Assembly (NCBI GenBank): GCA_035624785.1
Contig: DASPQV010000049.1
Location: 5,731 to 69,730 of the forward strand
Length of the DNA stretch: 64,000 bases
Reading direction: 5' to 3'
From: Candidatus Binatia bacterium
GTDB lineage: Bacteria > Chloroflexota > Dormibacteria > Aeolococcales > Aeolococcaceae
In this document: positions 1 to 64,000 of the stretch, piece by piece
Layout of the letters: each line of letters opens with the position of its first letter
Numbering within the stretch: the first letter of the stretch is position 1
Notes under the pieces: model-generated
Databases searched by the model: none
Told to the model about the DNA's origin: nothing
The model's input: only the letters and a program-made list of their open reading frames with translations
Program-made: the position numbers and the translations under genes

Positions 1-365
1 CCGCCGCGATCGACCATCCCGTGGCCGCGGCTGTCGGTGATCCGGTGCTGGCGGTCGGCAACGCCATGGGTCTAGGGGTGGCCCCCCGCTCGGCGGTCGG
101 CCGGATCGTGGCCGTCGACGGCTCGGTCAGCTACGGTGTGGGCTCGGCAACCGTGCGCCTGGCCGGGACCATCGAGGCCCGGGCCGGCATTTTCGAAGGA
201 GACTCCGGAGGAGCGCTGGTGGATGTGCGGGGTCGGGTGATCGGCATCATCGCCGCCGGGCTGGGCGGCGGTCCGTGCCCGGCCGGTGCGATGTGTCCCA
301 TGGCTCTGACCTTCGCGATCCCCATCGACTGGGCGCTCGAGAAGCTCGGCTACCGCGCCGCCTAA
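1..365 (+). CDS. Trypsin-like (S1, HtrA/DegP-type) serine protease, C-terminal part. The 5' end lies outside the window.
   Basis: The frame of ORF 21..365 is open to the window edge. It has the catalytic-serine motif GDSGGAL followed by RVIGI..AG, typical of the chymotrypsin fold. Confidence 0.7.
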   Translation, partial: AAIDHPVAAAVGDPVLAVGNAMGLGVAPRSAVGRIVAVDGSVSYGVGSATVRLAGTIEARAGIFEGDSGGALVDVRGRVIGIIAAGLGGGPCPAGAMCPMALTFAIPIDWALEKLGYRAA

Positions 366-401
366 CCACGGCCCCGTCCCACGGGAGGGGCACCCAGTTG
401 T

Positions 402-1169
402 CTAGGGGTTCAAGCGGAGCAGCCCGATGATGCCGCCCTGCGGATCCCGGATCACGCTGAACCGGCCGCCGGAGAAGTCGGTGGGCGGCACCAGGGCAGG
501 TCCGCCGTGCTCCTCGGCCCTCGCGGTTCCGGCGTCGACGTCCGCCACCCCGAAGTAGATCAGCCAGTACGAGGGATACACGTCCTCGCCCGGGCGCAGC
601 GGAGTCGCCCCGGCCAGGCTGGCGCCCCCCAGGGTGAACTCGGTGTAGACCATCCCGCCCATCTCGGTGTCGCGGTGGCCCCAGCCGAAGACGCTGCCGT
701 AGAAGGCTCGGACCGCCTCGAGGTCGCGGGTGTGCAGCTCGATCCAGGTCACGCTTCCCGGAACGTCCTTGACCTGCACGCCCTGGTGCAGCGCCGGCTG
801 CCAGATTCCGATCGCCGCTCCGGCGGGATCCTCGAGGAATGCCATGGTGCCCCGGCCCATGACGTCGATCGGCTCCACCAGCACGGTGCCGCCCGCGGCC
901 TTCGCCTTCGACACCGTGGCGGCGGCGTCGGCGACGATGATGTAGGCGTTCCAGGCCGTCGGCTTGCGCTGGCTCTGCAGGGGTCCGACCCCACCCACCA
1001 TCTTCCCCTCGAGGTTGAAGAAGCCGTATCCGCCCGCCCGCGGATCGGGAACCAGATCCGCCGTCCACCCGAAGAGGTTCGCGTAGAAGGCGCGCGCCGC
1101 CTCCGGATCGGAGGTGGACAGGTCGAACCAGCCGGGGGTGTTCGTCTCGATGACCGGTGTCTCAGCCAT
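402..1169 (-). CDS. VOC (glyoxalase/bleomycin-resistance/dioxygenase) family protein with two tandem domains
   Basis: Two internally repeated modules: PGWFDLSTSDPEAARAFYANLFGW and VTWIELHTRDLEAVRAFYGSVFGW. I take the start at the internal ATG (MAETPV). The track ORF extends 11 codons further, to 1202. Confidence 0.75.
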   Translation of the reverse strand: MAETPVIETNTPGWFDLSTSDPEAARAFYANLFGWTADLVPDPRAGGYGFFNLEGKMVGGVGPLQSQRKPTAWNAYIIVADAAATVSKAKAAGGTVLVEPIDVMGRGTMAFLEDPAGAAIGIWQPALHQGVQVKDVPGSVTWIELHTRDLEAVRAFYGSVFGWGHRDTEMGGMVYTEFTLGGASLAGATPLRPGEDVYPSYWLIYFGVADVDAGTARAEEHGGPALVPPTDFSGGRFSVIRDPQGGIIGLLRLNP

Positions 1170-1390
1170 GGTCGAATGACCTCCCTTCCTCGCCGTGGTC
1201 ACCGTCGTCGTCCAGGGTAGCTCGGCGTACCTCAGGTCACGGGAGCAGCCCGCGGCCGGGCTGCCTGGACCGCAGCGCCGCAGCGGCCAGACTGGTCCGG
1301 GGCAGCGCCAGGTACGTTCGCGAGGAGTCCTGCGTCCCCTGGACCTGATCCGCGCTGGCGTGGTGCCGGTGGGCAGATCGTCATCCCCAT

Positions 1391-2581
1391 CTACCCCGTG
1401 GAGCGGCGGGCCGAGGCCTTGGAGGCAGCCCGCCGGGGCGGCGAGGTCGGGCTCCGGCTGCCCGTCTCCTGGTGATCCGCGGGGCGGCAGTCGCGCGGCC
1501 CCGCGGCTGCCGGGGCGGCTTCGGCCTCCGCGCCGGCGGCGGGCAGCTCGAACCAGAAGGTCGTCAGACGCTCGTCGGATTCAGCCCCCATCCTGCCGTC
1601 GTGCGCCTCGACCAGCTCGCGGGCGATCGCCAGGCCGATGCCGGCGCCTCCGCTCCCCCGGGTGCGGCTCGGATCTGCCCGGAAGAAGCGCTCGAAGACG
1701 TAGGGCAGGGCATCGGCGGGGACGCGCTCGCCGGTATTGCTGATGGCCACCCTCACCATCTCTCGGGGTGAAGCCGAGAGGCGAGCCGTGATCGCCGTTC
1801 CGGGGCGCGCGTAGCGGAGCGCGTTGTCGACGATGATCCCGACCACCTGGAGCAGTCGCAGCCGGTCTCCCATCACCAGGGGATCGGTCCCCACCCCATC
1901 CAGACGCCAGGTCAGCTGATGCCTGCCCATGGCCACCCTGAAGCTCTCCATCGCCTCGCCAACCAGGGAGCCGAGCGCCACGGGACCGCGGTCCATCCGA
2001 TCACGGGCGAGCTGGGCGTCGGCGAGAGCCCGGAGATCCTCGACCAGCGCGATCAGCCGGTCCAGCTCCTGGTGGGCGCGATCCAGGTTCTCCGGCGACG
2101 CCGGGATGACGCCGTCCCGCATCCCCTCCAGGAGGCCCATGAGGTTGTGGAGAGGCGTCCTCAGCTCGTGAGCGACGTCGTTGGTGACCTGGCGGCGGAG
2201 CTCCTCGAGGCGCTTCAGCGAGCCCGCCAGCTCGTTCACCGACTTGGCGACATCACCGATCTCGTCCTGCCGCGCCGTCCGGATCGGCTCGGGAGCGGCT
2301 CCCGACGCCAGGCTGCGGGTGGCGTCTCGCACGGCGTGGAGGGGTCGCAGGGCGAAGGTGACCACCAGGAAGTTGAGGATGACGGCGACCCCGGCGGCCG
2401 CGCCCAGGGCTGGGTACAGCTGGGTGGCCACCGCGGGCTGCATCACCACGTGCATGAGCACCAGGATGGTGGCGACCGTCGCGGCGATGACCAGCCCGTT
2501 GAGCGCCACCAGCTGCCCGCGCAGTCCGAGACGCCTCCAGAGGCGGCGGGTGGCGGCGACGGCGCGGCCGGCGACCCTCAT
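1391..2581 (-). CDS. Sensor histidine kinase (TM segments, HAMP-like linker, HisKA, HATPase)
   Basis: H-box VAHELRTPLHNL, N-box IVDNALRY, G-box GSGGAGIGLAIARELV. The ATG at 2579..2581 overlaps the response-regulator stop (ATGA). The 597-aa track ORF is an upstream in-frame extension and was rejected. Confidence 0.85.
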   Translation of the reverse strand: MRVAGRAVAATRRLWRRLGLRGQLVALNGLVIAATVATILVLMHVVMQPAVATQLYPALGAAAGVAVILNFLVVTFALRPLHAVRDATRSLASGAAPEPIRTARQDEIGDVAKSVNELAGSLKRLEELRRQVTNDVAHELRTPLHNLMGLLEGMRDGVIPASPENLDRAHQELDRLIALVEDLRALADAQLARDRMDRGPVALGSLVGEAMESFRVAMGRHQLTWRLDGVGTDPLVMGDRLRLLQVVGIIVDNALRYARPGTAITARLSASPREMVRVAISNTGERVPADALPYVFERFFRADPSRTRGSGGAGIGLAIARELVEAHDGRMGAESDERLTTFWFELPAAGAEAEAAPAAAGPRDCRPADHQETGSRSPTSPPRRAASKASARRSTG

Positions 2582-3300
2582 CGCGACCGGAGCTCCTCCA
2601 GCTTGTAGCCGAGACCTCGGACCGTGGTCACGGCCACCGAAGCTCCCCATGCCTGCAGGCACCGGCGGAGCCGGGCGACCTGGACGTCGACGGCGCGATC
2701 CCCGGCCCCCGGGTCGCCGTCGCCCCCGTGCAGGCGGGCCAGCAGCTGGCCGCGGGTGTAGACGCGGCCGGGGTGCTCGAGCAGCGCGTCGAGCAGCGAG
2801 AAGCCGTGCCGCGTCACCGGCACGGGGGCGCCGGCGACCCGGACGTCCCGGCTCTCCGGCATGAGCTCGAGGTTGCCCAGGCGCACCACCGGCGGTGGCA
2901 GGGGGCCGATCTCGGCCCGGCGCAGCAGAGCGGCGACACGGGCCACCAGCTCGCGGGGGCTGAAGGGCTTGACCAGGTAGTCGTCGGCGCCGATCTGAAG
3001 GCCGCGGATCCGATCCAGCTCGTCGGCGCGGGCGCTCAGGATCAGGATCGGCACCCTCGAGCCGCGCCGCCGGATCTCGGTGCAGATTTCGAAGCCGTCC
3101 CTCTGGGGGAGCATGACGTCGAGGACGACGCAGCGCGCCCTCACCTGGCGGAGGACGTCGAGAGCCTGGCCCCCGGAGCGGCACACCGCGGTGCGATGCC
3201 CCTCTCGCTCCAGGTAAGCGCGGACCACGTCGGCGGTGGTGGGATCGTCCTCCACCAGCAGGATCGGCGCGGCGGCCGGAGTCGCTGGGCTCTCTTCCAT
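2578..3300 (-). CDS. OmpR/PhoB-family response regulator
   Basis: Receiver motifs ILLVEDD, VVLDVMLP and YLVKPF, plus a winged-helix C-terminus (VDVQVARLRR..., RGLGYKL). Confidence 0.9.
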   Translation of the reverse strand: MEESPATPAAAPILLVEDDPTTADVVRAYLEREGHRTAVCRSGGQALDVLRQVRARCVVLDVMLPQRDGFEICTEIRRRGSRVPILILSARADELDRIRGLQIGADDYLVKPFSPRELVARVAALLRRAEIGPLPPPVVRLGNLELMPESRDVRVAGAPVPVTRHGFSLLDALLEHPGRVYTRGQLLARLHGGDGDPGAGDRAVDVQVARLRRCLQAWGASVAVTTVRGLGYKLEELRSR

Positions 3301-3382
3301 GCGGTTCCGCGACCCAGTATGGGGGTGGCTCCCCGCCGGACCGGCGAGCGATGCGGATCGCCGGAAATCACGGTGTGGCGGA

Positions 3383-3415
3383 GACGCCGGGTGACCGCCA
3401 CGGCCACCCGGCGTC
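3383..3415. terminator. Perfect 11-bp stem hairpin (gacgccgggtg / cacccggcgtc, 11-nt loop) downstream of the beta-propeller gene
   Basis: Read directly: arms at 3383..3393 and 3405..3415 are exact reverse complements. It lies between the stop at 3444 and the RR start at 3300. There is no U-tract. Confidence 0.4.
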
Positions 3416-3443
3416 CGCTCGGGTGTCAGCGCTTTTCGGGCCC

Positions 3444-4577
3444 TCAGCGCACGGAGGTGGAGACCAGGCCGGTGGCGGTCGACGGCAGCGAGGAGGCCGC
3501 CGTGCTGACCGGGCCCAGGGCTCCGCCGTCCAGGATCGGGGCGGCCACGATCCGGTTCGCGCCCGGCACCAGGTTGTAGAGGGTGCGCTGGGCGATGGTC
3601 AGATCGAGGTTGGGGATGCCGCCGGCGGTCGCTGCGACGGAGGCGAGCAAGGTGAGCTGCCCCGACTCGCTGATCTCGTAGGCGGAGATGGTCCCGACGT
3701 GGGCGTTGGCAGTGTAGGCGTCGTCACCGCCGACGACCAGCCAGCAGGGCGCCGCCTGGCCGCCGTTGGGCACGTCGCTGATGGCGTCGAGGGTGCCGTC
3801 TCGGTCGAGGCGGTACGAGGTGGCCGCATCCTCGGCGGCGTCGGAGACGATCGGCCGGCCGCGACTGTCGAAGTCGAAGCCGTAGGGGCCGGCGCCGGTC
3901 GCGGTGGTGGCCACCGCCTCACCGAGGTTGCCGTCCCCGCTGACCTCGAAGGTGTCGATGGTGTCGCTCCCCTTCTCGGTGACGATGACGCGGCGGCCGT
4001 CGGGGGTGAAGGAGATCTGCTCGGGTGAGCTGGCTTCCCGAGACAGGGAGGCGGTGTCCCCGGGGCCGGTCAGCGGGCTGAGACCGCCGTCCCCGAGCCG
4101 CAGCCCGGAGATCGACGAGCTTCCCGCGTCGAGGACCTCGACCAGGCGGCCGTGCACCGAGACGCTGATCGGATCCGTCCCGCCTGAGGAGGCGGTGTTA
4201 ACCAGCGCCAGCGCTCCGCCATCACCGATCCGGAAGGCGGAGACGCTGTTGGAGCCGGCGTTGACGGCGAGCAGCCAGCCGCCCCCGCCGGCGAGGGCCA
4301 GGGCTCCCTGCGAGCCGAGACCGGCGCCGCTCCCGTTGCCTCCGGTCGAGAAGCTGCCCAGCGGGCTGAAGCCGCCGGAGGGCTGGCTGGCGAAGCCGAG
4401 GACGGCGTTGCCGCCCTGCGCTGCGCTGGCATCGCTCATCGTGTACAGCACGGTAGTCGGATGGTGATCGCCGGCCGGCGCCACCCCGGCACCCACGGTG
4501 GCGAAGGTGAGCCCGGCCGCGCCCACGGCTCCCGCGGCGACGGCCGCGGCCCTTCCGAAACTCAGTCGCACCTTCAT
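3444..4577 (-). CDS. Secreted beta-propeller protein, lactonase/YVTN-like repeats
   Basis: Start at MKVRLSFGRAAAVAAGAVGAAGL (signal-peptide-like). Repeated ...NAGSNSVSAFRI.., ..LDAGSSSISGLRL.. blades resemble 7-bladed lactonase-type propellers. The 782-aa track ORF is an Arg/Pro-rich upstream extension overlapping the FGGY kinase gene in another frame. Confidence 0.6.
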   Translation of the reverse strand: MKVRLSFGRAAAVAAGAVGAAGLTFATVGAGVAPAGDHHPTTVLYTMSDASAAQGGNAVLGFASQPSGGFSPLGSFSTGGNGSGAGLGSQGALALAGGGGWLLAVNAGSNSVSAFRIGDGGALALVNTASSGGTDPISVSVHGRLVEVLDAGSSSISGLRLGDGGLSPLTGPGDTASLSREASSPEQISFTPDGRRVIVTEKGSDTIDTFEVSGDGNLGEAVATTATGAGPYGFDFDSRGRPIVSDAAEDAATSYRLDRDGTLDAISDVPNGGQAAPCWLVVGGDDAYTANAHVGTISAYEISESGQLTLLASVAATAGGIPNLDLTIAQRTLYNLVPGANRIVAAPILDGGALGPVSTAASSLPSTATGLVSTSVR

Positions 4578-4675
4578 CTCCCTGATCTGCCTCCCGGTTC
4601 CCTGGCCCCCTCCGGTGGGGGAATCAGGCGAGGCTAGGGGGCGTTTGTTTCGCGACTGTTGCAAGGCCCGGCGAG

Positions 4676-6304
4676 CTATGCCGCCCCTGCGCCCGGCCCC
4701 CGGTTGAGCGCGTGGTGGAGACCCCGCAGCTGCCGGTAGGCGGCCTGATACTGCCGGAACATGACGTCGTAGGTCGCCCTGTTCTCGGGCCTGGGGTCGA
4801 AGCTCCGGCTGACCCGCACCGTGGCGCGCAGGCTGGCGAAGCTGGGATGCATTCCGAGGGCGACCCCGGCGGCCAGGGCGGCGCCCACCGCACCGGCATC
4901 CTGCGGATCCTCGACGACCTCGAGCCGGCGCCCGGTGACGTCGGCGATGATCTGCATCCAGACCCCGCTTCGCGCCCCCCCGCCGACGACGCGCAGCACC
5001 GGTGAGGCCAGCCGGAAGTCCTGCGCCAGCCGCTCCAGGATCCACCGGAAATTGAAGGCGACGCCTTCGAGGATGGCCCGGACCAGGGTTCCGCGGCGGT
5101 GTTCGGGGCCGAGGTTGATGAAGGACGACCGCAGCAGCGGGTCGTCGACCGGCACGCGCTCGCCGTACATCCACGGGGTGAAGAGCAGGGAATCGGAGCC
5201 TGGGGCCACCGCCTCGGCCTCCGCGTCCATCTCGGCGAACGCATCGCCGAGCGGGCGCCCGCTCTCCCGCGCTCGAAACAGCTCGTTGGCAGCCCACTCC
5301 AGGCAGGCGCCCCCGGTCTCCATCTCGGCGATCAGCAGGTTGCGATCCGGGTCGCCGGACTGGATGACGGCCACGCCGTGGCGTCCGGTCGGATGCCCCG
5401 AGGTGATCGTCACCACCCATCCCGAGGTGCCCAGGTAGAGGTGGGCCTCGCCGTCGCCGATCGCTCCCGATCCGATCGCGGCGGCGGCGGCGTCGCCCAT
5501 TCCGGACACGATCGGGGTGCCCTCGGGGATGCCGAGGTCCGCGGCCGCGGCGGGGATGGCGGCGCCGGCCACGGCATTGGGGCGGAGCAGCGGCGGCAGC
5601 TTGCTCACGTCGATGCCGGCGTAGCGCATGATCCCGCTGAGCCAGGCCTTGCGCTTGAGGTCGAGGCCGAACGCCGACGCTCCGGTCCATTCCATGGCGC
5701 TGTGGCCGGTGCAGCGCAGCAGCAGGTAGCCGCCGACGTCGACGAAGCAGGCCATGCGATCCCAGGTGTCGGGCTCGTGCCGGCGCAGCCACTGGAGCTT
5801 GGGCATGCCGTCCTTGCCTGACAGCGTCGCCCCCGCCAGGCGTTCAAAGAGGCGCGCACCCCCGAACCGGCGCATTATGGCCACCGCCTCGGCACCGGCC
5901 CGGCCGTCCAGCCAGATGATGGGGCGGCGGAGCACGGTGCCGGCGCCGTCCACAGGCACCACACCGAGCATCTGGGTGCTGAAGGTGAGGCAGGCGGGAG
6001 CCGCCCCGTCCCGGCCGGCGAGCACGGCACGGGTGCCGGCGCAGACCGCCCGCCACCAGTCGGACGCGTCCTGCTCGGCCCACCCCACCTCGGGGTAGCA
6101 GGTCGGGTAGGGCTCGACGTGCTTGGCCACGACCCTCCCGCCGGCGTCGGCCAGCACCGTCTTGACGCCGCTGGTCCCGACGTCGTGGGCGACGATCAGG
6201 TCTCGGCTGGCGGGGTCGGCTGGCGTGTCCACTTCCGGTCGGGCAGCAGCATCCGACCTCGGTGGACCGCGCTCACAGAGGCGAAGGGCCCGGTTGAGGT
6301 GCAT
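4676..6304 (-). CDS. FGGY-family carbohydrate kinase (xylulokinase/glycerol-kinase-like)
   Basis: N-terminal DVGTSGVKT phosphate-1 motif, GDAAAAAIGSG, and C-terminal VVGGGARSGVWMQIIADVTG. The start is uncertain: ATG at 6304, or GTG at 6232 (VDTPADP...). Confidence 0.85.
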   Translation of the reverse strand: MHLNRALRLCERGPPRSDAAARPEVDTPADPASRDLIVAHDVGTSGVKTVLADAGGRVVAKHVEPYPTCYPEVGWAEQDASDWWRAVCAGTRAVLAGRDGAAPACLTFSTQMLGVVPVDGAGTVLRRPIIWLDGRAGAEAVAIMRRFGGARLFERLAGATLSGKDGMPKLQWLRRHEPDTWDRMACFVDVGGYLLLRCTGHSAMEWTGASAFGLDLKRKAWLSGIMRYAGIDVSKLPPLLRPNAVAGAAIPAAAADLGIPEGTPIVSGMGDAAAAAIGSGAIGDGEAHLYLGTSGWVVTITSGHPTGRHGVAVIQSGDPDRNLLIAEMETGGACLEWAANELFRARESGRPLGDAFAEMDAEAEAVAPGSDSLLFTPWMYGERVPVDDPLLRSSFINLGPEHRRGTLVRAILEGVAFNFRWILERLAQDFRLASPVLRVVGGGARSGVWMQIIADVTGRRLEVVEDPQDAGAVGAALAAGVALGMHPSFASLRATVRVSRSFDPRPENRATYDVMFRQYQAAYRQLRGLHHALNRGPGAGAA

Positions 6305-6411
6305 CGAACGACCCTTGGCCTGCTTGACGCCGCGGGACCAGACTGGCTGTGGTACGGGACGCCCTGGTCGTGCGGTTGCTCCGCTGGGCCTCGGGGCTGT
6401 CCCGGTCGGAC

Positions 6412-8745
6412 ATGGTCGTCTCGGAGGACGGAACTGTGAGCGTCGACGTCTCCGTCAGCCGGCAGGTGGTCGACACCTGCCGCGAGCTGCTCGCCCGCGG
6501 CTTCCTCAAGGTGAACGAGGGCAACGTGTCGGTGCGCGTCCCGGGGAGCCCGCGCTTCGCGATCACGGCGTCGGGGCGCGACTACGACACCCTCACCGAG
6601 GAGGACGTCTGCATCCTCGACCTCCAGCTGCACCGGATCGCGGGCACCCGCAAGCCGTCTATCGAGTCCGGTCTGCACGCCGCCGCCTACCGCCACCGGC
6701 CCGACGTCAATGTGGTGGTCCACACGCATCAGCCCTTCGCCAGCGCCCTGGCGATCATGCGCAAGCCGATCCCGGCGCTCTTCGACGAGCAGGTTCGCTT
6801 CCTGGGCCGCGGCGTGCCGATCGTCGGCTACGCGCCCTCTGGGACCGGCCTGCTGCGGCGTGGCGTCGAGGCCCGGATCCGGGCCGGGGGCAACGCCTTC
6901 ATCCTCGCCAACCACGGAGTCCTGGTGCTGGGCCAGGACGTCGACCACGCCGTCCACAACCTGGCGATCCTCGAGAAGGTCTCGCAGGCCTATCTGATGA
7001 GCCTGATGACCGCCGAGCGCACCCGGCGGATCCCGCTGCTGGTCAGGGAGATTGCGTTCGCCCAGCTGCGCAAGGAGGAGCGGGCGGCGGCGTCAGGCGA
7101 CGGTGCCGGGCCGCATGGTGCGGCGGGCGCGGCGGCGAACGTCCACGGGAACGGTGTGAAGCCGCTGGTCGCGCTGGCAGGGGAGAGGCCGGAGCCGGCG
7201 GGAGCGCTGGCGGGGGAGAGGCCGGAGCCGGCGGCGCGGCCGCTGGAGCCGCCGGCCGCCGTCCAGCCGCCGGCGAATGCCGGGATATCTGCCGGCGGGG
7301 CCGACTCCGCGATCAGCAGGTACCCGGATGTGGAGGCGGTCTACGCGAGATTGAACCGCCTTGTCGAGCAGCCGATGCGTCGGGTCCGCCGCTCCTACAT
7401 GGCTGAATGCCTTGGCTACTTCGACACCAAATGCCAGCGTTCCCGCCAGCTCACCGACCGAGCCAGGCTGAGCATCCCCGGGGGGGTGCAGCACAACCTT
7501 GCCTTCAACCACCCCTTCCCGATCGCCGTCGAGCGCGCCGAGGGAGCCTATCTCTGGGATGTCGACGGCAACCGGTACATCGACTTCCTGCAGGCGGGCG
7601 GGCCCACCATTCTGGGCAGCAACTGGGCGCCGCTGCAGGAACGCGTCATCGAGGTGCTGCACACCTCCGGGCCGGTGACCGGGCTCTTTCACGAGTACGA
7701 GCTGAAGCTGGCCGAGCTGGTCCGCCGACTGGTGCCGTCGGTCGAGATGCTGCGCATGTTCGGCTCCGGCAGCGAGGCGGTGATGGCCGCCCTCCGGGCC
7801 GCCCGCGCCTCCACCAAGAAGGCCTACGTCATCAAGATGGGCGGCGCCTACCACGGCTGGAGCGACCAGATGGTCTACGGGCTGCACGTCCCCGGCACCC
7901 GGCGGTTCGAGTCCAAGGGGATTCCCCGGCCGGCCACCAGCCGCACCTGCGAGGTGTACCCGAACTCGGTGGCGGCGCTGCGGCGCAAGCTGACCGAGAA
8001 CCGGCTGCGGGGCGGCACCGCTGCCGTGATCGTCGAGCCACTCGGTCCGGAGAGCGGAACCCGGCCTGTCGACTTCGACTTCAACGCCCGTGCCCGCGAG
8101 CTCTGCGACGAGTTCGGCGCCCTGCTCATCTTCGACGAGGTGGTCACCGGGTTCCGGGTGGGCTTGGGCGGCGCCCAGGCGTACTTCGGGGTGCGCCCGG
8201 ACCTCACCATCTTCGGGAAGTGCATCGCCGGGGGCTATCCGATGGCCGGTGCGGTGGGCGGCCGCTCCGACGTGATGTCGACGATGGCGGCCGGGATCGG
8301 GGGCACCGGCGAGCGCGCCTACGTGGGCGGCACCCTGTCGGCCAACCCGCTCTCCTGCGCCGCCGGGTACTTCGCGCTCCTGGAGATGGAGAGGACGGGT
8401 GCGCCGGTCATCGCCGGTCGGGCCGGCGACCGGCTGGCCCGCGGCCTGGAGCAGGTCATCGAGCGTCGCGGACTGCCCTACGTCGTCTACAACACCGGCT
8501 CCATCGTCCACCTGGAGACGTCCGGGGTGATGCTCCTCGACCTGCACCATCCGGTGCGGCTGCTCCGCGAGCTCAAGCCGCGCCGGACCATGATCGAGGA
8601 GATGGGCGCTGCCTACATGGCCAAGGGGATCGTCACGCTCGCCGGGTCCCGGATCTACACCTCGATGGCGGACACCGACGAGGTGATCGACGACGCGGTG
8701 CGGCGCTTCGACGAGGTCTTCGCCCACGTGGAGGGGGTGCGGTAG
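6412..8745 (+). CDS. Single-ORF fusion: N-terminal class II aldolase/adducin domain, low-complexity linker, then a class III (glutamate-1-semialdehyde aminomutase-like) PLP aminotransferase domain
   Basis: Aldolase part: NEGNVSVR, SIESGLHAAAY, VVVHTHQPFASALA, ILANHGVLVLG. Aminotransferase part: IPGGVQHN, GSGSEAVMAALRAAR, LIFDEVVTGFRVGLGGAQAYFG, FGKCIAGGYP (PLP lysine). No stop codon lies between the parts. Possible starts are ATG 6349, ATG 6412, or GTG 6436, which is preceded by GGAGGA. Confidence 0.7.
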   Translation: MVVSEDGTVSVDVSVSRQVVDTCRELLARGFLKVNEGNVSVRVPGSPRFAITASGRDYDTLTEEDVCILDLQLHRIAGTRKPSIESGLHAAAYRHRPDVNVVVHTHQPFASALAIMRKPIPALFDEQVRFLGRGVPIVGYAPSGTGLLRRGVEARIRAGGNAFILANHGVLVLGQDVDHAVHNLAILEKVSQAYLMSLMTAERTRRIPLLVREIAFAQLRKEERAAASGDGAGPHGAAGAAANVHGNGVKPLVALAGERPEPAGALAGERPEPAARPLEPPAAVQPPANAGISAGGADSAISRYPDVEAVYARLNRLVEQPMRRVRRSYMAECLGYFDTKCQRSRQLTDRARLSIPGGVQHNLAFNHPFPIAVERAEGAYLWDVDGNRYIDFLQAGGPTILGSNWAPLQERVIEVLHTSGPVTGLFHEYELKLAELVRRLVPSVEMLRMFGSGSEAVMAALRAARASTKKAYVIKMGGAYHGWSDQMVYGLHVPGTRRFESKGIPRPATSRTCEVYPNSVAALRRKLTENRLRGGTAAVIVEPLGPESGTRPVDFDFNARARELCDEFGALLIFDEVVTGFRVGLGGAQAYFGVRPDLTIFGKCIAGGYPMAGAVGGRSDVMSTMAAGIGGTGERAYVGGTLSANPLSCAAGYFALLEMERTGAPVIAGRAGDRLARGLEQVIERRGLPYVVYNTGSIVHLETSGVMLLDLHHPVRLLRELKPRRTMIEEMGAAYMAKGIVTLAGSRIYTSMADTDEVIDDAVRRFDEVFAHVEGVR
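7171..7236 (+). repeat. 33-bp tandem duplication (2 copies, 2-3 mismatches) inside the inter-domain linker
   Basis: gcgctggcaggggagaggccggagccggcggga is followed by gcgctggcgggggagaggccggagccggcggcg, encoding ALAGERPEPAG/ALAGERPEPAA. Confidence 0.85.
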
Positions 8746-8764
8746 GGGCTTCGCATCCGCCACT

Positions 8765-8790
8765 AGTTGTGGACGCAGCAGTCCACAACT
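8765..8790. terminator. Perfect 10-bp hairpin (agttgtggac gcagca gtccacaact) between convergent genes
   Basis: Read directly. It is noticeably AT-richer than the surrounding DNA and lies between the stop at 8745 (+) and the stop at 8796 (-). Confidence 0.55.
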
Positions 8791-8795
8791 CGCTG

Positions 8796-9950
8796 TCAGC
8801 GGGGGAAGTGCCGCGGCAGGCTGACCAGGACGGAGGTGCCCTGGCCGGGGGCGCTCTGGGCCGAGACGGTCCCGCCGTGCGCCTCGACGAGGTCGCGGAC
8901 GATGGCGAGACCGAGACCTGAGCCGGATGAGCCTGGCCCTTTGACGAAGCGGTCCCAGATCCGGGGGAGCAGCTCCTCGGGGATGCCCTCGCCGTCGTCG
9001 CGCACCGTGATCCGGACCTCCCGATCGGCGGCGGACACCTCGACGGTGATCGACCCGCCCCGCGCGGTGTGGGCGAGCGAGTTGCTGATCAGGTTGCCGA
9101 CCACGCGGCGCAACCGGGCCGGGTCGGCATCGATCACCACGGCATCGGGAGGAACGCGGCTCGACAGGCGCACCCCGGCGCCGCCGGCCTCGGCCCGGAA
9201 GGCGTCCAGGGTCTCGTTGACCAGGACGCCGACGTCGACGGGCTCGCGCTCGAGGCGCAGGCCGCCCGCGTCCACCAGGGTCAGGGTGCGGAGATCCTCG
9301 GCAAGCTCCTCGAGGGTGTGGGTGGCGGCGACGATCGGCGCGATGTGCTCCTCGTCCGCGGGATTGACGCCGTCGGCGATGGCCTCCGCCTGGCTGCGGA
9401 TGACGGTGAGGGGGGTGCGCAGCTCGTGGGCGATGTCGGCGAGGACGCTCTGGCGGCGGACCTCCTCCGCTTCCAATCGGGCGCTCATCTGGTTGAAGGC
9501 GCGGGCCAGGGAGCGCACCTGGCGGGGGCCGCGAACCGGGACGCGCGCCGAGTAGTCGCCGGCCTCGACGCGACGGGCGGCGTCGGCAAGGGCGCGCACC
9601 GGCGGGGCGCCGCGCCGGTAGCCGAGAACCACGATCACCAGGACCAGGGCCAGGACCGCGATGAAGAGGGCCAGCGCCGGGCGGCTGGCCGGGCCGCCGG
9701 CGAGGCCGAAAGCGGCCAGCACCAGCCACACCAGCAGGGCGGTGACGGCCAGCGGCACCAGCAGGGCGCAGCCGAAGAGGCAGCCGCAGGGCAGGGCGAA
9801 GGCCGCTCGCGGACCCCTCCACCCCCCCTCTCCGGCTCGTTCCCAGGGCGGCCGGCCGCGGGGCGGCCAGGGGGCGTCCTCGGGCCACCAGGGCGGACGG
9901 CGGATGCGCCCGTGGCCTCCCCCCGAGTTGCGGGACGGGCCGGTGCTCAC
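8796..9950 (-). CDS. Sensor histidine kinase (HAMP, HisKA, HATPase) with a Trp/Pro/Arg-rich N-terminal tail
   Basis: H-box IAHELRTPLTVI, NLISNSLAHT, GSGLGLAIVRDLVEAHGG. The GTG start at 9948..9950 overlaps the RR stop (GTGA). N-terminus: RRPPWWPEDAPWPPRGRPPWERAGEGGWRG. Confidence 0.85.
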   Translation of the reverse strand: MSTGPSRNSGGGHGRIRRPPWWPEDAPWPPRGRPPWERAGEGGWRGPRAAFALPCGCLFGCALLVPLAVTALLVWLVLAAFGLAGGPASRPALALFIAVLALVLVIVVLGYRRGAPPVRALADAARRVEAGDYSARVPVRGPRQVRSLARAFNQMSARLEAEEVRRQSVLADIAHELRTPLTVIRSQAEAIADGVNPADEEHIAPIVAATHTLEELAEDLRTLTLVDAGGLRLEREPVDVGVLVNETLDAFRAEAGGAGVRLSSRVPPDAVVIDADPARLRRVVGNLISNSLAHTARGGSITVEVSAADREVRITVRDDGEGIPEELLPRIWDRFVKGPGSSGSGLGLAIVRDLVEAHGGTVSAQSAPGQGTSVLVSLPRHFPR

Positions 9951-10636
9951 GTCGAGCCGTCGGAGAGGCGGTAGCCGACTCCGAAGACCGTCTGGAGCAG
10001 CCGCGGGGCGCTGGGATCACGCTCGATCTTGCGCCGGATGTTCTTGACGTGGGCGTCGATGGCGCGCTCGTACGACTCGACCGCGACACCCCGGACCGCG
10101 TCGAGGAGCTGGGAGCGGGTGAAGACACGCCCGGGCTGGCGGGCCATGTGGAGGAGCAGCTGGAATTCGGTCGCGGTGAGCGAGACGCGGCGACCCCCAA
10201 CCACGGTCTCCATGCGGGGAACGTCGAGGCTGAGCGCGTCGCCCACCTTGACCACGTCCTCCTGGATGCGTGCCGCCTGGCTGCGGCGGAGCACGGCTCT
10301 GACCCGGGCCACCATCTCCCGAGCGCTGAACGGCTTGGTGACGTAGTCGTCGGCGCCCAGCTCGAGGCCGGCCACCCGGTCGGACTCCTCGGTTCGCGCG
10401 GTGAGCATGATGATCGGCACGTCCGAATCGCGACGCAGGTTGCGGGCGACGTCCAGCCCGTCCAGCTTGGGCAGGGTGAGGTCGAGGATCACCAGGTCCG
10501 GGTGCGCGCTGTGGGCCGCCCTTAGGGCCTGCTCGCCGTCGCTGGCGGTGACCACCTGGAAGCCGGCCTTCTCCAGGTAGTCGCGGACCAGCCGGACGAT
10601 GTCCGGCTGATCGTCGACGATGAGCACCGTGGCCAT
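9947..10636 (-). CDS. OmpR/PhoB-family response regulator
   Basis: MATVLIVDDQ..., LVILDLTLP, YVTKPF, and a winged-helix end GVGYRL. I take the start at the ATG at 10634..10636. The 467-aa track ORF is an upstream extension. Confidence 0.9.
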   Translation of the reverse strand: MATVLIVDDQPDIVRLVRDYLEKAGFQVVTASDGEQALRAAHSAHPDLVILDLTLPKLDGLDVARNLRRDSDVPIIMLTARTEESDRVAGLELGADDYVTKPFSAREMVARVRAVLRRSQAARIQEDVVKVGDALSLDVPRMETVVGGRRVSLTATEFQLLLHMARQPGRVFTRSQLLDAVRGVAVESYERAIDAHVKNIRRKIERDPSAPRLLQTVFGVGYRLSDGST

Positions 10637-10716
10637 CGGGCGGTAATCGTAGGGCCAGCCACGCACCGGAGCCGGCGGCCCCGAATGGGACCGCCGAGCG
10701 CTGGCTCCGAGCCGGC

Positions 10717-11106
10717 TCAGACCGTGGTGGCGGTGGTCGCGCCGGGCGCCGCCGGCCGCGACTCGGGAGGCTGGTCCCGGTGGAGCTGCCGGTGCCACTC
10801 GTCCCAGGCCTGCTGGTTCCACCAGCCGCCCCGGCCGGCGCCGCAGCGGCGACCCCATCCCGGCCCGCCACCGGGACCCCCGGCGGCCCACGGGCCGCCC
10901 CAACCGCGCCCACCGGCGAAGGCGCCGGGGCCGTACCGGGCCCAGCGCGCGAAGCGGCGGGGCCCGGTGAGCCCGAGCAGGGGCGGCACGATCAGTCCCC
11001 CGAAGAGGGTGATGGCGGTGAAGCCGGCGTTGCCGGTGAGCAGGCCGACGGCGATGGCGCCGCCCACCGCGGCGGTTCTCCAGAAGACGCGAAGCGCTTG
11101 GTACAT
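10717..11106 (-). CDS. Small membrane protein with a Gly/Trp/Pro/Arg-rich C-terminal tail, first gene of the RR-HK unit
   Basis: Two hydrophobic segments (AAVGGAIAVGLLTGNAGFTAITLFGGLIVPPLLGL). An SD-like GGAGA lies 7 nt upstream of the ATG. The tail reads GRGWGGPWAAGGPGGGPGWGRRCGAGRGGWWNQQAWDEWH. Confidence 0.55.
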   Translation of the reverse strand: MYQALRVFWRTAAVGGAIAVGLLTGNAGFTAITLFGGLIVPPLLGLTGPRRFARWARYGPGAFAGGRGWGGPWAAGGPGGGPGWGRRCGAGRGGWWNQQAWDEWHRQLHRDQPPESRPAAPGATTATTV

Positions 11107-11162
11107 GGGGGTTTCTCCTGACCTGTGGTCGGTGATCGACTGAGGCCAGCGTCCTCCCGCCG

Positions 11163-11181
11163 TGTGAACGGGATGTGAACG
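11163..11181. promoter_or_regulatory. Direct repeat TGTGAACG-N3-TGTGAACG (11-bp period), a candidate OmpR-family response-regulator binding site
   Basis: Read directly in the divergent intergenic region between 11106 (-) and 11271 (+). OmpR/PhoB regulators typically bind direct repeats spaced one helical turn apart. Confidence 0.3.
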
Positions 11182-11270
11182 CGGGGCGGAGGTCCTGGGG
11201 GCGGCCCGGCGGCGGCTGTAACCGCGACCGGTATCCGTAGGTGAGCACCGACGGTCCAGGAGGGAGTGAC

Positions 11271-11810
11271 ATGCCTCGACTCAAGCGTCTGACCGCGGCG
11301 AGCGCGGCGCTGGCCCTGGCGGGACTGGGGGCGGCGGCGCTGACCAGCATCCCGGCGACGGCCAGCGACTCACCACGGCAGCTGGACAGCGAGCCGGTGT
11401 CCGCGGATCAGGGCATGCTGCTGAGCGCCCGACTGGCTCCGAGCGTGCCCACCGACCCGGCCATCTTCGGGATCGCCGCGGGTGGGGCTCCCTGGAGCCT
11501 TCGCGAGGGCAACGTGAGCCTCGGGCGCGACGGCTCCCTCAAGGTCGAGGTGCACGGCCTGGTGCTGACCGCCACCACGGCGAACCCGATCCCCGACCTG
11601 GCGGCCTCCGTCTACTGCAACGGCGTCCTGGCCGGCCGGACCGCTCCGGTGAGCTTCACCAAGGAGGGCAACGCCACCATCGAAGCGACGGTCAGCCTGC
11701 CGGGCCTCTGCCAGGTCCCGGCGGTGATCCTCAACCCCGCCACCGGCGGCGAGCCGGGCGACGTGCTCGGCATCTACATCGGCTTCGACGGGAGCGCCGC
11801 CCAGCCCTGA
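11271..11810 (+). CDS. Secreted hypothetical protein
   Basis: GGAGGGAG SD before the ATG at 11271. Signal-peptide-like MPRLKRLTAASAALALAGLGAAALTSIPATA. I recognise no family motif. Confidence 0.55.
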   Translation: MPRLKRLTAASAALALAGLGAAALTSIPATASDSPRQLDSEPVSADQGMLLSARLAPSVPTDPAIFGIAAGGAPWSLREGNVSLGRDGSLKVEVHGLVLTATTANPIPDLAASVYCNGVLAGRTAPVSFTKEGNATIEATVSLPGLCQVPAVILNPATGGEPGDVLGIYIGFDGSAAQP

Positions 11811-11845
11811 GGCGGCGCAGCGACGGCGAGGGCGGCGGCGTCCCG

Positions 11846-12511
11846 GTGGCGTTCCGGCCGGCGCCGCCGCCCGCCCCCGCACAATCCGGGGGTGGCGCGG
11901 ATGGATCGGGGGATGAGGCGCCGGCGAGCGCTCGGCACGGACGAGTGAGCGGATCCCTCGTCCTCGCCGCGCTCGACGGCCACCGCTGGGCCAGCGAGGA
12001 CGCTGGCCCGGTGACCCGGGTTCGCACCCTGGCCGCGATGCCGGACCCCTGGTCCCGGTCGCTGCTCCTCCACCTGACCGCGTCGGCGATCGTGATCGAT
12101 CCCCGGACCGGACGCGTCCTGCTCCGCTGGCACGAGCGCCAGCAGGCGTGGCTGCAGGTCGGCGGGCATGCGGACCCCGGCGAGACGGATCCGTTCCGGA
12201 TCGCGCGCCGGGAAGCCCGTGAGGAGACCGGACTGGATGACCTCTCCGCCTGGCCCGATTCCGCGTCGCCCCGGCTCATCCAGGTTGCCATCGTTTCGGT
12301 GCCGCCCCGGGACCCCGAACCTGCCCACCACCATGCCGACCTGCGCTACGTCCTGGCCACCGGACGGCCGGAGCGCGCTGTCCCGGAGACGGTGCCCGCC
12401 CAGCTTCGCTGGCTGGGCATCGACGCGGCGATCTCGCTGACCGGGGACCCCGGGTTGCAGGTGGCCCTGCGGCGGCTTGCCCCGCTCATGACGACGGCGA
12501 TCGGTCCCTGA
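11846..12511 (+). CDS. NUDIX hydrolase
   Basis: NUDIX box GGHADPGETDPFRIARREAREETGL. The start is uncertain (alternative GTG at 11945). Confidence 0.75.
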   Translation: MAFRPAPPPAPAQSGGGADGSGDEAPASARHGRVSGSLVLAALDGHRWASEDAGPVTRVRTLAAMPDPWSRSLLLHLTASAIVIDPRTGRVLLRWHERQQAWLQVGGHADPGETDPFRIARREAREETGLDDLSAWPDSASPRLIQVAIVSVPPRDPEPAHHHADLRYVLATGRPERAVPETVPAQLRWLGIDAAISLTGDPGLQVALRRLAPLMTTAIGP

Positions 12512-12519
12512 GCTTCGGG

Positions 12520-12745
12520 GTCGCCGGCAGCCGCGCCGACCAGGGGGTGCTCCCAGTTGATGTCGAAGTAGGCAGAAAGTGAGCTGCTCCGGCCGCACCC
12601 CGGGACGGCCAGGAACGCCGCCTCGCCGCCAGCCCCGCCGAGATACGGGTGGGGTCGACCACGTCGTAGCCGTGCCTGGAGCCCGAGGCACCAAGGAGGA
12701 TCGGGGAGCACCCGGTAGCTGGCGATCCGGCTGCTCAGCGGGGCG
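12520..12745 (-). pseudogene. Decayed relic of a malto-oligosyltrehalose synthase (TreY-like GH13) N-terminus
   Basis: On the minus strand, in order but in shifted frames: ASYRVL (cf. TreY STYRLQ), GSRHGYDVVDPTRIS, LGGEAAFLAV, then AYFDINWEHPL (cf. TreY FDIDW). The spacing is far shorter than in intact TreY, so there are deletions as well as at least 2 frameshifts. Confidence 0.35.
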
Positions 12746-12965
12746 GGCCCGGCGGCCGCACCCGACCTGGGGTATCCTGGCGGTCCCGGTGCGCACCTCT
12801 CCCGGCTCTCCGCGCCTCCCTCCCGTGATCGCCGTCCTCGAGGGCATCCTCGCCCCGGGGCCCCGCGCCCGGCGGGCCGCCGAGACGGCGAGGCGCGCCG
12901 GCTGGGGGCGCTGAGGGGGTGTACCATCGCTTGCCGCTCGTATGAACAGCGCCTTGGAGTTTGAC

Positions 12966-13997
12966 ATGGAGAAACCCCCGATCCCCGTTGCGGTGGTTGG
13001 CCTCGGACCGATCGGACTGCGCATCTGCCGGCGGATCCTGGCGCGCCCTGAGCTGCTCCAACTCGTGGCCGTCACTGACAAGGCACCGGAGATCGGAGGC
13101 CGCAGGTTGGCGGATCTGCTCCCCGAGGCCTCCGCGTCCGAGCTCGTGATCAACCGCGAATATCCGGCGGCGCCGCGGGCTGGAGGAGTCCTGGTGCAGA
13201 CAACCACCTCGCACCTGACTGATTCCCATCAGCAGCTGCGAGACTTCGTGGAGCTGGGCTGGAACGTGGTATCCACGTGCGAGGAGCTCTCCGAGCCGCT
13301 GAGCGTCGATCCCAAGACCGCGGCCGACCTCGACGCACTGGCACGAGGCAAAGCGGTGACGATCCTGGGGACGGGGGTCAATCCCGGCTTCATGATGGAC
13401 ACCCTGCCGCTCGCCCTGACCACCCTGTGCGCCCAGGTCACCGCCGTACGTGTCCACCGGGTGGTCGACACCAACCTGCGACGCGAGCCTCTGCAGCGCA
13501 AGGCGGGCGTTGGGATGTCGGCGGACGAGTTCCGCGCCCTGGCTGCCGCCGGGCGGATCGGCCACGTGGGTCTGCTGCAGTCGCTCCACCTGATCGCGAG
13601 AGGGCTGGGATGGGCCCTCGACTCGACCGAGGTCCGGCTCGAGCCGGTGATCGCTGAGCGGGAGACGGCCAGCGGCATCGGTCCGGTCCCAGCGGGGAGC
13701 GTGATCGGCCAGGCCCAGGTGGCCACCGGCCACGTCGGGGCCAGGGAGGTCATTCGCTTCGAGCTGGAGATGGTGGCGGGCAGGCCCGGCACCGACGAGG
13801 TGTGGATCACCGGTGATCCGTCCTTCCACGAGGAGATCCATGGAGGGATCAACGGCGACATCGGCACCGAAGCGGTCGTCACCAACCTCATCGGGCCGGT
13901 GGCCGAGGCCAGACCCGGGCTGCTGACCATGGCTGATCTCGTGCCCCTGGGATGCCGAGCCGGTCTCGGGGGGATGCCCGCCACACACCAGGGATAA
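12966..13997 (+). CDS. NAD(P)-dependent amine dehydrogenase / 2,4-diaminopentanoate dehydrogenase-like protein (DapB-N-type Rossmann fold)
   Basis: VAVVGLGPIGLRI dinucleotide motif, LGTGVNPGFMMDTLPL motif. GGAG lies 6 nt before the ATG at 12966 (the track ORF starts at 12942). Confidence 0.6.
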   Translation: MEKPPIPVAVVGLGPIGLRICRRILARPELLQLVAVTDKAPEIGGRRLADLLPEASASELVINREYPAAPRAGGVLVQTTTSHLTDSHQQLRDFVELGWNVVSTCEELSEPLSVDPKTAADLDALARGKAVTILGTGVNPGFMMDTLPLALTTLCAQVTAVRVHRVVDTNLRREPLQRKAGVGMSADEFRALAAAGRIGHVGLLQSLHLIARGLGWALDSTEVRLEPVIAERETASGIGPVPAGSVIGQAQVATGHVGAREVIRFELEMVAGRPGTDEVWITGDPSFHEEIHGGINGDIGTEAVVTNLIGPVAEARPGLLTMADLVPLGCRAGLGGMPATHQG

Positions 13998-14024
13998 CCA
14001 GCGACTCCGGGAGGGCTTGCAACC

Positions 14025-15380
14025 GTGGACGCCCAGACCTCCACCGTCGAGGATGAGTTCGTCGGGACTCACATGGCGTCGGATGAGCTTTTCAGACGCC
14101 AGGCCAAGGTGGTCCCGGGCGGCGTGACCCACATGGCCCGAGCCTTCGAGCCGTTCCCTCTCTTCATCAGCGCCCTGTCAGGCGCCCACAAGCAGGATGT
14201 CGACGGACACGATTACGTCGACTACTGGATGGCTCATGGGGCCAACCTGCTGGGTCATCGACATCCCGCCGTGCACGAGGCCATCCAGCGTCAACTCGAG
14301 CGAGGCCTGCATGCCTGTGGAGAGAACGAGACGGCGGTGGCGCTGGCTGAAGCTGTCTGCCGGATGGTGCCGTCGGCGAGCCGGGTGCGCTTCTGCGCCT
14401 CGGGGGGCGAGGCGACCCAACTGGCCATCAGGCTTGCCCGCGCCTACTCCGGACACGAGCGCATCATCAAGTTCGAGCACCACTTCCATGGCTGGCACGA
14501 CGCGGTGGCCTTCGGCTTCCCGCCCAGCGATACGCCGTGGTCCTCGGGACTCCCCGACGCCCTCCAATCCCTGACCGTGGTGCTGCCGTTCAACGACGCC
14601 GATGCGCTCTCCAGGTACCTCTCCGAGGATGCCCAGGTGGCCGGAGTGCTGCTGGAGCCGGGCGGTGCCCACAGCGACACGGTCCCGGTGGATCCAGCCT
14701 TCCTGCGCACGGTTCGCGAGCTCTGCACCGAGCACGGGGTGGTCCTGGTATTCGATGAGGTGGTCACCGGTTTCCGGTACGCCAGGGGAGGGGCGCAGGA
14801 GTTCTTCGGGGTGACCCCGGACGTCACCGCCCTGGGCAAGATCATGGGTGGCGGTCTGCCCATCGGGGCGGTGGCGGGGGGGGCGGACATCATGGAGGTG
14901 CTGGCCCCGCGGCGCGGAGACGAGGTGCGTCCCTACGTCCCCCAATACGGAACCTGGAACGGGATGCCGATTGCCGCCGCCGCAGGGTTGGCGGCCCTGA
15001 GAGTGGTCGAGACCAGCGACGTCATCCAGGCGACGGTGCGCCGGACCGACCAGCTGAGAGCTGCCCTGAATAGGGTGCTGCGCCAGCGTGGCGTGGAAGG
15101 CACCGCCTATGGCCGGTCGTCGATCTGGAAGACGTACCTCGGCGAACCCCTGAAGCTCCTCGACGGTGACTACACCCGGGCCAGGGAGGACGGCATCCGT
15201 CTGGCCAGCTCATCGGGCCCGCGCGCCCGCGTTCTGCGGCAGTCGATGATCCTCGACGGCGTCGACGTCATGTACGGTGGCGGCTTCATGTCGGCCGCGC
15301 ACGATGACGCGGACCTGGAGCGCACCGTCACCGCGTTCGACCGGGCCCTGACGCGGCTGCAGGAGGCGGGGCTGGTGTAG
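14025..15380 (+). CDS. Class III PLP aminotransferase, glutamate-1-semialdehyde 2,1-aminomutase-like
   Basis: VVPGGVTH, ASGGEATQLAIRLAR, LVFDEVVTGFRYARGGAQEFFG, ALGKIMGGGLP (PLP lysine). GTG start preceded by GGGAGGG. Confidence 0.85.
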   Translation: MDAQTSTVEDEFVGTHMASDELFRRQAKVVPGGVTHMARAFEPFPLFISALSGAHKQDVDGHDYVDYWMAHGANLLGHRHPAVHEAIQRQLERGLHACGENETAVALAEAVCRMVPSASRVRFCASGGEATQLAIRLARAYSGHERIIKFEHHFHGWHDAVAFGFPPSDTPWSSGLPDALQSLTVVLPFNDADALSRYLSEDAQVAGVLLEPGGAHSDTVPVDPAFLRTVRELCTEHGVVLVFDEVVTGFRYARGGAQEFFGVTPDVTALGKIMGGGLPIGAVAGGADIMEVLAPRRGDEVRPYVPQYGTWNGMPIAAAAGLAALRVVETSDVIQATVRRTDQLRAALNRVLRQRGVEGTAYGRSSIWKTYLGEPLKLLDGDYTRAREDGIRLASSSGPRARVLRQSMILDGVDVMYGGGFMSAAHDDADLERTVTAFDRALTRLQEAGLV

Positions 15381-15381
15381 C

Positions 15382-16770
15382 GTGGCCCTGCACCATCACG
15401 AGCCGGGTGAGGCGGAGCTGGAGGTCAACCCGCTGTACGCGTCGGCCGCGGCCCGCGGCCGTGTCCCCAAGCTGCGCATCCCCGACCAGCCCATGGATCC
15501 GGAGACCGCCTACCAGATCGTCCACGACGAGCTGATGCTGGACGGGAACGCGCGGCTCAACCTGGCCACCTTCGTCACCACCTGGATGGAGCCGCAGGCC
15601 AACCGGCTCATCGTCGAGGCGCTCGACAAGAACGTCATCGACAAGGATGAGTATCCGCAGACCGCGGAGATCGAGCGGCGCTGCGTCCACATCCTCGCCT
15701 CACTCTGGCATGCGCCGCCCCGGCGGACCGCGGTCGGGTGCTCCACAACCGGTTCCAGTGAGGCGGCGATGCTGGCCGGCCTGGCGCTCAAGTGGCGCTG
15801 GCGCGAGGCCCGCCGCTCCGCCGGCGGTTCCGCCGATCGGCCCAACCTGGTGATGGGCATCAACGTCCAGGTGTGCTGGGAGAAGTTCTGCCGGTACTGG
15901 GACGTGGAGCCGCGCTTCGTGCCCATGGAGGGAGATCGGCGCCATCTCACCGGCGAGGAGGCGGTGAAGCTCTGCGACCAGGACACCATCGGGGTGGTGG
16001 CGGTGCTCGGCTCCACCCAGGACGGCAGCTACGAGCCGGTGGCCGAGATCTGCGCGGCCCTGGATGGGCTCCGAGATTGCGGCGGCCCCGACGTGCCGGT
16101 GCACGTCGATGCCGCCTCGGGGGGCTTCGTGGCCCCCTTCGTGCAGCCCCAGCTGGTCTGGGACTTCCGGCTCGACCGGGTGGCGTCCATCAACAGCTCC
16201 GGCCACAAGTACGGCCTGGTCTACCCCGGGGTGGGCTGGGTGATCTGGCGCGACCGCGAGGCCCTGCCCGAGCCGCTGATCTTCCGGGTCAACTACCTGG
16301 GCGGGAGCATGCCCACCTTTGCCCTCAACTTCTCCCGACCGGGCGCCCAGGTCATCGCCCAGTACTACAACCTCATCCGGCTCGGCTTCGAGGGTTACCG
16401 GCTGGTCCAGCAGACATCCCTGGACACCGCCCGCCACATCTCCGACGCCGTCAGCCGCATCGGTCCATTCCGGCTGCTCACCGACGGCAGCGAGCTGCCG
16501 GTGTTCGCCTTCGCGCTCCGCCCCGAGGTCGATCGCTACACCGTCTTCGACGTGTCCGACGGGCTGCGCAAGCGCGGCTGGCAGGTCCCCGCCTACCACC
16601 TGCCCCGCAACCTTCAGGCGACCGCGGTGCTCCGGGTGGTGGTGCGCAACGGGATGTCACGCGACCTCGCCGACCTGCTGATCGCCGACCTGAGGAGGGA
16701 GGTCGCCCAGCTCGACAAGCTCTCCGCTCGTCTGCCCCAGCACCCCGACCGGGCCCGCTTCCACCATTGA
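15382..16770 (+). CDS. Glutamate decarboxylase (group II PLP decarboxylase)
   Basis: NLATFVTTWMEP, DKDEYPQTAEIE, SINSSGHKYGLVYPGVGWVIWRD (PLP lysine motif). The GTG start lies 1 nt after the preceding stop. Confidence 0.9.
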   Translation: MALHHHEPGEAELEVNPLYASAAARGRVPKLRIPDQPMDPETAYQIVHDELMLDGNARLNLATFVTTWMEPQANRLIVEALDKNVIDKDEYPQTAEIERRCVHILASLWHAPPRRTAVGCSTTGSSEAAMLAGLALKWRWREARRSAGGSADRPNLVMGINVQVCWEKFCRYWDVEPRFVPMEGDRRHLTGEEAVKLCDQDTIGVVAVLGSTQDGSYEPVAEICAALDGLRDCGGPDVPVHVDAASGGFVAPFVQPQLVWDFRLDRVASINSSGHKYGLVYPGVGWVIWRDREALPEPLIFRVNYLGGSMPTFALNFSRPGAQVIAQYYNLIRLGFEGYRLVQQTSLDTARHISDAVSRIGPFRLLTDGSELPVFAFALRPEVDRYTVFDVSDGLRKRGWQVPAYHLPRNLQATAVLRVVVRNGMSRDLADLLIADLRREVAQLDKLSARLPQHPDRARFHH

Positions 16771-16780
16771 GGGCTGAGCC

Positions 16781-17168
16781 ATGCCTGACAAGGACATCGA
16801 GGCTTGGGTGTCCGCACACGACGCGCCGGTCGCGGCGATCCTGGAGGCCGCCCGCGAGGCCATCAAGGGCGAGGTGCCCGGCACCGTGGAGTGGATCAAC
16901 GGCTGGAAGATGCTGGCGTTCGGGCCGCGTCCCAAGATGAACGCCTGCCAGTTCGTGCTCGACGCCCGGGGCAGACCGCGTCAACCTCGAGTTCGCCGCC
17001 GGTGCTGCCCTGGACGACCCGAGCGGCCTGCTCGAGGGGACCGGCAAGTCGCTGCGCCATCTCAAGCTGCGCCAGCCCTCCGACCTGGGCCGGCCCGAGG
17101 TGCGCGCCCTGATCAGGGCGGGGGCCGCGGCCGCGCCCAGCTGGCAGCCGGGGGGTCGCAAGGCATGA
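16781..17168 (+). pseudogene. DUF1801 (YdhG-like) domain gene interrupted by a +1 frameshift in a G-run near 16967..16971
   Basis: Frame 1 gives MPDKDIEAW...GWKMLAFGPRPKMNACQFVLDAR and then Arg/Pro-rich nonsense. Dropping one G gives ADRVNLEFAAGAALDDPSGLLEGTGKSLRHLKLRQPSDLGRPEVRALIRAG..., ending at TGA 17166..17168, a typical DUF1801 C-terminus. Confidence 0.6.
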
Positions 17169-17261
17169 TGATGGTGGAGCCATCGCTCGCCGCGCCGGGG
17201 GTCCTCGAGGTGCCGGTCGAGGGGGGCCCACCGGGCCGGGGCCGTAGCCGCCGGGCCAGGG

Positions 17262-18746
17262 CTATCCGGCATCGCCGGCATCGACCTGGGGCACCACCGG
17301 TGTCCAGGTGCGTCCCCCGTCCTCGGTCTCGACGAGGTAGCTGGGTCCCGACCCGGGCTGGTCAGCACTGGGCGCCGCCCAACCGATCTCCGCGCTGACG
17401 AAATCCAGAGCGAGGCCCGAGTAGGGGAAGGCGTTGAGATGGGCCCAGGTGGCACCTCCATCGCCGGTTGCGTAGATGGCGGGAGCGGCGGCGGAGCCGT
17501 CGACGCCCTCGAAGACCAGCCAGCCCCGCTGCGGGTCCAGGAAGTCGGCGCCGGCCGGCTGCCCCAGGCCCTCCCAGCGCAGCGTCCAGCTCCGGCCGCC
17601 ATCCGCGGTCGCGAAGATGCTGGTGGTGACCGCCGAAAGGCCCAGGTTCTCGGTCAGCACGGTTCCGCTGGCCGGCGATGTGAAGACCGGCGAGAAGCTG
17701 GTCTCGTCATAGGCTCCGGCGGGAAGCGGGCCGAGCGGCTGCTGGTTCCAGCTGACGCCCCCGTCATGGGTGACGTAGAAGGCGGGGTCACCGCCGCCCT
17801 CGCAGGTCCCGGTCATCCACCCGGTGCTGGCGCTGAGGAAGGTCGCGGTCAGAGCCAGGCAGCGGTCGGGGATGATCCCCGGGTTCCCCTGCGTCCCGAT
17901 GGCCGCGCTGCTGGTGGTGGCCACCTCCGACCAGCTGGCGCCGCCGTCGACGGTGCGGAAGAGCGCCGTGGTGATGGCCGCCGTCTCGGCCAGCGAGTAC
18001 CAGCCGTGCTGGCCGTCGACGAAGATCATCTCGCCGGCGTCGGTGGGGCTGAAGCCGTGGACGCTCAGACGGCCCTCCGCCGTCCAGTGAGCCCCGCCGT
18101 CGGCGGTGGCCCACGACTGCACGGCCGTCGGGTCGGGAACCGGGGCGCTGGCCTGGCTCGCCACCGTGAGGGCGCGGGCGGTCTCGGCATCGAGGTAGGC
18201 GGCGGCGATCACCTGCGCCCGGGGCGGGGAGGCGACCGTCCAGCGCAGAACCCCGGCGGTGGTGTGGAGGATGGAGCCGTCGCTGATCCGCCGCGCCCAG
18301 CCGGCGCTGGCGGTCACCATGTGCAGGTCACCCACGGCGTTCGCGGGGTCCTCGGCCGGGAGGACCGAGACCGGCTGCGGGGTGAACGCCGGCGGGCTGA
18401 ACCGCGGGCTGGCGCTGGGCGGGATCGCCGTGGCGGGGCGGCCGCCCTGGAGCAGGTCCACACCGATCGATGCCCCCCCGACGACCACCGCCAGGGCGAG
18501 CAGCGCTGCCAGCGCGCGGCCGCGCTCCGGAGACCCCTGACGCCGTCCGGGGCGACCGGGCCCGCCCAGCGGCGGCGGGACGGGGCCGGGCCCATCCCGC
18601 GGCGGCGACCCGTCCCGGCCGATATCTGACCACGCCGCTCCCGGTCGCGACGGCGCGGTGGGGGCAGTCCCATCCGGGGACGGCCGCCTGCCGGCGAGCT
18701 CGCGGTGGAGTCGCCGGACCGGGTGGAGATCGTCGTCGCGGTGCAA
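17262..18746 (-). CDS. Membrane-anchored BNR/Asp-box (Ycf48/sortilin-like) repeat protein
   Basis: One TM segment (ALAALLALAVVVGG), then repeats with TADGGAHW, TVDGGASW, THDGGVSW, TADGGRSW, TGDGGATW, TEDGGRTW. There is no in-frame ATG or GTG between the upstream stop and the TM segment. The only canonical candidate start is TTG at 18744..18746. Confidence 0.6.
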   Translation of the reverse strand: MHRDDDLHPVRRLHRELAGRRPSPDGTAPTAPSRPGAAWSDIGRDGSPPRDGPGPVPPPLGGPGRPGRRQGSPERGRALAALLALAVVVGGASIGVDLLQGGRPATAIPPSASPRFSPPAFTPQPVSVLPAEDPANAVGDLHMVTASAGWARRISDGSILHTTAGVLRWTVASPPRAQVIAAAYLDAETARALTVASQASAPVPDPTAVQSWATADGGAHWTAEGRLSVHGFSPTDAGEMIFVDGQHGWYSLAETAAITTALFRTVDGGASWSEVATTSSAAIGTQGNPGIIPDRCLALTATFLSASTGWMTGTCEGGGDPAFYVTHDGGVSWNQQPLGPLPAGAYDETSFSPVFTSPASGTVLTENLGLSAVTTSIFATADGGRSWTLRWEGLGQPAGADFLDPQRGWLVFEGVDGSAAAPAIYATGDGGATWAHLNAFPYSGLALDFVSAEIGWAAPSADQPGSGPSYLVETEDGGRTWTPVVPQVDAGDAG

Positions 18747-18757
18747 CTGGTCCGTGC

Positions 18758-21700
18758 TCAGGGGACGGTCACGCCCTGGAGGACCGCCGGGCCCACGGTC
18801 GGGTCCAGCTCCTGCTGAACGTTGACGCCGGCCGGCGGGATGGTGTCGAGGACGTAGGGCACGCTGCCCGGGTTGAAGCCGCAGATCGCCGGCACCGGCG
18901 GTGTGGTGGCCTCCGCCGTCGAGCACACCCCGAAGTTGAAGGGTTGCGGGGTCGCCGCGAAGGTGCGAGCGTCGTCGAATCCGAAGCCGTCCTGCCCGGT
19001 CAGGGTGAGGGTGAAGGTCCAACCTGCCCAGGCCGAGGCGGCGGTCGACGCCGGGGCTCCCAGGGTCGATGCGGGCACGGTGATGGTGACGATCCCGGGC
19101 GTGTCACCTCCGGAGGGGGTCAGCTGGGCGGCCGAGACCGCTGGCGTGCCGATGCCGCCGCCGCAGTTGGGGTAGCTCCAGGTGAGGCCCGAGGTCGTCG
19201 ACGACGGGGTCACCCAGCAGTCGCCGCCGAAGCCGTCCACCTCGATGACCTGGTTCCAGGCGTCCGCCGCCGCGATGGAGTAGTTGAAGGGACTGGCCGC
19301 GGCCGTCGATTGGACTTCGCCGGTGGGGACCTGACCGCTGGGAGCGTGGATGTAGAGGTCGAACAGCTGGGCGCCGTCGAGGCTGCCGAAGGTCGGCACC
19401 AGGTTCTCGATGCCCACCCGGAAGCTGACGGTGGTGCCGGAGTCGATCACCGTCAACCCGGTCAGGCGGAAGGAGTCGGGCGAGAAGTTGGAGCTCGTCG
19501 GGTACGCGTAGACCCCGGTGGGCTGCGTGTACGGCGAGTAACCGGGCCCGTTGCCGCCGCCCGGGGCGGCGGGCACGTTGAGGATCACCGTGCCGGGGAT
19601 GAACAGGTTGTTGACTGCGAAGATGGCCTCGTCGGTGGCGCTGCCCGCGGTCGCCGCCACCTCGATGGAGTTGCTCCCCGGCTCCAGGGCGACCGAGGTC
19701 GAGAAGGCGCCGCCGCCGTCCGCGCTCACCGTGGTGATCGTGGTGGTCGGCGTCGACGCCCCGGCCGCCGTCCCGGTGATCGCGATGTCGACGGTCGCGC
19801 CCGCCGCCGTGCTGCCGCTGACCACCGTCGAGGCGGAGTTGACCGTCACCGACGGGCGGGTGAGGTTGATCGGGACGTCCCGCCCGTTGACGGCCAGCGG
19901 TGACGACACGGCGAGCGCCGCGGTCGCGGGTGGGGCGGGCAGGTAGCGCTCGGCGACGATGCTCGGCTGGTCGAGCAGGGTGCCGCTCTGGATGTCGCGG
20001 AGCAGCCGGAGGAGCTGCGCCTGGGCCCAGGTCAGCGGTGCCGCTGAGCCGTCGGGCTTGCCGTCGATCAAGCCGATGGACGCCGTGGTCGGGTCGGAGC
20101 CGTAGGCCGAGGCGGCCAGGTCCGGGAAGTTCCAGACCTGCTCGGGCATGAGACCGACGCCGCTTGCCGAGTTGAGCATGAAGTCGAGATCCGACTGCAG
20201 CGCCGCCGGGTTGCCGGCCAGCAGCTGGTACTCCGCGTTCTCCCCGGAGAGCACCGGCCAGGGGTGCCCGGTGCCGGTGTCGGTGGTCGCCCAGGGCTCG
20301 CCGGTGAGCGGGCAGTTGGCGTTGGCCGCGACCTCGACCGCGCCCGTGTCGCAGTCGCCATAGCCGTCGCCGTTGTAGCGCATGATCCCGGTCCCGGATG
20401 GCGTCGAGGAGTCGATGGCGCTCGCGGCCACCGCCAGGGAGTTGCTGACGGTGGGATCGGACGCCGGCAGCTCGCCGAGCCGGGTCAGCTCGAGGAACCC
20501 CTGGTCGATCACGCTGCGCTGGTCCACCGGGCTGGTGTTGCCGTTGTTGAGGGTGTAGGTCACGCCGGCCTGGTCAGGGTTTCCGGTCTTGTCCAGGCGC
20601 ATGAAGTAGGAGCTGGACGAGAGCGGCCCGTCAGTGGTGATGCCGGTGGTCAGGATCAGCTGGCGGAAGTCGTCGGCGGTGGCCAGGAAGAGGCGCTGCG
20701 ATGCGGTGTCGCCCTGCACCCCGGCGATCGCGGCAGCGGCCACCAGGCCGGCAACCTCATCGGCCATGGTGGAGGGCGAGAAACCGGTCTGCTCCTCCCA
20801 GCGCTCCACGCCGTCCACCGGGCCGTTGGCGACCAGGAAGTCGGCGGCGGGCCTGATGTGATCCTGGTAGAGGGAGGCGCTGCCGGCCATTCCCGCCTGC
20901 CACGCGGCGAGGATCGGGTCCGCGGTCTCGTCGAGCTGGAGCCCGCCCGTGTCGGGTGCCGCCTCGCCGTTGAGCAGCCCGTTGCGCGGGAAGCTGCCGT
21001 CCGGCAGCTGCATGTGGTCGAACCAGTATTCGACCATCTGGCGGGCGGTGCCGATGTCACCGTCGGCCAGGAAGCCGGTGAACGTCTCGTAGGCGTCGCG
21101 GGGGAACACCTCGCGATACGACCCGAAGTAGGGAGCCAGGTCGTTGACCGGGGTCCCGGCCGAGACCGCCTGGCCCCAGGGGCTGCTCAGGGACGCGGCG
21201 GTGGCACCGACGAAGCTCTTGTCCTCGCTCGCCTTGATGACGTTGGCGGAGAGCCAGTAGGCGGCCTGGTCGGCGGGGCTGAGGGCGGTGCCGCCATGTC
21301 CGGGCGCGCCGCCCGGCGAGCAGAGCTGGGAGTCGTAGTCGAGCCACTGCCCCTGGTACTGGAGGAAGGTGGCGGCGATAGGGGCCGCCGACGCGTCGAG
21401 CGCGGACTCGAGCGCGCTGGCCTCGGTGCCGCCGAAGCCAAGGGCCACCGTCTGGCTGCTCACCGCGCTGGGACGGGGCGGGGTCGACAGCCCGGCCGCC
21501 CCGGCCGCCGCGGCCGCGATCGCCACTGGGCTGAGGCTGGTGACGCCGGTGGCGGTCGCTCCGGGAGCTATGCGGCGGGGCGAGCAGACGGATGCGCTGT
21601 CGAAGCTGCCGCCGCCGTAGGCGCCCAGGTCGCCGCCGCTCGCCCCGCCTGACGAGGCGGCCGGCGCGCCGCTGCCCAGGCTCAGCTCGACGGTCTGGAC

Positions 21701-23059
21701 CACGTTGCCAGCGCTGGCGTTCGGGGCGGTGGTGGTCAGCGAGCGAGCACTGTCCAGCTCGGCCAACCCGTCGCTGGAGCTCCCCGCGAAGCCGGTCTCC
21801 ACCGCAGCGAACGGGGAGCTGGCCGCCAGGGCCGCGTAGATCGGGGTGGCGTAGCCCCGGTTCAGCGCTTCGGTGAAGGAGTTGGTGGAGTAGGAGAGCG
21901 GGATCTGGCCGCGGCTGGTCGGGACGATGGTCGCGGACTCCGCCCCCGCATTGCCGCTGCCGCCGCCACCGTGACCGTTCAGCAGCGGGTTGAGACGCAG
22001 GTAGAGATGAAGGCCCGCGGGCGCTCCGGGGAGCGCGACCAGGCTGTACTGGATCACCACCGCCTCAGTCGAGGGATCGGTGACGAAGTCGCTGACGATC
22101 GCGAAGTGCTGGGCGGTGTCCAGGGCGATGACCCGGCAGGCCATCCCGGTCTGGCCCAGCGAGCTGACCGTGTAGGTCATGTCGCGGGGCTGGAGGGCGG
22201 TGAAGCCGGGACCGGTGACGATCGGATCCAGGGTCTTGACGTTGGTGTTGTCGATGGTGGGGGCGTAGACGTCCGACAGCTCGCCGTCGGCCACCGTGTA
22301 CCAGACCGTCGAGGCCGTGTCCGCGGCGGTGCCGACGCAATCCTTGCGCGCCTCGTCGTAGTAGGAGAGCCCACCGGGCGCGCCCCCCGCCTCGCTGCCC
22401 GGGCTGCCGATCGCGAGGTCGAAGACGTGCATCGAGGTGATGCCGCGACCGACCCCGGCGGACACGGCCGGCAGGGTCACCGATGCCACCTCCTTGGTGG
22501 GATCGAGAGGCACGGCGGCGTAGGAGAGGCTCACCGGGATCGTCCCGGCGGGGTTCCAGCCGCGGGTGGTGGCGAGGAAGTCGGTGCCGGTCGCGGCAGC
22601 GCCGTCGATCCAGTCGGCGAAGCTGAGCGACGCCGTGGAGCTGGATCCGTCCGCGTAGGTGACTGTGAAGGTGCCGCTCGCCGACCCGAACGCGGCGGCG
22701 CCCACGATCCCGAGGGTGGAGCCGCGTCCGCTCAGGGAGATGGTCTGCCCGTCGGCGACGACGTTGTCCGGGCTGCCGGGCGCGACATCGGGCCAGGTGA
22801 GACCGAGACCGTCGTGGAGCAGGCTCTCCCCGGGGGCCAGCGCATCCGCGGCCAGCCCGGGCGCGGAGAACGAGTCCCCGATGCCGTCGTAATTCCCGGC
22901 GCCGGCGCCGCCAGGCGTGGTGATGCCCACGTTGTCGAAGGCCTGCGCCAGGGAGACCCCGGTCGCGGAGGTGGTGGGGGCGGCGATCGCCATGCCCCCC
23001 ATCCCGAGCACGGCCGCGGCGACGGCCGCACGAAATCGGCGATGACGAGCACGACGCAC
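18758..23059 (-). CDS. Secreted multi-domain GH15 glucoamylase/glucodextranase-like protein (1433 aa)
   Basis: Signal peptide (RRFRAAVAAAVLGMGGMAIAAP). GH15 catalytic-domain motifs: YREVFPRDAYETF, LQLDETADPILA, GVERWEEQTGFSPST, GIMRYNGDGY, MPEQVW. The C-terminal part resembles the glucodextranase C-terminal module, and there is an additional N-terminal domain of about 230 aa. Confidence 0.8.
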   Translation of the reverse strand: MRRARHRRFRAAVAAAVLGMGGMAIAAPTTSATGVSLAQAFDNVGITTPGGAGAGNYDGIGDSFSAPGLAADALAPGESLLHDGLGLTWPDVAPGSPDNVVADGQTISLSGRGSTLGIVGAAAFGSASGTFTVTYADGSSSTASLSFADWIDGAAATGTDFLATTRGWNPAGTIPVSLSYAAVPLDPTKEVASVTLPAVSAGVGRGITSMHVFDLAIGSPGSEAGGAPGGLSYYDEARKDCVGTAADTASTVWYTVADGELSDVYAPTIDNTNVKTLDPIVTGPGFTALQPRDMTYTVSSLGQTGMACRVIALDTAQHFAIVSDFVTDPSTEAVVIQYSLVALPGAPAGLHLYLRLNPLLNGHGGGGSGNAGAESATIVPTSRGQIPLSYSTNSFTEALNRGYATPIYAALAASSPFAAVETGFAGSSSDGLAELDSARSLTTTAPNASAGNVVQTVELSLGSGAPAASSGGASGGDLGAYGGGSFDSASVCSPRRIAPGATATGVTSLSPVAIAAAAAGAAGLSTPPRPSAVSSQTVALGFGGTEASALESALDASAAPIAATFLQYQGQWLDYDSQLCSPGGAPGHGGTALSPADQAAYWLSANVIKASEDKSFVGATAASLSSPWGQAVSAGTPVNDLAPYFGSYREVFPRDAYETFTGFLADGDIGTARQMVEYWFDHMQLPDGSFPRNGLLNGEAAPDTGGLQLDETADPILAAWQAGMAGSASLYQDHIRPAADFLVANGPVDGVERWEEQTGFSPSTMADEVAGLVAAAAIAGVQGDTASQRLFLATADDFRQLILTTGITTDGPLSSSSYFMRLDKTGNPDQAGVTYTLNNGNTSPVDQRSVIDQGFLELTRLGELPASDPTVSNSLAVAASAIDSSTPSGTGIMRYNGDGYGDCDTGAVEVAANANCPLTGEPWATTDTGTGHPWPVLSGENAEYQLLAGNPAALQSDLDFMLNSASGVGLMPEQVWNFPDLAASAYGSDPTTASIGLIDGKPDGSAAPLTWAQAQLLRLLRDIQSGTLLDQPSIVAERYLPAPPATAALAVSSPLAVNGRDVPINLTRPSVTVNSASTVVSGSTAAGATVDIAITGTAAGASTPTTTITTVSADGGGAFSTSVALEPGSNSIEVAATAGSATDEAIFAVNNLFIPGTVILNVPAAPGGGNGPGYSPYTQPTGVYAYPTSSNFSPDSFRLTGLTVIDSGTTVSFRVGIENLVPTFGSLDGAQLFDLYIHAPSGQVPTGEVQSTAAASPFNYSIAAADAWNQVIEVDGFGGDCWVTPSSTTSGLTWSYPNCGGGIGTPAVSAAQLTPSGGDTPGIVTITVPASTLGAPASTAASAWAGWTFTLTLTGQDGFGFDDARTFAATPQPFNFGVCSTAEATTPPVPAICGFNPGSVPYVLDTIPPAGVNVQQELDPTVGPAVLQGVTVP

Positions 23060-23196
23060 GGCCGCACCTCCCAGCCCGAATCCGTCCCGTCCGCCGGCAG
23101 GCCCCGAGACCCAGCCGGCTGGGTAAGGATGGGATGGCGCTCCGGCGCTGTCAAGCGACGCCGCCGGCGCGCTCGTCGCGGCGCGGTGACAGCGGG

Positions 23197-23820
23197 TCAG
23201 CCTGGTTCCGCCTCCCGCTCGTCGCCCAGGCCGGCGGCTCGCCGGAGGGCGCGCAGCTGGATAACCTTGCAGGTCCCCGGGGTCACCCCCAGCGCGGTCG
23301 CCGTCTCGCTGACCGAGTAGCCGCGCAGGAAGCGCAGCTCGAGGATGCGGCGATCCCGGTCTCCGAGCCGGGCCAGGATGGAGTGGAGCCGGCGCTCGCC
23401 CTTCGGCAGCGGCGCTCCCGCCGGCCGGGCGCGCGTCTCCTCCAGCAGTTCCTCGGCCCGATGGGCGGAGCGCTCGTTGAAGTGGTCCGCGACCAGGCAG
23501 CGCGCGGTGGTCAGCAGGTATGCGTGGACCTCCTCCGGGGCCGCCTCCGGGCGCAGCCGTGGCAGGGCGCGGAGGAAGACCTGGGCGCAGACGTCCTCGC
23601 TGTCGGCGCGGTTGCCAACCCGGGAGAGCACGTAGCGGAACACCAGGTGGGCCTCGCGGCGGTAGACCACCGCCCAGTCCTCGGCGGCGGGCCGGGCCGA
23701 GGGCTCCAGGTGCAGGACATGGAGCGGCGCGCGCCAGGCCTCGGCGGCCGGTCGGGGGCCTCGGTCGTCCACGTGCTGTTCCACGGGCGGCGGCCCTGCC
23801 CGGTTCAACAGCGTGGCCAC
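23197..23820 (-). CDS. ECF-type sigma-70 family RNA polymerase sigma factor
   Basis: Region 2 (VFRYVLSRVGNRADSEDVCAQVFLRA) and region 4 HTH (ILELRFLRGYSVSETATALGVTPGTCKVIQLRALRR). The start is uncertain. Confidence 0.8.
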   Translation of the reverse strand: MATLLNRAGPPPVEQHVDDRGPRPAAEAWRAPLHVLHLEPSARPAAEDWAVVYRREAHLVFRYVLSRVGNRADSEDVCAQVFLRALPRLRPEAAPEEVHAYLLTTARCLVADHFNERSAHRAEELLEETRARPAGAPLPKGERRLHSILARLGDRDRRILELRFLRGYSVSETATALGVTPGTCKVIQLRALRRAAGLGDEREAEPG

Positions 23821-23933
23821 GGCTCGCCGGATGCCGCCGGCCGCGGGGGCCGGGGGAGCGGGCCCCCGCGATGCCGGTCGCGGGAGCCCGCTCTCAGACC
23901 GGTGTCCGGATCAGCGACCCGGAAGCCGAGACC

Positions 23934-25091
23934 TCAGTGGAGCAGGTTCAGGGTGTTGCTGCCGTCGTCGACGAAGTAGATGCCGCTCCCCTCCGCGGCG
24001 ACGGCGAGGCCGAACAGGGTCCCGTTGCCGTTGGGCAGGCCCGAGACCGGGGTGTTGTCCAGAGTCATCACCGCTACCTGGGCACCGCCGGGGGTGGTCT
24101 CGACCAGGTTGCCGTTGATGCCGTTGACGGTGAGGATGTCGCCGTTCGGGGCGATCGCCAGGCCGAGCGGCCCGTCGAGCGCTTCGCCCGCTGAGACCGT
24201 CATGCCCCGCTGGGATGTGGTTCGGCTGATCGCGTCGGGGATGGCCGCGATCCGGTTGCTATCCGTGTCGGCCACGTAGAGCGTGCCGTCGCGACCCAGG
24301 CCGACGCCGGTGGGCCCCACCACCAGCGCGGCGGGATCGGTGCGCTCCAGGAAGCCGCGACCGATCACCGTCTCCGAGGTGACCAGGGGTGCGTCACCGG
24401 CGGTGGAGATCGCGATTCGGACGACCGTCCCGCCGTCCACCGAAGCGGGGCTGGCCTCCTGGGTGCCGTTGAGCACGTTGGTGACGAAGAGGAGCGCCGA
24501 GCTGCTGCGGTCGAGAGCGGTCATGTCCCAGGGGCCGTTGAGGGGCGCGCCGGAGATGGTCTCGACGGCCTGTCCCCAGCGGTTGACGACGATCAGGCAC
24601 CCGGGCTGCATCGTCGCCGACGTGCCATCGCTGGTCGGCAGGCTGCCCACGATGACCCAGCCGCTGCGCAGGGACACCAGCGCGGTGGTGAGGCCGACCC
24701 CTCCCGGGCAGGCTCCGCCGAGGTGATCAGGGACGAGATGAGCGAACACCGTGACCCTGCCCTTCGGCGAGATCTCGACGATGGTGCTCCCGGTGCCCTG
24801 CAGGTTGTTGCGATTGTTGAAGTTGCTGACCAGCACGTCACCGGCGACCAGGCGCCCGGCGGTGACCGGCACGATCGCCACCCCGTAGGGATTCACGTCG
24901 CCGTTGGCGGGGATGGTCGACGCCACCGTCGAGATGGTGCCGAGGGGTCCGGCGAAGCTGCCCGGTGAGGCGGCGAGGACTGGCACGGCGGCCAGGCCCA
25001 GGCCCGCCGCGACGGCCACGATCAGGGAAATGCGCAGCAGCGCTGCCGAAGGTCGCACGGTCCGGTTCCTCCTGTGCCCGAGAGCCCCCAA
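23934..25091 (-). CDS. Secreted NHL-repeat beta-propeller protein
   Basis: Signal-anchor-like N-terminus (LLRISLIVAVAAGLGLAAVPVLAA). NHL-like blades include GTLYVADTDSNRIAAI, LGLAIAPNGDILTVN and GIYFVDDGSN. Confidence 0.7.
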   Translation of the reverse strand: MGALGHRRNRTVRPSAALLRISLIVAVAAGLGLAAVPVLAASPGSFAGPLGTISTVASTIPANGDVNPYGVAIVPVTAGRLVAGDVLVSNFNNRNNLQGTGSTIVEISPKGRVTVFAHLVPDHLGGACPGGVGLTTALVSLRSGWVIVGSLPTSDGTSATMQPGCLIVVNRWGQAVETISGAPLNGPWDMTALDRSSSALLFVTNVLNGTQEASPASVDGGTVVRIAISTAGDAPLVTSETVIGRGFLERTDPAALVVGPTGVGLGRDGTLYVADTDSNRIAAIPDAISRTTSQRGMTVSAGEALDGPLGLAIAPNGDILTVNGINGNLVETTPGGAQVAVMTLDNTPVSGLPNGNGTLFGLAVAAEGSGIYFVDDGSNTLNLLH

Positions 25092-25180
25092 AGTGGATAC
25101 GCCGGCGGGTTACGGCCGCATCACCTCATGCGCTCACCCGCGGCCACCGGGAGGGGGCGGCGAGGTGGCAGGATCTGGGT

Positions 25181-26317
25181 ATGCCCGAGCGTGCCGCCGC
25201 CGACCTGGTGGCGGAGGCCCGGGCCCTGCTCGCTGACGCGCCCGTCTTCGACGGCCACAACGACCTGGCCTGGGAGATCCGGCGCCTCTCGGGCGGCGAC
25301 CTGGCCGCGGTGGATCCCGGCGCTTCGCTGGCGGGCCGGACCCACACCGACCTCGAGAGGCTGGTCCGGGGTGGGGTCGGAGCCCAGTTCTGGTCCGTCT
25401 ACGCCCCCTCCAACGTGCCGGAGGTGGAGGCCCTGGCGATAACCCTGGAGCAGGTCGACCTGGTGCGGCGCATGGTCGATGCCCACCCCGGCCGGCTGGC
25501 CCTGGCGGTCAGCGCCGGGGACTGCCTACGGGCCCGCGCCTCCGGACGCATCGCTTCGCTGCTGGGTGCTGAGGGGGGCCACTGCATCGCCGGGTCGCTG
25601 GGCATCCTTCGCGACCTCCACCGGCTGGGCGTTCGCTACCTGACGCTCACGCACAACGACAGCACCGCCTGGGCGGATTCGGCGACGGACCAGCCGCGGG
25701 CCGGCGGGCTCAGCGACCTGGGCCGGCAGGTGGTGGGAGAGATGAACCGGGTCGGGATGCTGGTCGACATCTCCCACGTCGCCGTGAGCACCATGCACGC
25801 GGCCCTGGACGCCACCACCCGCCCGGTGATCTTCTCCCACTCCTCGGCGCGGGCCCTGGTCGACCACCCCCGCAACGTGCCTGACGATGTCCTGCAGCGG
25901 CTGAGCGGCAACGGTGGGGTGTGCCAGGTGGCCTTCGTCCCCTCCTTCGTGTCCACGCCCTGCTGGGAATGGACCGAGCTGGCCCGGCGGACCATGGCCG
26001 AGCGCGGCCTCGACGCCTCCGACCTCGAGGCGCGCATGCGGTTCGAAGCCACCTTCGCTGCCGAGAGCCCCCCGCCCCGGGCCAGCGTCGCCGACGTGGC
26101 CGACCACGTGGATCACGTTCGCGAGGCGGCGGGGGTCGACCACGTCGGGCTGGGCGGCGACTTCGATGGCACCGACCGGCTTCCGGAGGGCCTCGAGGAC
26201 GTGTCGTGCTACCCGCACCTGATCGCCGAGCTGCTGGCTCGCGGCTGGAGCCGCGACGAGCTGGCCAGGCTCACCTGGGCCAACGCCCTCAGGGTGGTGG
26301 GGGACGCCTGCGCCTGA
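25181..26317 (+). CDS. Membrane dipeptidase (peptidase family M19)
   Basis: FDGHNDLAWEIR, GVGAQFWSVY, RYLTLTHNDST, MLVDISHV, IFSHSSARAL, HVGLGGDFDG. I take the start at ATG 25181. The track ORF starts upstream at 24965. Confidence 0.85.
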   Translation: MPERAAADLVAEARALLADAPVFDGHNDLAWEIRRLSGGDLAAVDPGASLAGRTHTDLERLVRGGVGAQFWSVYAPSNVPEVEALAITLEQVDLVRRMVDAHPGRLALAVSAGDCLRARASGRIASLLGAEGGHCIAGSLGILRDLHRLGVRYLTLTHNDSTAWADSATDQPRAGGLSDLGRQVVGEMNRVGMLVDISHVAVSTMHAALDATTRPVIFSHSSARALVDHPRNVPDDVLQRLSGNGGVCQVAFVPSFVSTPCWEWTELARRTMAERGLDASDLEARMRFEATFAAESPPPRASVADVADHVDHVREAAGVDHVGLGGDFDGTDRLPEGLEDVSCYPHLIAELLARGWSRDELARLTWANALRVVGDACA

Positions 26318-26349
26318 CCCGGGCGGCGGCCGGGCTCGGGGTGCATACA

Positions 26350-26368
26350 GGTACCGGGTAGGGGTACC
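26350..26368. promoter_or_regulatory. Candidate CsoR operator: GC-rich pseudo-palindrome GGTACCgggtaggGGTACC directly upstream of copA
   Basis: Read directly. Known CsoR operators are GC-rich inverted repeats of the TACC...GGTA type, and csoR lies in the same operon. Confidence 0.4.
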
Positions 26369-28696
26369 ATGCAGAGGATGGGCGCGCGATCCGGCTCGAC
26401 AGCGGTGGGGCAGGCTCGCCCCACCCCGGTCACGGAGCCGGGGATCGGCGCCGGCCACCTGCGGCTGGCGATCACCGGCATGAGCTGCGCGGCCTGCGTC
26501 CGCCGCGTGGAGCGGGCGCTCTCCGGGGTCGACGGGGTTGGCTCGGCCAGCGTCAACCTGGCGACCGAGACCGCCGAGGTGACCGTCACCGCACCGGTGC
26601 CGGCCAGCCGGCTGGTCTCGGCGGTGGCCGGTGCCGGCTACGCCGCCGAGCTGATCCCTGAAGCGCGGACGGTGGGCGAGCAGGCCGTGGAGCGCCGGGT
26701 CCGCCGGCGCGCCGAGGTGTCGGCTCGGGTCAGCAGGCTGGCGGCGGGGGCGGCTCTCAGCACCGCCGTCCTGGTGCTTGGCTACGGCTTCAGCGGATCA
26801 CCATGGTCCCCCTGGGCCCAGCTGGGTCTCGCCCTCCCGGTGTGGCTGTGGGTCGGCGCCGGCTTCCACCGCGGGGCGCTGTCGGCGGCCCGGCACGGCG
26901 CCGCCACCATGGACACCCTGGTCTCGCTCGGGTCGAGCGTTGCCTTCCTCTACTCGGCGGTGGCCACTCTCGCCCTGCCCGGGCGCAGCCTCTATTTCGA
27001 CGTCGCCTGCCTGGTGGTCACGCTGATCAGCATCGGCAAGCTGATGGAGCTGGTGGCGCGCGGTCGAGCCAGCGAGGCCATCGAGTCGCTCGCCGAGCTC
27101 CAGCCGCGGGTGGCTCACCTGCTGGCCCGGGGGGCCTCCGCGGAGCGCTGGGCGGGCACCGCGCCGGTCGACGTGCCGGTCGAATCGCTCCGGATCGGTG
27201 ACGTGGTCCAGGTCCGCCCGGGGGAGCGGATCCCCAGCGACGGGGTGGTCCTGGCCGGCCGCGGTGCCGTCGATGAATCGATGCTCACCGGCGAGAGCCT
27301 GCCGGTCTCCAGGGGCCCCGGCGCCCAGGTGGTCGGTGCCACCGTCAATGCCCAGGTGGCGCTGGTGGTGCGGGTCGCCAAGGTCGGCGCCGAGACGGTG
27401 CTCGCCCAGGTCATGGCCCTGGTCGACCGGGCGCAGCGGGAGAAGGCGCCGATGCAACGGCTGGCCGACCGGGTCTCCGGCGTGTTCGTGCCGGTCATCG
27501 TGGTGCTCGCCGTGGCGACCTTCGCCGGCTGGATGCTGGCCGGCCGGGACCCGGTGGCGGCCATCTCTCCGGCGGTGGCCGTGCTGGTGGTGGCCTGCCC
27601 CTGCGCGCTCGGCCTCGCCACCCCCGTCGCGGTCATGGTGGGGAGCGGCCGGGGAGCGGAGATGGGTCTGCTGATCCGGGGTGGAGATGCCCTGGAGAGG
27701 GTTCGCACCCTCCGCGTCGTGGTCCTCGACAAGACCGGCACCCTGACCGTCGGCCAGCCCGCGGTCGTGGAGGTCGTCCCGGTGGGGTCGAGTGACGGAC
27801 GCCGGGCCCTGAGGCTGGCCGCCGCAGTCGAGCAGGCGTCCGAGCATCCCCTGGCCCGGGCCGTCGTGGACGCGGTGCCCGCGGAGAGCCGTCTGGCTCC
27901 CGCCAGCGAGATGGAGGCGGTGCCCGGCGGTGGCGTCCGCGGCCGGGTCGGTGCCCTCGAGGTCAGCGTCGGCTCCCTGTCGTGGCTTCGGGAGAGCGGC
28001 GTGGACCTGGGCGATGCCGAGAGCAGCGCGGCGACGGCGGCGTTCGGGGGACGCACCCCGTTCGCGGTCGCGGTCGGGGGCCGGCTCGAGGCGGTGATCC
28101 TGGTGGCCGATCCCCTCCGCCCGGGGAGCGGCGCCGGTGTCGAGCGCCTCCGGGCCCTGGGCCTGGAGGTCGTCCTGGCCACCGGTGACCTGCCCGGCAC
28201 GGCCACCGCGATCGCCCGCCAGGTCGGCATCGCCGACGTCCGGGCTCAGCTGCGGCCCGCCGACAAGATGGCCCTGATCGGCGAGCTGCGATCCCAGCGC
28301 GGGCCGGTGGGCATGGTCGGCGACGGCATCAACGACGCCCCTGCCCTGGCGCTGGCCGACGTCGGCATCGCCATGGCCAGCGGGACCGGCGTCGCCATGG
28401 CGGCCGCGGACATCACCCTGGTCCACGGCGACGTCGAGGCGGTGAGCCGCGCCATCAGCCTCTCCCGAGCCACCCTCAGGACCATCCGCGAGAATCTCGC
28501 CTGGGCATTCGGCTACAACCTGGTCCTGGTGCCGCTCGCTGCGATCGGCATCCTGCCTCCGGTGGCCGCCGCCCTGGCGATGGCGCTCAGCTCGGTGAGC
28601 GTCGTCCTCAACGCCCTGCGGCTGCGCCGTTTCGGCCGGGGCGCGCCGGCCCCACCCCGAGCGGCCCGGCCCATCCCGGATCCCAGCTCCGCATGA
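26369..28696 (+). CDS. copA: Copper-translocating P1B-type ATPase
   Basis: N-terminal HMA domain [21 protein letters not shown], the CPC motif ([12 protein letters not shown]), DKTGTLT, and [10 protein letters not shown]. An alternative start is ATG 26378. Confidence 0.9.
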
Positions 28697-28706
28697 GGAG
28701 ACATCG

Positions 28707-28916
28707 ATGCCAGAGATAACGCTGCTGGCCCCCGACATCAGCTGCGAGCACTGCAAGCGGACCATCGAGACGGAGATGGGCACCCTGGCCGGTGTCGCCG
28801 CGGTGGACGTCGACCCGCCCGGCCGGACGGTGAGGGTCACCTACGATGAGGCGCGGGTCACGGAGAGTGCCATCCGAGCCCGCCTCGACCAGATCGGCTA
28901 CCCGGCGGCACGCTGA
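28707..28916 (+). CDS. copZ: Heavy-metal-associated (CopZ-like) metallochaperone
   Basis: A 69-aa ferredoxin-like HMA protein with the variant metal motif ISCEHC (CxxC). It sits immediately after copA. Confidence 0.75.
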   Translation: MPEITLLAPDISCEHCKRTIETEMGTLAGVAAVDVDPPGRTVRVTYDEARVTESAIRARLDQIGYPAAR

Positions 28917-28925
28917 GGCGATGGC

Positions 28926-29204
28926 ATGAGTGCACCCGGCTACTCCCAGGACAAGGCCTCGCTCCAGGCTCGGCTGGCCCGCATCGAGGGCCAGGTGCGC
29001 GGTCTTCGGCGGATGCTCGACGAGGAGCGCTACTGCATCGACGTGCTCACCCAGGTGACCGCGGTCAAGGCCGCCCTGGACCGGGTCGCTCTGGCCCTGC
29101 TCCACGACCATGTCAGCCACTGCGTGGTGGACGCCGTGCGTGAGGGCGGCGGCGACGAGAAGGTGAGCGAGCTGACCGCCGCCATCGGCCGCTACGTGAG
29201 CTGA
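28926..29204 (+). CDS. csoR: CsoR/RcnR-family metal-sensing repressor
   Basis: Family signature LARIEGQVRGLRRM, ERYCIDVLTQ (Cys), and HDHVSHC (His/Cys ligands), i.e. the C-H-C Cu(I) pattern. Confidence 0.85.
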   Translation: MSAPGYSQDKASLQARLARIEGQVRGLRRMLDEERYCIDVLTQVTAVKAALDRVALALLHDHVSHCVVDAVREGGGDEKVSELTAAIGRYVS

Positions 29205-29218
29205 CGGGGCGGCACCGG

Positions 29219-29836
29219 GTGAGCGGCTCCGGGCCCGCCGGCCCCGAGGTCATGGAGCTGCTCGATTGGCGCCGGCGCATCCGCGACCTGTACGCGGCGG
29301 TGCGGGCTGAGACTGATCCGCGGCGGGCATTCCGGCTCTGGTGCGAAACCCGCCGCGAGCTGTTCGGGTCGCATCCCCAGTCGCCCCTCCCGGAGGATCG
29401 GCGCAGCGCGATCCCCCGCTACTACCCCTACGACCCGGCGCTGCGGACCACCGCCCGGGTCTCGCCCGCGTCACCGGTGGAGATCGCGCTGCCCGGGAGC
29501 GGAGGCCAGGGCTTCCCGGCGCGGCGCTTCGGTGTCGCCGGCTTCGAGCTGCTGGGTCAGGCCTGCGAGCTCAGCCTCTTCTGGCTGCTCGACTACGCAG
29601 GAGGGCTCCTGGTGGCGTTCCGCGACGCCACCACGGGAACCGAGACCTACGGGGGCGGACGCTACCTGCTGGACACCGCCAAGGGAGCGGACCTGGGCGG
29701 CGGCATGGAAGCGCTGCGCCTCGATTTCAACCTTGCCTACCAGCCGAGCTGCGCCTACGACCCACACTGGAGTTGCCCGCTGCCCCCGCCCGGCAGCACC
29801 CTGCCGCTGGCGATCCGGGCCGGGGAGCGGCTCTGA
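29219..29836 (+). CDS. DUF1684 domain protein
   Basis: C-terminal signature GTETYGGGRYLLD...LDFNLAYQPSCAYDPHWSCPLPPPGSTLPLAIRAGE. The start is GTG 29219 or ATG 29252. Confidence 0.7.
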   Translation: MSGSGPAGPEVMELLDWRRRIRDLYAAVRAETDPRRAFRLWCETRRELFGSHPQSPLPEDRRSAIPRYYPYDPALRTTARVSPASPVEIALPGSGGQGFPARRFGVAGFELLGQACELSLFWLLDYAGGLLVAFRDATTGTETYGGGRYLLDTAKGADLGGGMEALRLDFNLAYQPSCAYDPHWSCPLPPPGSTLPLAIRAGERL

Positions 29837-29843
29837 GCCCGGG

Positions 29844-31112
29844 TCAGCCTGCGCCGGCCAGCACCCCGGGCTGGGTCTTGGCGGGTGGGACGCCGCCCTT
29901 CGCCGGGGTCGCCGCGGGATCCTTGAGGCGGGCGATCAGCGCGGCGTTGATCACCAGCAGCAGCACGCTGAGGAGCAGGGGGAGGGTGAATGTCCCGCCC
30001 ACCTTCAGTGCCTCCATCAGGTAGACGATGGCCACCGAGCACTGGCCGACCAGCTGGAGCAGGCCCTGGGAGGTGCCCTCGGGGGTCGGCTGGGTGACCT
30101 CTGCCACGTACTCCATCCCGATCGGCCCCACGCAGATCAGGAAGAAGCCGAACTCGAACGCGGCGACGTAGAGCAGCCACGCCATGGACTCGGGGGCGAA
30201 GGTCATGCCCAGGAGGCCGGGGATGGCGAGCACGAAGCCGATCAGCATGTAGCGCACCCGGCGCCGGCTGCGATCGGAGAGCGCCGCCATGGTGACGCTG
30301 CCCACCACCCCTCCCAGGAGCACCAGCGCGCCGGCCAGGCCGGCCTCGTCCGACGAGAACTTCCGCGGGCTCAGGATGTCGTCGATCCAGGTGAGCACGC
30401 CGTTGAAGATGCCCATGCCCAGGAACCAGACCAGCATGTAGACGAGGAAGGGCCGCACCCGCACGGCGTGGCGCAGACCGTCGAGCATCAGGGCCCGCAC
30501 CTCCATCTCGGGTGCGCAGGGCGGGGTCCGGGGATGCTCCCGGGCCACGGCCACGAAGACCACCGCGGAGAGCATGGCCACCGCGCCGTAGACGAGCTGG
30601 ACCGTCCCGATCGAGCCGGGGCTGGAGACCAGCGCCGGGGTCAGCGCCTCGCCCAGGCCGATGCCCACCAGCATGGCCAGGGTGATCAGCGCGACCCCGG
30701 TGGCCCGCTCGGTCGGCGCCATCCAGTTGGCCGGGAACTTGGTCCAGGCGTTGAGCAGGAAGGGCTGGGCGATCGCGATCCCCACGGTGGCGGCGACCGC
30801 GCCCCCGTAGCTGGGTCCGGCCAGACCGCGGGCGATCCCGCACACCCCCATCAGCATCGCGCCGGCCCCGACCGCGAAGTGGAAGCCCTTGGTGTCGATG
30901 AGCCACGCCGCCGGGAGGGAGAAGGGGATGAACAGGATCATGAAGAGCATCGCGAGCAGCCCGACCTGGAGGTCGGAGGCGTGGAAGTACGTGCCCGCCT
31001 GGCTGCTGACCGAGGCGTAGCTGATCCAGAGCACCTGGATGGTCAGGTTCACGAACATGAAGGCGCCCAGGACCGCCCAGCGATACCCGTAGACCCGGTA
31101 GCTCCGATCCAT
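29844..31112 (-). CDS. MFS transporter (about 12 TM segments)
   Basis: Starts at MDRSYRVYGYRWAVLGAFMFVNL and is hydrophobic throughout. The 763-aa track ORF is an upstream extension running antisense to the RLP gene. Confidence 0.8.
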   Translation of the reverse strand: MDRSYRVYGYRWAVLGAFMFVNLTIQVLWISYASVSSQAGTYFHASDLQVGLLAMLFMILFIPFSLPAAWLIDTKGFHFAVGAGAMLMGVCGIARGLAGPSYGGAVAATVGIAIAQPFLLNAWTKFPANWMAPTERATGVALITLAMLVGIGLGEALTPALVSSPGSIGTVQLVYGAVAMLSAVVFVAVAREHPRTPPCAPEMEVRALMLDGLRHAVRVRPFLVYMLVWFLGMGIFNGVLTWIDDILSPRKFSSDEAGLAGALVLLGGVVGSVTMAALSDRSRRRVRYMLIGFVLAIPGLLGMTFAPESMAWLLYVAAFEFGFFLICVGPIGMEYVAEVTQPTPEGTSQGLLQLVGQCSVAIVYLMEALKVGGTFTLPLLLSVLLLVINAALIARLKDPAATPAKGGVPPAKTQPGVLAGAG

Positions 31113-31265
31113 CTCACTCTCCCGCTGCAATGGCTCGGAGTGTGGCCAGGCTTTCAGCCTGCGCCAAGGGTCCTTCGGCCCAAGCCTGGCAATGCCCTCG
31201 CCTCTGGTCCGGCTGGAGCGGTGGGACCCATGCTGCGGTCGACCGGGCGGTGCTCGCCCGGCGGC

Positions 31266-32594
31266 ATGCCGAGGGTGGTCATGGACGACCTCAAGTTGCT
31301 TTCCCAGCCCGTGGCTCTGCCTGAGGGTGTCGACCCCGACGAGTACGTCGTGGGCACGTACCTCATCTCGTTCCCGGCGGCCATCCCGGTCCCCAAGCTG
31401 GCCCCGGCGCTGGCCATCGAGCAGAGCACCGGCACCTGGGTGCCGGTCCCCGGCGAGACCCCGGAGGTCAGGGTCAAGCACATCGCCAAGGTGATCGGGG
31501 TCTACGAGGTCCCCGATGCCGAGTTCCCCGAGCCGTACATTGCCGAGGGGAGCCGCGAGTACATCGTCCAGGTGGCCTTCCCCGAGGTGAACTTCGGGCC
31601 CCAGATACCGATGCTCCTGACCACCGTGGTGGGCAACATCTCGATGGGCGGCCGGGTCAAGCTGGTCGACCTCCGCCTGCCCGAGCGGTACGTGGCCGGC
31701 TTCGGCGGTCCCAGGTTCGGGATCGAGGGGGTCCGCAAGCTGCTCGGGGTGAGCGGCCGGCCGCTGCTCAACAACATGATCAAGCCCTGCACCGGCTACC
31801 CGGTGGAGGCGGGCGTCGCCCTCTTCTACCAGGCCGCGCTCGGTGGCTGCGACATCATCAAGGACGACGAGCTGCTCGCCGACGCCTCCTTCAACTCGGT
31901 GACCGACCGGGTGACCCGCTACATGGAGATGGAGCGGCGGGCCTTCGAGGAGACCGGGGAGCACACCCTCTACACGGTGAACGTCACCGACTCGGTGCCC
32001 AAGGTGTTCGACAACGCGCACCACGCGATCGAGGCCGGGGCCAACGCCATCATGGTCAACTACCTGGCGGTCGGACTCCCCGTGCTCCAGGCCCTCGCCG
32101 AGGACAGCACCATCAACGTCCCGGTCCTGGCCCACATGGACGTGGCCGGAGCCCTGTACATGTCACCCTGGCACGGGATCAGCTCGCACCTGGTGCTCGG
32201 CAAGTTCCCGCGGCTGGCCGGCGCCGACGTGGTGGTGGTCCCGGCTCCCTACGGCAAGGCGCCGGTGCTTCCCGAGAGGTTCCAGAACGTCGTCAAGAAC
32301 CTGGTGTTCCCCTTCTACGGCAAGCGCCCGACCTTCCCCATGCCCTCCGGCGGGATCACCCCGTCGATGGTTCCCAAGATCATCGGCGACCTGGGCTGCG
32401 ACATCGTGATCGGGTCGGGTGGTGGCATTCATGCGCACCCTCAGGGCCCGGCGGCGGGGGCGAGAGCGTTCCGCCAGGCCATCGACGCCGCGGTCGGCGG
32501 GGTCTCGCTGCAGGACGCCGCCAAGGAGCACCCCGAGCTGGCGGCCTCGCTGGAGCGCTGGGTCGACCCGTTCAGCAAGGGGATCGGGCTGTAG
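31266..32594 (+). CDS. RuBisCO large-subunit-like protein (form IV RLP), not a carboxylase
   Basis: RuBisCO fold motifs VVGN, GRPLLNNMIKPCTG (canonical KPKLG has its second Lys replaced by Cys), GGCDIIKDDE (carbamate Lys plus metal ligands kept), PVLAHMDVAG (canonical HRAMH lost), PSGGITP, and GSGGGIHAHPQG. Confidence 0.85.
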   Translation: MPRVVMDDLKLLSQPVALPEGVDPDEYVVGTYLISFPAAIPVPKLAPALAIEQSTGTWVPVPGETPEVRVKHIAKVIGVYEVPDAEFPEPYIAEGSREYIVQVAFPEVNFGPQIPMLLTTVVGNISMGGRVKLVDLRLPERYVAGFGGPRFGIEGVRKLLGVSGRPLLNNMIKPCTGYPVEAGVALFYQAALGGCDIIKDDELLADASFNSVTDRVTRYMEMERRAFEETGEHTLYTVNVTDSVPKVFDNAHHAIEAGANAIMVNYLAVGLPVLQALAEDSTINVPVLAHMDVAGALYMSPWHGISSHLVLGKFPRLAGADVVVVPAPYGKAPVLPERFQNVVKNLVFPFYGKRPTFPMPSGGITPSMVPKIIGDLGCDIVIGSGGGIHAHPQGPAAGARAFRQAIDAAVGGVSLQDAAKEHPELAASLERWVDPFSKGIGL

Positions 32595-32607
32595 CCGCCT
32601 GACCCCG

Positions 32608-32639
32608 GGCCCGGTCACCGCGATCACGGTGGCCGGGCC
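32608..32639 (+). terminator. 13-bp stem hairpin (one G-U pair) just after the RLP stop
   Basis: ggcccggtcaccg cgatca cggtggccgggcc, read directly. There is no U-tract. Confidence 0.35.
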
Positions 32640-32771
32640 GGCTCCGCTGCACCTCGACTTCCGGCTCCCCAGGTATCGGGGCGGATCGAGCCGGCGCTGC
32701 CGGGTGTCCACGCCACGCTGACCGGCCGCCGAGCGAGCTCAGGACAGCCTTCCCGGCGCTGAGCGACAAAG

Positions 32772-32844
32772 TGCCGAGGGCCAGAATCGAACTGGCGACA
32801 CCGGGTTTTTCAGACCCGTGCTCTACCAACTGAGCTACCTCGGC
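32772..32844 (-). tRNA. tRNA-Phe (anticodon GAA). CCA is not encoded.
   Basis: The reverse complement reads GCCGAGGTAGCTCAGTTGGTAGAGCACGGGTCTGAAAAACCCGGTGTCGCCAGTTCGATTCTGGCCCTCGGCA. It forms a cloverleaf with a 7-bp acceptor stem, a D-loop AGCTCAGTTGGTAGAGC, the anticodon loop CTGAAAA and a T-loop GGTTCGATTC-like sequence. Confidence 0.92.
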
Positions 32845-32886
32845 ACGCCGCCGGCAGAGTGTACTCGGAGCGGTGCTGGCGCCCTC

Positions 32887-33297
32887 TCAGCCTTCGGCGA
32901 CCACGGTCGCGGGTGCGGCGCGCTCGGCTCTCGCCCTGGCCAGGGCGATGGCCGCCTCGGGATTGCCGTCCAGCGGCGCCACCCCGGCCCGGATCGTGGT
33001 CGCCAGGGAGATCCGCCGCATCAGGGTGAAGACCCGGTCGGCGACGACCCGGCCGGCCTCCAGCCCGCCCTCGGTGATCAGCAGCACGGAGGTGCCATCG
33101 GAACCGATGGTCACCGGCTCGTTGGCCCGAGCGTAGGCGATGATCAGCTGGGCGTAGCCGGCGCGGGCGCCGGGCGGGATCTCGTCGGCGACCATGAAGA
33201 CCAGGCAGGCGCCCTCGCCGCCGGTGTCCCGAGCGGTGTGCAGGAACTCCGGCAGGGTCACCGACCAGGGCAGGTGGGAAAGGGCGGGATCCTGCAC
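32887..33297 (-). CDS. Hypothetical cytosolic protein (about 136 aa). Weak resemblance to a degenerate GGDEF/nucleotide-cyclase-like fold.
   Basis: The ORF frame is open from 33501, but that overlaps the upstream gene. The GTG at 33295..33297 is the first plausible start after the upstream stop. The segment VTIGSDGTSVLLITEG loosely resembles RxGGDEFxxLL. The functional call is weak. Confidence 0.35.
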   Translation of the reverse strand: MQDPALSHLPWSVTLPEFLHTARDTGGEGACLVFMVADEIPPGARAGYAQLIIAYARANEPVTIGSDGTSVLLITEGGLEAGRVVADRVFTLMRRISLATTIRAGVAPLDGNPEAAIALARARAERAAPATVVAEG

Positions 33298-33352
33298 GTC
33301 TCCGCCATGGTGACATGGTGATGAGCCAAACGGGACGGCTGCAGCAGCCTCG

Positions 33353-34378
33353 TCAGAGCTGCACCGGTGTCGCGGCCTCCTCCTCGCGATGCGGGCAGTT
33401 CTCGACGTCGTGGTGGCAGTGGCAGCTCGCCGATGTGCTGAGCAGGAGCAGGTCGCCGTCGGGGAAGGAGAGGTGGGGTGCCCGATCCGGGCCAGCCGCA
33501 CCCCCGGCGCGGATGCGCGCCGCCAGGATGTAGGCGACCCGTCCCTCCAGCACGGTCCAGGCCGGCATGTTGGGTACGCCCGCCCTCACCATCCGCTCCG
33601 CGACCGCGGCGGACGGCGCCTCGTCGAGCCGGCGGTGGCCCACCGGCGGCCGGTAGCTGCCCGCCTTCAGGTCCGGCTGCACCCCGGGGGTGCCGGCGAG
33701 GAGGGTGGCGACAGCCTCGCCGAGGAGAGGAAGGCCAGCCCCCACCAGACGCCGTGTCAGGGTTCCCGAGGTGTCGAGCGGGTCGATGCGCACCTCGGCC
33801 TGGGCCAGGATCGGGCCGGCGTCGACCCGGGGAACCGCACGGTGCAGGGTGATGCCGCTGCGCGGCGCGCCCTCGGCGATCGCCCAGTACACCGGCTCGG
33901 GACCGCGGAGCTGGGGGAGCAGCGAGGGGTGCACGTTCATGAAGCCATGCCGGGGGATGCGCAGGGTCGGGGCATGGACTATCTGGTTGAAGCTGGCCAT
34001 CACCGCGGCGTCGGGCCGGAGCGCGGTGATGTCGATGCGACTGTGCTCGTCATTGATCCGCCAGGTGCGGAGCAGGGGGACGCCGAGATGGTCGGCGATC
34101 CGGCTGAGCGCGTTGTCGGCGAGGATCGCCGGGTGGGCCCCCGGTGAGGTGACGATGCCGCACACCCTCACGTCGAGGCGGAGCAGGCCGAGCAGGAAGG
34201 CCAGCGAGTAGTCGGATGGGAAGCCGACGAAGAGGAGCCGGGGCCCGGCACCGGTGTCGGCCCGGCGGGCGGGCGGGGCGGGAAGGTCCCGGTCCGGCGT
34301 GAAGCTGAAGCTGGAGCGAGACATGAGGGTCTCGCGAACCGCATCGAGGTAGGGGGAGATCGTTCCCACCGGAGCCAT
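33353..34378 (-). CDS. Formyltransferase-family protein (Fmt/PurN-like core) with a Cys/His-rich C-terminal tail
   Basis: Core motif GFMNVHPSLLPQLRGPEPVYWAIAEG...GITLHRAVPRVDAGPIL. The tail reads SCHCHHDVENCPH. An alternative start is at MSRSSFSF. Confidence 0.7.
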   Translation of the reverse strand: MAPVGTISPYLDAVRETLMSRSSFSFTPDRDLPAPPARRADTGAGPRLLFVGFPSDYSLAFLLGLLRLDVRVCGIVTSPGAHPAILADNALSRIADHLGVPLLRTWRINDEHSRIDITALRPDAAVMASFNQIVHAPTLRIPRHGFMNVHPSLLPQLRGPEPVYWAIAEGAPRSGITLHRAVPRVDAGPILAQAEVRIDPLDTSGTLTRRLVGAGLPLLGEAVATLLAGTPGVQPDLKAGSYRPPVGHRRLDEAPSAAVAERMVRAGVPNMPAWTVLEGRVAYILAARIRAGGAAGPDRAPHLSFPDGDLLLLSTSASCHCHHDVENCPHREEEAATPVQL

Positions 34379-34444
34379 CGTACCGGGCCGGGCGCGGTGC
34401 CCACCCGCCCCGGACTCCCGAGTCGGCAGCCGCGGCGGGCGGTC

Positions 34445-35275
34445 TCAGCGGCCGGGCACCAGCCCGTCCCGGCGGAGCCCGGCGAGGGCCTCGGCGACCG
34501 CCCCGGGCCGGACCGCGGCCGGGATCCCGGAGACCGCCGCCTCCAGCTCTTCCGGAGACGACCCGGGGCGAGCAAGCAGGGCGCGCAGGACCGCCCCGCG
34601 CAGCTCGCGCATGCTGCCTTGGTAGGGCGGCTGCCGCCGCGGCGCCGGCGACACGCCCCCGGCCAGCCGCTTCCGGGAACGGCATTCCCGGGCCAGCGGA
34701 CATCGCTCGCAGTCGACGCGGTTGCGGCGGCAGAGCAGGGCGCCGACGTCGAACAGAGCCAGGGTATAGTCGCGGACCGGCATCTCCGCCGGCCGATGGG
34801 CGACCAGAAGCTCGTCCAGCCGCCGTCCCGGGGCGCGCTCCAGGCCCAGGTAGCAGCGCGCCGCCACCCGGGCCAGGTTGACGTCGCGGGCAGGAAGCGC
34901 CGGCTGCCCCAGGGCCAGGCAGAGCAGGGCTCGCGCGGTGTAGCCGCCGATCCCCGGGAGAGACTGCAGCCCCGCCTCGTCGAGCGGCCACCCCCGCTCG
35001 GCGACGGAGCCGGCACAGCGCCAGAGCGCCGCCGCCCGCCTCGGATATCCCAGGCCGTTCCATTCCCGGAGCACCTCCTCCAGGGGGGCGGCGGCGCATG
35101 CCTCGGGGGTCGGCCAGCGGTCGAGGAAGCGCCGCCATCTGGGCAGGACGCGGGAGACCGGGGTCTGCTGCAGCATGACCTCGCTGACCAGCACCTCCCA
35201 GGGATCGAGAGTGCGCCGCCAGGGCAGCTGGTGGCGGCCGTTGATCCGGTACCAGGCGCCAAGCCGGCAGGTCAT
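34445..35275 (-). CDS. mutY: A/G-specific adenine DNA glycosylase (HhH-GPD plus a 4Fe-4S cluster loop)
   Basis: LPWRRTLDPWEVLVSEVMLQQT, GLGYPRRA, LPGIGGYTA, and the FeS loop CRRNRVDCERCPLARECRS. I take the start at ATG 35273..35275. Confidence 0.75.
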   Translation of the reverse strand: MTCRLGAWYRINGRHQLPWRRTLDPWEVLVSEVMLQQTPVSRVLPRWRRFLDRWPTPEACAAAPLEEVLREWNGLGYPRRAAALWRCAGSVAERGWPLDEAGLQSLPGIGGYTARALLCLALGQPALPARDVNLARVAARCYLGLERAPGRRLDELLVAHRPAEMPVRDYTLALFDVGALLCRRNRVDCERCPLARECRSRKRLAGGVSPAPRRQPPYQGSMRELRGAVLRALLARPGSSPEELEAAVSGIPAAVRPGAVAEALAGLRRDGLVPGR

Positions 35276-35384
35276 CGGCGGTGACGGCGGGACGCTCGGG
35301 GCGGCCGGGCGGGCCGGGCTGGCCGGGGGCCTCCGGTCCCGGCGATCTGGCACACTCGGAGGCGGCTGTTCACAGGAGGACGAC

Positions 35385-36494
35385 ATGACCGAGGCGCCGC
35401 GGCACAGGGTCACGCTCATCCCGGGCGATGGCATCGGCTACGAGGTCAGCGAGGCCGCCCGGCGCGTGGTCGACGCCTCCGGAGCGGGGATCGAGTGGGA
35501 GGTGCACGACGCCGGGCTGGATGTCGTCGAGCGCTACGGGCAGCCCATGCCTGCGCACGTCCTGGAGTCGATCCGCCGCAACCGGGTGGCTCTCAAGGGC
35601 CCGCTGACCACACCCATCGGTCATGGCATCAGAAGCGTCAACGTCGAGCTGCGGCGGGAGCTCGACCTCTACGCCCTGGTCCGTCCCTGCAAGTGGTACC
35701 CGGGGGTGCGCAGCCGCTACCAGGACATCGACCTGGTGATCGTCCGCGAGAACACCGAGGATCTCTACTCCGGCATCGAGTTCGAGGAAGGCCGCGACGA
35801 GACCCTGCGGCTGATCCAGACCATCGACGAGCTGAGCGGTCACCGGATCCGTCCCGATTCCGGGATCAGCATCAAGCCGATCTCGGTGTTCGGTTCCAGG
35901 CGGGTGTTCCGCTTCGCCTTCACCTGGGCCAGGGCCAACGGCCGGCACAAGGTGACGGCGGTCCACAAGGCGAACATCATGAAGCACACCGACGGCCTCT
36001 GGCTGCGGACCGCGCGGGAGGTGGCCGAGGAGTTCCCCGACCTCGAGTTCGAGGATCGGATCGTCGACAACATGGCGATGCAGCTCCTCCAGAAGCCCGA
36101 GCTGTACGACGTCATGGTCATGCCCAACCTCTACGGCGACATCCTCTCCGACCTCTGCGCCGGCCTGATCGGAGGTCTCGGGCTGGCGCCGGGCGCCAAC
36201 ATGGGCGATCAGATCGCGGTCTTCGAGGCGACCCACGGCTCCGCCCCCCGCTACGCCGGCAAGAACATGGCCAACCCGATGGCGATGATGTTCAGCGCCG
36301 TGCTCATGCTCAAGCACCTCGGCGAGCCGGAGGCCGCCGCGCGGCTGGAGGGCGCCCTGGCATCGGTGATCGCCCGGGGAGAGTCGGTCACCTATGACAT
36401 GAAGCCGCGGCGCGACGATCCCACCGCGGTGGGCACCTCCCAGGTCGCCGACGCGGTCATCGCGGAGATGGAGCGAAGCCGGGTCTCCGCATAG
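35385..36494 (+). CDS. Isocitrate/isopropylmalate dehydrogenase family enzyme, most like NAD-dependent isocitrate dehydrogenase
   Basis: AGGAGGA SD before ATG 35385. Motifs: IPGDGIGYEV, SVNVELRRELDLYALVRP, VIVRENTEDLYSG, NLYGDILSDLCAGLIGGLGLAPGAN. Confidence 0.85.
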   Translation: MTEAPRHRVTLIPGDGIGYEVSEAARRVVDASGAGIEWEVHDAGLDVVERYGQPMPAHVLESIRRNRVALKGPLTTPIGHGIRSVNVELRRELDLYALVRPCKWYPGVRSRYQDIDLVIVRENTEDLYSGIEFEEGRDETLRLIQTIDELSGHRIRPDSGISIKPISVFGSRRVFRFAFTWARANGRHKVTAVHKANIMKHTDGLWLRTAREVAEEFPDLEFEDRIVDNMAMQLLQKPELYDVMVMPNLYGDILSDLCAGLIGGLGLAPGANMGDQIAVFEATHGSAPRYAGKNMANPMAMMFSAVLMLKHLGEPEAAARLEGALASVIARGESVTYDMKPRRDDPTAVGTSQVADAVIAEMERSRVSA

Positions 36495-36727
36495 GGGTTC
36501 ACGCTGGGTCCTCGCGGAACGAGGTGACCCTGAGGCGGGGCGCGCGCCCGGGGCTAGTGCCCCGTCGGGCCACCGCGAGGGCGGCCGCCAGCTCGGCGCT
36601 GGGCAGCCCATCCGGGAAGGCCAGTGGAGCCCACGCCCGGCAGTACTCCGGGGCCTCGGCGGTGCCGGCCAGGAGCTGAGCCCCGGTGGGTCCTCTCGGC
36701 CCCGGAGGTGCGCTCATCGGCCGGGGA

Positions 36728-37483
36728 TCATCTCACCGGCCCGGCCGAGACCGGGCGAGGCCGGTCGCGGCCGGCCAGCCCGGCCTGGGCGGCGCGGCGA
36801 GCGCGGTGGCGCTCCGGCCAGAAGGGGAGGTCGAAGACGAGGATGGAGACGAGCCCGATGCCGGTGGCGCCGAACAGGTACCACGGCCAGGGGCCGAGGA
36901 GGGCGAGCAGGCCCGGCGGGTGGCTGGCGTGCAGGTAGTCGTAGTCGCCGCCGGTCAGCCCGTCGACCACGCCCACCAGGGCGATGAACAGGACGGTGAT
37001 GATGGCCACTCGGAGCGCGGCGCGGGGCCGCGGATGGATCCGAAGGCCGAGGACCAGCCAGCAGGCGGCCAGGACCACCCCGATGTGGTCGAGATAGAAC
37101 TCCAGCCAGTCGTAGGAGGGGAAGCCGATGGCGTGGTCCGGGGTGAAGATGCCCTGGAGGGTGCCGGCCAGCGCCCAGTACCAGGTGATCTCGACCAGGA
37201 GCGGCCGCCGCCACACCAGGGCCACCGCACCCACCAAGGCGGCGATGTCGCAGATGTAGAGGGGCAAGCTCCGGTCCACCGCCCACGGATAGAAGTCGAA
37301 CGCCGCCCGCCACTGGACCACCTGGTAGCCGAGCTCGTTGGCGACCAGCAGGAAGGCGAGGGTCCAGCCGAAGGCGGTGCTCCACCGCCCCGGCCGCAGC
37401 CGGGCCAGGGGGACGGGCACGGCCACCGCCGCCACGGTGAGGACGATGGCCAGGATGTGCCCGGTCGACACCGACGAGTTCAC
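36728..37483 (-). CDS. Integral membrane protein, TIGR02206/YwaF-like family
   Basis: About 7 hydrophobic segments. The SLPLYICDIAALV and GIFTPD motifs resemble that family. This is a family call from memory only. Confidence 0.55.
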   Translation of the reverse strand: MNSSVSTGHILAIVLTVAAVAVPVPLARLRPGRWSTAFGWTLAFLLVANELGYQVVQWRAAFDFYPWAVDRSLPLYICDIAALVGAVALVWRRPLLVEITWYWALAGTLQGIFTPDHAIGFPSYDWLEFYLDHIGVVLAACWLVLGLRIHPRPRAALRVAIITVLFIALVGVVDGLTGGDYDYLHASHPPGLLALLGPWPWYLFGATGIGLVSILVFDLPFWPERHRARRAAQAGLAGRDRPRPVSAGPVR

Positions 37484-37605
37484 GGTTGGGAGTCTGAGCC
37501 ACGCCGGGAATCGAGAGGTCCGGGGAAATCCCCTGCGACGCCGCTCCGGGAATCCCGGCCCGTGTACAGTCGGGGCCGCACCGACCTGCGGAGGATGATC
37601 GGGAG

Positions 37606-38358
37606 GTGTCCACTGCCGCCCCCGGGAAGACCGAGACCGAGACCCGCGATCTCAGCCTGCCGCCGGCCGACCACCACCGGAACGTCCAGGGCGGGGTGGC
37701 CCGAGCTGGGGTGTTCGGGATCAGCGACGGCCTGCTCACCAATATCTCGCTGACCCTCGGGGTGGCCGGCGCCGCCCCCGGGGCCGGAATCGTGCGCCTC
37801 GCCGGCCTCGCCGGGTTGGTGGCCGGGGCCTTCTCCATGGCCACCGGCGAATACGTCTCGATGAGCGCCCAGTCGGAGCTGATCCGCCGCGAGCTGGCCG
37901 TCGAGCGGGAGGCGCTGCGCAGCAACCCGGAGCTGGAGAAGCGGGAGCTGGCCGAGGTCTACGAGCGCCGGGGTGTCCCGCGGGAGATGGCCGAGGCGGT
38001 CGCCGAGGCGGTCATGAAGGACCCCGAGGTGGCTCTCGAGGTCCATAGCCGGGAGGAGCTGGGGGTGGATCCGGCTCGCACCGGCTCGCCCCTGGCCGCC
38101 GCGGCCTCCTCCTTCCTCTGCTTCGCGGTCGGAGCGGTGATCCCGCTCATACCCTGGTTTTTCGCCGCCGGGTGGACCGCGGTCGCCGTCTCCATCATCC
38201 TCGGGGCGCTGGCGACGATCGTGGTGGGCGGCGCGGTCGGCTACTTCACGGACCGGTCCATGCTGCGCAGCGCCCTCCGCCAGTTCCTGATCGCGGCCGT
38301 CGCCGCCGCGGTCACCTTCGGCGTCGGCCGGGCGGTGGGAGTGTCCACGGGTCGGTGA
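37606..38358 (+). CDS. VIT1/CCC1-family iron/manganese transporter
   Basis: FGISDGLLTNISLTLGVAGA, SMATGEYVSMSAQSE, a central acidic helical segment, and C-terminal TM segments. GTG start. Confidence 0.85.
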   Translation: MSTAAPGKTETETRDLSLPPADHHRNVQGGVARAGVFGISDGLLTNISLTLGVAGAAPGAGIVRLAGLAGLVAGAFSMATGEYVSMSAQSELIRRELAVEREALRSNPELEKRELAEVYERRGVPREMAEAVAEAVMKDPEVALEVHSREELGVDPARTGSPLAAAASSFLCFAVGAVIPLIPWFFAAGWTAVAVSIILGALATIVVGGAVGYFTDRSMLRSALRQFLIAAVAAAVTFGVGRAVGVSTGR

Positions 38359-38491
38359 GCGCGGCTGGGCCACGTCCAGCCCGCCGGGCACGAGGAGGCG
38401 ACCGGGTGCCGCATCCCGTGATGTACAGTCCTGCCACAAGCTTCCCCCCTTCCTTTGTGGCGCCCTGGGTCGACCAGCGAGGGGCATTCCG

Positions 38492-38896
38492 GTGAGTCAC
38501 TACATCCTCGTCGCTGAGGACGAGGCTGACATCCGCGACCTTCTCCGGCTCGTCCTCGAGGCGACGGGGTACGTGGTGGAGGCCGAGGCCGACGGGGATG
38601 CGGCCTGGGAGCGGGCCAGGGTCCATCCGCCCCGGCTGCTGGTCACCGACCTGCGCATGCCCACCATGGACGGCCTCGAGCTGATCCGGGCGGTGCGCCA
38701 GGAGCCGACCACGCAGGGCGTTCCGGTGATCCTCTTCACCGCCTACGTGGCCACCGATCCGCGGGTGGACGAGGCCCGCCGCATCGCCGGCGTCGAGGTG
38801 GTCACCAAGGGTCCGATCGCCGAGCTCAGGGAGGCGGTCGGACGGGCTCTCGCCGAGCCCGGCAACGGCTTCGCGGCCGCTTCCGAGCACCCCTAG
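38492..38896 (+). CDS. Stand-alone CheY-like response-regulator receiver protein
   Basis: ILVAEDEADIR, LLVTDLRMPTMDG, and PVILFTAY. There is no output domain. GTG start. Confidence 0.8.
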   Translation: MSHYILVAEDEADIRDLLRLVLEATGYVVEAEADGDAAWERARVHPPRLLVTDLRMPTMDGLELIRAVRQEPTTQGVPVILFTAYVATDPRVDEARRIAGVEVVTKGPIAELREAVGRALAEPGNGFAAASEHP

Positions 38897-38964
38897 AGCC
38901 CGCGTCTCGCCGCCGGGGCGGCTGGCCTTGCGTTTCGAACCTATGTTCGCTATGCTCCGGCACC

Positions 38965-41487
38965 GTGGCAGGCCTGCCCGCCCCTGGGGCCACCCTCAGG
39001 CATCCCTCCACCGGGGAGCGGATCGCCGAGCTTCGGGCCAGGCCATGGGTGAGTGGACGGATCGTCCACGAAACCACGATCCCGGCGCGGCCGGCCCAGC
39101 TGTGCCCCTGGCCGGAGCGCCTTCATCCTGAGCTGCACCAGGCGCTCCGAGGCCGGGGCCTCGACCGCGCCTACTCGCACCAGGCCCTGGCCATCGAGGC
39201 CGCCCTGGCCGGCGAGGACGTCACCCTGGTGACCCCGACCGCCAGCGGCAAGACGCTGGGCTTCGTGCTCCCGGTCCTCGACGCCTGGCTGCGCGACCCG
39301 GACAGCCGCGCCCTCTGGCTGTTCCCGACCAAGGCGCTGGCCCAGGACCAGCTGGCCGGCCTGCGCGACCTCACCGAGCGCCTGCCCGCCGAGAGGCGTG
39401 AGCTTCTCCGGGCCGCGACCTTCGACGGGGACACGCCGACCGGGCTCCGCCGGGCCATCCGCGAGGACGGCCACATCGTGGTCACCAACCCCGACATGCT
39501 GCATGCCGGGATCCTGCCCAACCACACCGGCTGGGCGAGGCTGCTGCGATCGCTGCGCTACGTCGTCATCGACGAGCTGCATGCCTACCGCGGTCTCTTC
39601 GGTTCTCATCTCGCCAACGTGCTGCGCCGGCTCTTCCGGATCTGCCGCTTCTACGGCAGCACCCCGACGGTGATCTGCTGCTCGGCCACGATCGGCAACC
39701 CCGGGGAGCTCGCCGAGCGGCTGCTGGAGCGGCCGGTTAGGCTCGTCGACCGGAGCGGCGCGCCGCAGGCCGAGCGGCACCTCTGGTTCTGGGCCCCGCC
39801 GCTGGCCAGCGGCACCATGGGGATCCGCCGTTCGGCCGTCCTGGAAGCCCGGCGCCTGATGGCTGAGCTGCTCCGCCTGGATCTCCAGACCATCGGCTTC
39901 TGCCAGAGCCGGAGCTCGGTCGAGGTCCTGCTCAGCTACCTCCGCCAGCTGCATCCGAGCGGCCCCGGCGAGGCGGAGCCGGTGCGCGGCTACCGAGGCG
40001 GTTACCTGCCCCTCGAGCGCCGGGCCATCGAGGCGGGGCTGCGTTCCGGGAGCGTCCGCGCCGTCGTCGCCACCAACGCCCTGGAGCTGGGCATCGACAT
40101 CGGCGGGCTGGACGCCTCGGTCCTGGTCGGCTACCCGGGGACCCTGGCCAGCACCTGGCAGCAGCTGGGCAGGGCAGGACGCCGCGACGCCGCCTCCCTG
40201 GGTGTGTTCATCGCCTCGGATGCCCCGCTCGACCAGTTCCTCCTGCGCCACCCCGAATACCTTCTGGAGACGCCGCCCGAGCGGGGCCTGGTGGATCCCG
40301 ACAACCTCCTCGTCCTGGGGTCGCACCTCCAGGCCGCGGCATTCGAGCTCGCCTTCGAGGTGGGCGAGAGCTTCGGGCGGGCCGGTGACGGGCTTACCGG
40401 CTCTCTTCTCGAGTGCTTCGCCGCCGACGGTCTGGTGCATCGCACCGCCAGCCGCTACCACTGGTCCGCCGACGCCTTCCCCGCCGAGGCGATCTCGCTG
40501 CGCCGGGCGGCGGCCAGCAACGTGGTCATCATCGACACCTCCAGCGATCCGGCGGGCCCGGGGCAGGGCCCGCAGGGCCCCTGGGCGGGGAGCGGCGGGG
40601 GCCGCCCCGGCAGCCACGGACGGGTCATCGGCGAGACCGACCAGTTCTCGGCCCCGGTGCTGGTGCACGACGACGCCATCTACCTCCACGAGGGCCGCCA
40701 GTACCACGTCGAGCGCCTCGACTGGGAGGAGAAGCGTGCCTACGTCCACCCGGTCTCGGTGGATCACTACACGCTCGCCGAGACCAGGCAGACCTTGCGG
40801 GTGCTGGAGCGTTTCGCCGGTCCGGTCGGTGCCCGGGCGCGGCGCAGCCACGGCGAGGTCCGGGTCAGCCGGCTGGCCACCGTCTACAAGAAGGTCCGCT
40901 TTCTCACCCATGAGAACGTGGGATCGGGGCCGATCCACCTGCCCGAGCAGGACCTGCACACGACCGCGGTCTGGGTCGCGATCCCGCCCGAGGCCCTGAC
41001 GGCGCTGCCCCCGGCCGACCTGCTCACCGGGCTGACCGGGGCATCGCGCGCCCTCCACGCCGCCGCGTGCCTGCTCTGCATGTGCGATCCCCGGGACCTG
41101 GGCACCCACGTGGAGCCGCGCGGCCAATCCGGTCCGGGGTTGCACCCGGGTGGGGGGCGCGGGAGCGGGTCCCCGTCCGCGCTGGTGCCGCCGCCGCCCG
41201 CCGAGCCCCAGGAGTTCGCGGCCGGCTGGCGGCCGGAGGTCGAGCCGGTGCCCGGCGCCAGTGCGGAGGCGGGCTGGCCGGCCCTCTATCTCTATGACGC
41301 CACGCCCGGCGGTGTCGGCTTCGCGGAGGGTTGCTTCGAGAGCTTCGGCGACCTGGTGACCTCGGCCCTCGAGCTGGCCGCGGGCTGCTCGTGCGCGGCC
41401 GGGTGTCCCTCGTGCGTCGGGCCTCCGCCGGCCGGGACCGACGCCAGGGCGGCGGCGGCGGCGGTTCTCCGGGCGTTGGCCGACTGA
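38965..41487 (+). CDS. DEAD/DEAH-box helicase with a C-terminal DUF1998/MZB zinc-binding domain (MrfA/YprA-like)
   Basis: Motif I PTASGKT, motif II VIDELH, motif III SAT, helicase C (VVATNALELGIDIG), and the C-terminal four-Cys cluster CSCAAGCPSC. GTG start. Confidence 0.85.
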   Translation: MAGLPAPGATLRHPSTGERIAELRARPWVSGRIVHETTIPARPAQLCPWPERLHPELHQALRGRGLDRAYSHQALAIEAALAGEDVTLVTPTASGKTLGFVLPVLDAWLRDPDSRALWLFPTKALAQDQLAGLRDLTERLPAERRELLRAATFDGDTPTGLRRAIREDGHIVVTNPDMLHAGILPNHTGWARLLRSLRYVVIDELHAYRGLFGSHLANVLRRLFRICRFYGSTPTVICCSATIGNPGELAERLLERPVRLVDRSGAPQAERHLWFWAPPLASGTMGIRRSAVLEARRLMAELLRLDLQTIGFCQSRSSVEVLLSYLRQLHPSGPGEAEPVRGYRGGYLPLERRAIEAGLRSGSVRAVVATNALELGIDIGGLDASVLVGYPGTLASTWQQLGRAGRRDAASLGVFIASDAPLDQFLLRHPEYLLETPPERGLVDPDNLLVLGSHLQAAAFELAFEVGESFGRAGDGLTGSLLECFAADGLVHRTASRYHWSADAFPAEAISLRRAAASNVVIIDTSSDPAGPGQGPQGPWAGSGGGRPGSHGRVIGETDQFSAPVLVHDDAIYLHEGRQYHVERLDWEEKRAYVHPVSVDHYTLAETRQTLRVLERFAGPVGARARRSHGEVRVSRLATVYKKVRFLTHENVGSGPIHLPEQDLHTTAVWVAIPPEALTALPPADLLTGLTGASRALHAAACLLCMCDPRDLGTHVEPRGQSGPGLHPGGGRGSGSPSALVPPPPAEPQEFAAGWRPEVEPVPGASAEAGWPALYLYDATPGGVGFAEGCFESFGDLVTSALELAAGCSCAAGCPSCVGPPPAGTDARAAAAAVLRALAD

Positions 41488-42845
41488 TGCCCGCGGCCGA
41501 GCTGGCGGGAGGCACGGGGGGAAGCCTGGCCCTCGCCGACCTGCGACGGCGGCTGGCCGCCATGGGCGGCCTGGCCGACCTCTCGCGTCCGGCGCCGCCG
41601 CGGCCGCGCCCCGCCCCCGTGGAGAGCCCGGTCAGCCGGGCCGGCCGGCTCGGCTTCGTTGCCGACGCCGCCACCCTGGTGCGCCGGGTGAAGGTGGACC
41701 TCGGCCCTTTCCTGGAGCGGGCCGGCGCCCCCGGACCGGCAACTGCTGAGCAGCTGGTACGCCTTCTATTCCGGCTGCCCGCCGCGGCTCCGGCGGGTCC
41801 CTTCGGTGAAGCGGACCTGGCGGTGCTCGACATCGAGACGCTCGGCCTCCGGGGCAGCGGGGTGGTGCCGTTCCTGGTGGGGGTCGGGGTGCCCCGCGGC
41901 TCGAGCGTCGAGATCGACCAGTGGCTGCTCGCCGACCTCGAGGCAGAGCCGGCGATGCTCGACGCCATCGCCGCCCGCCTGGCCAGCCGCCGGCTGCTGC
42001 TCACCTACAACGGACGGTGCTTCGACCTGCCGGTCCTCCAGGCGCGCTGCATCCTCAACCGGCGCTCTCCCGAGGCGGTCGCCCCGCCCATCCACTGCGA
42101 CCTCCTGGGCCCGGTGCGACGGCTCTTCCGGGCTCGTCTCGGCGCCTGCACGCTGCGCCAGGCGGAGGTCTGCCTGCTCGGGCTGGAACGGGTTGACGAC
42201 GTCCCCGGGGCGGAGGCGCCCGCCCGATTCCGGGCCTGGCTGGGCGGGGCGCCGGCGAGCGTCCTCGAGGGGGTGGTCCGGCACAACCAGCTCGACCTCT
42301 GCGCCACCCTGGTGCTGGCGGCCCGCGTGGCAGCCCACGCCGCCGGCGACCTGATCCGCCCGGTGCATCCGGCGGACCGCTACCGGCTCGCGGTTCACCT
42401 GGCGGCCCTGGGGATGGAGGATGCCGCCGAGGCGCAGCTCACCTCAGCCTTCGGCGATCGAGCCTCGCCCTGGGCCCAGGCAGCTGGGCACCGGCTTGCC
42501 CGTTTCCGCCGTCGCGGCGCCTGGCCCGCCGCGCTCCCTGTCCTTGCCGAGCTGTGGCGGCGGGACCCCGCGGACCTCGCCGCGGCCCGCGGCCTTGCCA
42601 TCACGCTGGAGCGGGACGGTGACATCGGGGGCGCACTCAGGGTCTGCCTGGAGGCGGAGCGCGTGCTCGGCGCCCGGGCCCTCTGGCGGCGCCGGCTCGC
42701 GGTCGTGCCGGATGCGAGGGTCAGCCGGTCCGAGGACGAGTGGCGGCGGCGGGGTGCGCGGCTGCGCCGCCGGGCAGCGCGCCAGGGACCGATCCTGCTC
42801 ACGGGTCTCGAGCCGGCCGCTGACCGCGGGTCGGGGGCCGCCTGA
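41487..42845 (+). CDS. RNase H-fold DEDDh 3'-5' exonuclease with a helical/TPR-like C-terminus (MrfB/YprB-like)
   Basis: The ATG shares 1 nt with the helicase stop (TGATG). Motifs: LDIETLG (Exo I), TYNGRCFDLPVL (Exo II), HNQLDL (Exo III). The 504-aa track ORF is an upstream extension. Confidence 0.7.
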   Translation: MPAAELAGGTGGSLALADLRRRLAAMGGLADLSRPAPPRPRPAPVESPVSRAGRLGFVADAATLVRRVKVDLGPFLERAGAPGPATAEQLVRLLFRLPAAAPAGPFGEADLAVLDIETLGLRGSGVVPFLVGVGVPRGSSVEIDQWLLADLEAEPAMLDAIAARLASRRLLLTYNGRCFDLPVLQARCILNRRSPEAVAPPIHCDLLGPVRRLFRARLGACTLRQAEVCLLGLERVDDVPGAEAPARFRAWLGGAPASVLEGVVRHNQLDLCATLVLAARVAAHAAGDLIRPVHPADRYRLAVHLAALGMEDAAEAQLTSAFGDRASPWAQAAGHRLARFRRRGAWPAALPVLAELWRRDPADLAAARGLAITLERDGDIGGALRVCLEAERVLGARALWRRRLAVVPDARVSRSEDEWRRRGARLRRRAARQGPILLTGLEPAADRGSGAA

Positions 42846-42909
42846 GCGCTGGTTTCGCCAAGCGAACCCCGGGTCAGCCCCACGGCGTTTCCCCGACAAT
42901 GGCCGCCCG

Positions 42910-44460
42910 ATGGACCACGTGACCGAGGGGCCGCTGCCGGGCGCAAGCCCAGCCCCTGTCCAAACCTCGCCGCTTCCGGGAAGCGGGGTTCGGGGTCTCC
43001 GCAACTCCCTGATGGTGCTGGCGGCCCAGCTCGCTTCCCGGCTGCTCGCCCTGGGCACGGTGATCGTGATCCTCCGCTCCCTGGGCGCCGGCGACTTCGG
43101 CCAGATGCAGACCGCGATCACCTACGGGGCGATCGTCTCGGTGCTCGCCGACCTCGGTCTGAGCACCCTCTACGTGCGGGAGGGGGCACGGCGGCCCGAC
43201 CAGATCGGCCGCTACCTCGACAACCAGCTCTCGGTCAGGATCCCGCTGGCGGTCCTCGCGGTCCTGGTGCTCACCGGTACCCTTTGGCTGCTCGGGCTCC
43301 ACTCGCTGATCGTGGCCAGCGCCGCGCTCCTGGTCAGCTCCGGCCTGCAGCTCATCCTGCGCAACACCTTCTACGCGCTGCAACGGGTGCGATGGGTGGT
43401 CATCGAGATCGTCCCCGAGGCGCTGCTCCTCCTCGGTCTGGTGGTGATCGGCGCCGTCCGGGACCTCGGCACGGCGTATTTCATCTGGACCTACACGTTC
43501 AGCTACCTGGCCGCCGCGGCCTACTTCGCGATCGTCCTGCTGTCGGCTGGCATCTGGCGGCCGCGCTGGCGCTTCGAGCCATCGCTGATCCTGCCCTGGC
43601 TGGTGATGACCCTGCCGCTCGCCGTTTCCTATGTCTTCACCACCGTCTACTGGCAGATCGACGTTCCCATCCTTCAGCACTTCGGGCCGCAGGTCGCCCG
43701 GTCGTGCCCCTCGCCCACGACCCTCGCCTACTGCGAGGTGGGCTGGTACCAGGCCGCCTACAAGCCCTTCCAGGCGCTCCTGGTGGTGCCCTTCGCGCTC
43801 CGCACCGTGGTCTTCCCGCTCCTCTCCGTTTACCACCGGGAGGCTCGCGACCGCCTGGTGGCGACGACCCAGAAGCTCTTCAAGGGCCTGGTCGCCCTCG
43901 GCCTTCCCATCAGCGTGGGGGTGGTCGTCCTGGCCGGCCAGTACACCCAGCTGTTCAGCCTGTACCCGCAGGCCTCGCCCGCCCTGCGCCTGCTCGGCAT
44001 CACCATCGTCTTCATGTTCGTGGACAACGCCAACGCCGCCACCCTCCTGGCGATGGACCGGCAGCGCATCTACGCCTGGATCGTGGGCATCGGGATGGTG
44101 GTCAACGTGGTCCTCAACGCGGCGCTGATCCCCGTCTTCGAGCACCTCCACCCCGGGAGTGGCTACTGGGTCACCAGCGCCAACACCGCGCTCACCGAGA
44201 TCGGCCTGGTGGCGATCGGCTGGTGGGTGCTGCGGCGCCTGGGGGTGCGCATCCCCATCATCCGGTTGAGCTGGCGGATCATCCCCGCCGCCCTGGTGAT
44301 GGGCGGCTTCCTGCTCCTGGTCCGGCCCGAGGGAAGGGTCGCGACCGTGCTGCTGACCATCGCTGCGGGGTTCCTCTACCTGGTCGCGCTCTGGGTGTTC
44401 CGGGCCGCCGATGCCGAGGAGCGGCGGCTGATCCGCAGGGCGCTCAGCCGGCGGGCCTGA
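42910..44460 (+). CDS. Polysaccharide/oligosaccharide flippase (MOP superfamily, Wzx/MurJ-like)
   Basis: Start at MDHVTEG. About 12-14 TM segments. N-terminus (NSLMVLAAQLASRLLALGTVIVILRSLGAGDFG) is typical of polysaccharide biosynthesis proteins. Confidence 0.7.
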   Translation: MDHVTEGPLPGASPAPVQTSPLPGSGVRGLRNSLMVLAAQLASRLLALGTVIVILRSLGAGDFGQMQTAITYGAIVSVLADLGLSTLYVREGARRPDQIGRYLDNQLSVRIPLAVLAVLVLTGTLWLLGLHSLIVASAALLVSSGLQLILRNTFYALQRVRWVVIEIVPEALLLLGLVVIGAVRDLGTAYFIWTYTFSYLAAAAYFAIVLLSAGIWRPRWRFEPSLILPWLVMTLPLAVSYVFTTVYWQIDVPILQHFGPQVARSCPSPTTLAYCEVGWYQAAYKPFQALLVVPFALRTVVFPLLSVYHREARDRLVATTQKLFKGLVALGLPISVGVVVLAGQYTQLFSLYPQASPALRLLGITIVFMFVDNANAATLLAMDRQRIYAWIVGIGMVVNVVLNAALIPVFEHLHPGSGYWVTSANTALTEIGLVAIGWWVLRRLGVRIPIIRLSWRIIPAALVMGGFLLLVRPEGRVATVLLTIAAGFLYLVALWVFRAADAEERRLIRRALSRRA

Positions 44461-44481
44461 CCCGGCGCCCGCGTCGCCGGG
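44461..44481. terminator. 7-bp GC hairpin (cccggcg cccgcgt cgccggg) between convergent genes
   Basis: Read directly after the flippase stop. This is weak evidence, because short GC stems are common in this DNA. Confidence 0.25.
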
Positions 44482-44527
44482 CGATCTCTCCCCGCCGGGG
44501 GGCGCCGGGCTCGCCGGTGGGGTCCGG

Positions 44528-45907
44528 TCAGGGCCGAGCCGGGGCCGGGGTCGGCGTCGCCGAGGGGCTCGGCGTCGCCGCGGGTGTGGCGCCGGCTGTC
44601 GGGGTGGGCGATGGCGAGGGGATCGCCGACGCGGGCACGTCCTGGCCACCCTGGACGAACTCGCTCCAGGGCACCTGCCAGTCGCCCTCGCCGTCGGAAT
44701 ACGAGGCCTGCAGCGGGCTGCCCTCCACCTCGACGACGTCGCCCACCTGGCTCCAGCTGTAGTAGGCGGTGGCATGGTCGGGGGCCAGGTTGATGCAGCC
44801 GTGCGAGCTGTTCACGGCACGGCCGTAGGTCTGCAGGTTGCAGTTGCTGTCATTGCAGGCCCAGGGGGCGGAGTGGATGTAGTAGCCGTCCGACGAGACC
44901 GCGGTGTCCTGGTAGACGTTCTCGTCGTAGTAGTTCGCCCCGCCCGGGGTGCAGGCGTCGGGAGTGTGGAAGGTGGGGCAGGACTTCATGTCGATGACCG
45001 GGGTGTGGAAGAGCACCACCAGGGTGCCGTCGATGGTGTCGAAGCCGGTCTTGCCGGTGTTGACCGGCCAGTTGTAGAGCAGCGCGTGGTCGTCGTAGAC
45101 CCACATCTGGCGGGACTGGGTGTCGACGATGGTGATGTGGCTGGGCCCGATCGTGAAGGTCTCGTTCCAGTCGCCCAGGCCCCAGTAGCCGTTGCCGGCG
45201 TCCACCCCCTGGAGGTCGCCGACGACGGTCACCACCGTGCCCGGCTCCCAGAAGGCGGCCGGGCGGTAGTGGAGGTCCTGGCTGTCGAACCAGTACCAGC
45301 CGCCGGCCTGGGGAGGGTTGCTGACCACCGCGATGTGGGCGACGATGTCGGACCTGTCGGCGGCGGGGATCGGGGTGTTGAAGTGGAGGTCGATGGGCTC
45401 GCCGATCCCCACGGTCACCCCGTTACCGGGGCCCACGTCGGTGAGCAGCCGGTGCGCCGAGGTGATGGTGGAGAAGGTGGTGGTCGCCCGGACCGCGGCG
45501 TCCCCGCTCGCCTTGGCGGTCGCCGTCACCGTGTAGGTGGCGTCGAGGTCGAGCCCGCCCTGGTACTGCCACTCGCGTCCGTCCGAGGTGAGGTCTGCGG
45601 CCAGGGCGAGCGAGGCGCCATCCTCCTGGACGTTCACCGAGCCGATCTGGGCGTTGGCCGCGGTCACCGTGATGGGCTGGTCGAGGCCGACACCCGAGGA
45701 TCCGTCGGCGGGGGTGACGGTCAGGCTGGGCGGGCCTGACGGGGTGGGTACCGGCGTCGGGGTTGGGGTGGAGAGCCCGCCGGTCACCCCGGCGACCGGC
45801 GTGTCCGCATGCGTCGCCGGCGGAGGCGGCCCCGTGCTGGAGCAGGCGGCGGCCAGCAGACCGAGGACGCCGACGGCCAGCCACCCCCGTCGCGGCGTGC
45901 CTCGCAT
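44528..45907 (-). CDS. L,D-transpeptidase lipoprotein (Ig-like domains plus a YkuD catalytic domain) with a Pro/Thr/Ala-rich C-terminal tail
   Basis: Lipobox LLAAAC. Catalytic motif HSAPW...SSHGCINL. Tail: PSPSPTPTAGATPAATPSPSATPTPAPARP. Confidence 0.85.
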   Translation of the reverse strand: MRGTPRRGWLAVGVLGLLAAACSSTGPPPPATHADTPVAGVTGGLSTPTPTPVPTPSGPPSLTVTPADGSSGVGLDQPITVTAANAQIGSVNVQEDGASLALAADLTSDGREWQYQGGLDLDATYTVTATAKASGDAAVRATTTFSTITSAHRLLTDVGPGNGVTVGIGEPIDLHFNTPIPAADRSDIVAHIAVVSNPPQAGGWYWFDSQDLHYRPAAFWEPGTVVTVVGDLQGVDAGNGYWGLGDWNETFTIGPSHITIVDTQSRQMWVYDDHALLYNWPVNTGKTGFDTIDGTLVVLFHTPVIDMKSCPTFHTPDACTPGGANYYDENVYQDTAVSSDGYYIHSAPWACNDSNCNLQTYGRAVNSSHGCINLAPDHATAYYSWSQVGDVVEVEGSPLQASYSDGEGDWQVPWSEFVQGGQDVPASAIPSPSPTPTAGATPAATPSPSATPTPAPARP

Positions 45908-46019
45908 GGGTCCTCCGCTTCACTCGGTGCCGAGGCGCGGCCCCGGCGTCTCTAGGACGATAACCGCCCAGGGACCGCTCTGGTTACTTTGCAGGCCAGA
46001 CCGCCCCAAGGTCGCGCGC

Positions 46020-47183
46020 TCAGCTCAGCCTTTCGACGACCATGGCCATGCCCATGCCGCCACCGACGCACATGGTCTCCAGGCCCAGCTGGCCGTCCTT
46101 CTCCTGGAGGCCGTTGAGCAGGGTGCAGAGGATCCTCGCCCCGGTCATGCCGAAGGGGTGGCCCAGAGCGATGGCGCCGCCGTGGGGGTTGAGGCGGTCG
46201 TCGAATGGGTCGAGCCCCAGGCCTCGTGCCGAGGGGATCACCTGAGCGGCGAAGGCCTCGTTGATCTCGATGATGTCCATGTCGTCGATGCTCATTCCGG
46301 CCCGGGACAGGGCCTGGCGGGATGCTGCGATCGGCCCCAGGCCCATGAACTCGGGCTCCAGGGCGGAGAGGCCGGTGGAGACCACTCGGGCCAGGGGCTG
46401 GATGCCCAGCTCCTCCGCCTTGCGGTCGCTCATCACCACCACCGCGGCCGCCCCGTCGTTGAGGGGGCAGGAGTTGCCCGCGGTCACGCTGCCCCCCTCC
46501 CGGAAGGCCGCCTCCAGGGCCGCCAGCTTCTCCAGGGAGGTGTTGCGGCGAGGGCCGTCGTCGGTGGCCGGGAGCCCCCCCTCGCCGGTCGGCATGGGCA
46601 CGATCTCCCGGGCGTAGAACCCGGAATCCTGGGAGGCCACGGCCAGCTCCTGGGAGCGCAGTCCGAAGCGGTCCATCTCCTCGCGGGAGATGCGCTCGCG
46701 TCGGGCCACGTTCTCGGCGGTCTCGCCCATCAGGATGTAGATGTCCGGGTAGGCCTCGGCGTTGCCCGCTTCCAACCGCGGGTTGCGGTTGTTGGGCATG
46801 TCGCTGGTGCCGTACTGGTAGCGGGTGATCGACTCGACGCCCACCGAGAGGAAGACCTCCCCTTCACCGCAGCGGATGGCGTGGGCCGCCATCCTGGTGG
46901 TCTGCAGCGAAGAGGCGCAGTAGCGGTTGACGGTCGTCCCGGGGACGTTGAGGCGGGTGAGGATGGATACCACCCGCCCGATGTTGAAGCCCTGCTCCCC
47001 CCCCGGAAGCCCGCAGCCGCAGATCAGGTCGTCGATGCTCCGGCGGTCGAGGGCCGGCAGCTTGTCGAGAACGCTCTCGACCACGTGGGCGGCCAGGTCA
47101 TCCGACCTCCAGTTGACCAGGCTGCCCTTGAAGGCCCGCCCGATCGGCGACCGGCCGAAAGCGGCGATGACGGGCTCGGGCAT
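46020..47183 (-). CDS. Acetyl-CoA acetyltransferase (thiolase)
   Basis: NRYCASSLQ (nucleophilic Cys), NEAFAAQ, GHPFGMTGAR, and CVGGGMGMA. GGGAGG SD before ATG 47181..47183. Confidence 0.9.
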   Translation of the reverse strand: MPEPVIAAFGRSPIGRAFKGSLVNWRSDDLAAHVVESVLDKLPALDRRSIDDLICGCGLPGGEQGFNIGRVVSILTRLNVPGTTVNRYCASSLQTTRMAAHAIRCGEGEVFLSVGVESITRYQYGTSDMPNNRNPRLEAGNAEAYPDIYILMGETAENVARRERISREEMDRFGLRSQELAVASQDSGFYAREIVPMPTGEGGLPATDDGPRRNTSLEKLAALEAAFREGGSVTAGNSCPLNDGAAAVVVMSDRKAEELGIQPLARVVSTGLSALEPEFMGLGPIAASRQALSRAGMSIDDMDIIEINEAFAAQVIPSARGLGLDPFDDRLNPHGGAIALGHPFGMTGARILCTLLNGLQEKDGQLGLETMCVGGGMGMAMVVERLS

Positions 47184-47371
47184 GTGAAGAACCTCCCAGC
47201 TGGTTGCTTTCTCCGATTCTGTCTCAATCCCCGCGCCGCCGGCGCCCGCCACCTCGCCCCGCGCCTTTTGACCGCCCGGGCTCCGTCGACGAAGGGCCCC
47301 AGAAGCTGGGGCCCTTCGGCAGTGTCGGAACGCTGGGCGGGCTGGCAAGGTGGTGGCGGAGGCCTGAATAG

Positions 47372-49099
47372 ATGAGGAACGTGCTGCGTTCGCCAGCCCT
47401 GGTGCCCTGGCTTGGCTCGTCCAAGCCGGAGCGTGAACGGCCCTGCGGTTACGAGTTGCTCGCCGAACCGTCGCTCAACAAGGACGCCGCCTTCACCGAG
47501 GAGGAGCGCGCCACCTGCCATCTGCGCGGTCTCCTGCCCTGGCGGGTGGTGACCATCCAGGAGCAGATGGCCCTGGAGTTGGAGCACCTCCGGCGCAAGG
47601 GCGACGATCTGGAGCGCTACATCGGCCTGGCGGCCCTCCATGACCGCAACGAGACCCTCTTCTTCCGCATGCTCATCGAGCACCTCGAGGAGCTGGCTCC
47701 GATCGTCTACACGCCCACGGTGGGCTACGCCTGCCGGGAGTTCAGCCACGTGGTCCGCCGGCCCCGGGGGATCTGGATCACCCCGGACGACGTCGATCGC
47801 ATCCGCGACCTGCTCCGCAACGCCGGCCGGCCCGAGGTGCGCCTGATCGTCGTCACCGACAACGAGCGCATCCTCGGGCTCGGCGACCAGGGGGCGGGGG
47901 GCATGGGCATCCCGGTGGGCAAGCTCGCCCTCTACACCGCTGGCGCCGGCATTCACCCCTCGCTGACCCTGCCCGTGTCCCTCGACTGCGGCACCGACAA
48001 CCAGAAGCTGCTCGACGATCCCCTCTACCTGGGCTATCCCAAGCCGCGGCTGCGTGGCGCCGCCTACGACGCCTTCATCGAGACCTTCGTGGAGGCGGTC
48101 GAGGACGTCTTCCCCCACTGCCTGGTGCAGTGGGAGGACTTCAAGCAGCACAACGCCATCCGGCTCCTCGACCGCTACCGGCAGCGGATCCCCAGCTTCA
48201 ATGACGACATCCAGGGAACCGCGGCGGTGATCCTGGGTGGCATCCAGGCCTACCTCCGCCACGCCGGGGAGCCGCTGCCGAAGCAGCGGGTGATGTTCCT
48301 CGGCGCCGGGGCGGCGGGCATCGGGATCGCCCGGCTGATCCAGGCGGCCATGCGCGCCGAGGGGGCCGACCCCGAGGAGGTCCGGCGGGCGGTGGTGATG
48401 CTGGATTCCCGGGGGCTGCTCTTCGAGGGGCGCGACCACATCGAGGACGACAAGCGGCCATTCGCCCTGACCGCGGGCGACATGGCGCGTCTCGAGCTCG
48501 ACGGTGAGCCCGGTGACCTCGAGACGGTGGTGCGCCATGTGGCGCCCACCATCCTGATCGGGACCAGCGGGAAGGCAGGGGCCTTCTCCGAGGGGGCCAT
48601 CCGGGCCATGGCGGCCCAGGCCCGCCGGCCGGTGGTCCTGGCTCTGAGCAACCCCAATGCCAACTGCGAGGCGCTCCCCGAGGACGTGCTCGCCTGGACC
48701 GGCGGCCGCGCCGTGGTCGCCACCGGGAGCCCGTTCCCATCCGTGGAGGTGGAGGGCGTGCCCCGGCTGATCGGCCAGGCCAACAACGTCTTCATCTTCC
48801 CGGGCATCGGGATGGGGGCGATCGTGGCCCATGCCCGGGAGGTGAGCGATCGGATGCTCCTGGTCGCCGCCAGCGCGCTCGCCGAGGCGGTGCCGCGGGA
48901 GCGGCTGGCCCAGGGAGCCATCTATCCCAGCCTCAACGATCTGAGGCCGATCTCGCGGCGGGTGGCGGTTGCGGTGGCCTGCCAGGCGCGCGACGAGGGG
49001 CTGGGGCGGGTGGCCGGCGACGAGGAGATCGGGGCTGCCGTGGACGCGGCAATGTGGATGCCCGAGTACATCTCGCCACCCGGCCCGGAGGGATGCTGA
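47372..49099 (+). CDS. NAD(P)-dependent malic enzyme
   Basis: LNKDAAFTEEER, VYTPTVG, VVTDNERILGLGDQGAGGMGIPVGKLALYTA, FLGAGAAGIGIA, and LSNPN. GGAGG SD. Confidence 0.9.
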   Translation: MRNVLRSPALVPWLGSSKPERERPCGYELLAEPSLNKDAAFTEEERATCHLRGLLPWRVVTIQEQMALELEHLRRKGDDLERYIGLAALHDRNETLFFRMLIEHLEELAPIVYTPTVGYACREFSHVVRRPRGIWITPDDVDRIRDLLRNAGRPEVRLIVVTDNERILGLGDQGAGGMGIPVGKLALYTAGAGIHPSLTLPVSLDCGTDNQKLLDDPLYLGYPKPRLRGAAYDAFIETFVEAVEDVFPHCLVQWEDFKQHNAIRLLDRYRQRIPSFNDDIQGTAAVILGGIQAYLRHAGEPLPKQRVMFLGAGAAGIGIARLIQAAMRAEGADPEEVRRAVVMLDSRGLLFEGRDHIEDDKRPFALTAGDMARLELDGEPGDLETVVRHVAPTILIGTSGKAGAFSEGAIRAMAAQARRPVVLALSNPNANCEALPEDVLAWTGGRAVVATGSPFPSVEVEGVPRLIGQANNVFIFPGIGMGAIVAHAREVSDRMLLVAASALAEAVPRERLAQGAIYPSLNDLRPISRRVAVAVACQARDEGLGRVAGDEEIGAAVDAAMWMPEYISPPGPEGC

Positions 49100-49114
49100 C
49101 CCTGCGGACGGGGG

Positions 49115-49279
49115 TCAGCGCGTGACCAGCCAGTAGACGACGGCCAGGGGCACGCAGGCGGCCAGGGCCAGGGCGGTGACCAGGCGCCGCCGCGGGCTGG
49201 AGCGGCGGTCGCGCAGCACCGCCGCCACCGCCGCGACCCAGAGCAGGCAGCCGAGCCCGATCAGCAGGTAGCCGAGCAT
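49115..49279 (-). CDS. Small (54 aa) two-TM membrane protein not in the ORF track, PLD-nuclease-N-terminal-domain-like
   Basis: My own translation is MLGYLLIGLGCLLWVAAVAAVLRDRRSSPRRRLVTALALAACVPLAVVYWLVTR*. The ATG shares 1 nt with the threonine dehydratase stop (TGATG). Confidence 0.4.
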   Translation of the reverse strand: MLGYLLIGLGCLLWVAAVAAVLRDRRSSPRRRLVTALALAACVPLAVVYWLVTR

Positions 49280-50250
49280 CAGGAGCTGGCGAGCACCGCA
49301 GCGAGCTGCGCCGGGCTGATGTTGGCGCCGGTGCAGAGCAGGGCCACCCGGCGGCTCTCGAGATGGGGCCGGAGAGCTGGGCTGAGGGCGGCCGCCAGGG
49401 CCGCCGCTCCCGCCGGTTCCACCAGGGTCCGGGTCTTCTCGATCATCAGCCGGGTCGCCCGGAGCAGATCGCCGTCGTCGACCAGCAGGAAGTCGCTGAG
49501 CAGGGTGCGGAGGATTCGCTGGGGGAGGGCGAAGGCAGTGCCAGTCGAGAGCCCCTCGGCGACGGTGGTGTTGGCCCGCTCCACGGCGGCGCCCGCCTCC
49601 CAGGAGTCGTGGGCGGCGCTGGCCTGTGCCGACTGCACGCCGATCACCCGGATTCGCGGGCTGACCGCTCGGGCCACGATGCAGGCGCCCGCCGCCCCGC
49701 TGCCGCCGCCGATGGGAACCACGATGACCTCGACGGTGGGCTGATCCTCGAGCAGCTCCAGGGTGTGGGTGGCGACCCCGGCGATGAGATCGGGTTCGTC
49801 ACCGGAGTGGATGTAGCGGCGACCTCGCTCCGCCGCGAACCGCTCGCACTCCCGGCGGGCTTCGTCGAACTTGCGTCCCGCGAAGACCACCTCGGCGCCG
49901 AGGTCATGCATCGCCTCCACCTTCACGGGGTTGGCGCCCTCGGGGACGAAGACTGTCGCCGGCACCCCGAAGAGGCGGGCCGCGTAGGCGATCGACTGCC
50001 CGTGGTTGCCGGTGGAGGCGGTGGCCACTCCCGCGGCCCTGGTCTGGCCGTCAAGCCGGCTCATCAGGTTGATGCCACCGCGGACCTTGAAGGCTCCGGT
50101 GGGCATGAGGTTCTCGTGCTTGACCCAGACCTCGGCGCCCACCAACTGGTCCAGGCCGGCATAGCGGCGGAGGGGGGTGCGAGGAAGGTGGGCGGAGATC
50201 CGGTTCCGCGCATTGAGAACGTCGACCAGAGTGGGGGGCTGGAGCATCAT
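49279..50250 (-). CDS. Threonine ammonia-lyase / threonine dehydratase (fold-type II PLP, catabolic-size)
   Basis: VKHENLMPTGAFKVRGG (PLP Lys), STGNHGQSIAYAA, and PIGGGSGAAG. I take the start at MMLQPP (50250). The 407-aa track ORF is an extension. Confidence 0.85.
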   Translation of the reverse strand: MMLQPPTLVDVLNARNRISAHLPRTPLRRYAGLDQLVGAEVWVKHENLMPTGAFKVRGGINLMSRLDGQTRAAGVATASTGNHGQSIAYAARLFGVPATVFVPEGANPVKVEAMHDLGAEVVFAGRKFDEARRECERFAAERGRRYIHSGDEPDLIAGVATHTLELLEDQPTVEVIVVPIGGGSGAAGACIVARAVSPRIRVIGVQSAQASAAHDSWEAGAAVERANTTVAEGLSTGTAFALPQRILRTLLSDFLLVDDGDLLRATRLMIEKTRTLVEPAGAAALAAALSPALRPHLESRRVALLCTGANISPAQLAAVLASS

Positions 50251-50299
50251 GGCGGCATGGTATTGGGGGCGGCGGTCGCGCTGCCCGGGGAGGAGACCG

Positions 50300-51931
50300 A
50301 TGCAGAGCACGATGCAGGACGTGCCCCTCACCGTCACCGAGATCTTCCGGAGGGGACGGCGCATATACGGGGACAGCCAGGTGGTGACCTTCGAAGGTGA
50401 GGGCTCGCGACGGGCCAGCTTCGCCGAGGTCGCTGACCGCACCGACCGGCTCGCCGCCGGGCTGCGCCGTCTCGGTGTCGGCCCCGGTGACCGGGTGGGC
50501 ACCCTGTGCTGGAACCACCAGGCGCACCTGGAGGCTTACTTCGCGGTCCCCGGCCTGGGCGCGGTGCTCCACACCCTCAACCTGCGCCTCTACCCGCCGC
50601 AGCTGGCCTTCATCATCAACCACGCCGAGGACCGGGTGATCATCGCCGACGCCAGCCTGCTGCCGCTCCTGACTGCTATCCGGCCGAGTCTCAGGACCGT
50701 CGAGAAGATCGTGCTCGTCGGCAAGGGCGATGCCACCGGGCTCGGCGAGGTGATCGGCTACGAGGAGCTCATCGCGGGTTCACCGCCGCTTCGGGCTTGG
50801 CCCGAGCTCGACGAGCGCCAGGCGGCGGCGATGTGCTACACGACCGGGACGACCGGCGATCCCCGCGGGGTGGTGTACAGCCACCGCTCGATCTGGCTGC
50901 ATTCGTTCGCCGTGGGTCACAACTTCCGGCTCGACGACTCCGATCGCATCTGCATGATCGTGCCGATGTTCCACGTCCTCGCCTGGGGGACCCCTCACGC
51001 CGCGTGGATGGGCGGTTGCGACATGCACCTGCCCGAGCGGTTCCTCCAGCCCGAGCCGCTCCTCTCCTTCATCCTCCAGGAGCGTCCGACCTTCCTGGGT
51101 GGCGTTCCCACCATCTATCAGGGGCTCCTCGGCGCGGCCCTGGCGACCGGGGCCGACCTCAGCTTCGTCCGGCTCGGGATCGGCGGCGGAGCCGCGGTTC
51201 CCACCAGCCTGATGCAGGCGTACCAGCGCTGGTTCCCGCTGGTCCAGGCCTGGGGCATGACCGAGACCAGCCCGATCGGGACCGTGGCCCACCCACCGCG
51301 GGGCGTCACCGAGGATCATCCCGACTACTGGCGCTACCGGTCCAAGACCGGGCGCATCGTCGCCGGCGTCGAGCTGCGCATCACCGACCCGGGGGGCGAC
51401 GAGCTGCCCTGGGACGGCGAGTCCGTCGGCGAGATCGAGGTCAGGGGCCCCTGGATCACCGCCAGCTACTTCGGCATCGATGCCAGCGGAAGCTTCCACG
51501 ACGGCTGGCTGCGCACCGGGGACGTCGGCAGCGTCGACGCCCGCGGCTACGTCCAGATCACCGACCGGTCCAAGGATGTCATCAAGTCGGGGGGGGAGTG
51601 GATCAGCTCGGTGGAGCTCGAGAACCACCTGATGGCCCATCCCGCAGTGGTGGACGTGGCGGTGGTCGGTATCCCCGACCAGCGCTGGCAGGAGCGGCCG
51701 CTCGCGGTGGTCGCGCTCCGGCCGGGACAGCCCGCCGATCCCGAGGAGCTGCGCCAGTACCTCGCCGGCAAGGTCGCCCACTTCTCGCTGCCGGAGTCAT
51801 GGGCCTTCGTCACCGAGATCCCCAAGACCTCGGTGGGCAAGCAGGACAAGAAGCTGATCCGGAGGATGCAGGCCGAGGGCAGGCTGGAGGTGCAGCGGGT
51901 CTCGGAGCCCCGGGAGGCGGCGGGTTCCTGA
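50300..51931 (+). CDS. Long/medium-chain fatty-acid--CoA ligase (ANL superfamily)
   Basis: AMP motif MCYTTGTTGDPRGVVYSH, GMTET, WLRTGD, and DRSKDVIKSGGEWISS. GGAGGAG SD before ATG 50300. Confidence 0.9.
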   Translation: MQSTMQDVPLTVTEIFRRGRRIYGDSQVVTFEGEGSRRASFAEVADRTDRLAAGLRRLGVGPGDRVGTLCWNHQAHLEAYFAVPGLGAVLHTLNLRLYPPQLAFIINHAEDRVIIADASLLPLLTAIRPSLRTVEKIVLVGKGDATGLGEVIGYEELIAGSPPLRAWPELDERQAAAMCYTTGTTGDPRGVVYSHRSIWLHSFAVGHNFRLDDSDRICMIVPMFHVLAWGTPHAAWMGGCDMHLPERFLQPEPLLSFILQERPTFLGGVPTIYQGLLGAALATGADLSFVRLGIGGGAAVPTSLMQAYQRWFPLVQAWGMTETSPIGTVAHPPRGVTEDHPDYWRYRSKTGRIVAGVELRITDPGGDELPWDGESVGEIEVRGPWITASYFGIDASGSFHDGWLRTGDVGSVDARGYVQITDRSKDVIKSGGEWISSVELENHLMAHPAVVDVAVVGIPDQRWQERPLAVVALRPGQPADPEELRQYLAGKVAHFSLPESWAFVTEIPKTSVGKQDKKLIRRMQAEGRLEVQRVSEPREAAGS

Positions 51932-51941
51932 CATCCGGCGC

Positions 51942-52775
51942 CTACAGGACGCCGGCGGCCTCCAGGGCGGCTTCGTGCAGCCTGCCGTTGCTCGAGATCC
52001 CGGGCCCTCCGATCGGCGAGTCGGCGCTCCGATCGGTGAAGCGCCCCCCGGCCTCCTCGACGATGAGAGCGAGGGCGGCGAAATCCCAGAGGTTGGCCCG
52101 GGCGGACCAGCCGATGTCGGCGGTGCCCCGCGCGACGTTGAGGTGGGAGAGGGCATTGCCCATGCTGCGGCTGTCCCAGCAGCGCCCCGCCAGCTGCCGC
52201 AGCCGGTCGTCGACGCCCGCCCGGACGAATCCGGCCACGCTGGTGTGGGCGAGCATCGCGGCCCCCAGGCTATCGACGGCAGAGACGTGGATGGCGGCGT
52301 CGTTGAGGGTGGCGCCCCCGCCTCGGGTGGCCGCGAATCGCAGCCCCATGGCGGGAACGGTGGCCACCGCCACCACGCCGAGGCCGCCCCGCTGGAGCGC
52401 GATCAACGAGCCCCAGGTCTCGAAGCCGCGGATGAAGCTGCGGGTGCCGTCGATGGGGTCGACGACCCAGCGTTCCCCGGCGGTGTCGGCCGGGTCGCCC
52501 CCGAACTCCTCGCCGATCACCCGCTCCCCGGGGCGATGGCGGGCGACCTCCTCGCGGATCCGCTCCTCGATGCGGCGGTCGGCCTCGGTGACCTCGGTGA
52601 GGTCGGGCTTGCGCTCGACCACCAGGCCCACCCTCCGGAAGCTGGCCATCGAGATGGAGTCGGCGATGTCGGCGAGCTCGTGGGCGAAGCGGAGATCGGG
52701 GTCCACGCGCAGCAACGGTAGCGGAGCGGGCGGGGGACCGGCGGCGGACGCGGCGCTAATCTGGGAGACGCCCAC
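51942..52775 (-). CDS. Inositol-monophosphatase-family phosphatase (HisN-like histidinol-phosphatase candidate)
   Basis: EADRRIEERI, IGEEFGG, WVVDPIDGT, and NLWDFAAL. The start is uncertain (alternative GTG at 52704..52706). Confidence 0.8.
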   Translation of the reverse strand: MGVSQISAASAAGPPPAPLPLLRVDPDLRFAHELADIADSISMASFRRVGLVVERKPDLTEVTEADRRIEERIREEVARHRPGERVIGEEFGGDPADTAGERWVVDPIDGTRSFIRGFETWGSLIALQRGGLGVVAVATVPAMGLRFAATRGGGATLNDAAIHVSAVDSLGAAMLAHTSVAGFVRAGVDDRLRQLAGRCWDSRSMGNALSHLNVARGTADIGWSARANLWDFAALALIVEEAGGRFTDRSADSPIGGPGISSNGRLHEAALEAAGVL

Positions 52776-52804
52776 ACCCGCCGCCCAGATGAGGTCGACG
52801 ACCC

Positions 52805-53452
52805 ATGCCGCATCGCAAGCTCTCCGTCCTCGAACCGACCGGCTTCGTCATCCTTCGCGACCACACGGGGCCGTCGATCCCTGCCCAGCAATACCGCAAT
52901 CTGGAGTTCATCGACTGGAAGTCGGGCGGCGACACCAACTTCGCGCCGCTCGCCTCCGCCCTGGGCGAGATGGAGTGCCACGGTTTCTGGGATCACGGCA
53001 AGCCCGACAAGGACGGTGTCTGGACGGCCAACCGGAGGATCGCTCCCTCCCTGGTCAGCTATGTCGAGCAGATCGGAGCTCGCTATGGCCGCGTCCGGGT
53101 CATCGAGCTCAATCCCAGCGACGAGGCCGCCGCGCTGCGGCAGCTGCATCTCGATGACAACAACCGGCTCAACCCGGACGGCGAGGGGTGGGTGGTCCGC
53201 GCCTGGCTGGAGCTCGACGCGCCGGCGGGATCCACCTTCATCCTCCGGGAGAAGCGGGACGATCCCAGCACCGAGACCCGGATCCCGCTCCACCCGGGGC
53301 GCCAGCTGGTCATCGACACCGAGCGCCTCTACCACGTCGTCCACAACCCGGGTCCGGCACCCCGGCACGCCCTGATCACCTCGTTCGAGTCCGGGGACGC
53401 CCTCCAGGCGTGGATCGACAGCGAGCTTCCCGCCGAGGTGGCCGTCCGCTGA
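52805..53452 (+). CDS. Hypothetical protein, possible cupin/2OG-Fe(II)-oxygenase-like fold
   Basis: HxD...H arrangement (QLHLDDNN ... RLYHVVHN). Hand-counted GC in several rows is somewhat lower (60-67%) than in neighbouring genes. The family was not recognised with confidence. Confidence 0.45.
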   Translation: MPHRKLSVLEPTGFVILRDHTGPSIPAQQYRNLEFIDWKSGGDTNFAPLASALGEMECHGFWDHGKPDKDGVWTANRRIAPSLVSYVEQIGARYGRVRVIELNPSDEAAALRQLHLDDNNRLNPDGEGWVVRAWLELDAPAGSTFILREKRDDPSTETRIPLHPGRQLVIDTERLYHVVHNPGPAPRHALITSFESGDALQAWIDSELPAEVAVR

Positions 53453-53454
53453 GC

Positions 53455-53730
53455 TCAGCCGCCGGAGACGGCGGGGGCCACGAACACCTCGGCGCCATCC
53501 CTGACGGGGGTGCTGAGGCAGCCCTCGCCACGCACCCCGGCGCCGTCGACGAACACCAGCACGTGGGGCCGGATCTGGCCGCGCTCGTCGCGCAGCCGGC
53601 GCTCCAGGATGGGCAACCTGGCCGCCAGGTCGTCGAAGACGGCGCCGAGCGTCGAGCCCTGGACCTCGATCTGGGCGGCGCCGTCAGCGAGGGGGCGGAG
53701 CGGGGCCGGGAGCACCAGCCGGGAGCTCAT
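53455..53730 (-). CDS. MoaD/ThiS-family ubiquitin-like (beta-grasp) carrier protein ending in Gly-Gly
   Basis: 91 aa. The C-terminus is ...DGAEVFVAPAVSGG followed by the stop, with a typical MoaD layout (VQGSTLGAVFDDL...VLVFVDG). The ATG overlaps the upstream stop (ATGA). Confidence 0.8.
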   Translation of the reverse strand: MSSRLVLPAPLRPLADGAAQIEVQGSTLGAVFDDLAARLPILERRLRDERGQIRPHVLVFVDGAGVRGEGCLSTPVRDGAEVFVAPAVSGG

Positions 53731-54818
53731 TGAAATTCGGCGGCCCGCACCGAGAGCACATCGGGAAGCCGCTGGGCCACCTGTCCCCAGGACTCACCGC
53801 CGTCCCGGCTCCAGAAGACCTCGCCGATCCGGGTGCCGAAGAAAAGGCCGGCCGGGTCCGCCCAGTCCGTGCACATGGCGTCGCGGAGGACCCCGCCGAG
53901 GTACGGCTCCTCGGGCAGACCCTCGTTGACGGGATGCCAGGTCGCGCCGGCGTCCTGGCTGCGGTACACGCGGCAGCGGGTGTCCGACGGGAGCCTGCCC
54001 TCGCCGAGCGGGAAGGCGAAGACGGTGTCGGGCTGCTGCGGATGGACGACCATCGGGAACCCGAAGTTGCTGGGCAGGCCGGTCTCGATCGCCGTCCACT
54101 CGTCGCCGCCGTCCTCGCTGCGGTAGACGCCGCCGTGGTTCTGGGCAAAGAGCCGGGAGGGACGGTCGGGATGCATGGCCACCTTGTGGACGCACTGCCC
54201 GTACTCCGGGAAGCGGGCATCCTCGGGGGCAAAGCTGACCTCGATGCCGCGGTTCCTGGGATTCCAGGTGGCGCCGCCGTCCTCGGTCCGATAGACGCCC
54301 CCGGTCGACATCGCCACCAGGCACTGGGCGGGATCGGTGGGGTGCGGGATCACGGTGTGCAGGCAGGCACCACCGTTGCCCGGCCTCCACTCCGACCGGT
54401 GGGGATGGTCCCACAGGCCCCGGACCAGCGAGAAGCTCTCGCCGCCGTCATCGGAGCGGAAGAGAGCATGCGGCTCCACCCCGGCATAGACGACCCCCGG
54501 CTGGTTGGGCGGGCCGGGCTGGATCTGCCAGACGCGGGCCAGCGCCGTCTCGGCCTCGGCGGGAAAAGCGATGGCCGCCTGCCGGGACTCCGCCCAGGTG
54601 GCCCCCAGGTCGTCCGAATGGGTGAAGAACGGTCCCCACCAGCCGAACGTGCCGGAGGCGAACAGCCGGGGGGGATCGCAGCGGCTGTCGATGCCGACCG
54701 CGTAGACCTCCTGGTTGGGGAAGCGGAGTTCGTCCAGTGTCCAGGTGCGCCGGGAGTCGTCGCTCCGCGCGATCAGAAGTCCTTTGCGGGTGCCGATCAT
54801 CAGCAGGGCGCGCGCCAT
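53727..54818 (-). CDS. Cytosolic BNR/Asp-box repeat beta-propeller protein (sialidase-fold-like)
   Basis: Six Asp-box-like repeats: SDDLGATW, SDDGGESF, TEDGGATW, SEDGGDEW, SQDAGATW, SRDGGESW. There is no signal peptide. GGAGGGAGG SD before ATG 54816..54818. Confidence 0.75.
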   Translation of the reverse strand: MARALLMIGTRKGLLIARSDDSRRTWTLDELRFPNQEVYAVGIDSRCDPPRLFASGTFGWWGPFFTHSDDLGATWAESRQAAIAFPAEAETALARVWQIQPGPPNQPGVVYAGVEPHALFRSDDGGESFSLVRGLWDHPHRSEWRPGNGGACLHTVIPHPTDPAQCLVAMSTGGVYRTEDGGATWNPRNRGIEVSFAPEDARFPEYGQCVHKVAMHPDRPSRLFAQNHGGVYRSEDGGDEWTAIETGLPSNFGFPMVVHPQQPDTVFAFPLGEGRLPSDTRCRVYRSQDAGATWHPVNEGLPEEPYLGGVLRDAMCTDWADPAGLFFGTRIGEVFWSRDGGESWGQVAQRLPDVLSVRAAEFQ

Positions 54819-54913
54819 GGGCCTCCCTCCGGTCGTGTGTGGGCTTGTCGCGAGTGTAGACGAGGTGCGACCCGGAAACTCATCGCCGGGAACCCGCGGT
54901 GGCGGGCACCCGC

Positions 54914-55786
54914 CTACAGCTCGGCAACCGCCGGGATCACGTCCCGGGCGATGACCTCCAGGGGCTCGACGCGCGAGACGTCCTTGACCGAGCCGTGGGC
55001 GACCGTGAAGCCGCGGCGGTTCAGCTCCCGGAGATCGGCGACGATCTGGGCCGCCCGCTCGCCGCGCTCGCCGGTGTCGAAGTTGTAGAGGACCGTCTTC
55101 TCGATGTCGTCGTAATCCCGGCCCTCGGCCTCGCAGTGCTGGCGCAGGACCTCGAGCTTCCGCTCCAGGTCCGGGCTCGGGAAGAGGTTGCAGGCCTGGG
55201 CGTAGCGCGCCACCAGCCGCAGCGTCTTGCGCTCCCCGGAGCCGCCGATGAGGATCGGCGGGTGAGGCCGGGACAGGGCCTGGGGCGAGTTCAGGGTCCG
55301 GGCCAGCCGGGCGTGGTGTCCGGCGAACGCCCGGTCGTCGCCGCTCCACATCTGCAGGCAGATCTGGAGGGCGTCCTCGAGGTGCTCGAATCTCTCGGCG
55401 ATGGGCGGGAAGAAGAGGCCCAGCCCGGTGGCCTCGTCCTCGTTCCAGGCCGCGCCGATGCCGAGCATCGCCCGGCCGCCGGAGAGGACGTCGAGGGTGG
55501 TGACGATCTTGGCGAGCAGGCCAGGCTGCCGGTAGACGACCCCGGTGACCAGGGTGAGCAGCCGGACCCGCGAGGTGTGAGCGGCAAGGAAGCCGAGGGT
55601 CGTGTACGCCTCCAGCATCTCGTGCTCAGGGGGCCCGACATTGCGGATCTGGAAGAAATGGTCCATGACGCTGAGCCTGTCGAAGCCCGCCGCGTCGGCG
55701 ACCTGGGCGATCCGGGCCAGGTCCGCGCCGAGGGTCGGGGGTCCGCCCGGCCAGGTGAAGTCGGGGAGGTGGAGGCCGAGCTTCAT
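54914..55786 (-). CDS. LLM-class (luciferase-like) F420-dependent oxidoreductase
   Basis: MKLGLHLPDFTWPGG..., RLSVMDHFFQ, and LGIGAAWNEDE are typical of the Rv1855c-like LLM subgroup. The ATG overlaps the upstream stop (ATGA). Confidence 0.8.
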   Translation of the reverse strand: MKLGLHLPDFTWPGGPPTLGADLARIAQVADAAGFDRLSVMDHFFQIRNVGPPEHEMLEAYTTLGFLAAHTSRVRLLTLVTGVVYRQPGLLAKIVTTLDVLSGGRAMLGIGAAWNEDEATGLGLFFPPIAERFEHLEDALQICLQMWSGDDRAFAGHHARLARTLNSPQALSRPHPPILIGGSGERKTLRLVARYAQACNLFPSPDLERKLEVLRQHCEAEGRDYDDIEKTVLYNFDTGERGERAAQIVADLRELNRRGFTVAHGSVKDVSRVEPLEVIARDVIPAVAEL

Positions 55787-56787
55787 GTCAACGGAGCATC
55801 GCTGATCGGGACCGCCGGGCGGGCCATCAGGCGGGCGATCAGGGCGGGGTCGGCGTTGCCACCGGAGAGGACCAGCACCGTCCGGCCGGCGGCGGGGCGA
55901 GGCAGCCGTCCGGTCAGGAAGGCCGCCAGAGGCACCGCCCCCGACGGCTCGACGGCGAGGTGGAGGCGGGTCCACGCGGTCAGCGTCGCCGCCTCGATCT
56001 CCGCCTCGGTGACCGTGACGATCTGGTCGACCAGGCCCCGACCCACGATCACCTCGAATCCGCGCTCGCCGATGCTCAGGCTGCGCAGGCCGTCGGCGAT
56101 GGTCGCGGGCGCGCCGGGCAGGCTCTCGTGCCGGCCGCTGCGCTTGGAGGCGGCGGCGTCGCCGGCCAGCTCGGGCTCGACGCCCACCACCTGGACCTCG
56201 GGCCGGAGGGCTTTGATCGCCAGGGCACACCCCGAGATCAGGCCGCCGCCACCCACTGGGGTCACCAGCATGCCGAGATCGGGCACGTCATCGACCAGCT
56301 CCAGCCCGATCGTGCCCTGGCCGTGGATGACGTCCCAGGAGTCGAAGGGATGGACCAGGGTCAACCCGGTCTCGGCCCGGATCTCGAGGACGCGCTGCTC
56401 CCGGTTGGCCCCGGTGATGCCCTCGCTGATCACCTCCGCGCCCAGCGCTCGCACCGCGGCCATCTTGATGGGGTTGGAGTCCGCGGGCATGACCACCACG
56501 CAGGCCAGCCCCGTGGTTCGCGCGGCCAGCGCCACCGCCTGGCCGTGATTGCCCGAGCTGACCGCGATGACGCCGGCGGGCTGGCGGTCGTGCTCGAGCA
56601 GCGACAGCACGGCGTTGAAAGCGCCCCGCACCTTGAACGACCCGGTGGGCTGAAGCAGCTCCGGCTTGAGGACGAGCTGAGGGGCGAGGTCGGAGCCGGG
56701 GAGCGCCGGCGTGCGCCGGACCCTGGCTGCGATGCGCTCGGCCGCCTTGCGGATGGCCTCGAGATGTCCGGCCGTGAACTCGTCCAC
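55783..56787 (-). CDS. Threonine/serine dehydratase-family fold-type II PLP enzyme (second paralog in the window)
   Basis: LKPELLQPTGSFKVRGAFN (PLP Lys), SSGNHGQAVALAA, and PVGGGGLISG. GTG start. Confidence 0.85.
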   Translation of the reverse strand: MDEFTAGHLEAIRKAAERIAARVRRTPALPGSDLAPQLVLKPELLQPTGSFKVRGAFNAVLSLLEHDRQPAGVIAVSSGNHGQAVALAARTTGLACVVVMPADSNPIKMAAVRALGAEVISEGITGANREQRVLEIRAETGLTLVHPFDSWDVIHGQGTIGLELVDDVPDLGMLVTPVGGGGLISGCALAIKALRPEVQVVGVEPELAGDAAASKRSGRHESLPGAPATIADGLRSLSIGERGFEVIVGRGLVDQIVTVTEAEIEAATLTAWTRLHLAVEPSGAVPLAAFLTGRLPRPAAGRTVLVLSGGNADPALIARLMARPAVPISDAPLT

Positions 56788-56854
56788 GTGAGCAACCTCC
56801 CTCTGAGCGGGGTCCCGACCGAGCCTGCTCGGTGGGTGAAGTGAAGGACGTCAT

Positions 56855-57856
56855 TCATCCGATCAGCTCGCTGAGGTCGCCGTTGGCGGCCTCTCTCGCG
56901 GCTCCCAGGAGGGGCAGGCCGAAGGCCTCCTCGATGGTCCTCAGGGTGCCGAAATGGTCGCCGGATTTGGCTACGGTGCCTCGCCCGCGGTCGGGGGCGG
57001 AGATCACCACCATGGGGACCCGCCCTCCCGCCGCGTCACCGCAGCAGGATCCGGAGCCGTCGGCGTCGTTCTCGTCCATGGTGACGATCACTGTGCCACC
57101 GTCGGTGAACCAGGCGGAGCCGAGGACGCCCGAGAGGTTGGCGCGGAGCCAGGCGTCCCCCCGCTGGATGCTGGCGCTGTGCATGTCGTCCACGACGTTG
57201 GGGGTGATCCAGACGAAGTCGGGAGCTCCGGCCGAGCCGAGGGCTGCGACCAGCCCGGAGGGTCCCGGGTAGGGCTGGACCGCGGTGGTGCAGCCCCGGC
57301 CGGTGACGTCGCTGAAGAGGACGAATGGGTCGTGCTGGCGGTAGTAGTCGCCGCTGCCGAAGCCCGTGTAGCAGGCGGAGGGCATCGACTCCATGTAGGC
57401 GACCCAGGGGATGCCGGCGGCCGTCATCTGCCCGCCGAGATCCGGGGCGGTGTAGGGTCCGGCGCAGCCGTCACCGCTGCAGCCCTGGTCGGATCCCGAC
57501 ACCAGGTCGAGGTAATTCGGCAGCGACGGGTGCTCGATGGCGTACCAGCCGGTCACCGACACGTACTCGGCCGCCAGCGAGCACAGGTAGGGGTCGGGCG
57601 ATCCGTTGCCGCACTCGCCCAGCGTCGCCTGGTAGCCGACGTTCTCCTCGATCACCAGCAGGATGTGCGGTCGGGCGGCGGGGGCGGTGGCGACGGGAAC
57701 GCTTGGCGAGGACGGCGCGGGGGTGGCGGGCGGCCGGCCGGCAGTCGTCGAGGGGGGAGTGGGAGCGGGGGGACGGGTTGCGGCGGAGCCCGAGCCGCAG
57801 CCGCCCAGAGCGGTCATCGCCACCGCGAGCACCGCTCTGGCGCACCAAGGCCTCAC
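56855..57856 (-). CDS. Phosphoesterase-family lipoprotein (acid phosphatase / phospholipase C superfamily)
   Basis: Lipobox LGGCGS and a Pro/Thr-rich linker. Motifs: ILLVIEEN, HPSLPNYL, ITPNVVDDMH, VTMDEND. Confidence 0.65.
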   Translation of the reverse strand: MRPWCARAVLAVAMTALGGCGSGSAATRPPAPTPPSTTAGRPPATPAPSSPSVPVATAPAARPHILLVIEENVGYQATLGECGNGSPDPYLCSLAAEYVSVTGWYAIEHPSLPNYLDLVSGSDQGCSGDGCAGPYTAPDLGGQMTAAGIPWVAYMESMPSACYTGFGSGDYYRQHDPFVLFSDVTGRGCTTAVQPYPGPSGLVAALGSAGAPDFVWITPNVVDDMHSASIQRGDAWLRANLSGVLGSAWFTDGGTVIVTMDENDADGSGSCCGDAAGGRVPMVVISAPDRGRGTVAKSGDHFGTLRTIEEAFGLPLLGAAREAANGDLSELIG

Positions 57857-57993
57857 CTCCGCAACGCTACCGGAGCGGAGACGAGGCCGGGGCCGCCGAG
57901 GGCTGGGGGGTGGGGGCTTCCCCCCAGCCGGGTCAACGGCAATGTCGGCCGGCCCGGCGGGGCCGGCGTGCCGGCCTCATTGGCCGGGCCTGG

Positions 57994-58530
57994 TCAATAC
58001 CCGTAGGGGTTGGTGCTCGAGGCGGCGCCGGCGGCGGCGGTCAGGCTGGGCGTGGCCACGAACCACTTGCCGCCGATGCCTTCACCGTGGGCGTCACCGG
58101 GCGCGGAGTCGCCCGAGTAGGTGTAGAGGGGATGCCCCGCGTACTCGACCTGACGCCCGTTGGTGCCTGACAGCACGGTGAGCGGCTGGGAGAGGGTCAT
58201 GGCGGCGTTGGGCTGGCCGCTGCTGAGGAGGAGCGGGGGCCAGGTGCTGGCGCAGCCTCCGGTGCAGCTCACCGAGGTCGCGCTGTCGGGCGTGAAGTAG
58301 TAGAGGGTCATCCCGCTGGCGTTGGTGAGCACCTGCTCCGAGCTGCCGTTGACGCTCGCCGTCCCCCCCTCGACGGTCGCGCTGGAGGCGGAGGGGGTGG
58401 AGGTGGACGCGGGTGGTGTGGAGGCCGCCGCCGTCCCGGTGGCGGCGGGGGAGTTGGCCGAGGTGGTGCCGCAGCCGGCCAGCACCAGCGCTGTGGCTCC
58501 GAGCCATATGAAATGCTGTGGGCGCATCAT
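57994..58530 (-). CDS. Lipoprotein with 'secreted repeat of unknown function' modules (COG4315/PF03640-like)
   Basis: Lipobox LAGCG. Two repeats of the type G.TLYYFT.D....SC.G.CA..WPP and G.PLYTYSGD..PGD..G.G. I take the start at MMRPQHF (58530). Confidence 0.7.
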   Translation of the reverse strand: MMRPQHFIWLGATALVLAGCGTTSANSPAATGTAAASTPPASTSTPSASSATVEGGTASVNGSSEQVLTNASGMTLYYFTPDSATSVSCTGGCASTWPPLLLSSGQPNAAMTLSQPLTVLSGTNGRQVEYAGHPLYTYSGDSAPGDAHGEGIGGKWFVATPSLTAAAGAASSTNPYGY

Positions 58531-58645
58531 GTGTCTCCGTGGCTCACCCGGGCGGGGCCGAGGTGAGTGCTTGCTCTCAACCCACACACACGGGCGCCGC
58601 GGCGGCCCGGTTCAGTGCGGGCTGAGGACCCCACCACGGTGCCGA

Positions 58646-58671
58646 TGAACCGCCGCACCATTCCGATCGTG
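58646..58671 (+). promoter_or_regulatory. Possible ECF-type autoregulatory promoter (TGAAC-N17-CGTG)
   Basis: Read directly upstream of the sigma gene. ECF promoters commonly have a GAAC-containing -35 element and a CGT-containing -10 element. It lies very close to the GTG at 58680, so the true start may be ATG 58692 or the mRNA may be leaderless. Confidence 0.25.
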
Positions 58672-58679
58672 AAGAGGGT

Positions 58680-59228
58680 GTGCAGGCAGTCATGGAGAGG
58701 GAGGCTCCAGGGAGATTGACCGACGACCCGGGGGCGGCGTTCGTGGGTGCTCTGTGGCTGGAGCACGGCGATGCCCTGCTCGGCCACGTCCGCCGGCGGG
58801 TCGGCGACCCCGGCCGCGCCGAGGACATCGTTCAGGAGGTCATGGTCCGGGCCTGGCGCCACGCTGGCCGCCTGGACGTGCACACCCGATCGCTTCGGCC
58901 CTGGCTATTCAGGGTTGCCGACAACCTGGCGACCGACCAGCATCGGGCGCGGCTGGCTCGGCCCCCGGAGGTCGGCGGGCTGGCCGTCGACCTGCAGACG
59001 GGCGGGGAGGACATCGACCGGGCAGTGGAGGCCCTCGACGTCGCCGGAGCCATCGCCAGCCTGAGCCCGGAGCACCAGGCGGTGCTCACCGAGACCTACT
59101 ACAGGGGGCGGACGGTCGCCGAGGCTGCCGCCGCCCTCGGCATCCCCGCGGGGACGGTCAAGTCGCGCACCTACTACGCGCTCCGGGCCCTGCGGGTGGC
59201 ATTGGAGGAACGTGGATGGCAGCCGTGA
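58680..59228 (+). CDS. ECF sigma factor
   Basis: Region 2 (AEDIVQEVMVRAWRHA, RPWLFRVADNLATDQHR) and region 4 (LSPEHQAVLTETYYRGRTVAEAAAALGIPAGTVKSRTYYALRALR). Confidence 0.85.
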   Translation: MQAVMEREAPGRLTDDPGAAFVGALWLEHGDALLGHVRRRVGDPGRAEDIVQEVMVRAWRHAGRLDVHTRSLRPWLFRVADNLATDQHRARLARPPEVGGLAVDLQTGGEDIDRAVEALDVAGAIASLSPEHQAVLTETYYRGRTVAEAAAALGIPAGTVKSRTYYALRALRVALEERGWQP

Positions 59229-59935
59229 GCGACCCCTGCGAGGGAGTGCGGATCGCCCTCGGCGCCTACCTGCTCGAGGCCCTGGATCCGGCCGAGGCCG
59301 TGGAGGTGCGGAGCCACCTTGCGGGTTGCGCCGCGTGCCGCGATGAGCTGGCGCTGCTCGCGCCCCTGCCCGGGGTGCTGAGCCGGCTCGGAGCCCGCGG
59401 CTCCCTGGCCATGCCGGCTCCGGCCGTCCCACCGCCCGTTCCCAGCGCGCCTCCCGGGCTCCTGGAGCGGACCGTGGCTGAGATCGGGCGGCGGCGCCGC
59501 AGCCTCCGTCTGCGTCTCCGCATCGCCGCCGGGTTCGGCGCGCTCACCCTGGCGGGTGCGGGGGTGGCCGCCGGCTTCCTGATCGCCGGCCACGTCAACG
59601 CTCCGCCGCCGGCGCAGGTGGCCGCCGTGCACGCGTCGGGAACCAACCCCGCCAACGGGGTGAGGGTGACCGCCGACGTCTTCCGAGAGGACTGGGGCAG
59701 CTCCATCCACCTCACCGTCTCCGGGGTGAAGCCGGGGGACGACTGCCAGCTCTGGGCGGTCGGCCGCAGCGGGGCCCAGCAGGAGCTGGGAAGCTGGCGG
59801 GTCGGCTACGAGGGCTGGGCCACAGTGGACGGCGCCACCGACATGCCGGCCGCGCAGATCTCCACCCTGAAGGTGGTGACCAGCTCGGGCAGCAACCTGA
59901 TGACGCTCGCCCTGCCTTCTGCCGCATCCTCATAG
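59216..59935 (+). CDS. Anti-sigma factor: zf-HC2 N-terminus, one TM segment, RskA-like extracytoplasmic domain
   Basis: [11 protein letters not shown] (H-x3-C-x2-C), TM segment [22 protein letters not shown], and C-terminal CQLWAV...GSW, which resembles the anti-sigma-K C-terminal domain. It overlaps the sigma gene by 13 nt. GGAGGAA SD. Confidence 0.8.
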
Positions 59936-59936
59936 G

Positions 59937-61349
59937 GTGCAGGACGCCGTCGTCGTCGGCGCCGGGCCCAACGGCCTGGCAGCGGCGATCACCCTCGCCC
60001 AGCGGGGCTGGGGAGTCCATGTCGTCGAGGCCGCGGAGCGGGTGGGCGGCGGCTGCCGGACCGCGGAGCTCACCCTGCCCGGGTTCCGCCACGACATCTG
60101 CTCGACGGTCGACGCTTTCGGCACGCTCTCGCCCTTCCTCACCGGCCTGGACCTCGGGGCACTTGGGGTGGAGTGGGTCCACCCGCCGGCTCCCCTGGCT
60201 CACGCCTTCTCCGACCGGCCGGCCACGATCGTTGAGCGCGACATCAGCGCCACCGCCGCCGGCCTCGGCCCCGACTACCACCGGTACGCGGGGATCCTCG
60301 GCCCGCTGGTCCACGGCCACCGCGCCTTCGCCGACACGGTGCTTGGCCCCCTGGTCCGGGTGCCCCGGCACCCGCTCTTCATGGCGGGCTTCGGCCGCTA
60401 CGCTGCCCTGCCGGCGACGCTCCTCTCCCGGCTGTTCGCGGCCCAGGGGACGCGGGCGCTGATCGGGGGCGCCGCGGCCCATTCGATCGCGCCGCTGAGC
60501 CAGCCCCTGACCGGGGCAGCCGCGCTCATCATGCTGGGCACCGCGCACGGCAGCGGCTGGCCGGTGGTGCGAGGCGGGTCACAGGTGCTCGCCGACGCCC
60601 TTGCCGCCCGGTTGGGCGAGCTGGGAGGGACGATCGAGACCGGGCGCACGGTCCGGCGGATGAGCGACCTGCCCGACGCCCGCGCCTACCTCTTCGACCT
60701 CTCGCCCTGGCAGCTGGCCGCGATCTGCGCCGACGACCTCCCGACCGGCTACCTGCGCCGACTGCGGCGATACCGGCGTGGGCCGGGCGTCTTCAAGCTC
60801 GACTATGCGCTCTCCGGCCCCATCCCCTGGCGGGATCCGGCCTGCCTGAGGGCCGGGACGGTGCACGTGGGCGGGCTCTTCGAGGACGTCGCCCGCTCCG
60901 AGGCGGCGGTGGCCGCCGGGCGGGTCTCGGAGAGGCCCTTCCTGCTCGTCGTCCAGGCCTCCCTCTTCGACCCCACCCGGGCGCCCGAGGGGCGGCACAC
61001 CGCCTGGGTCTACTGCCACGTACCCAACGGCTTCGACCTCGACATCTCGGAGCGGATCGAGCGAAGGCTCGAGGAGCACGCGCCGGGCTTCCGCGACCTG
61101 GTCCTGGAACGGCGGGCGATGAACGCCGCCCAGATGGAGGCTCACAACCCCAACTGCGCCGGCGGAGACATCGCCGGGGGCCGCAACACCGTCCGGCAGA
61201 TCGTGCTTCGCCCGGTGCCCAGCCTCAATCCCTACGCCACCCCGAACCCGCGGATCTTCATCTGCTCGGCGTCGACGCCGCCCGGGGGAGGGGTGCATGG
61301 CATGTGCGGCTACCACGCTGCCCATGCCGTGCTCCGGCGCCGCCCCTGA
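59937..61349 (+). CDS. FAD/NAD(P)-dependent oxidoreductase of the phytoene-desaturase (CrtI-like) family
   Basis: [17 protein letters not shown] dinucleotide motif, and a C-terminal [10 protein letters not shown] motif typical of the family. GTG start 1 nt after the anti-sigma stop. Confidence 0.75.
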
Positions 61350-61444
61350 CAGGAGCGAAGCCGGCGTAGTCATCGGCAATGCTCCGCGGCTTGCTCCACA
61401 CTTGCGGCGGGCTGGGGCTCGTGAGTTGACAGGCAGGTGGGGCG

Positions 61445-63748
61445 ATGGCTGACGACGAGCCGGTGAAGGATCCCGGACGCAGCCGGTGGCGCGCTCCCCC
61501 CGGGGCACCGCTGGGTGGGGATAGCTCCGGCGGCCGCCGGATCGACCGCCGGTCGCTGCTGGCCGCCGCCGTCCTGGCCGCGGCGGTGGCTGCCGGCGGG
61601 ACGCTGATGGCGCTCGCGCTCAGGCCACCGACTCCCGCCCCGTCCACGGTTCGGGAGGTCCCCGGTCAGCCGGCGCCCCGTGAGGGGGCGGCGATGGCGT
61701 ACGACCCAGCCACCAAGAGCGTGCTCATGTACGGCGGTGATGACGGCACCACGGTGTTCGGTGATACCTGGAGCTGGGATGGGTCAGCCTGGTCCGCGCT
61801 GCATCCGGATCCAGCACCACCACCGCTCACCGGGGCGGTGATCGGCTACGACCCGGCCTCCCGCCAGCTGGTGATGACCGGGGGCAGCACCGGCTACGTC
61901 GAGACCACGGCCATGAGCGACACCTGGACCTGGGACGGGCGCCTCTGGTGGCCCGCGGTCGAGCCCACGCCCTCGCCGGGCCCGGTGACGGTGGCCACCG
62001 ATGACGCCACCGGACAGCTCCTCCTGGTATCCGGGCTCGACGGCGACTGCCAGGGGATGCAGACGTGGGTGTGGCGCTCGGCCGCATGGCAGCGGCTCAC
62101 CTCGGAGGCCTCGCCGGGGCCGACCAGCGGGGCCCTGCTGGTCTACGACCCGGCCGCCCGGGACCTCCTCCTCTACGCAACCTCGGCCCCGGGCTGCCCC
62201 GGTCAGGGTCAGGACTTTCCCACGACCTCCGCCTGGAGCTGGGACGGCACCAGCTGGGACCCGATCCCGAGCGCCGGCTCGGAGGGCTCGGCGAGCGGCG
62301 CCGCCCTGGTCGGTTCGGGCCAGGTGATCGACTCCACCGGCGGTGCGCTGCTCATCGGATCGTCGCGGACCTACCGGTGGGACCACGGCGGCTGGACCGA
62401 GCTCGGCGCCGCGCCCGCCGGCCTGGGGCGGCTGACCTCCTCGAGTGCCTCGGCCCGCTGCCAGGAGGCGCTCGCCTATGACGCGAGCCGCCATCAGGTC
62501 GTGCTCTTCGGGGGCCGGTTCGCGGCTGGCCTCGGTGACGACTACCTGGCCGACACCTGGACTTTCGCGGGCCAGTGGAGGCTCGCCAGGATGGGCACGG
62601 TCCTGGGCTGGACACCGACACCGGCGCCAAGCCCCTGCACCGCGATGGCCGAGGGGCCGGGGACCGGCCTCGGGGAAAGCGTCTACTCGCTGCACATGGA
62701 GAGCGCCACGACGGGCTGGGCTCTCGACTCCGCCGGGTCGATCGTGCACACCACGTCGGCCGCCGGCCGATGGTCGGTGAGCTCGCCGCCGCTGCCGCCG
62801 GGGGCCCAGGTGGTTGCGGCGGCCTTCCTGGATGGGAGCACCGCTCGCGCTCTCACCGGGTCGCCGGCCACCTGCGAGCCTGGAACCGCCCCGGCGCCGG
62901 GTCCGCTCCAGGCCTGGGCGACCGGTGACGGGGGAAGGAGCTGGACCGCCGAGGGCACCCTGACCGCCGCGTACGTCTACGGCTCCCTCGACTTCGTGGA
63001 CCCTGAGCACGGCTGGTTCATCGATCTGCGCTGCGAAGGCCCCTCCAGCTGCTGGTCGACGGTCCTCTTCCGGACCACCGACGCCGGGGCCACCTGGCAG
63101 CAGGTGGCGACCTCAGCGCTGGGGAAGGTCGGCCCGGCGGGCCGCCTGCCGGCGGGGCTCGACCAGCCGGTCAGCTTCAGCGACCCGAGCACCGGCTGGA
63201 TCGCCGGAGACCAGGCTGGGGTGAGCCCCAACCTCTTCGTGAGCCACGACGGCGGCGCCTCCTGGTCGGCCCAGCCACTGCCCTCGACCGCGACGCCCCC
63301 CGAGGGCGGCGCCGAAACGCCGGTCTTCTGGTCCAGCCAGGACGGGGCGGTGCTGGCCTCCAGCGGCGGCGGTGAGGGGGGATCCGCCCTGTACATCACC
63401 TCCGACGGGGGCTGCCGCTGGATCGAGCGGAACCTGCCCGACGACGGCCTGGTCCCCGATGCCATCGACTTCATCGACTCCGCCACCGGCTGGCTGCTGG
63501 CCGAGGCGGCCAGCGCGGGCCCGGGCGGAGCCCAGATCCCGCCCTACGGCCTGTGGGTCACCCGCGACGGGGGTGAGACCTGGGCTCGGGTGTGGACCGG
63601 CGGCTCGCTGGGGTTCTCGGAGATCGACTTCGTGACCGCCCAGCTGGGTTGGGCCGTCACCTACGACGAGAACGGGCTCGCCGGGCTGGTGCGCACCGCT
63701 GACGGCGGAACGACCTGGACACCGGTGCCCATCCTCATCAGCGGCTGA
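61445..63748 (+). CDS. Membrane-anchored protein: N-terminal Kelch-type repeats plus a C-terminal BNR/Asp-box module paralogous to 17262..18746
   Basis: TM segment LLAAAVLAAAVAAGG. Kelch-like repeats include MAYDPATKSVLMYGG...DTWSWDG, IGYDPASRQLVMTGG...DTWTWDG and LVYDPAARDLLLY...WSWDG. Then come TGDGGRSW, TTDAGATW, SHDGGASW, TSDGGCRW, TRDGGETW and TADGGTTW. Confidence 0.7.
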   Translation: MADDEPVKDPGRSRWRAPPGAPLGGDSSGGRRIDRRSLLAAAVLAAAVAAGGTLMALALRPPTPAPSTVREVPGQPAPREGAAMAYDPATKSVLMYGGDDGTTVFGDTWSWDGSAWSALHPDPAPPPLTGAVIGYDPASRQLVMTGGSTGYVETTAMSDTWTWDGRLWWPAVEPTPSPGPVTVATDDATGQLLLVSGLDGDCQGMQTWVWRSAAWQRLTSEASPGPTSGALLVYDPAARDLLLYATSAPGCPGQGQDFPTTSAWSWDGTSWDPIPSAGSEGSASGAALVGSGQVIDSTGGALLIGSSRTYRWDHGGWTELGAAPAGLGRLTSSSASARCQEALAYDASRHQVVLFGGRFAAGLGDDYLADTWTFAGQWRLARMGTVLGWTPTPAPSPCTAMAEGPGTGLGESVYSLHMESATTGWALDSAGSIVHTTSAAGRWSVSSPPLPPGAQVVAAAFLDGSTARALTGSPATCEPGTAPAPGPLQAWATGDGGRSWTAEGTLTAAYVYGSLDFVDPEHGWFIDLRCEGPSSCWSTVLFRTTDAGATWQQVATSALGKVGPAGRLPAGLDQPVSFSDPSTGWIAGDQAGVSPNLFVSHDGGASWSAQPLPSTATPPEGGAETPVFWSSQDGAVLASSGGGEGGSALYITSDGGCRWIERNLPDDGLVPDAIDFIDSATGWLLAEAASAGPGGAQIPPYGLWVTRDGGETWARVWTGGSLGFSEIDFVTAQLGWAVTYDENGLAGLVRTADGGTTWTPVPILISG

Positions 63749-63758
63749 CCCCGCACGT

Positions 63759-64000
63759 TCAGCCCGTCTCCTCCAGCGCCTCGAGGCGAAGCTCGAGCGG
63801 CGGATGAGCATCCGCAAGCACGCGATCCCATCCCGACCGGCCAGCCTCCAGCTCGCCGAGGAAACTGAGCGCCCGGTGGAGCGCAGCGCCCCGGCCGGCG
63901 GCCAGGACGGCGGCATCGGCCTCGTACTCCGCTCGCCGGGAGCGGGCGGCGCCGAGCGGCTGCACCACCAGCCTCGCCAGCAGCCAGGCCGGCCAGAGGA
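63759..64000 (-). CDS. M48-family (HtpX/Ste24-like) metallopeptidase, C-terminal part. The 5' end lies outside the window.
   Basis: The frame is open to the window edge. The SRRAEYEADAAV ... HPPLELRLEAL pattern is typical of M48 C-termini. Confidence 0.5.
   Translation of the reverse strand, partial: LWPAWLLARLVVQPLGAARSRRAEYEADAAVLAAGRGAALHRALSFLGELEAGRSGWDRVLADAHPPLELRLEALEETG

Follow-up and report, generated by a model that had tools for sequence, protein, structure and literature searches.

In the L-fuculose, L-rhamnulose and D-ribulose 1-phosphate pathways, an FGGY kinase (FucK/RhaB) is combined with an aldolase of the Zn-dependent class II fold (FucA/RhaD, haloarchaeal ribulose-1-phosphate (Ru1P) aldolase). 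Methionine salvage (MtnK, MtnA, MtnB, MtnW and MtnE) includes a kinase, a protein of the class II aldolase fold, an aminotransferase that acts on 1-phospho-2-keto compounds and, in some cases, a RuBisCO-like protein. Ethanolamine-phosphate phospho-lyase, an enzyme of amino-alcohol catabolism, is a class III-fold PLP enzyme. In the mycobacterial aminopropanol kinase/phospho-lyase microcompartment, the amino-alcohol is phosphorylated and is then acted on by a class III-fold PLP enzyme (PMC4207490). Finally, the Pseudomonas sphBCD operon, which encodes a predicted PLP enzyme, removes sphingosine, sphinganine and phytosphingosine (PMC11398299).

The locus described here resembles each of these systems in part. 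It lies in a window (the whole stretch of DNA that was analyzed) of 64,000 nucleotides, in which the following features were found:

4676..6304, minus strand: FGGY-family carbohydrate kinase (FGGY_N 4.6e-43, 148 bits; FGGY_C 1e-30, 107.5 bits)
6349..8745, plus strand: aldolase-aminotransferase fusion ORF, one uninterrupted frame (798 aa from GTG 6349, 777 aa from ATG 6412)
6463..6996, plus strand: class II aldolase/adducin-fold domain, aa 39-216 (Pfam Aldolase_II, PF00596, E 3e-47; alignment to E. coli FucA)
7063..7311, plus strand: Ala/Gly/Pro-rich linker, aa 239-321, ~84 aa (A 23, G 13, P 11)
7312..7509, plus strand: aminotransferase N-terminal extension, aa 322-387, ISRYPDV...QPMRRVRR... 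(alignment of 83 fused and split sequences)
7510..8520, plus strand: class III (GSAM-like) PLP aminotransferase core, aa 388-724 (Pfam Aminotran_3, PF00202, E 2e-51)
8796..9950, minus strand: histidine kinase (Pfam HAMP/HisKA/HATPase_c)
9947..~10650, minus strand: OmpR-type response regulator (Pfam Response_reg/Trans_reg_C)
29844..31160, minus strand: orthologue of an FLVCR-like MFS transporter (Pfam MFS_1; tblastn, 52-58% identity to the cassette MFS of five loci)

The fusion gene is genuine and both of its halves are intact. As the preliminary description had held, one stop-free frame encodes a class II aldolase and a class III PLP aminotransferase, each of them complete, and the GC3 of this frame is unbroken through the linker (0.82-0.88). 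Translation likely starts at ATG 6412, leaving 107 nt between the fusion and the divergent kinase gene (44 nt with GTG 6349), in line with the spacing of about 110 nt given earlier. The linker, for which about 90 aa had been estimated, contains no stop and is predicted to be disordered (pLDDT ~30, no secondary structure); it carries a direct 11-aa repeat at 7174-7239 (LAGERPEPAGA / LAGERPEPAAR) and is a stretch without consensus among homologues. A start near MRRVRRSYM inside the ORF, which had been considered possible, is unlikely because the conserved N-terminal extension that stand-alone aminotransferases keep would be lost.

The peat-metagenome origin of the sequence and a high-GC, low-complexity linker prone to errors could point to an assembly or frameshift artefact, or HemL of haem biosynthesis could have been joined to an aldolase by chance. 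Both are extremely improbable. Positions 6200-7880 lie on a single Logan unitig from a DNA run of a peat metagenome (0 mismatches, 0 gaps, depth ~12), which shows neither a stop nor an indel in the linker; its assembler is independent, and its data are not certainly so, as the run may be the window's own source. A 99%-identical fusion protein is encoded on a second contig, and both domains are present in 120 of the 120 best database relatives (62-99% identity, 712-813 aa), which have variable linkers. Chance joining of HemL is opposed by the sub-threshold scores of the HemL models (TIGR00713, 270 bits against a cut-off of 527; PRK00062, 295 against 398) and by the missing equivalent of Arg32 of GSA aminomutase (GSAM). 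The artefact and chance-HemL readings were therefore rejected as far as the sequence data reach.

In other phyla the two halves are split yet adjacent. For the present analysis, a cassette was defined as an aldolase and an aminotransferase encoded side by side or as one fusion, plus an FGGY kinase no more than a few kb away, and the window holds this core in its fused form. The same three enzymes co-occur in hundreds of bacterial species of several phyla; in the counted set of 83 related loci, an FGGY kinase was present in 63, an MFS transporter in 54 and a TetR regulator in 49. The conserved content is TetR, aldolase, aminotransferase and FGGY kinase, often with an FLVCR-like MFS transporter or a class 3 aldehyde dehydrogenase (ALDH), and no sugar isomerase was found in the conserved cassette among the loci compared across phyla. 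Both halves are fused in Actinomycetota, while most phyla have two adjoining genes, as seen in Chloroflexota (among them the cultured Longilinea arvoryzae and Ornatilinea apprima), on a plasmid of Burkholderia ambifaria, and, in a Firmicutes-type arrangement, on a Butyrivibrio plasmid and on gut and rumen metagenome contigs; named close relatives of the latter aminotransferase occur in Lachnospiraceae, Treponema and Coriobacteriales. A literature search turned up no published account of the cassette or its pathway, which bears out the initial impression that the pathway is not a described one.

The aldolase half matches PF00596 with 161.3 bits (gathering cut-off 22.2; profile positions 2-183 of 183), and the AF2 pLDDT is ~90 across the domain. 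Its Zn ligands are H125 and H127 of the HTH motif (H125-T-H127) together with H189, and E106 is the equivalent of FucA Glu73, which serves there as acidic fourth ligand/base; these residues match FucA H92, H94, H155 and E73, and each is at least 97% conserved among 76 family sequences, as are N59 and S104 in the phosphate site and D146 of the family motif FDEQ. The cassette thus shares with the sugar 1-phosphate pathways the metal site (His-x-His...His), the equivalent of Glu73 and the residues that bind phosphate. Unlike these pathways, it has no isomerase and is obligatorily coupled to a PLP transaminase, which is fused to the aldolase in the window. The protein also differs from FucA and the Ru1P aldolases in that the catalytic Tyr113 is replaced by Asp146 and the aldehyde-pocket Phe131 by Ser164, both invariant in the fusion/cassette family, and it scores far below the corresponding models (FucA TIGR01086, 91 bits against a cut-off of 400; FucA PRK06833, 102 against 264; haloarchaeal Ru1P aldolase, 127 against 300), as well as below the cut-off of PRK06557, the model used for AraD/MtnB (128 against 251). 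Epimerase, Ru1P-aldolase and FucA models score it equally, all below cut-off. Of the FucA/AraD/MtnB-type assignment, the fold and the intact zinc site therefore stand, but the curated thresholds of these families are missed. With Asp in place of Tyr113 and equal sub-cut-off scores, aldol cleavage is a putative activity.

The invariant Asp of FDEQ also suggests that this half might be an MtnB-like dehydratase, an AraD-like epimerase or an OtnC-like decarboxylase that acts on the kinase product, with the transaminase acting on the resulting diketo or 2-oxo compound, along the lines of methionine salvage. In AraD and MtnB/APIP, an acidic residue is used at about the place of FDEQ/Tyr113; the top NCBIfam model for this half describes an 'L-ribulose-5-phosphate 4-epimerase' subfamily, with matches to MtnB and OtnC models as well. 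Furthermore, two loci (L086 and L067) have, next to the kinase or the aminotransferase, a RuBisCO-like protein whose nearest family is the MtnW enolase (377 bits against a cut-off of 409). We nevertheless regard this reading as quite unlikely, since the matches to AraD and MtnB models end within the N-terminal ~110 residues while those to FucA and Ru1P-aldolase models span the full length, the family retains the equivalent of Glu73 along with a full Zn and phosphate site, and the RuBisCO-like protein occurs in just 2 of ~90 loci. The cassette differs from methionine salvage in its kinase and aminotransferase families and in having no isomerase, phosphatase or dioxygenase.

The aminotransferase half matches PF00202 with 175 bits (cut-off 30.5), and its invariant PLP lysine, K624 (8218-8220) in FGKCIAGG, aligns to that of GSAM. 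The motifs IPGGVQHNLAFNHPFP, YHGWSD, VEPLGPESGTRP, FDEVVTGFR, FGKC..GGYPMAG, GGTLSANP and LAGSR.YTS are invariant in the 83-sequence alignment. The closest PDB matches of the core are GSAMs (~40% identity), and with HemL and its transaminase relatives (D-phenylglycine aminotransferase, beta-transaminases and GntE) the protein has in common the fold, a similar level of identity (~40%), the PLP Lys, the FDEV Asp, SG(S/T)EA and GTLS.NP. Unlike HemL, it carries a family-specific N-terminal extension of ~65 aa, which is also found in stand-alone orthologues (480-490 aa, versus ~430 for GSAM), and its context is not that of haem biosynthesis. The site of Arg32, which binds the substrate carboxylate in GSAM (GGVNSPVRAF), is the invariant, Arg-free GGVQHNLAF in the cassette family, and the region of Glu406, which repels alpha-carboxylates, reads AGSRIYTS where GSAM has PSQFEGLF, placing an invariant Arg one position off in a low-confidence alignment. 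The enzyme is therefore GSA-aminomutase-like in similarity and fold, but not by the HemL cut-offs or the Arg32 site.

The best NCBIfam match of the kinase is XylB TIGR01312 (306.7 bits against a cut-off of 380.25); PRK15027 gives 210 against 912, and its assignment as the xylulokinase XylB was rejected on the missed equivalog cut-off. Because every domain falls below curated family cut-offs, the identities FucA, HemL and XylB were all dropped. The window kinase is 67% identical to the kinase beside the fused orthologue in L086 and 32-37% identical to the common cassette kinase, and we class it by these identities as the minority 'type B' FGGY partner of the cassette. At least three FGGY types, mutually ~32-37% identical, fill the kinase slot across loci, and the use of non-orthologous kinases argues for selection on the enzyme combination. 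The kinase-aldolase association noted in the preliminary description thus extends across phyla, with non-orthologous types recruited.

The MFS orthologue of the window is separated from the fusion by ~21 kb and has unrelated neighbours, indicating that the cassette is dispersed in this genome. No ALDH, TetR (sought near the fusion) or adjacent MFS was found in the window. The histidine kinase/response regulator pair is convergent with the fusion, and homologous pairs adjoin the cassette in about 9 related loci; they are possible cassette regulators of uncertain membership. The cassette MFS matches FLVCR2/FLVCR1 structures (E 1e-39 to 4e-37), and solved FLVCR structures are labelled as transporters of choline and ethanolamine, which are amino-alcohols. 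In Firmicute-type operons, a class 3 ALDH gene begins directly after the aminotransferase gene (PDB matches: ALDH3A1, 367 bits; the fatty aldehyde dehydrogenase ALDH3A2, 348 bits), and the Burkholderia cassette carries an ALDH of this type as well. Near Actinomycetota loci, the ALDH is different, succinic-semialdehyde-DH-like and more distant.

Based on these observations, we tentatively infer that the cassette may serve the catabolism of a 2-amino-polyol or sphingoid-type base. The candidate substrate would be either an aminopolyol or a long-chain base of the phytosphingosine type, in both cases an amino-alcohol whose head group is a 2-amino-1,3,4-triol. The FGGY kinase would phosphorylate its C1 hydroxyl, the transaminase domain would convert the C2 amine to a ketone, giving a ketose-1-phosphate-type compound, and the fused aldolase domain would split C3-C4 to yield dihydroxyacetone phosphate (DHAP) and an aldehyde, which the ALDH, in cassettes having one, would oxidize to an acid. 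The absence of an isomerase favors this order because the amine-to-ketone step would yield the ketose directly. The class 3 ALDH of Firmicute-type and Burkholderia cassettes points to a hydrophobic aldehyde product, and the FLVCR homology of the MFS is consistent with an amino-alcohol substrate. In an aldolase-less variant of a few Chloroflexota loci, the aminotransferase (73-79% identical) and kinase lie beside an SDR, followed in L076 and L078 by a serine-palmitoyltransferase (SPT)-like enzyme; as such enzymes make 2-amino-1,3-diol bases, this was counted in favor of a 2-amino-diol substrate, on the basis of two or three related loci. Phosphorylation followed by PLP-dependent amine removal, with an aldehyde dehydrogenase and a small-molecule regulator nearby, also characterizes amino-alcohol kinase/phospho-lyase systems; unlike the cassette, these use APH-type kinases, are aldolase-free and have a PLP lyase of another subgroup. 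The sphBCD operon is likewise a bacterial sphingoid-base operon with a predicted PLP enzyme, but its proteins (a periplasmic oxidase, cytochrome c and a PLP aldolase) are unrelated, and action of the cassette on sphingoid bases is a proposal only. We know of no FGGY kinase that acts on lipids, and a small amino-alcohol fits the small polar substrates of FLVCR better than a long-chain base does. The different ALDH type in Actinomycetota and the lack of ALDH, TetR and adjacent MFS in the window speak against the proposed pathway.

The same transporter and aldolase similarities could reflect the aminating direction, in which C1 phosphorylation of a ketose is followed by its cleavage to DHAP and an aldehyde, the transaminase aminates the aldehyde or DHAP, and the amino-alcohol is exported by the FLVCR-like MFS or used by the cell, e.g. 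glycolaldehyde to ethanolamine, lactaldehyde to 1-amino-2-propanol, or DHAP to serinol phosphate. This scheme is close to the idea of the preliminary description. It is consistent with the equal-best scores of the FucA and haloarchaeal Ru1P-aldolase models (for the latter, the product is named solely in a family description), with MFS homology to choline/ethanolamine transporters, and with the genes that follow one fused locus, which encode a HAD phosphatase and a DHAP-using protein similar to glycerol-1-phosphate dehydrogenase. DHAP transaminases that make serinol phosphate provide a precedent, though in other aminotransferase classes (PMC3222319). However, neither an isomerase nor a source of ketose is present in the cassette, control by TetR and the inclusion of a transporter suggest a catabolic operon, the class 3 ALDH, being tightly coupled, would draw on the same aldehyde as the transaminase, and ethanolamine excretion would lose nitrogen for no evident benefit, making this direction unlikely.

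Alternatively, a C2 amine might be assimilated: ethanolamine imported by the MFS would be transaminated to glycolaldehyde, which the aldolase would condense with DHAP to a pentulose 1-phosphate, and a phosphatase and the FGGY pentulokinase would lead to the pentose phosphate pathway. The FLVCR-like MFS, the similarity of the aldolase half to Ru1P and FucA aldolases and that of the kinase to xylulokinase agree with this route, and channelling of a reactive aldehyde would account for the fusion. Phosphatases of three families (HAD, histidine phosphatase and IMPase) recur around the cassette, but none is conserved in it; the route also leaves the class 3 ALDH without a role, and the literature search found no precedent. 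We consider it improbable, even more so than the dehydratase, epimerase or decarboxylase reading.

In the proposed catabolic pathway, the fusion would place two consecutive steps, transamination and aldol cleavage, on one polypeptide. As the two genes are separate but adjacent elsewhere, the Actinomycetota gene is a Rosetta-stone fusion. Altogether, our results indicate that it joins two enzymes acting together in a widespread, uncharacterized small-molecule cassette, and that the shared three-enzyme set marks a common metabolic pathway.

The window carries a single reading frame that joins an aldolase domain to an aminotransferase domain and lies divergent from an FGGY kinase gene:

4676..6304, minus strand: FGGY kinase, with both FGGY domains (Pfam)
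6349..8745, plus strand: aldolase-aminotransferase fusion, without a stop codon (798 aa from GTG 6349, 777 aa from ATG 6412)
7174..7239, within the fusion linker: direct 11-aa repeat, LAGERPEPAGA / LAGERPEPAAR

The intact fusion of two full domains given in the preliminary description was recovered by Pfam in this stop-free ORF, with a complete Aldolase_II domain at aa 39-216 (E 3e-47) and Aminotran_3 at aa 388-724 (E 2e-51), and the divergent kinase and the HTH zinc motif of the aldolase domain (H125, H127) were also as described there. The Ala/Gly/Pro-rich linker without a stop, estimated earlier at about 90 aa, measured 84 residues, mainly Ala (23), Gly (13) and Pro (11); it has no consensus among the 120 best fused homologues, and its direct repeat suggests that it may have grown by local duplication. 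An internal start near MRRVRRSYM, previously considered possible, is unlikely, since the start of stand-alone orthologues lies ~25 aa further upstream, at a conserved YPDV motif. An AlphaFold2 model of the fusion (mean pLDDT 57.8) gave ~90 for the aldolase half, which alone is confident, and ~30 for the linker, without secondary structure; the aminotransferase half was poorly modelled, with a shallow alignment.

No stop or frameshift was found in the linker, and a misassembly or frameshift there was ruled out by coding-frame GC, by an assembled unitig and by homologues. GC around the fusion is 71-75%, and GC at the third codon position remains high across the linker (0.82-0.88) in an unchanged frame. 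A single Logan unitig, built from a DNA run on a peat metagenome, spans 6200-7880 without mismatch or gap at a depth of ~12; this run is possibly the source of the window, so that the assembler is independent and the data not certainly so. From metatranscriptomes, short contigs map to 6874-7044 and 8650-8800. In a collection of 5.8 billion proteins, both Pfam domains were present in all 120 best proteins (62-99% identity, 712-813 aa). This comparative result is more telling than the unitig, and on sequence grounds we regard the fusion as real.

When one genome per species was scanned, at least 553 species had relatives, and the enzyme trio of kinase, aldolase and aminotransferase occurs in at least that number of species-level genomes, spread over Actinomycetota, Chloroflexota, Proteobacteria and other groups. 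Bacteria of the gut and rumen carry it very often; one 90% cluster alone holds 685 member sequences. The best 80 loci were read with their ORFs clustered, and six contexts (metagenome contigs and two annotated plasmids) were added; an FGGY kinase was present in 63 of 83 loci, an MFS transporter in 54/83 and a TetR regulator in 49/83. In Chloroflexota (Anaerolineae, with the cultured species Longilinea arvoryzae and Ornatilinea apprima among them), an aldolase of ~228 aa and an aminotransferase of 480-490 aa are encoded separately by neighbouring genes of a stereotyped cassette, in the order divergent TetR / aldolase, aminotransferase, MFS, FGGY kinase. The halves are fused in Actinomycetota (Thermoleophilia and relatives) and in one 'delta proteobacterium' MAG. 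A Burkholderia ambifaria plasmid carries TetR / FGGY, aldolase, aminotransferase, a second aldolase paralogue without His-x-His, SDR and ALDH. A Butyrivibrio plasmid and gut/rumen metagenome contigs carry TetR, FGGY, aldolase (300-340 aa), sometimes a GtrA-like membrane protein, aminotransferase and ALDH, and in such Firmicute-type operons the ALDH starts directly after the aminotransferase gene; close relatives of this aminotransferase bear the names Lachnospiraceae, Treponema and Coriobacteriales. As genomic evidence, the fusion points directly to joint action of the aldolase-fold enzyme and the transaminase, and we rate the cassette as a kinase/aldolase module with an obligatory transaminase. 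In Proteobacteria, a second aldolase-fold paralogue that has lost His-x-His and kept FDEQ stands right after the aminotransferase (related loci L083:11126-11773, L026:6230-6880 and L027:12234-12785); it may be a non-catalytic partner subunit.

In the window the cassette is dispersed. The orthologue of its MFS lies at ~29.8-31.2 kb among unrelated neighbours, there is no TetR near the fusion, and the kinase-fusion pair is flanked by two OmpR-type two-component systems; homologous HK/RR pairs neighbour the cassette in about nine of the related loci, with or without TetR. These systems and other genes of the window are:

402..1202, minus strand: glyoxalase/VOC-family gene near the fusion
1391..3300 and 8796..~10650: the flanking OmpR-type two-component systems
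12942..16770, plus strand: three co-directional genes (gaps of 27 and 1 nt) for a 2,4-diaminopentanoate-dehydrogenase-like protein (DAP_DH_C), a GSAM-like aminotransferase and a group II PLP decarboxylase
18758..23059, minus strand: glucodextranase-like GH15 protein of 1433 aa with an SLH-like C-terminal binding module
26369..29204: heavy-metal P-type ATPase adjoining the cassette-type MFS, with a CsoR-like repressor

The second GSAM-like class III aminotransferase, in 12942..16770, has 451 aa and is 38% identical to the aminotransferase half of the fusion; its gene group appears to form a small pathway of its own, for an amine or diamine. A heavy-metal P-type ATPase also occurs near the Butyrivibrio operon (L084:1-2906, with a metal-sensing repressor) and near a gut-metagenome operon (L087:14564-16883, with an HMA protein), a recurrence that is probably coincidence. 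A glyoxalase/VOC-family gene lies immediately upstream of the fused gene at L085:8859-9745. A beta-propeller 'lactonase-like' gene (3444..~4560, after the kinase) was rejected as a pathway member, as its product looks secreted and it has no homologue in the related loci.

The window kinase is nearest to xylulokinases, scoring 306.7 against a cut-off of 380. When it was compared with the kinases of loci L036, L061, L082, L086 and L087, the kinase slot proved to hold at least three FGGY types with a mutual identity of only ~32-37%; the window type is the minority one, found also in the cassettes of L061, L082, L036 and L086. Such repeated recruitment of differing FGGY kinases argues that the combination is under selection. 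Two FGGY types stand in tandem in L036.

The aldolase half aligns with E. coli FucA over its full length. FucA N29 and S71 (phosphate site), Glu73 (base) and H92, H94 and H155 (metal) correspond to N59, S104, E106, H125, H127 and H189, each conserved at 97% or more among 76 fused and stand-alone family members, and Tyr113 and Phe131 are replaced by an invariant Asp, in an FDEQ motif, and an invariant Ser. The half reached no curated NCBIfam cut-off: its best model was an 'L-ribulose-5-phosphate 4-epimerase' subfamily (128 bits vs 251), followed by haloarchaeal ribulose-1-phosphate aldolase (127 bits vs 300) and FucA models (91-102 bits), and MtnB and AraD models matched only the N-terminal half of its length. 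Identity with FucA, AraD, MtnB or OtnC was therefore rejected.

The aminotransferase half is ~40% identical to glutamate-1-semialdehyde aminomutases (GSAMs) of solved structure. HemL identity was excluded, since its HemL model scores fall under the cut-offs and the GSAM motif GGVNSPVRAF, with the carboxylate-binding Arg32, is an invariant GGVQHNLAF in the cassette family. K624, the PLP lysine, does not vary, nor do the usual fold motifs, and the family, 57-79% identical across phyla, has invariant motifs of its own (YHGWSD, VEPLGPESGTRP and LAGSR.YTS), an N-terminal extension of ~65 residues and an invariant Arg that, in a weak alignment, adjoins the GSAM Glu406 position. We infer that this half is a transaminase and not an aminomutase.

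Among the related loci compared, a sugar isomerase is not a cassette member. The cassette MFS is a clear FLVCR1/FLVCR2 homologue (E 1e-39 to 4e-37; next best PDB match E 4e-7), and the solved FLVCR structures are labelled choline/ethanolamine transporters; ethanolamine assimilation via glycolaldehyde and DHAP is one rival account of the cassette. In the Firmicute-type and Burkholderia operons the ALDH belongs to class 3, an enzyme class that prefers hydrophobic aldehydes; in the PDB it matches ALDH3A1 (367 bits), the fatty aldehyde dehydrogenase ALDH3A2 (348 bits) and benzaldehyde dehydrogenase. Other partners occur in fewer loci:

L078:7048-13658 (Chloroflexota): full aldolase-less set of ApbA-like reductase, FGGY kinase, the cassette aminotransferase (73-79% identical), SDR and SPT-like (serine palmitoyltransferase-like) alpha-oxoamine synthase
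L086:7877-9190 and L067:3-584: RuBisCO-like protein (form IV) directly adjoining the cassette kinase or aminotransferase

The aldolase-less variant, in a few Chloroflexota loci (L060, L068, L076, L078), has an ApbA-like reductase before, or an SDR after, the cassette aminotransferase and kinase, and in L076 and L078 the SPT-like synthase follows the SDR (NF047600, 520 bits, cut-off 640); this variant could serve synthesis or remodelling of long-chain amino-diol or diol lipids. Parts of the L078 set are present in L076, L068 and L060. The RuBisCO-like protein is nearest to MtnW enolase (377 bits vs cut-off 409), so that a true carboxylase acting on pentulose bisphosphate is unsupported for L086, and, read by eye, its sequence is missing what we take to be the Lys177 and Arg295 equivalents. 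In L067 this gene stands where the aldolase gene would be. The RuBisCO-like neighbours, with the Tyr113-to-Asp change, suggest a rival reading in which the Zn domain has a non-aldolase chemistry. A glycerol-1-phosphate-dehydrogenase-like gene and a HAD phosphatase follow in one fused lineage, and eight Chloroflexota cassettes have an inserted D-2-hydroxyacid dehydrogenase and beta-hydroxyaspartate/serine-dehydratase-like gene. The partners of the aldolase-less variant, the RuBisCO-like protein, the glycerol-1-phosphate-dehydrogenase/HAD pair and the aldolase-fold enzyme itself belong to families handling 1-phospho-2-keto(3-hydroxy) compounds or their 2-amino equivalents.

We tentatively propose, as a possible scheme, that the kinase would phosphorylate C1 of an amino-alcohol with a 2-amino-1,3,4-triol head, the PLP domain would transaminate C2 to a ketose-1-phosphate-type ketone, and the fused Zn domain would cleave this ketone to DHAP and an aldehyde, which the ALDH, where present, would oxidise. 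The scheme would use every conserved component in order, would explain the missing isomerase and would make the fused domains consecutive steps; it also agrees with a transporter for amino-alcohols and with an ALDH of class 3. A rival runs in the aminating direction, from an aldehyde or DHAP to an amine. Chloramphenicol/phenylserinol-type substrates, prompted by nitroreductase neighbours, were rejected because they give a 2-keto-1,3-diol without the beta-hydroxyl for retro-aldol cleavage.

A specific form of the kinase-transaminase-aldolase scheme, which we consider improbable, is degradation of phytosphingosine-type long-chain bases by a bacterial route not described before. Transamination would then give a 5-alkyl-5-deoxy-ribulose-1-phosphate-like ketone, the aldolase would release DHAP and a C15 fatty aldehyde for oxidation by the FALDH-like class 3 ALDH, and the aldolase-less, SPT-like/SDR variant of Chloroflexota would act in the synthesis or remodelling of related long-chain amino-diol lipids. 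Phytosphingosine-type bases are abundant in plant and fungal sphingolipids, and a long alkyl R group agrees with the type of ALDH, with the TetR regulator, with the SPT-linked variant and with an ecology of such sphingolipids in peat, rumen and gut; the FLVCR-like transporter and the FGGY kinase agree better with a small polar aminopolyol.

Of the systems already described, the nearest are methionine salvage, GSAM with its transaminase relatives, the fuculose, rhamnulose and ribulose-1-phosphate kinase/aldolase pairs, and the routes for amino-alcohols that use a kinase and a class III-fold PLP enzyme (PMC4207490); the cassette combination is absent from all of them. Bacterial sphingoid-base metabolism in general is poorly known, and the product of the Pseudomonas sphBCD sphingoid-base system is so far unidentified (PMC11398299). 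Full-text literature searches on the enzyme trio, ethanolamine-glycolaldehyde-Ru1P, serinol phosphate and phytosphingosine/sphingoid bases found no description of the cassette, in agreement with the earlier remark that no described pathway was recognised here. The sequence family is not new, its domain architecture being already in public databases under generic annotation; what is new is the recognition of a conserved cassette, the Rosetta-stone relationship and an apparently undescribed pathway. Every copy is annotated generically or wrongly ('glutamate-1-semialdehyde aminomutase', 'ribulose-5-phosphate 4-epimerase'). The evidence from the fusion also flags systematic mis-annotation of HemL-like genes, and in soils, peat, digesters and guts it offers a concrete way to test a part so far missing from the metabolism of amino-alcohols, aminopolyols or possibly sphingoid bases.

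What the first reader, a model, noticed from the sequence alone, without database searches (positions are those of the whole stretch)
12942..17168. Tight cassette: amine-dehydrogenase-like protein, class III aminotransferase/aminomutase, glutamate decarboxylase and DUF1801
Four co-oriented genes have 27-nt, 1-nt and 10-nt spacers. The first resembles the DapB-N-type NAD(P) amine dehydrogenases / 2,4-diaminopentanoate dehydrogenases (GVNPGF motif). The second is a GSA-aminomutase-like enzyme and a paralog of the domain fused to the aldolase at 7.4-8.7 kb. The third is a bona fide glutamate decarboxylase. This combination is neither the GABA shunt (no succinate-semialdehyde dehydrogenase) nor the ornithine/lysine fermentation set (no B12 aminomutase). 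It could be a short route that interconverts amino, keto and diamino C4/C5 acids. Several rows in 12.9-14.3 kb hand-count at about 57-63% GC against 70% or more typical elsewhere. The cassette is flanked by a gene relic and ends in a frameshifted gene, which is compatible with acquisition and ongoing decay.
Basis: partly seen in the sequence, partly recalled or inferred. Interest (0 to 1): 0.6.

Follow-up and report, generated by a model that had tools for sequence, protein, structure and literature searches.

The report
Orphan amine dehydrogenase–aminotransferase pair joined to GAD
Four tightly packed genes in an uncultured soil bacterium (Dormibacterota) join an amine dehydrogenase of unknown natural function and its usual aminotransferase partner to an ordinary glutamate decarboxylase; the pair recurs in many microbes, but the link to the decarboxylase was found only in this genome, so it is a weak but testable clue to what the dehydrogenase does.

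Summary
Four co-oriented genes lie at 12942-17168 with 27-, 1- and 10-nt spacers, each preceded by a Shine-Dalgarno-like motif.

- **Gene 1** is not DapB and not Ord. Its active-site signature places it in group G1 of the native amine dehydrogenases, whose physiological substrate is unknown (PMC11164908).
- **Gene 2** is a GSAM/D-phenylglycine-aminotransferase-like class III enzyme. It is neither HemL nor GabT; both are encoded elsewhere in the genome.
- **Gene 3** is a true glutamate decarboxylase, the only one in the genome.
- **Gene 4** is a DUF1801 gene broken by one extra G.

The dehydrogenase-aminotransferase pair recurs in 32 of 163 related loci from several phyla, in either order. Glutamate decarboxylase (GAD) accompanies it in none of them. 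GAD has 71-85% orthologues in relatives, always in other contexts. Gene 1 was not found as an orthologue in 60 related genomes.

The GC and codon-usage dip is modest, at about the 10th-28th percentile for GC, GC3 and gene 1 codon score (gene 2 codon score is at the 44th), and is not an outlier.

Best reading (0.45): an accessory amino-acid catabolic operon whose aminotransferase yields L-glutamate, which GAD converts to GABA for the gabT/gabD genes elsewhere.

This scan has already noted the same pair on other DNA (e1-949312 and others). Only the GAD link is new here.

The parts
12512..12941 (.). Upstream non-coding stretch, the presumed promoter region, holding a weak TreY-like relic at 12630-12707 on the - strand
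   Evidence: No coding GC3 signal here. No sigma-70 consensus match. TIGR02401 gives a weak match, E 3.2e-4 and 19.8 bits, at G000:C49:18360-18437, which is window 12630-12707.
12942..13997 (+). Native amine dehydrogenase of group G1 (NAD(P)-dependent, DapB-like N-terminal domain plus DAP_DH_C); the likely true start is ATG 12966
   Evidence: PF19328 at 1.3e-31. NF040740 Ord scores 218 bits, below its 400 cut-off. Best solved relative is AmDH4, 6g1h, 1.6e-44. Active-site positions mapped through AmDH4 P1-P21 are S90, C113, E114, G145, V146, N147, F150, M151, R173, V175, D176, R180, L184, H208, V209 and G210. This is the G1 pattern: Cys at P2, Arg at P12.
14025..15380 (+). Class III PLP aminotransferase of the GSA-aminomutase / D-phenylglycine-aminotransferase subgroup; neither HemL nor GabT
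   Evidence: Aminotran_3 at 8.9e-57. hemL TIGR00713 scores 328 against a 527 cut-off; GabT TIGR00700 scores 139 against 507. Best solved relatives are D-PhgAT 2cy8 (2e-78) and GSAM 5i92 (1.3e-77). GGGAGGG lies 10 nt before the GTG start.
15382..16770 (+). Glutamate decarboxylase, PLP-dependent; the only GAD in the genome
   Evidence: TIGR01788 at 649.5 bits against a 380.4 cut-off. Matches L. brevis GAD 5gp4 at 5.8e-145 with the SGHKYGLVYPGVGWVIWRD block identical. A single tblastn hit in the genome. Orthologues of 71-85% occur in the same family.
16781..17168 (+). DUF1801 (YdhG-like) gene interrupted by a +1 frameshift in the G-run at 16967-16971
   Evidence: The two frames are visible. The read-through protein P0364 scores 34.6 bits against a 27.2 cut-off over profile positions 3-83 of 85. 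Not found in 24 same-family genomes.

Best explanation
This is an accessory four-gene operon for breaking down an amino acid or amine that cannot yet be named. It was built by joining a widespread two-enzyme module to the lineage's own glutamate decarboxylase.

The module consists of a G1-type native amine dehydrogenase and a GSAM/D-PhgAT-like class III aminotransferase.

Proposed flow:
1. The aminotransferase (PLP) moves an amino group from the substrate to 2-oxoglutarate and gives L-glutamate.
2. The G1 dehydrogenase removes, with NAD(P)+, a second amino group or the amino group of a related carboxylated C5-type acid. Its pocket keeps the catalytic Glu and the carboxylate-binding Arg and His of 2,4-diaminopentanoate dehydrogenase, and adds a second pair of arginines (R180, R181).
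3. GAD decarboxylates the L-glutamate to GABA.
4. GABA leaves the operon and is oxidised by the canonical GabT and the SSADH-like dehydrogenases encoded on another contig.

Shown: gene identities, tight co-orientation, recurrence of the dehydrogenase-aminotransferase pair, and the presence of gabT and SSADH-like genes elsewhere.

Inferred: co-transcription, the use of 2-oxoglutarate/L-glutamate by the aminotransferase, the substrate class, and the functional coupling to GAD.
For: **Operon structure.** Spacers are 27, 1 and 10 nt. Each start has an SD-like motif and no terminator-like site lies inside.

**G1 assignment.** Gene 1 aligns with AmDH4, and the AmDH4 P1-P21 map comes from the supplement of PMC11164908. 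That paper states that the G1 substrate is unknown but probably carries a carboxylate plus a further negative or H-bond-accepting group.

**The pair recurs.**
- A GSAM-like class III aminotransferase lies within 1.5 kb of the G1 gene in 32 of 163 loci. The phyla include Actinomycetota, Bacillota, Aminicenantes and Bathyarchaeota. Both gene orders occur, and some pairs are convergent.
- Pairs about 50% identical to ours, in the same order, occur in L010, L205 and L207.

**Context of the closest relatives.** These genes sit among amino-acid, D-amino-acid and peptide genes: AA permease, peptide ABC transporters, M55 and M20 peptidases, a PF00144 hydrolase, OSBS/NSAR-type enolase-superfamily genes, a proline-racemase family member and a D-serine-dehydratase-like gene.

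**GAD and the downstream steps.** GAD is genuine and the only copy. GabT scores 558 bits, above its cut-off, and two flanking SSADH-like aldehyde dehydrogenases lie on contig C41. A true HemL lies on C48.
Against: - The link to GAD rests on one genome. GAD is absent from all 163 related loci, and the 71-85% GAD orthologues sit behind a TetR gene or beside other genes.
- GAD has strongly native codon usage (95th percentile), whereas genes 1 and 2 lie at the 28th-44th. This fits a secondary juxtaposition.
- No transporter or regulator lies in the cassette.
- No member of G1, and no aminotransferase of this clade, has a known substrate, so the chemistry is inferred from family properties only.
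- The closest relatives of gene 1 that I examined (54-56% identity) lack the aminotransferase. The closest relatives of gene 2 that I examined (59-61%) lack the dehydrogenase.
Confidence: 0.45

Rival explanations
1. Chance juxtaposition. The dehydrogenase-aminotransferase module has its own GAD-independent function and merely landed upstream of, or was recombined next to, a glutamate decarboxylase gene. The genes are co-transcribed but share no pathway.
For: - GAD is never next to the pair elsewhere: 0 of 163 loci.
- GAD orthologues in relatives lie in other contexts, such as TetR-GAD-BacA, or a second decarboxylase plus an unknown gene followed by GAD.
- Codon usage differs between genes 1-2 and GAD.
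- The neighbourhood (NUDIX, BNR, GH15) is unrelated.
Against: - The 1-nt spacer with an SD motif inside the end of gene 2 suggests selected co-expression.
- Class III aminotransferases commonly make L-glutamate, which is GAD's substrate (family knowledge).
- The TetR gene that precedes GAD in the closest orthologues is missing here, so GAD appears to depend on the upstream promoter.
Confidence: 0.3
2. A racemase-free D-glutamate route, or one for another D-configured or 4-amino dicarboxylate. The G1 enzyme would oxidise D-glutamate to 2-oxoglutarate. The D-PhgAT-like stereo-inverting aminotransferase would reload 2-oxoglutarate to L-glutamate. GAD would then give GABA.
For: - The G1 pocket keeps Arg at P9 and His at P15 and adds Arg at P12 where the methyl of 2,4-diaminopentanoate sits.
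- Replacing that methyl of (4S)-4-aminopentanoate with a carboxylate gives the geometry of (R)-glutamate. This is my own stereochemical inference.
- The best solved relative of the aminotransferase clade is stereo-inverting D-PhgAT: marginally for ours, 267 against 265 bits, more clearly for L207, 267 against 240 bits.
- Related pairs sit with D-aminopeptidase-type genes (M55, PF00144), NSAR-type racemases and a proline-racemase family member.
- All three enzymes would then be glutamate-centred.
Against: - No assay exists, and I found no report that D-glutamate was tested on G1.
- The paper's screens of G1 members with several dicarboxylic or diamino acids, including diaminopimelate, were mostly negative.
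- The D-amino-acid context is anecdotal. A Pfam tally of 126 neighbours showed only the enolase-superfamily gene recurring among metabolic families, in 5 members.
- D-PhgAT and GSAM are equally close to our protein.
Confidence: 0.12
3. A side path on C5 tetrapyrrole-precursor skeletons. The GSAM-like enzyme and the dehydrogenase would interconvert glutamate-1-semialdehyde, 4,5-diaminovalerate, 5-aminolevulinate and 4,5-dioxovalerate.
For: - The partner aminotransferase in every subclade falls in the GSA-aminomutase subgroup.
- These compounds are all 4-substituted pentanoates, like the substrates of AmDH4 (family knowledge).
Against: - A true HemL exists elsewhere.
- No hem genes lie near this or the related loci I examined.
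- A pocket with two arginines and a lysine fits a carboxylate better than an aldehyde or an amine.
Confidence: 0.05
4. An ornithine-type route with gene 1 acting as a 2,4-diaminopentanoate dehydrogenase (Ord).
For: The only NCBIfam match of gene 1 is Ord, and the family domain is named after it.
Against: - The score of 218 is below the 400 cut-off.
- P12 is Arg rather than Phe, and P10 is Val rather than Asn.
- No aminomutase or thiolase partner lies in the window.
- The G1 members that the paper screened were mostly inactive on 2-amino-4-oxopentanoate.
Confidence: 0.03

Closest known systems
Group G1 of the native amine dehydrogenase (nat-AmDH) family (Mayol et al. 2019; Elisée et al. 2024, PMC11164908)
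   Same: - Same fold and Pfam domain (PF19328).
- Catalytic Glu at P3.
- Active-site signature with Cys at P2, Arg at P9, Arg at P12 and His at P15.
- All 160 fetched relatives share R180, R181 and K187; nearly all share Q185.
   Different: Nothing separates it from G1 by sequence. The group itself has no known physiological substrate, and the paper reports no consensual genomic context for it. Here the gene sits with an aminotransferase and a GAD.
2,4-diaminopentanoate dehydrogenase Ord / AmDH4 of Petrotoga mobilis (group G2; PDB 6g1h, 6g1m)
   Same: Closest solved structure (1.6e-44). It shares the Rossmann GxGxxG motif, the GVNPGF loop, the catalytic Glu, and the carboxylate-binding Arg and His.
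   Different: - P12 is Phe in AmDH4 and Arg here; P10 is Asn there and Val here; P2 is Ala there and Cys here.
- The score is below the NCBIfam Ord cut-off.
- No ornithine aminomutase or 2-amino-4-ketopentanoate thiolase genes are nearby.
Glutamate-1-semialdehyde 2,1-aminomutase (HemL) and stereo-inverting D-phenylglycine aminotransferase (PDB 2cy8, 6dvs)
   Same: Same subgroup of class III PLP enzymes. The N-terminal PGGV...ARAF substrate-carboxylate motif is kept.
   Different: The score is below every HemL model cut-off, and a genuine HemL is encoded on contig C48. Similarity to D-PhgAT and to GSAM is about equal, so substrate and stereochemistry cannot be read from sequence.
GABA shunt (GadB, GabT, GabD)
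   Same: A genuine GAD is present here. A genuine GabT and SSADH-like dehydrogenases lie elsewhere in the genome, so glutamate to GABA to succinate is encoded overall.
   Different: - The aminotransferase in the cassette is not GabT.
- No SSADH or Glu/GABA antiporter lies in the cassette.
- GAD is coupled to two enzymes that the classical shunt does not contain.
N-succinylamino-acid racemase pathway for D- to L-amino-acid conversion (Geobacillus kaustophilus; recalled from Sakai et al. 2006, not re-read here)
   Same: Related dehydrogenase-aminotransferase pairs (L010, L207, L045, L067, L083) lie beside an OSBS/NSAR-type enolase-superfamily gene that scores 309-349 bits on TIGR01928, above its cut-off. 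In L207 the pair also lies beside M20 and M55 peptidases.
   Different: These genes are absent from the present window, and no succinyltransferase was seen. The resemblance is one of context only.

Membership tests
nat-AmDH family, group G1 | C-terminal DAP_DH_C domain (PF19328) behind a DapB-like NAD(P)-binding domain with GxGxxG | tested here: met
   PF19328 at 110 bits against a 23.3 cut-off. GLGPIG lies at residues 20-25 and is invariant in the alignment.
nat-AmDH family, group G1 | Catalytic glutamate at P3 (AmDH4 E102) | tested here: met
   E114 aligns with E102 of AmDH4 (with the P-map). It is present in all 160 fetched relatives.
nat-AmDH family, group G1 | G1 active-site pattern: Arg at P9, Arg at P12 (Phe in G2), His at P15, Cys at P2 | tested here: met
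   R173, R180, H208 and C113 by pairwise alignment to AmDH4. The mapping is by sequence only, not by a superposed model.
nat-AmDH family, group G1 | NAD(P)H-dependent reductive amination or oxidative deamination activity | not testable with these tools
   Needs an enzyme assay.
2,4-diaminopentanoate dehydrogenase (Ord, NF040740) | Score above the curated equivalog cut-off, and the G2 pocket (Phe at P12, Asn at P10) | tested here: not met
   218.1 bits against a cut-off of 400. P12 is Arg and P10 is Val.
2,4-diaminopentanoate dehydrogenase (Ord, NF040740) | Neighbourhood with ornithine racemase, aminomutase and AKP thiolase genes | tested here: not met
   None is among the annotated neighbours of the window. 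A genome-wide search for the aminomutase family was uninformative because the control rang nowhere.
DapB (4-hydroxy-tetrahydrodipicolinate reductase) | Match to TIGR00036 | tested here: not met
   No match anywhere in the genome at E <= 0.001, gene 1 included.
HemL (glutamate-1-semialdehyde 2,1-aminomutase) | Score above the TIGR00713 cut-off of 527.3 | tested here: not met
   328 bits for gene 2. The true HemL at G000:C48:19340-20581 scores 559.7.
GabT (4-aminobutyrate aminotransferase) | Score above the TIGR00700 cut-off of 506.65 | tested here: not met
   139 bits for gene 2. The true GabT at G000:C41:17540-18763 scores 557.7.
Glutamate decarboxylase (TIGR01788) | Score above the equivalog cut-off, and the PLP-lysine motif S-G-H-K | tested here: met
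   649.5 bits against a cut-off of 380.4. The SGHKYGLVYPGVGW block is identical to that of L. brevis GAD 5gp4.
DUF1801 (PF08818) | Score above the gathering cut-off of 27.2 over the whole domain | tested here: met
   Met only when the one-base shift is read through: 34.6 bits over profile positions 3-83 of 85. The C-terminal piece alone scores 23.2 bits. As it stands the frame is broken.

The most novel reading that the evidence does not exclude
The G1 native amine dehydrogenases are NAD(P)-dependent dehydrogenases for D-glutamate, or for a closely related 4-amino dicarboxylate. With their habitual GSAM/D-PhgAT-like aminotransferase they would form a racemase-free way to turn D-configured amino acids from peptides or cell walls into 2-oxoglutarate and L-glutamate. 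In this genome the route is extended by GAD to GABA. This would assign a physiological role to an enzyme group of more than a thousand sequences that a 2024 survey left without one.
Probability: 0.12. Interest if true: 0.75.

Novelty: new variant of a known kind. Interest (0 to 1): 0.42.

Why it matters
Native amine dehydrogenases are sought as biocatalysts. Group G1, with about 1,400 modelled members, has no known natural substrate, and the 2024 family survey found no informative gene context for it.

This locus and its relatives show that a GSAM-like aminotransferase is the one recurrent partner of G1, present in about a fifth of the loci I fetched. They also show that in one genome the pair was wired directly to a glutamate decarboxylase. 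That narrows the first substrates to test to glutamate-family C5 acids, including the D-forms.

For the biology of Dormibacterota the locus is an ordinary accessory catabolic operon.

Tried and rejected
- **Recent transfer from composition:** rejected as a strong claim. The trio sits at about the 10th percentile for GC. Genes 1 and 2 sit at the 20th-25th percentile for GC3 and the 28th-44th for codon score.
- **Mobile-element footprints:** only short chance repeats, and no tRNA or integrase next to the cassette.
- **Promoter and terminator consensus scan:** nothing found, as expected for a 71% GC genome. It is not informative.
- **Synteny with the three same-genus genomes:** failed. They are too divergent; the BNR neighbour is 47% identical at best and the NUDIX gene gave no match.
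- **Pfam tally of 126 neighbours of the pair:** dominated by TPR proteins of one subclade. Only the enolase-superfamily gene (5 members) recurs among metabolic families. I did not run the matching control set, so no enrichment is claimed.
- **Idea that gene 1 replaces a missing glutamate racemase:** rejected. MurI is also not found in the three congeners, which lack gene 1 too.
- **DUF1801 travelling with the aminotransferase:** rejected. The DUF1801 gene near the closest aminotransferase homologue (L124) is unrelated.
- **Ornithine aminomutase family search:** uninformative, because the control rang nowhere.
- **The look-up of sequencing runs was closed.** Neither the frameshift nor expression could be checked against reads.
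- **Structure prediction and complex prediction were not run.** The tools return no coordinates for pocket inspection, and neighbouring genes alone do not justify a binding test.


Full report
**1. What is in the sequence**

Between 12942 and 17168 four ORFs follow each other on the + strand: 12942-13997, 14025-15380, 15382-16770 and 16781-17168.
- Each start has a purine-rich SD-like motif: GGGAGGG 10 nt before GTG 14025, GGAGG inside the end of gene 2 before GTG 15382, and GAGGG before ATG 16781.
- Third-position GC marks all four as coding in these frames. It also shows the frame change inside the last gene.
- No terminator-like or sigma-70-like site was found. In a 71% GC genome this says little.
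- Gene 1 probably starts at the second ATG (12966). GGAG lies 8 nt upstream of it, the 343-aa database form starts there, and homologue alignments begin near residue 14.

**2. The host**

The window lies on contig C49 of a 3.05-Mb, 71.2% GC, 91%-complete metagenome-assembled genome. The closest named homologues of its GAD are from Candidatus Dormibacteraeota MAGs, at 82%, 75% and 72% identity. Earlier agents reached the same phylum from other parts of this genome. I did not verify the phylum with marker genes.

**3. Gene identities**

*Gene 1.* It matches only PF19328. In NCBIfam it matches only Ord, at 218 bits against a cut-off of 400. It does not match DapB; no TIGR00036 match exists anywhere in the genome. 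Its best solved relative is AmDH4 of Petrotoga mobilis, 6g1h/6g1m, at 1.6e-44.

The supplement of PMC11164908 lists the 21 pocket positions of AmDH4. Carried over by the pairwise alignment, they give S90, C113, E114, G145, V146, N147, F150, M151, R173, V175, D176, R180, L184, H208, V209 and G210. This is the published G1 pattern: Cys at P2, Arg at P9, Arg at P12 where G2 has Phe, and His at P15. It is not the 2,4-diaminopentanoate dehydrogenase (G2) pattern.

The paper states that G1 has no known substrate:
- Its pocket suggests a carboxylate plus a further negative or H-bond-accepting group.
- Docking, virtual screening and NetSyn context analysis gave no clue.
- Lysate screens on a few candidate compounds were mostly negative.

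*Gene 2.* It is a class III aminotransferase of the GSAM-like subgroup. It is below every curated cut-off: hemL 328 against 527, GabT 139 against 507. Its best solved relatives are D-phenylglycine aminotransferase (2e-78) and GSAM (1.3e-77), practically tied. The genome holds a genuine HemL on C48 (559.7 bits) and a genuine GabT on C41 (557.7 bits). The GabT is flanked by two SSADH-like aldehyde dehydrogenases. The genome also holds three ELFV-type amino-acid dehydrogenases.

*Gene 3.* It is a genuine GAD. It scores 649.5 bits on TIGR01788, matches L. brevis GAD at 5.8e-145 and has an identical PLP-lysine block. It is the only GAD in the genome.

*Gene 4.* It is a DUF1801 gene with one extra G in the run at 16967-16971. 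Read through, it gives a 128-aa protein that scores above the Pfam cut-off over the whole domain.

**4. Is the cassette compositionally foreign?**

Hardly.
- The trio has 0.689 GC against a genome mean of 0.713 (sd 0.018 for 3.8-kb windows). That is about the 10th percentile.
- I compared the genes with 956 long ORFs of the genome. Gene 1 is at the 17th, 20th and 28th percentile for GC, GC3 and codon score. Gene 2 is at the 13th, 25th and 44th. GAD is at the 25th, 90th and 95th.
- So nothing is an outlier. Genes 1 and 2 do differ from GAD, which looks fully native.
- No flanking repeats, integrase or tRNA were found.
- The upstream 'relic' has weak support: a TreY profile match at E 3.2e-4 at window 12630-12707 on the - strand.

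**5. Phyletic pattern**

- **Gene 1.** No orthologue was found in 60 related genomes: 3 of the same genus, 33 of the same family and 24 of the same order. The only real match is a 33% paralogue in one genome.
- **This DUF1801 type.** Not found in 24 same-family genomes.
- **GAD.** It has 71-84% orthologues in seven family genomes (58% in an eighth) and 85% orthologues in metagenomes. None of them is near a dehydrogenase, this aminotransferase or a DUF1801 gene. They sit as TetR-GAD-BacA, or behind a second PLP decarboxylase and an unknown gene, or near a CBS-citrate synthase and a PrmC-like methyltransferase.
- **Gene 1 tree.** Gene 1 falls inside a well-supported clade. That clade holds all four Actinomycetota sequences of the sample plus unlabelled metagenome proteins. 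Its nearest relatives are only 54-57% identical. No donor can be named.

**6. What is conserved**

I fetched 80 loci from species genomes and 80 from metagenomes that encode relatives of gene 1, plus three look-ups. All 160 fetched relatives carry the pair of arginines (R180, R181), Lys187 and His208; nearly all carry Gln185. They are therefore G1-like.

- **The aminotransferase partner.** A class III aminotransferase lies within 1.5 kb in 32 of 163 loci. In most of these the gap is under 150 nt, both orders occur and three pairs are convergent. The partner is GSAM-like in every subclade I checked.
- **GAD.** It lies in none of the 163 loci.
- **Neighbour clustering.** Clustering the neighbours of the 82 genome loci showed the aminotransferase as the only widely recurrent neighbour. 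An OSBS/NSAR-type enolase-superfamily gene joins it in a few loci from three phyla.
- **Pairs about 50% identical to ours, in the same order.**
  - L010 and L207: an unknown gene, the NSAR-type gene and a PucR regulator. L207 also has a PF00144 hydrolase and M20 and M55 peptidases.
  - L205 and L206: peptide ABC transporters.
  - L013: an amino-acid permease and an acyl-CoA ligase.
  - L009: a ThDP enzyme.
- **Closest aminotransferase homologues examined (59-61%).** They lack the dehydrogenase. They sit with a proline-racemase family member, a D-serine-dehydratase-like gene, an M55 D-aminopeptidase, an amino-acid permease, RidA and an amidase.
- **Closest dehydrogenase homologues examined (54-56%).** They lack the aminotransferase. 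One overlaps a tyrosine phenol-lyase gene.

The context is amino-acid and peptide catabolism with a D-amino-acid flavour. That flavour is anecdotal and was not tested against a control.

**7. Interpretation**

The conserved unit is the G1 dehydrogenase plus a GSAM-like aminotransferase. The trio is private to this genome among everything I could search.

The simplest functional reading links the three enzymes through glutamate:
1. The aminotransferase loads 2-oxoglutarate to L-glutamate.
2. GAD removes it irreversibly as GABA.
3. The GabT and SSADH-like genes on contig C41 finish the route to succinate.
4. The dehydrogenase deals with a second amino group or a related carboxylated C5-type acid.

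I give this 0.45. A mere juxtaposition without a shared pathway gets 0.30.

A sharper and more novel version gets 0.12. In it, G1 acts on D-glutamate or a like compound. It rests on three things:
- the extra arginines in the pocket;
- my own stereochemical mapping of (4S)-4-aminopentanoate onto (R)-glutamate;
- the kinship of the aminotransferase with stereo-inverting D-PhgAT.

A tetrapyrrole-precursor side path gets 0.05 and a true Ord function gets 0.03.

**8. Relation to earlier notes of this scan**

The same dehydrogenase plus HemL-like aminotransferase pair has been noted on other DNA: e1-949312, with a follow-up that also named G1 and glutamate-type substrates, and e1-5455922, e1-4756951, e1-5485677 and e1-3150148. 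I reached the G1 assignment and the recurrence of the pair from my own searches. Those notes are not independent evidence. What this window adds is the direct coupling to a genuine GAD.

**9. Verdict**

The finding is a new combination of known enzyme families around an orphan enzyme group. It gives a modest, testable lead and is not a new kind of system.

Noticed in passing
whole genome G000 and relatives G001-G003: No match to glutamate racemase (TIGR00067, PF01177) or to DapB (TIGR00036) in this 91%-complete genome. MurI is also not found in the three same-genus genomes, but it is found in 14 of 24 same-family genomes. The genus may obtain D-glutamate, and perhaps lysine, by other routes.
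   Followed up: partly
window 23712-23801 (+): ARAGORN calls an unusually long (90-nt) tRNA-Pro(cgg) that overlaps the ECF-sigma ORF on the opposite strand (23197-23820). It may be a false call.
   Followed up: no
L003:6541-9002 and L004 (ENA contigs): In the closest relatives of gene 1 (55-56% identity), the G1 dehydrogenase gene overlaps by 4 nt the end of a tyrosine phenol-lyase gene. That gene scores 732 bits on TIGR02618, above its cut-off. It is a different partner from the aminotransferase.
   Followed up: partly
L116:9957-12587 and L117:5443-8072 (same-family genomes G027, G011): In one genus of the family, GAD is the third gene of a tight operon. It follows a second PLP-dependent decarboxylase (488 aa) and a 385-388-aa protein with no Pfam match.
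   Followed up: no
window 4676-8745: An FGGY kinase gene lies divergent from a one-ORF fusion of a class II aldolase and a GSAM-like aminotransferase (Pfam confirmed). Its aminotransferase half is 38% identical to gene 2. The scan has already followed this up as e1-4582648.
   Followed up: partly
L009:6605-10714 (Jiangella asiatica) and L013:5119-10675: Other three- or four-gene versions of the pair. In Jiangella the order is aminotransferase, G1 dehydrogenase, ThDP enzyme (PRK08327 type, 562 bits). In an Actinomycetota MAG the order is aminotransferase, amino-acid permease, G1 dehydrogenase, acyl-CoA ligase.
   Followed up: partly

Follow-up and report, generated by a model that had tools for sequence, protein, structure and literature searches.

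A RuBisCO-like protein (RLP) of the form IV type, encoded in the 64,000-nucleotide stretch of DNA analysed here (the window), represents on sequence comparison a distinct and uncharacterised family, with very high conservation between members from several phyla. By analogy with known superfamily chemistry, we consider it somewhat better than an even bet that its members are Mg2+- and carbamate-dependent enolising isomerases acting on a ketose monophosphate made by an FGGY-family kinase, within a four-gene cassette. Few RLP clades have an assigned function, and the constant association of this one with an FGGY kinase and an enzyme that handles amines provides a concrete, testable pathway hypothesis. 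The genes and sites concerned are:

4676..6232, minus strand: FGGY-family (xylulokinase-like) sugar kinase, 518 aa; Pfam FGGY_N and FGGY_C
6305..6319, minus strand: second copy of a 15-mer, GCCAAGGGTCGTTCG, within the divergent stretch that separates the FGGY kinase gene from the fusion gene
6412..8745, plus strand: fusion of a class-II aldolase/epimerase-like domain with a HemL-like class-III (PLP) aminotransferase; Pfam Aldolase_II and Aminotran_3
29844..31112, minus strand: MFS transporter of 422 aa, transcribed divergently to the RLP; Pfam MFS_1, 5e-28
31113..31280, no strand: divergent MFS–RLP intergenic region, with the 15-mer GCCAAGGGTCCTTCG at 31163..31177
31281..32594, plus strand: RLP of the form IV type, 437 aa; assigned from Pfam, NCBIfam, PDB, the active-site table and Foldseek

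The RLP reading frame is intact, with a GC3 of coding type. Two ATG codons could serve as its start; the one at 31281 is the more likely, because a GAGGG Shine-Dalgarno sequence precedes it and because homologs measure 434–437 aa. The initial annotation had counted from the upstream ATG at 31266, so that its length of 442 aa and its gap of 153 nt to the MFS gene are correct for that codon, while the likelier start gives 437 aa and 168 nt. Its end at 32639 overshoots the stop, which lies at 32594, by 45 nt.

The proposed RuBisCO large-subunit fold was borne out by domain matches, solved structures and a structural model. Pfam recognized RuBisCO_large (PF00016, 3e-46) and RuBisCO_large_N (PF02788, 1e-8), giving the N-terminal alpha/beta domain and C-terminal TIM barrel of the superfamily. 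The protein aligns over its full length with solved RLPs in the PDB (2OEK, E 6e-90), and its AlphaFold model (pLDDT 73) matched the RLP/RuBisCO structures 2OEK, 1TEL and 2D69 in Foldseek with a TM of ~0.8. The motifs IIKDDE, IKPCTG and AHMDVAG, reported earlier, are all present, as are PSGGI and GSGGG. The best NCBIfam match is MtnW, yet the score lies under the cut-offs of both models (NF007095, 380.1 against 409 bits; TIGR03332, 345.1 against 513.6), as do the scores against the models for form III (260 against 497 bits), PRK04208 (241 against 438) and the OiaX equivalog (196 against 700). The family scores under every curated family cut-off tried. JGI annotates its members as methionine-salvage enolase, and certain records annotate them as ‘ribulose 1,5-bisphosphate carboxylase’. 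The active-site and context evidence given below argues against both labels, so that metabolic reconstructions using them would be misled.

Placement among the RLP clades, which had been proposed as a check, sets the family apart. In neighbour-joining (NJ) bootstraps of 100 replicates it was monophyletic (100/100), it lay outside the YkrW core clade (100/100), and it grouped with YkrW on the RLP side of the tree, away from forms III and I (100/100). A wider superclade of proteins with E60, N123 and K334 received just 19% NJ bootstrap support and is not claimed. Identity within the family is ~70–82% across metagenome-assembled genomes (MAGs) assigned to Actinomycetota, Chloroflexota, Acidobacteriota, Calditrichota and Cryosericota. 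These MAGs come from peat and other environmental metagenomes. A 2026 survey of the superfamily collapsed the RLPs into an outgroup.

To describe the active site, 20 RuBisCO positions were tabulated in 120 sampled family members, using spinach numbering from a reference identical to PDB 1IR1/8RUC at 475/475 residues. The functions assigned here to the P1 and P2 phosphate sites and to the carbamate as a base are carried over from established RuBisCO and RLP enzymology; in RuBisCO E60, N123 and K334 serve the CO2-addition step. Fifteen of the 20 residues are conserved: E60, T65, W66, N123, K175, K201, D203, E204, H294, K334, G380, G381, G403 and G404 in all 120 members and S379 in 117. They include the carbamylated-lysine and metal motif of the superfamily, K201, D203 and E204, as well as K175 and H294 (motifs IIKDDE, IKP and AH; 120/120). 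The remaining five are replaced throughout the family, K177C, R295M and H327V in 120/120 and T173M and H298A in 119/120, so the complete active site of RuBisCO forms I–III is lacking. An aspartate, D296, is specific to the family and accompanies the former P2 site M295/A298/V327.

These replacements agree with the earlier view that the protein is a form-IV-type RLP and no carboxylase of ribulose-1,5-bisphosphate (RuBP), the distal P2 site R295/H298/H327 having become M/A/V and K177 having become C. Conservation of every catalytic residue had been named as the result that would speak against that view; with 15/20 kept and T173, K177, R295, H298 and H327 replaced, the family therefore falls short of it, though it comes nearer than was first assumed. 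The change at K177 had been singled out as worth following, but it is not distinctive, since MtnW proteins also lack this lysine (M in 2OEK, V in 2ZVI, C in 4NAS). The retention of E60, N123 and K334, where MtnW has G, K and S, is more telling.

Gene context was counted in 55 non-redundant loci of relatives, each flanked by 2 kb or more of sequence. In 53/55 an FGGY kinase gene is found no more than 8 kb from the RLP gene, usually directly upstream on the same strand, and 47/55 contain an aminotransferase gene or a saccharopine-dehydrogenase-like one. The nearest relatives, L086 and L087, have RLPs 79–82% identical to that of the window, and in them the genes for an MFS transporter, a HemL-like class-III aminotransferase (which may or may not carry a class-II aldolase domain), the RLP itself and a kinase of the FGGY family are contiguous. 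Orthologs of all four occur in the window, at identities of 59–69% for the MFS transporter, 76–81% for the aminotransferase and 64% for the kinase. The initial annotation described the RLP as an orphan with the MFS transporter as its sole partner. It is not an orphan, because the contiguous cassette of its relatives consists of orthologs of window genes, which here are split over 21 kb. Conservation of the MFS–RLP pair proved partial: an orthologous transporter accompanies the RLP in L086 and L087, but an MFS gene is found in only 8/55 loci, which counts against the pathway proposed below.

The window transporter is 69% identical to that of L087, 59% to that of L086 and 55–57% to the cassette transporters of L055 and L070. 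In L087 the aminotransferase divergent from the RLP shares 81% identity with the aminotransferase half of the fusion, and in L001 the gene transcribed divergently to the RLP matches the whole fusion at 66% identity over its full length. The FGGY kinase is 64% identical to the RLP-adjacent kinase of L086 and L087 and 46–55% identical to those of Chloroflexota loci.

Within the window the cassette genes are not contiguous. The kinase and fusion genes lie 21–25 kb from the RLP gene, and the two divergent pairs are 21.1 kb apart with unrelated genes between them. The earlier statement that no kinase is nearby thus holds within a few kb, but not for the window as a whole, which carries the FGGY gene at 4676..6232. 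The accompanying statement that no methionine-salvage gene is near was upheld: Pfam searches of the ~48 window genes found no methionine-salvage family (mtnK/A/B/X/D), and none of the PRK or DUF1537 families either. The window also contains no R15P isomerase or AMP phosphorylase. The kinase scores 307 bits against NCBIfam XylB, under the cut-off of 380. The fusion reading frame is open from 6349, with its likely start at the ATG at 6412; the best NCBIfam and PDB matches of the fusion are to glutamate-1-semialdehyde aminomutase, and the best matches of its aldolase domain are to L-Ru5P 4-epimerase and Ru1P aldolase, all under cut-off.

The cassette varies among lineages. Its aminotransferase bears a class-II aldolase/epimerase-like domain in certain lineages; in others it is replaced by a saccharopine-dehydrogenase-like oxidoreductase or by another class-III aminotransferase. 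Among the carriers are MAGs labelled Thermoflexus sp. (L013) and Longilinea sp. (L083). A pathway gene between the FGGY and RLP genes of certain Anaerolineae loci was considered and set aside: at L010, the locus studied in detail, the gap holds two small reverse-strand ORFs that on sequence alone look like an inserted toxin–antitoxin-like pair. In the literature, no paper was found that joins RuBisCO-like or form IV proteins with an FGGY kinase or aminotransferase gene set, and searches by RLP clade names and isoapionate returned general papers alone.

Taken as a small pathway of MFS transporter, FGGY kinase, RLP and PLP-dependent class-III aminotransferase, the cassette suggests the following steps, in an order that we infer. 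The MFS transporter, presumed to be the importer of the pathway substrate, would bring in a sugar-like compound that is, or becomes, a free ketose, its carbonyl being supplied or consumed by the aminotransferase or dehydrogenase. The FGGY kinase would then add one phosphate. This single phosphate would be held in the retained P1 site of the RLP (T65, W66, G381, G403, G404), while the unphosphorylated tail of the substrate would occupy the former P2 site, M295/A298/V327, with the family-specific D296. With Mg2+ bound at carbamylated K201, D203 and E204, a proton beside the carbonyl would be abstracted in a RuBisCO-type enolisation, and reprotonation of the enediolate would yield an isomer through carbonyl migration or epimerisation. 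The isomer may then enter central metabolism or the amine-transfer step.

The mechanistic model for such a reaction, carbonyl migration in a ketose 1-phosphate via enediolate intermediates, is the DeepYkr RLP of R. rubrum (3QFW), a 5-methylthioribulose-1-P 1,3-isomerase (PMC6302742). The present family is not close to DeepYkr in sequence, 3QFW being its 30th-ranked PDB match (113 bits, E 1e-31), and neither a cupin methylsulfurylase nor an mtn context was found here.

The strict retention of E60, N123 and K334 would be needless for a simple isomerase and would better fit carboxyl chemistry. In that case the RLP would carboxylate, decarboxylate or hydrolytically cleave an intermediate beta-keto acid of a ketose monophosphate, with the FGGY kinase as an analogue of PRK. 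We regard this as unlikely, although several observations favour it. All 120 members have E60, N123, K334, H294 and K175, which in RuBisCO serve hydration and cleavage as well as CO2 addition, while MtnW enolases lack the first three. The conservation of at least 70% across phyla suggests a demanding reaction, and the RuBisCO partial reactions of the apiose-pathway RLPs OiaX and OiaT provide a precedent; an OiaX-like group (P0212; 524 bits against NCBIfam OiaX) likewise keeps E60, N123 and K334. Against this, T173, K177 and H327 are replaced, and no carbonic anhydrase, DUF1537 acid-sugar kinase or acid-sugar dehydrogenase occurs in the cassette. Moreover, kept residues are by themselves no proof of their use.

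OiaX, 3-oxo-isoapionate-4-phosphate decarboxylase, resembles the proposed role of the family in following a dedicated kinase and acting on a monophosphorylated sugar derivative. The partner kinase of OiaX belongs to DUF1537, not to FGGY. In OiaX-like proteins R295 and H327 are conserved, and positions 66, 177 and 298 are occupied by F, S and W; the present family has M295, V327, W66, C177 and A298. The OiaX score of 196 bits against a cut-off of 700 and the FGGY partner kinase place the family outside the OiaX/OiaT and tetronate-pathway RLPs. A RuBisCO-type C–C bond enzyme, whether a carboxylase or a decarboxylase/cleaving enzyme, acting on an FGGY-supplied ketose monophosphate is suggested by the retention of the whole apparatus for enolisation and CO2 addition (K175, carbamylated K201 (KCX201), H294, K334, E60 and N123) with only the distal phosphate pocket changed, but we hold it to be quite unlikely. 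If true, it would place the family functionally midway between RLPs and true RuBisCO. The retained CO2-addition residues in any case recommend the family for asking how RLP chemistry gave rise to carboxylation, or how carboxylation decayed into it.

Of the solved and curated proteins, the YkrW/MtnW 2,3-diketo-5-methylthiopentyl-1-phosphate enolases (Geobacillus 2OEK, B. subtilis 2ZVI, Alicyclobacillus 4NAS) stand nearest to the family, at 36–39% identity over the full length. Both keep K175, KCX201, D203, E204, H294 and the P1 glycine loops, and both have a non-basic P2 site and a monophosphate substrate, the latter presumed for the present family. The family might be thought a divergent tautomerase, isofunctional with the MtnW type, in a variant route that salvages 5-methylthioribose or 5-deoxyribose, in which an FGGY ketose kinase, an MtnB-like dehydratase of class-II aldolase fold, the RLP ‘enolase’ and, as the last enzyme, an aminotransferase making methionine would act together. 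The best curated and structural matches (380 bits to MtnW; 39% identity to 2OEK) and the JGI naming speak for this, as do the enzyme types of the cassette (kinase, class-II aldolase fold, RLP and aminotransferase), which match the pathway, and the hydrophobic former P2 site (M/A/V), which recalls the P/S/L of MtnW.

Several results nevertheless make salvage improbable. The catalytic base of the Geobacillus enzyme, Lys98 (RuBisCO position 123), is Lys in 2OEK, 2ZVI, 3FK4 and 4NAS but Asn in 120/120 family members, and positions 60 and 334, G and S in MtnW, are E and K. Both MtnW equivalog cut-offs are missed, and the family fell outside the YkrW core in all 100 bootstraps. The family context is an FGGY kinase and a class-III aminotransferase, in contrast to the mtnK/A/B/X/D context of MtnW; MtnK, MtnA, MtnX and MtnD are absent from the window, and no SAM riboswitch was found there. 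The aldolase domain is nearer to the epimerase and Ru1P aldolase (127 bits) than to MtnB (77–83 bits) and is present in 4/55 loci. The clade exclusion, the failed cut-offs and the change from Lys98 to Asn uphold the initial position that the protein is not a YkrW/MtnW enolase.

That the RLP works with the adjacent transporter only, or alone, and that the distal kinase and fusion genes are unrelated paralogs, is the view implied by the initial annotation. The 21 kb of unrelated genes between the two pairs speak for it. However, each of the four genes is the best match of its counterpart in the contiguous L086/L087 cassette (59–82% identity), the only FGGY gene of the window is nearer to RLP-adjacent kinases (46–64%) than to a second FGGY type (36%), and the two divergent promoter regions alone share a 15-mer, which together render this view very improbable.

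Form III RuBisCO (Thermococcus 1GEH, Pyrococcus 2CWX) shares the fold at ~30–32% identity, and in certain systems a dedicated enzyme makes its phosphorylated substrate. It shares with the family E60, T65, W66, N123, K175, K201, D203, E204, H294, K334, S379 and the glycine loops; the family would lack the second-phosphate site of form III, because R295, H298, H327, K177 and T173 are missing. A bona fide, divergent form III RuBP carboxylase, although 15/20 active-site residues are kept (including K175, K201, K334, N123 and E60), is hardly conceivable given the replacement of the P2 ligands R295, H298 and H327 and of K177 and T173 in 119–120/120 members, the placement on the RLP side in 100/100 bootstraps, the form III score of 260 bits against 497 and a window without PRK, R15P isomerase or AMP phosphorylase.

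Under the preferred reading, an enolising isomerase within a four-gene cassette, the two divergent pairs may be co-regulated, but the distance of 21–25 kb between the RLP gene and the kinase and fusion genes counts against it. The two copies of the shared 15-mer differ by one mismatch; with up to 2 mismatches allowed they are the sole matches in the window, and the shuffle p is ~0.013–0.018. The 15-mer is absent from the relatives at up to 3 mismatches and is therefore kept as a weak hint of co-regulation. No consensus promoters or terminators were found, and an Rfam scan of the window returned tRNA alone, with no SAM riboswitch or other RNA regulator. In one peat metatranscriptome, a small contig mapped to the MFS gene and none to the RLP gene.

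Finally, although no integrase or flanking repeats were found at the RLP/MFS pair, these two genes may form a horizontally acquired island: their GC content is slightly lower than that of the window (0.686 for the RLP and 0.701 for the MFS gene, against 0.723), and a tRNA-Phe gene adjoins the pair.

The RuBisCO-like protein (RLP) of the window was initially annotated as an orphan, with a divergently transcribed MFS transporter as its sole local partner. The description of this pair was accurate, except that its end coordinate lies 45 nt beyond the RLP stop codon. The RLP gene is intact and probably starts at the ATG at 31281 rather than that at 31266, since the former is preceded by GAGGG and homologs are 434–437 aa long. 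The orphan status, in contrast, is wrong: the conserved neighbourhood of relatives, together with the window copies of the kinase and fusion genes, shows that the RLP belongs to a cassette whose two halves stand 21.1 kb apart here, with unrelated genes in between. Every sampled word of the stretch (G+C content 72%) was contained in a peat metagenome DNA run.

Genes of the split cassette in the window
4676..6232, − strand: FGGY kinase (XylB model score 307, cut-off 380)
6412..8745, + strand: class-II-aldolase/HemL-like aminotransferase fusion, divergent from the FGGY kinase
29844..31112, − strand: MFS transporter, 422 aa (ORF, Pfam)
31281 (437 aa) or 31266 (442 aa) to stop at 32594, + strand: RLP (ORF, homologs)

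Members of the RLP family, 67–82% identical, were found across MAGs labelled Acidimicrobiales, Anaerolineae, Dehalococcoidia, Thermoflexales, Calditrichaeota, Acidobacteria, Cryosericum and Actinomycetota. Neighbours within 8 kb were counted in those 55 of 82 non-redundant loci whose sequence extends 2 kb or more to either side of the RLP. Linkage to a xylulokinase-like FGGY kinase is obligatory in these genomes (53/55 loci, mostly on the same strand and directly upstream). A PLP enzyme of amine transfer or an enzyme of saccharopine-dehydrogenase type is a frequent neighbour: a HemL-like class-III aminotransferase is present in 14/55 loci, a second class-III type likewise in 14/55, a saccharopine-dehydrogenase-like oxidoreductase in 19/55, and at least one of these in 47/55. 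Linkage to an MFS transporter (8/55) and to a class-II aldolase/epimerase-like domain (4/55) is occasional. In the two closest relatives, L086 and L087, all four cassette genes lie together. In L087 (RLP 82% identical), MFS and aminotransferase genes diverge from RLP and FGGY genes, while in L086 (79%) the fusion, MFS, RLP and FGGY genes follow one another on one strand; their products match those of the window at 59–69% (MFS), 76–81% (aminotransferase) and 64% (kinase) identity. In an Acidimicrobiales locus, L001, a fusion gene 66% identical to the window's is divergent from the RLP.

Several loci depart from this arrangement. A second FGGY type, absent from the window, lies beside the MFS gene in L055 and L070 and after RLP and MFS in L001; it is 44–46% identical among these loci and only 32–38% identical to the RLP-adjacent type. 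In the Anaerolineae locus L010, two small reverse-strand ORFs (8674..9464, −), read from sequence alone as a putative toxin-antitoxin-like pair, separate the kinase from the RLP; a gap of ~1–1.5 kb recurs at this position in several further loci. The two RLP copies on Dehalococcoidia contig DAOTVU010000021.1 (L074/L075) are separated by about 7 kb and point in opposite directions, owing either to an inverted duplication or to faulty assembly.

In the window, the aldolase domain of the fusion gave its top matches to L-Ru5P 4-epimerase and Ru1P aldolase (127 bits), with MtnB at 77–83 bits, all sub-cut-off. Within the window, a 15-mer, GCCAAGGGTC(C/G)TTCG, is confined to the two divergent promoter regions, with modest significance (p about 0.015); relatives do not conserve it. 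Between the cassette halves lie two-component systems, a diamine-type aminotransferase/decarboxylase operon, a GH15 protein and copA-csoR. The operon (12942..16770, +) has three genes, for a 2,4-diaminopentanoate-dehydrogenase-like protein, a class-III aminotransferase and a PLP-dependent decarboxylase, and resembles a pathway of the diamine or diaminobutyrate type. The GH15 protein is very large (1417 aa; 18758..23011, −) and glucodextranase-like; it combines Glucodextran_N and GH15 with a C-terminal binding module that is SLH-like.

The RLP matches Pfam RuBisCO_large and RuBisCO_large_N and aligns over its full length with solved RLPs, the top match being Geobacillus MtnW (2OEK, E 6e-90); its AlphaFold model, of moderate confidence (pLDDT 73), gave a TM of about 0.8 against RLP and RuBisCO structures. 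Among NCBIfam models, those of MtnW, the methionine-salvage enolase, ranked first yet under cut-off (380<409; 345<513.6), followed by form III (260<497) and the apiose-pathway RLP OiaX (196<700). In a search of 1.84 billion representatives clustered at 50% identity, the family's own representative was 57% identical to the RLP, a halo of relatives 44–49%, MtnW-type proteins about 35–40% and proteins with form III-type signatures about 34–43%; none of the neighbouring representatives passed a curated model. In neighbour-joining trees, 100/100 bootstraps recovered the family as monophyletic, a YkrW core without it, and both apart from form III/I. A wider 'E60/N123/K334' superclade was unsupported (19/100). 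The R. rubrum DeepYkr RLP is distant (113 bits). Sub-cut-off scores, bootstraps and this distance place the family, by sequence, in a separate unnamed clade that branches with YkrW in the tree.

The active site was compared (spinach RbcL numbering) across 120 family members, the sequences of three MtnW structures (HMMER alignments) and spinach RbcL, the last checked as 475/475 identical to PDB 1IR1/8RUC. E60, T65, W66, N123, K175, K201, D203, E204, H294, K334, G380, G381, G403 and G404 are invariant and S379 is kept in 117/120 members, indicating an intact catalytic core. Of 20 canonical RuBisCO residues, 15 are retained, compared with 10–11 in MtnW, which has G60, K123 (the Lys98 general base) and S334 where the family has the RuBisCO residues. 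The five replaced are K177C, R295M and H327V, invariant, and T173M and H298A, each in 119/120, so that conservation of the catalytic residues is extensive but incomplete. The Lys-to-Cys change singled out initially is not special, the same position being M, V or C in MtnW. In RuBisCO, T65, G381, G403 and G404 bind the C1 phosphate and R295, H298 and H327 the distal C5 phosphate. Read against these ligands, the kept and replaced residues suggest a single phosphate, RuBisCO-like chemistry around the carbonyl and remodelling of the pocket that takes the substrate's other end. Asp296 (AHMD), invariant and family-specific, adjoins this pocket, and its negative charge would be unfavourable to a second phosphate.

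We favour, with some reserve, a scheme in which the FGGY kinase would yield a ketose monophosphate, the RLP would enolise it through a Mg2+-carbamate to an isomer, and the aminotransferase or dehydrogenase would make or use up a carbonyl compound either before or after these reactions. Carboxylation or decarboxylation chemistry is unlikely, but gains weight from the retained E60/N123/K334 triad, which the OiaX-like decarboxylase group keeps as well. A variant methionine or 5-deoxyribose salvage is quite improbable: the RLP lies outside the YkrW core, Lys98 is missing, MtnW scores are sub-threshold, and the window has neither mtn genes nor a SAM riboswitch, all of which also speaks against a YkrW enolase. 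RuBP carboxylase activity, already rejected in the initial annotation, is essentially excluded by the replaced distal-phosphate ligands and the separation from form III/I. JGI labels family members '2,3-diketo-5-methylthiopentyl-1-phosphate enolase', and some NCBI records 'ribulose 1,5-bisphosphate carboxylase'; the absence of the Lys98 base and of the P2 site argues against both.

Recent superfamily surveys handle RLPs as an outgroup, and no paper connecting RLPs with FGGY kinases or class-III aminotransferases came up in a search that did not cover key RLP enzymology papers. We rate the clade as uncharacterised and as distinctive in both active-site signature and conserved gene context; the orphan idea gives way to a sharper, testable problem.

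The RLP stop is followed, after 177 nt, by a tRNA-Phe (GAA) gene (32771..32844, −), and the RLP (GC 0.686) and MFS (0.701) genes are slightly under the window's 0.723. These features might reflect a rearrangement or an insertion at this point; neither an integrase nor flanking repeats were seen. A DUF1684 gene (29219..29836, +) is convergent with the MFS gene, with 7 nt between their ends. Directly upstream of the MFS/RLP pair is a copper-resistance module (26405..29204, +), whose csoR is covered by contigs of a peat metatranscriptome.

Genes of the copper-resistance module
26405..28696, + strand: CopA-type P1B ATPase with HMA domain
28926..29204, + strand: CsoR/RicR-type copper-sensing repressor, after the ATPase

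Elsewhere in the window, two genes (39049..42845, +) resemble the MrfA/MrfB DNA-repair pair: the first encodes a DEAD-box helicase that has an MrfA Zn-binding domain, the second an RNase-H-superfamily protein.
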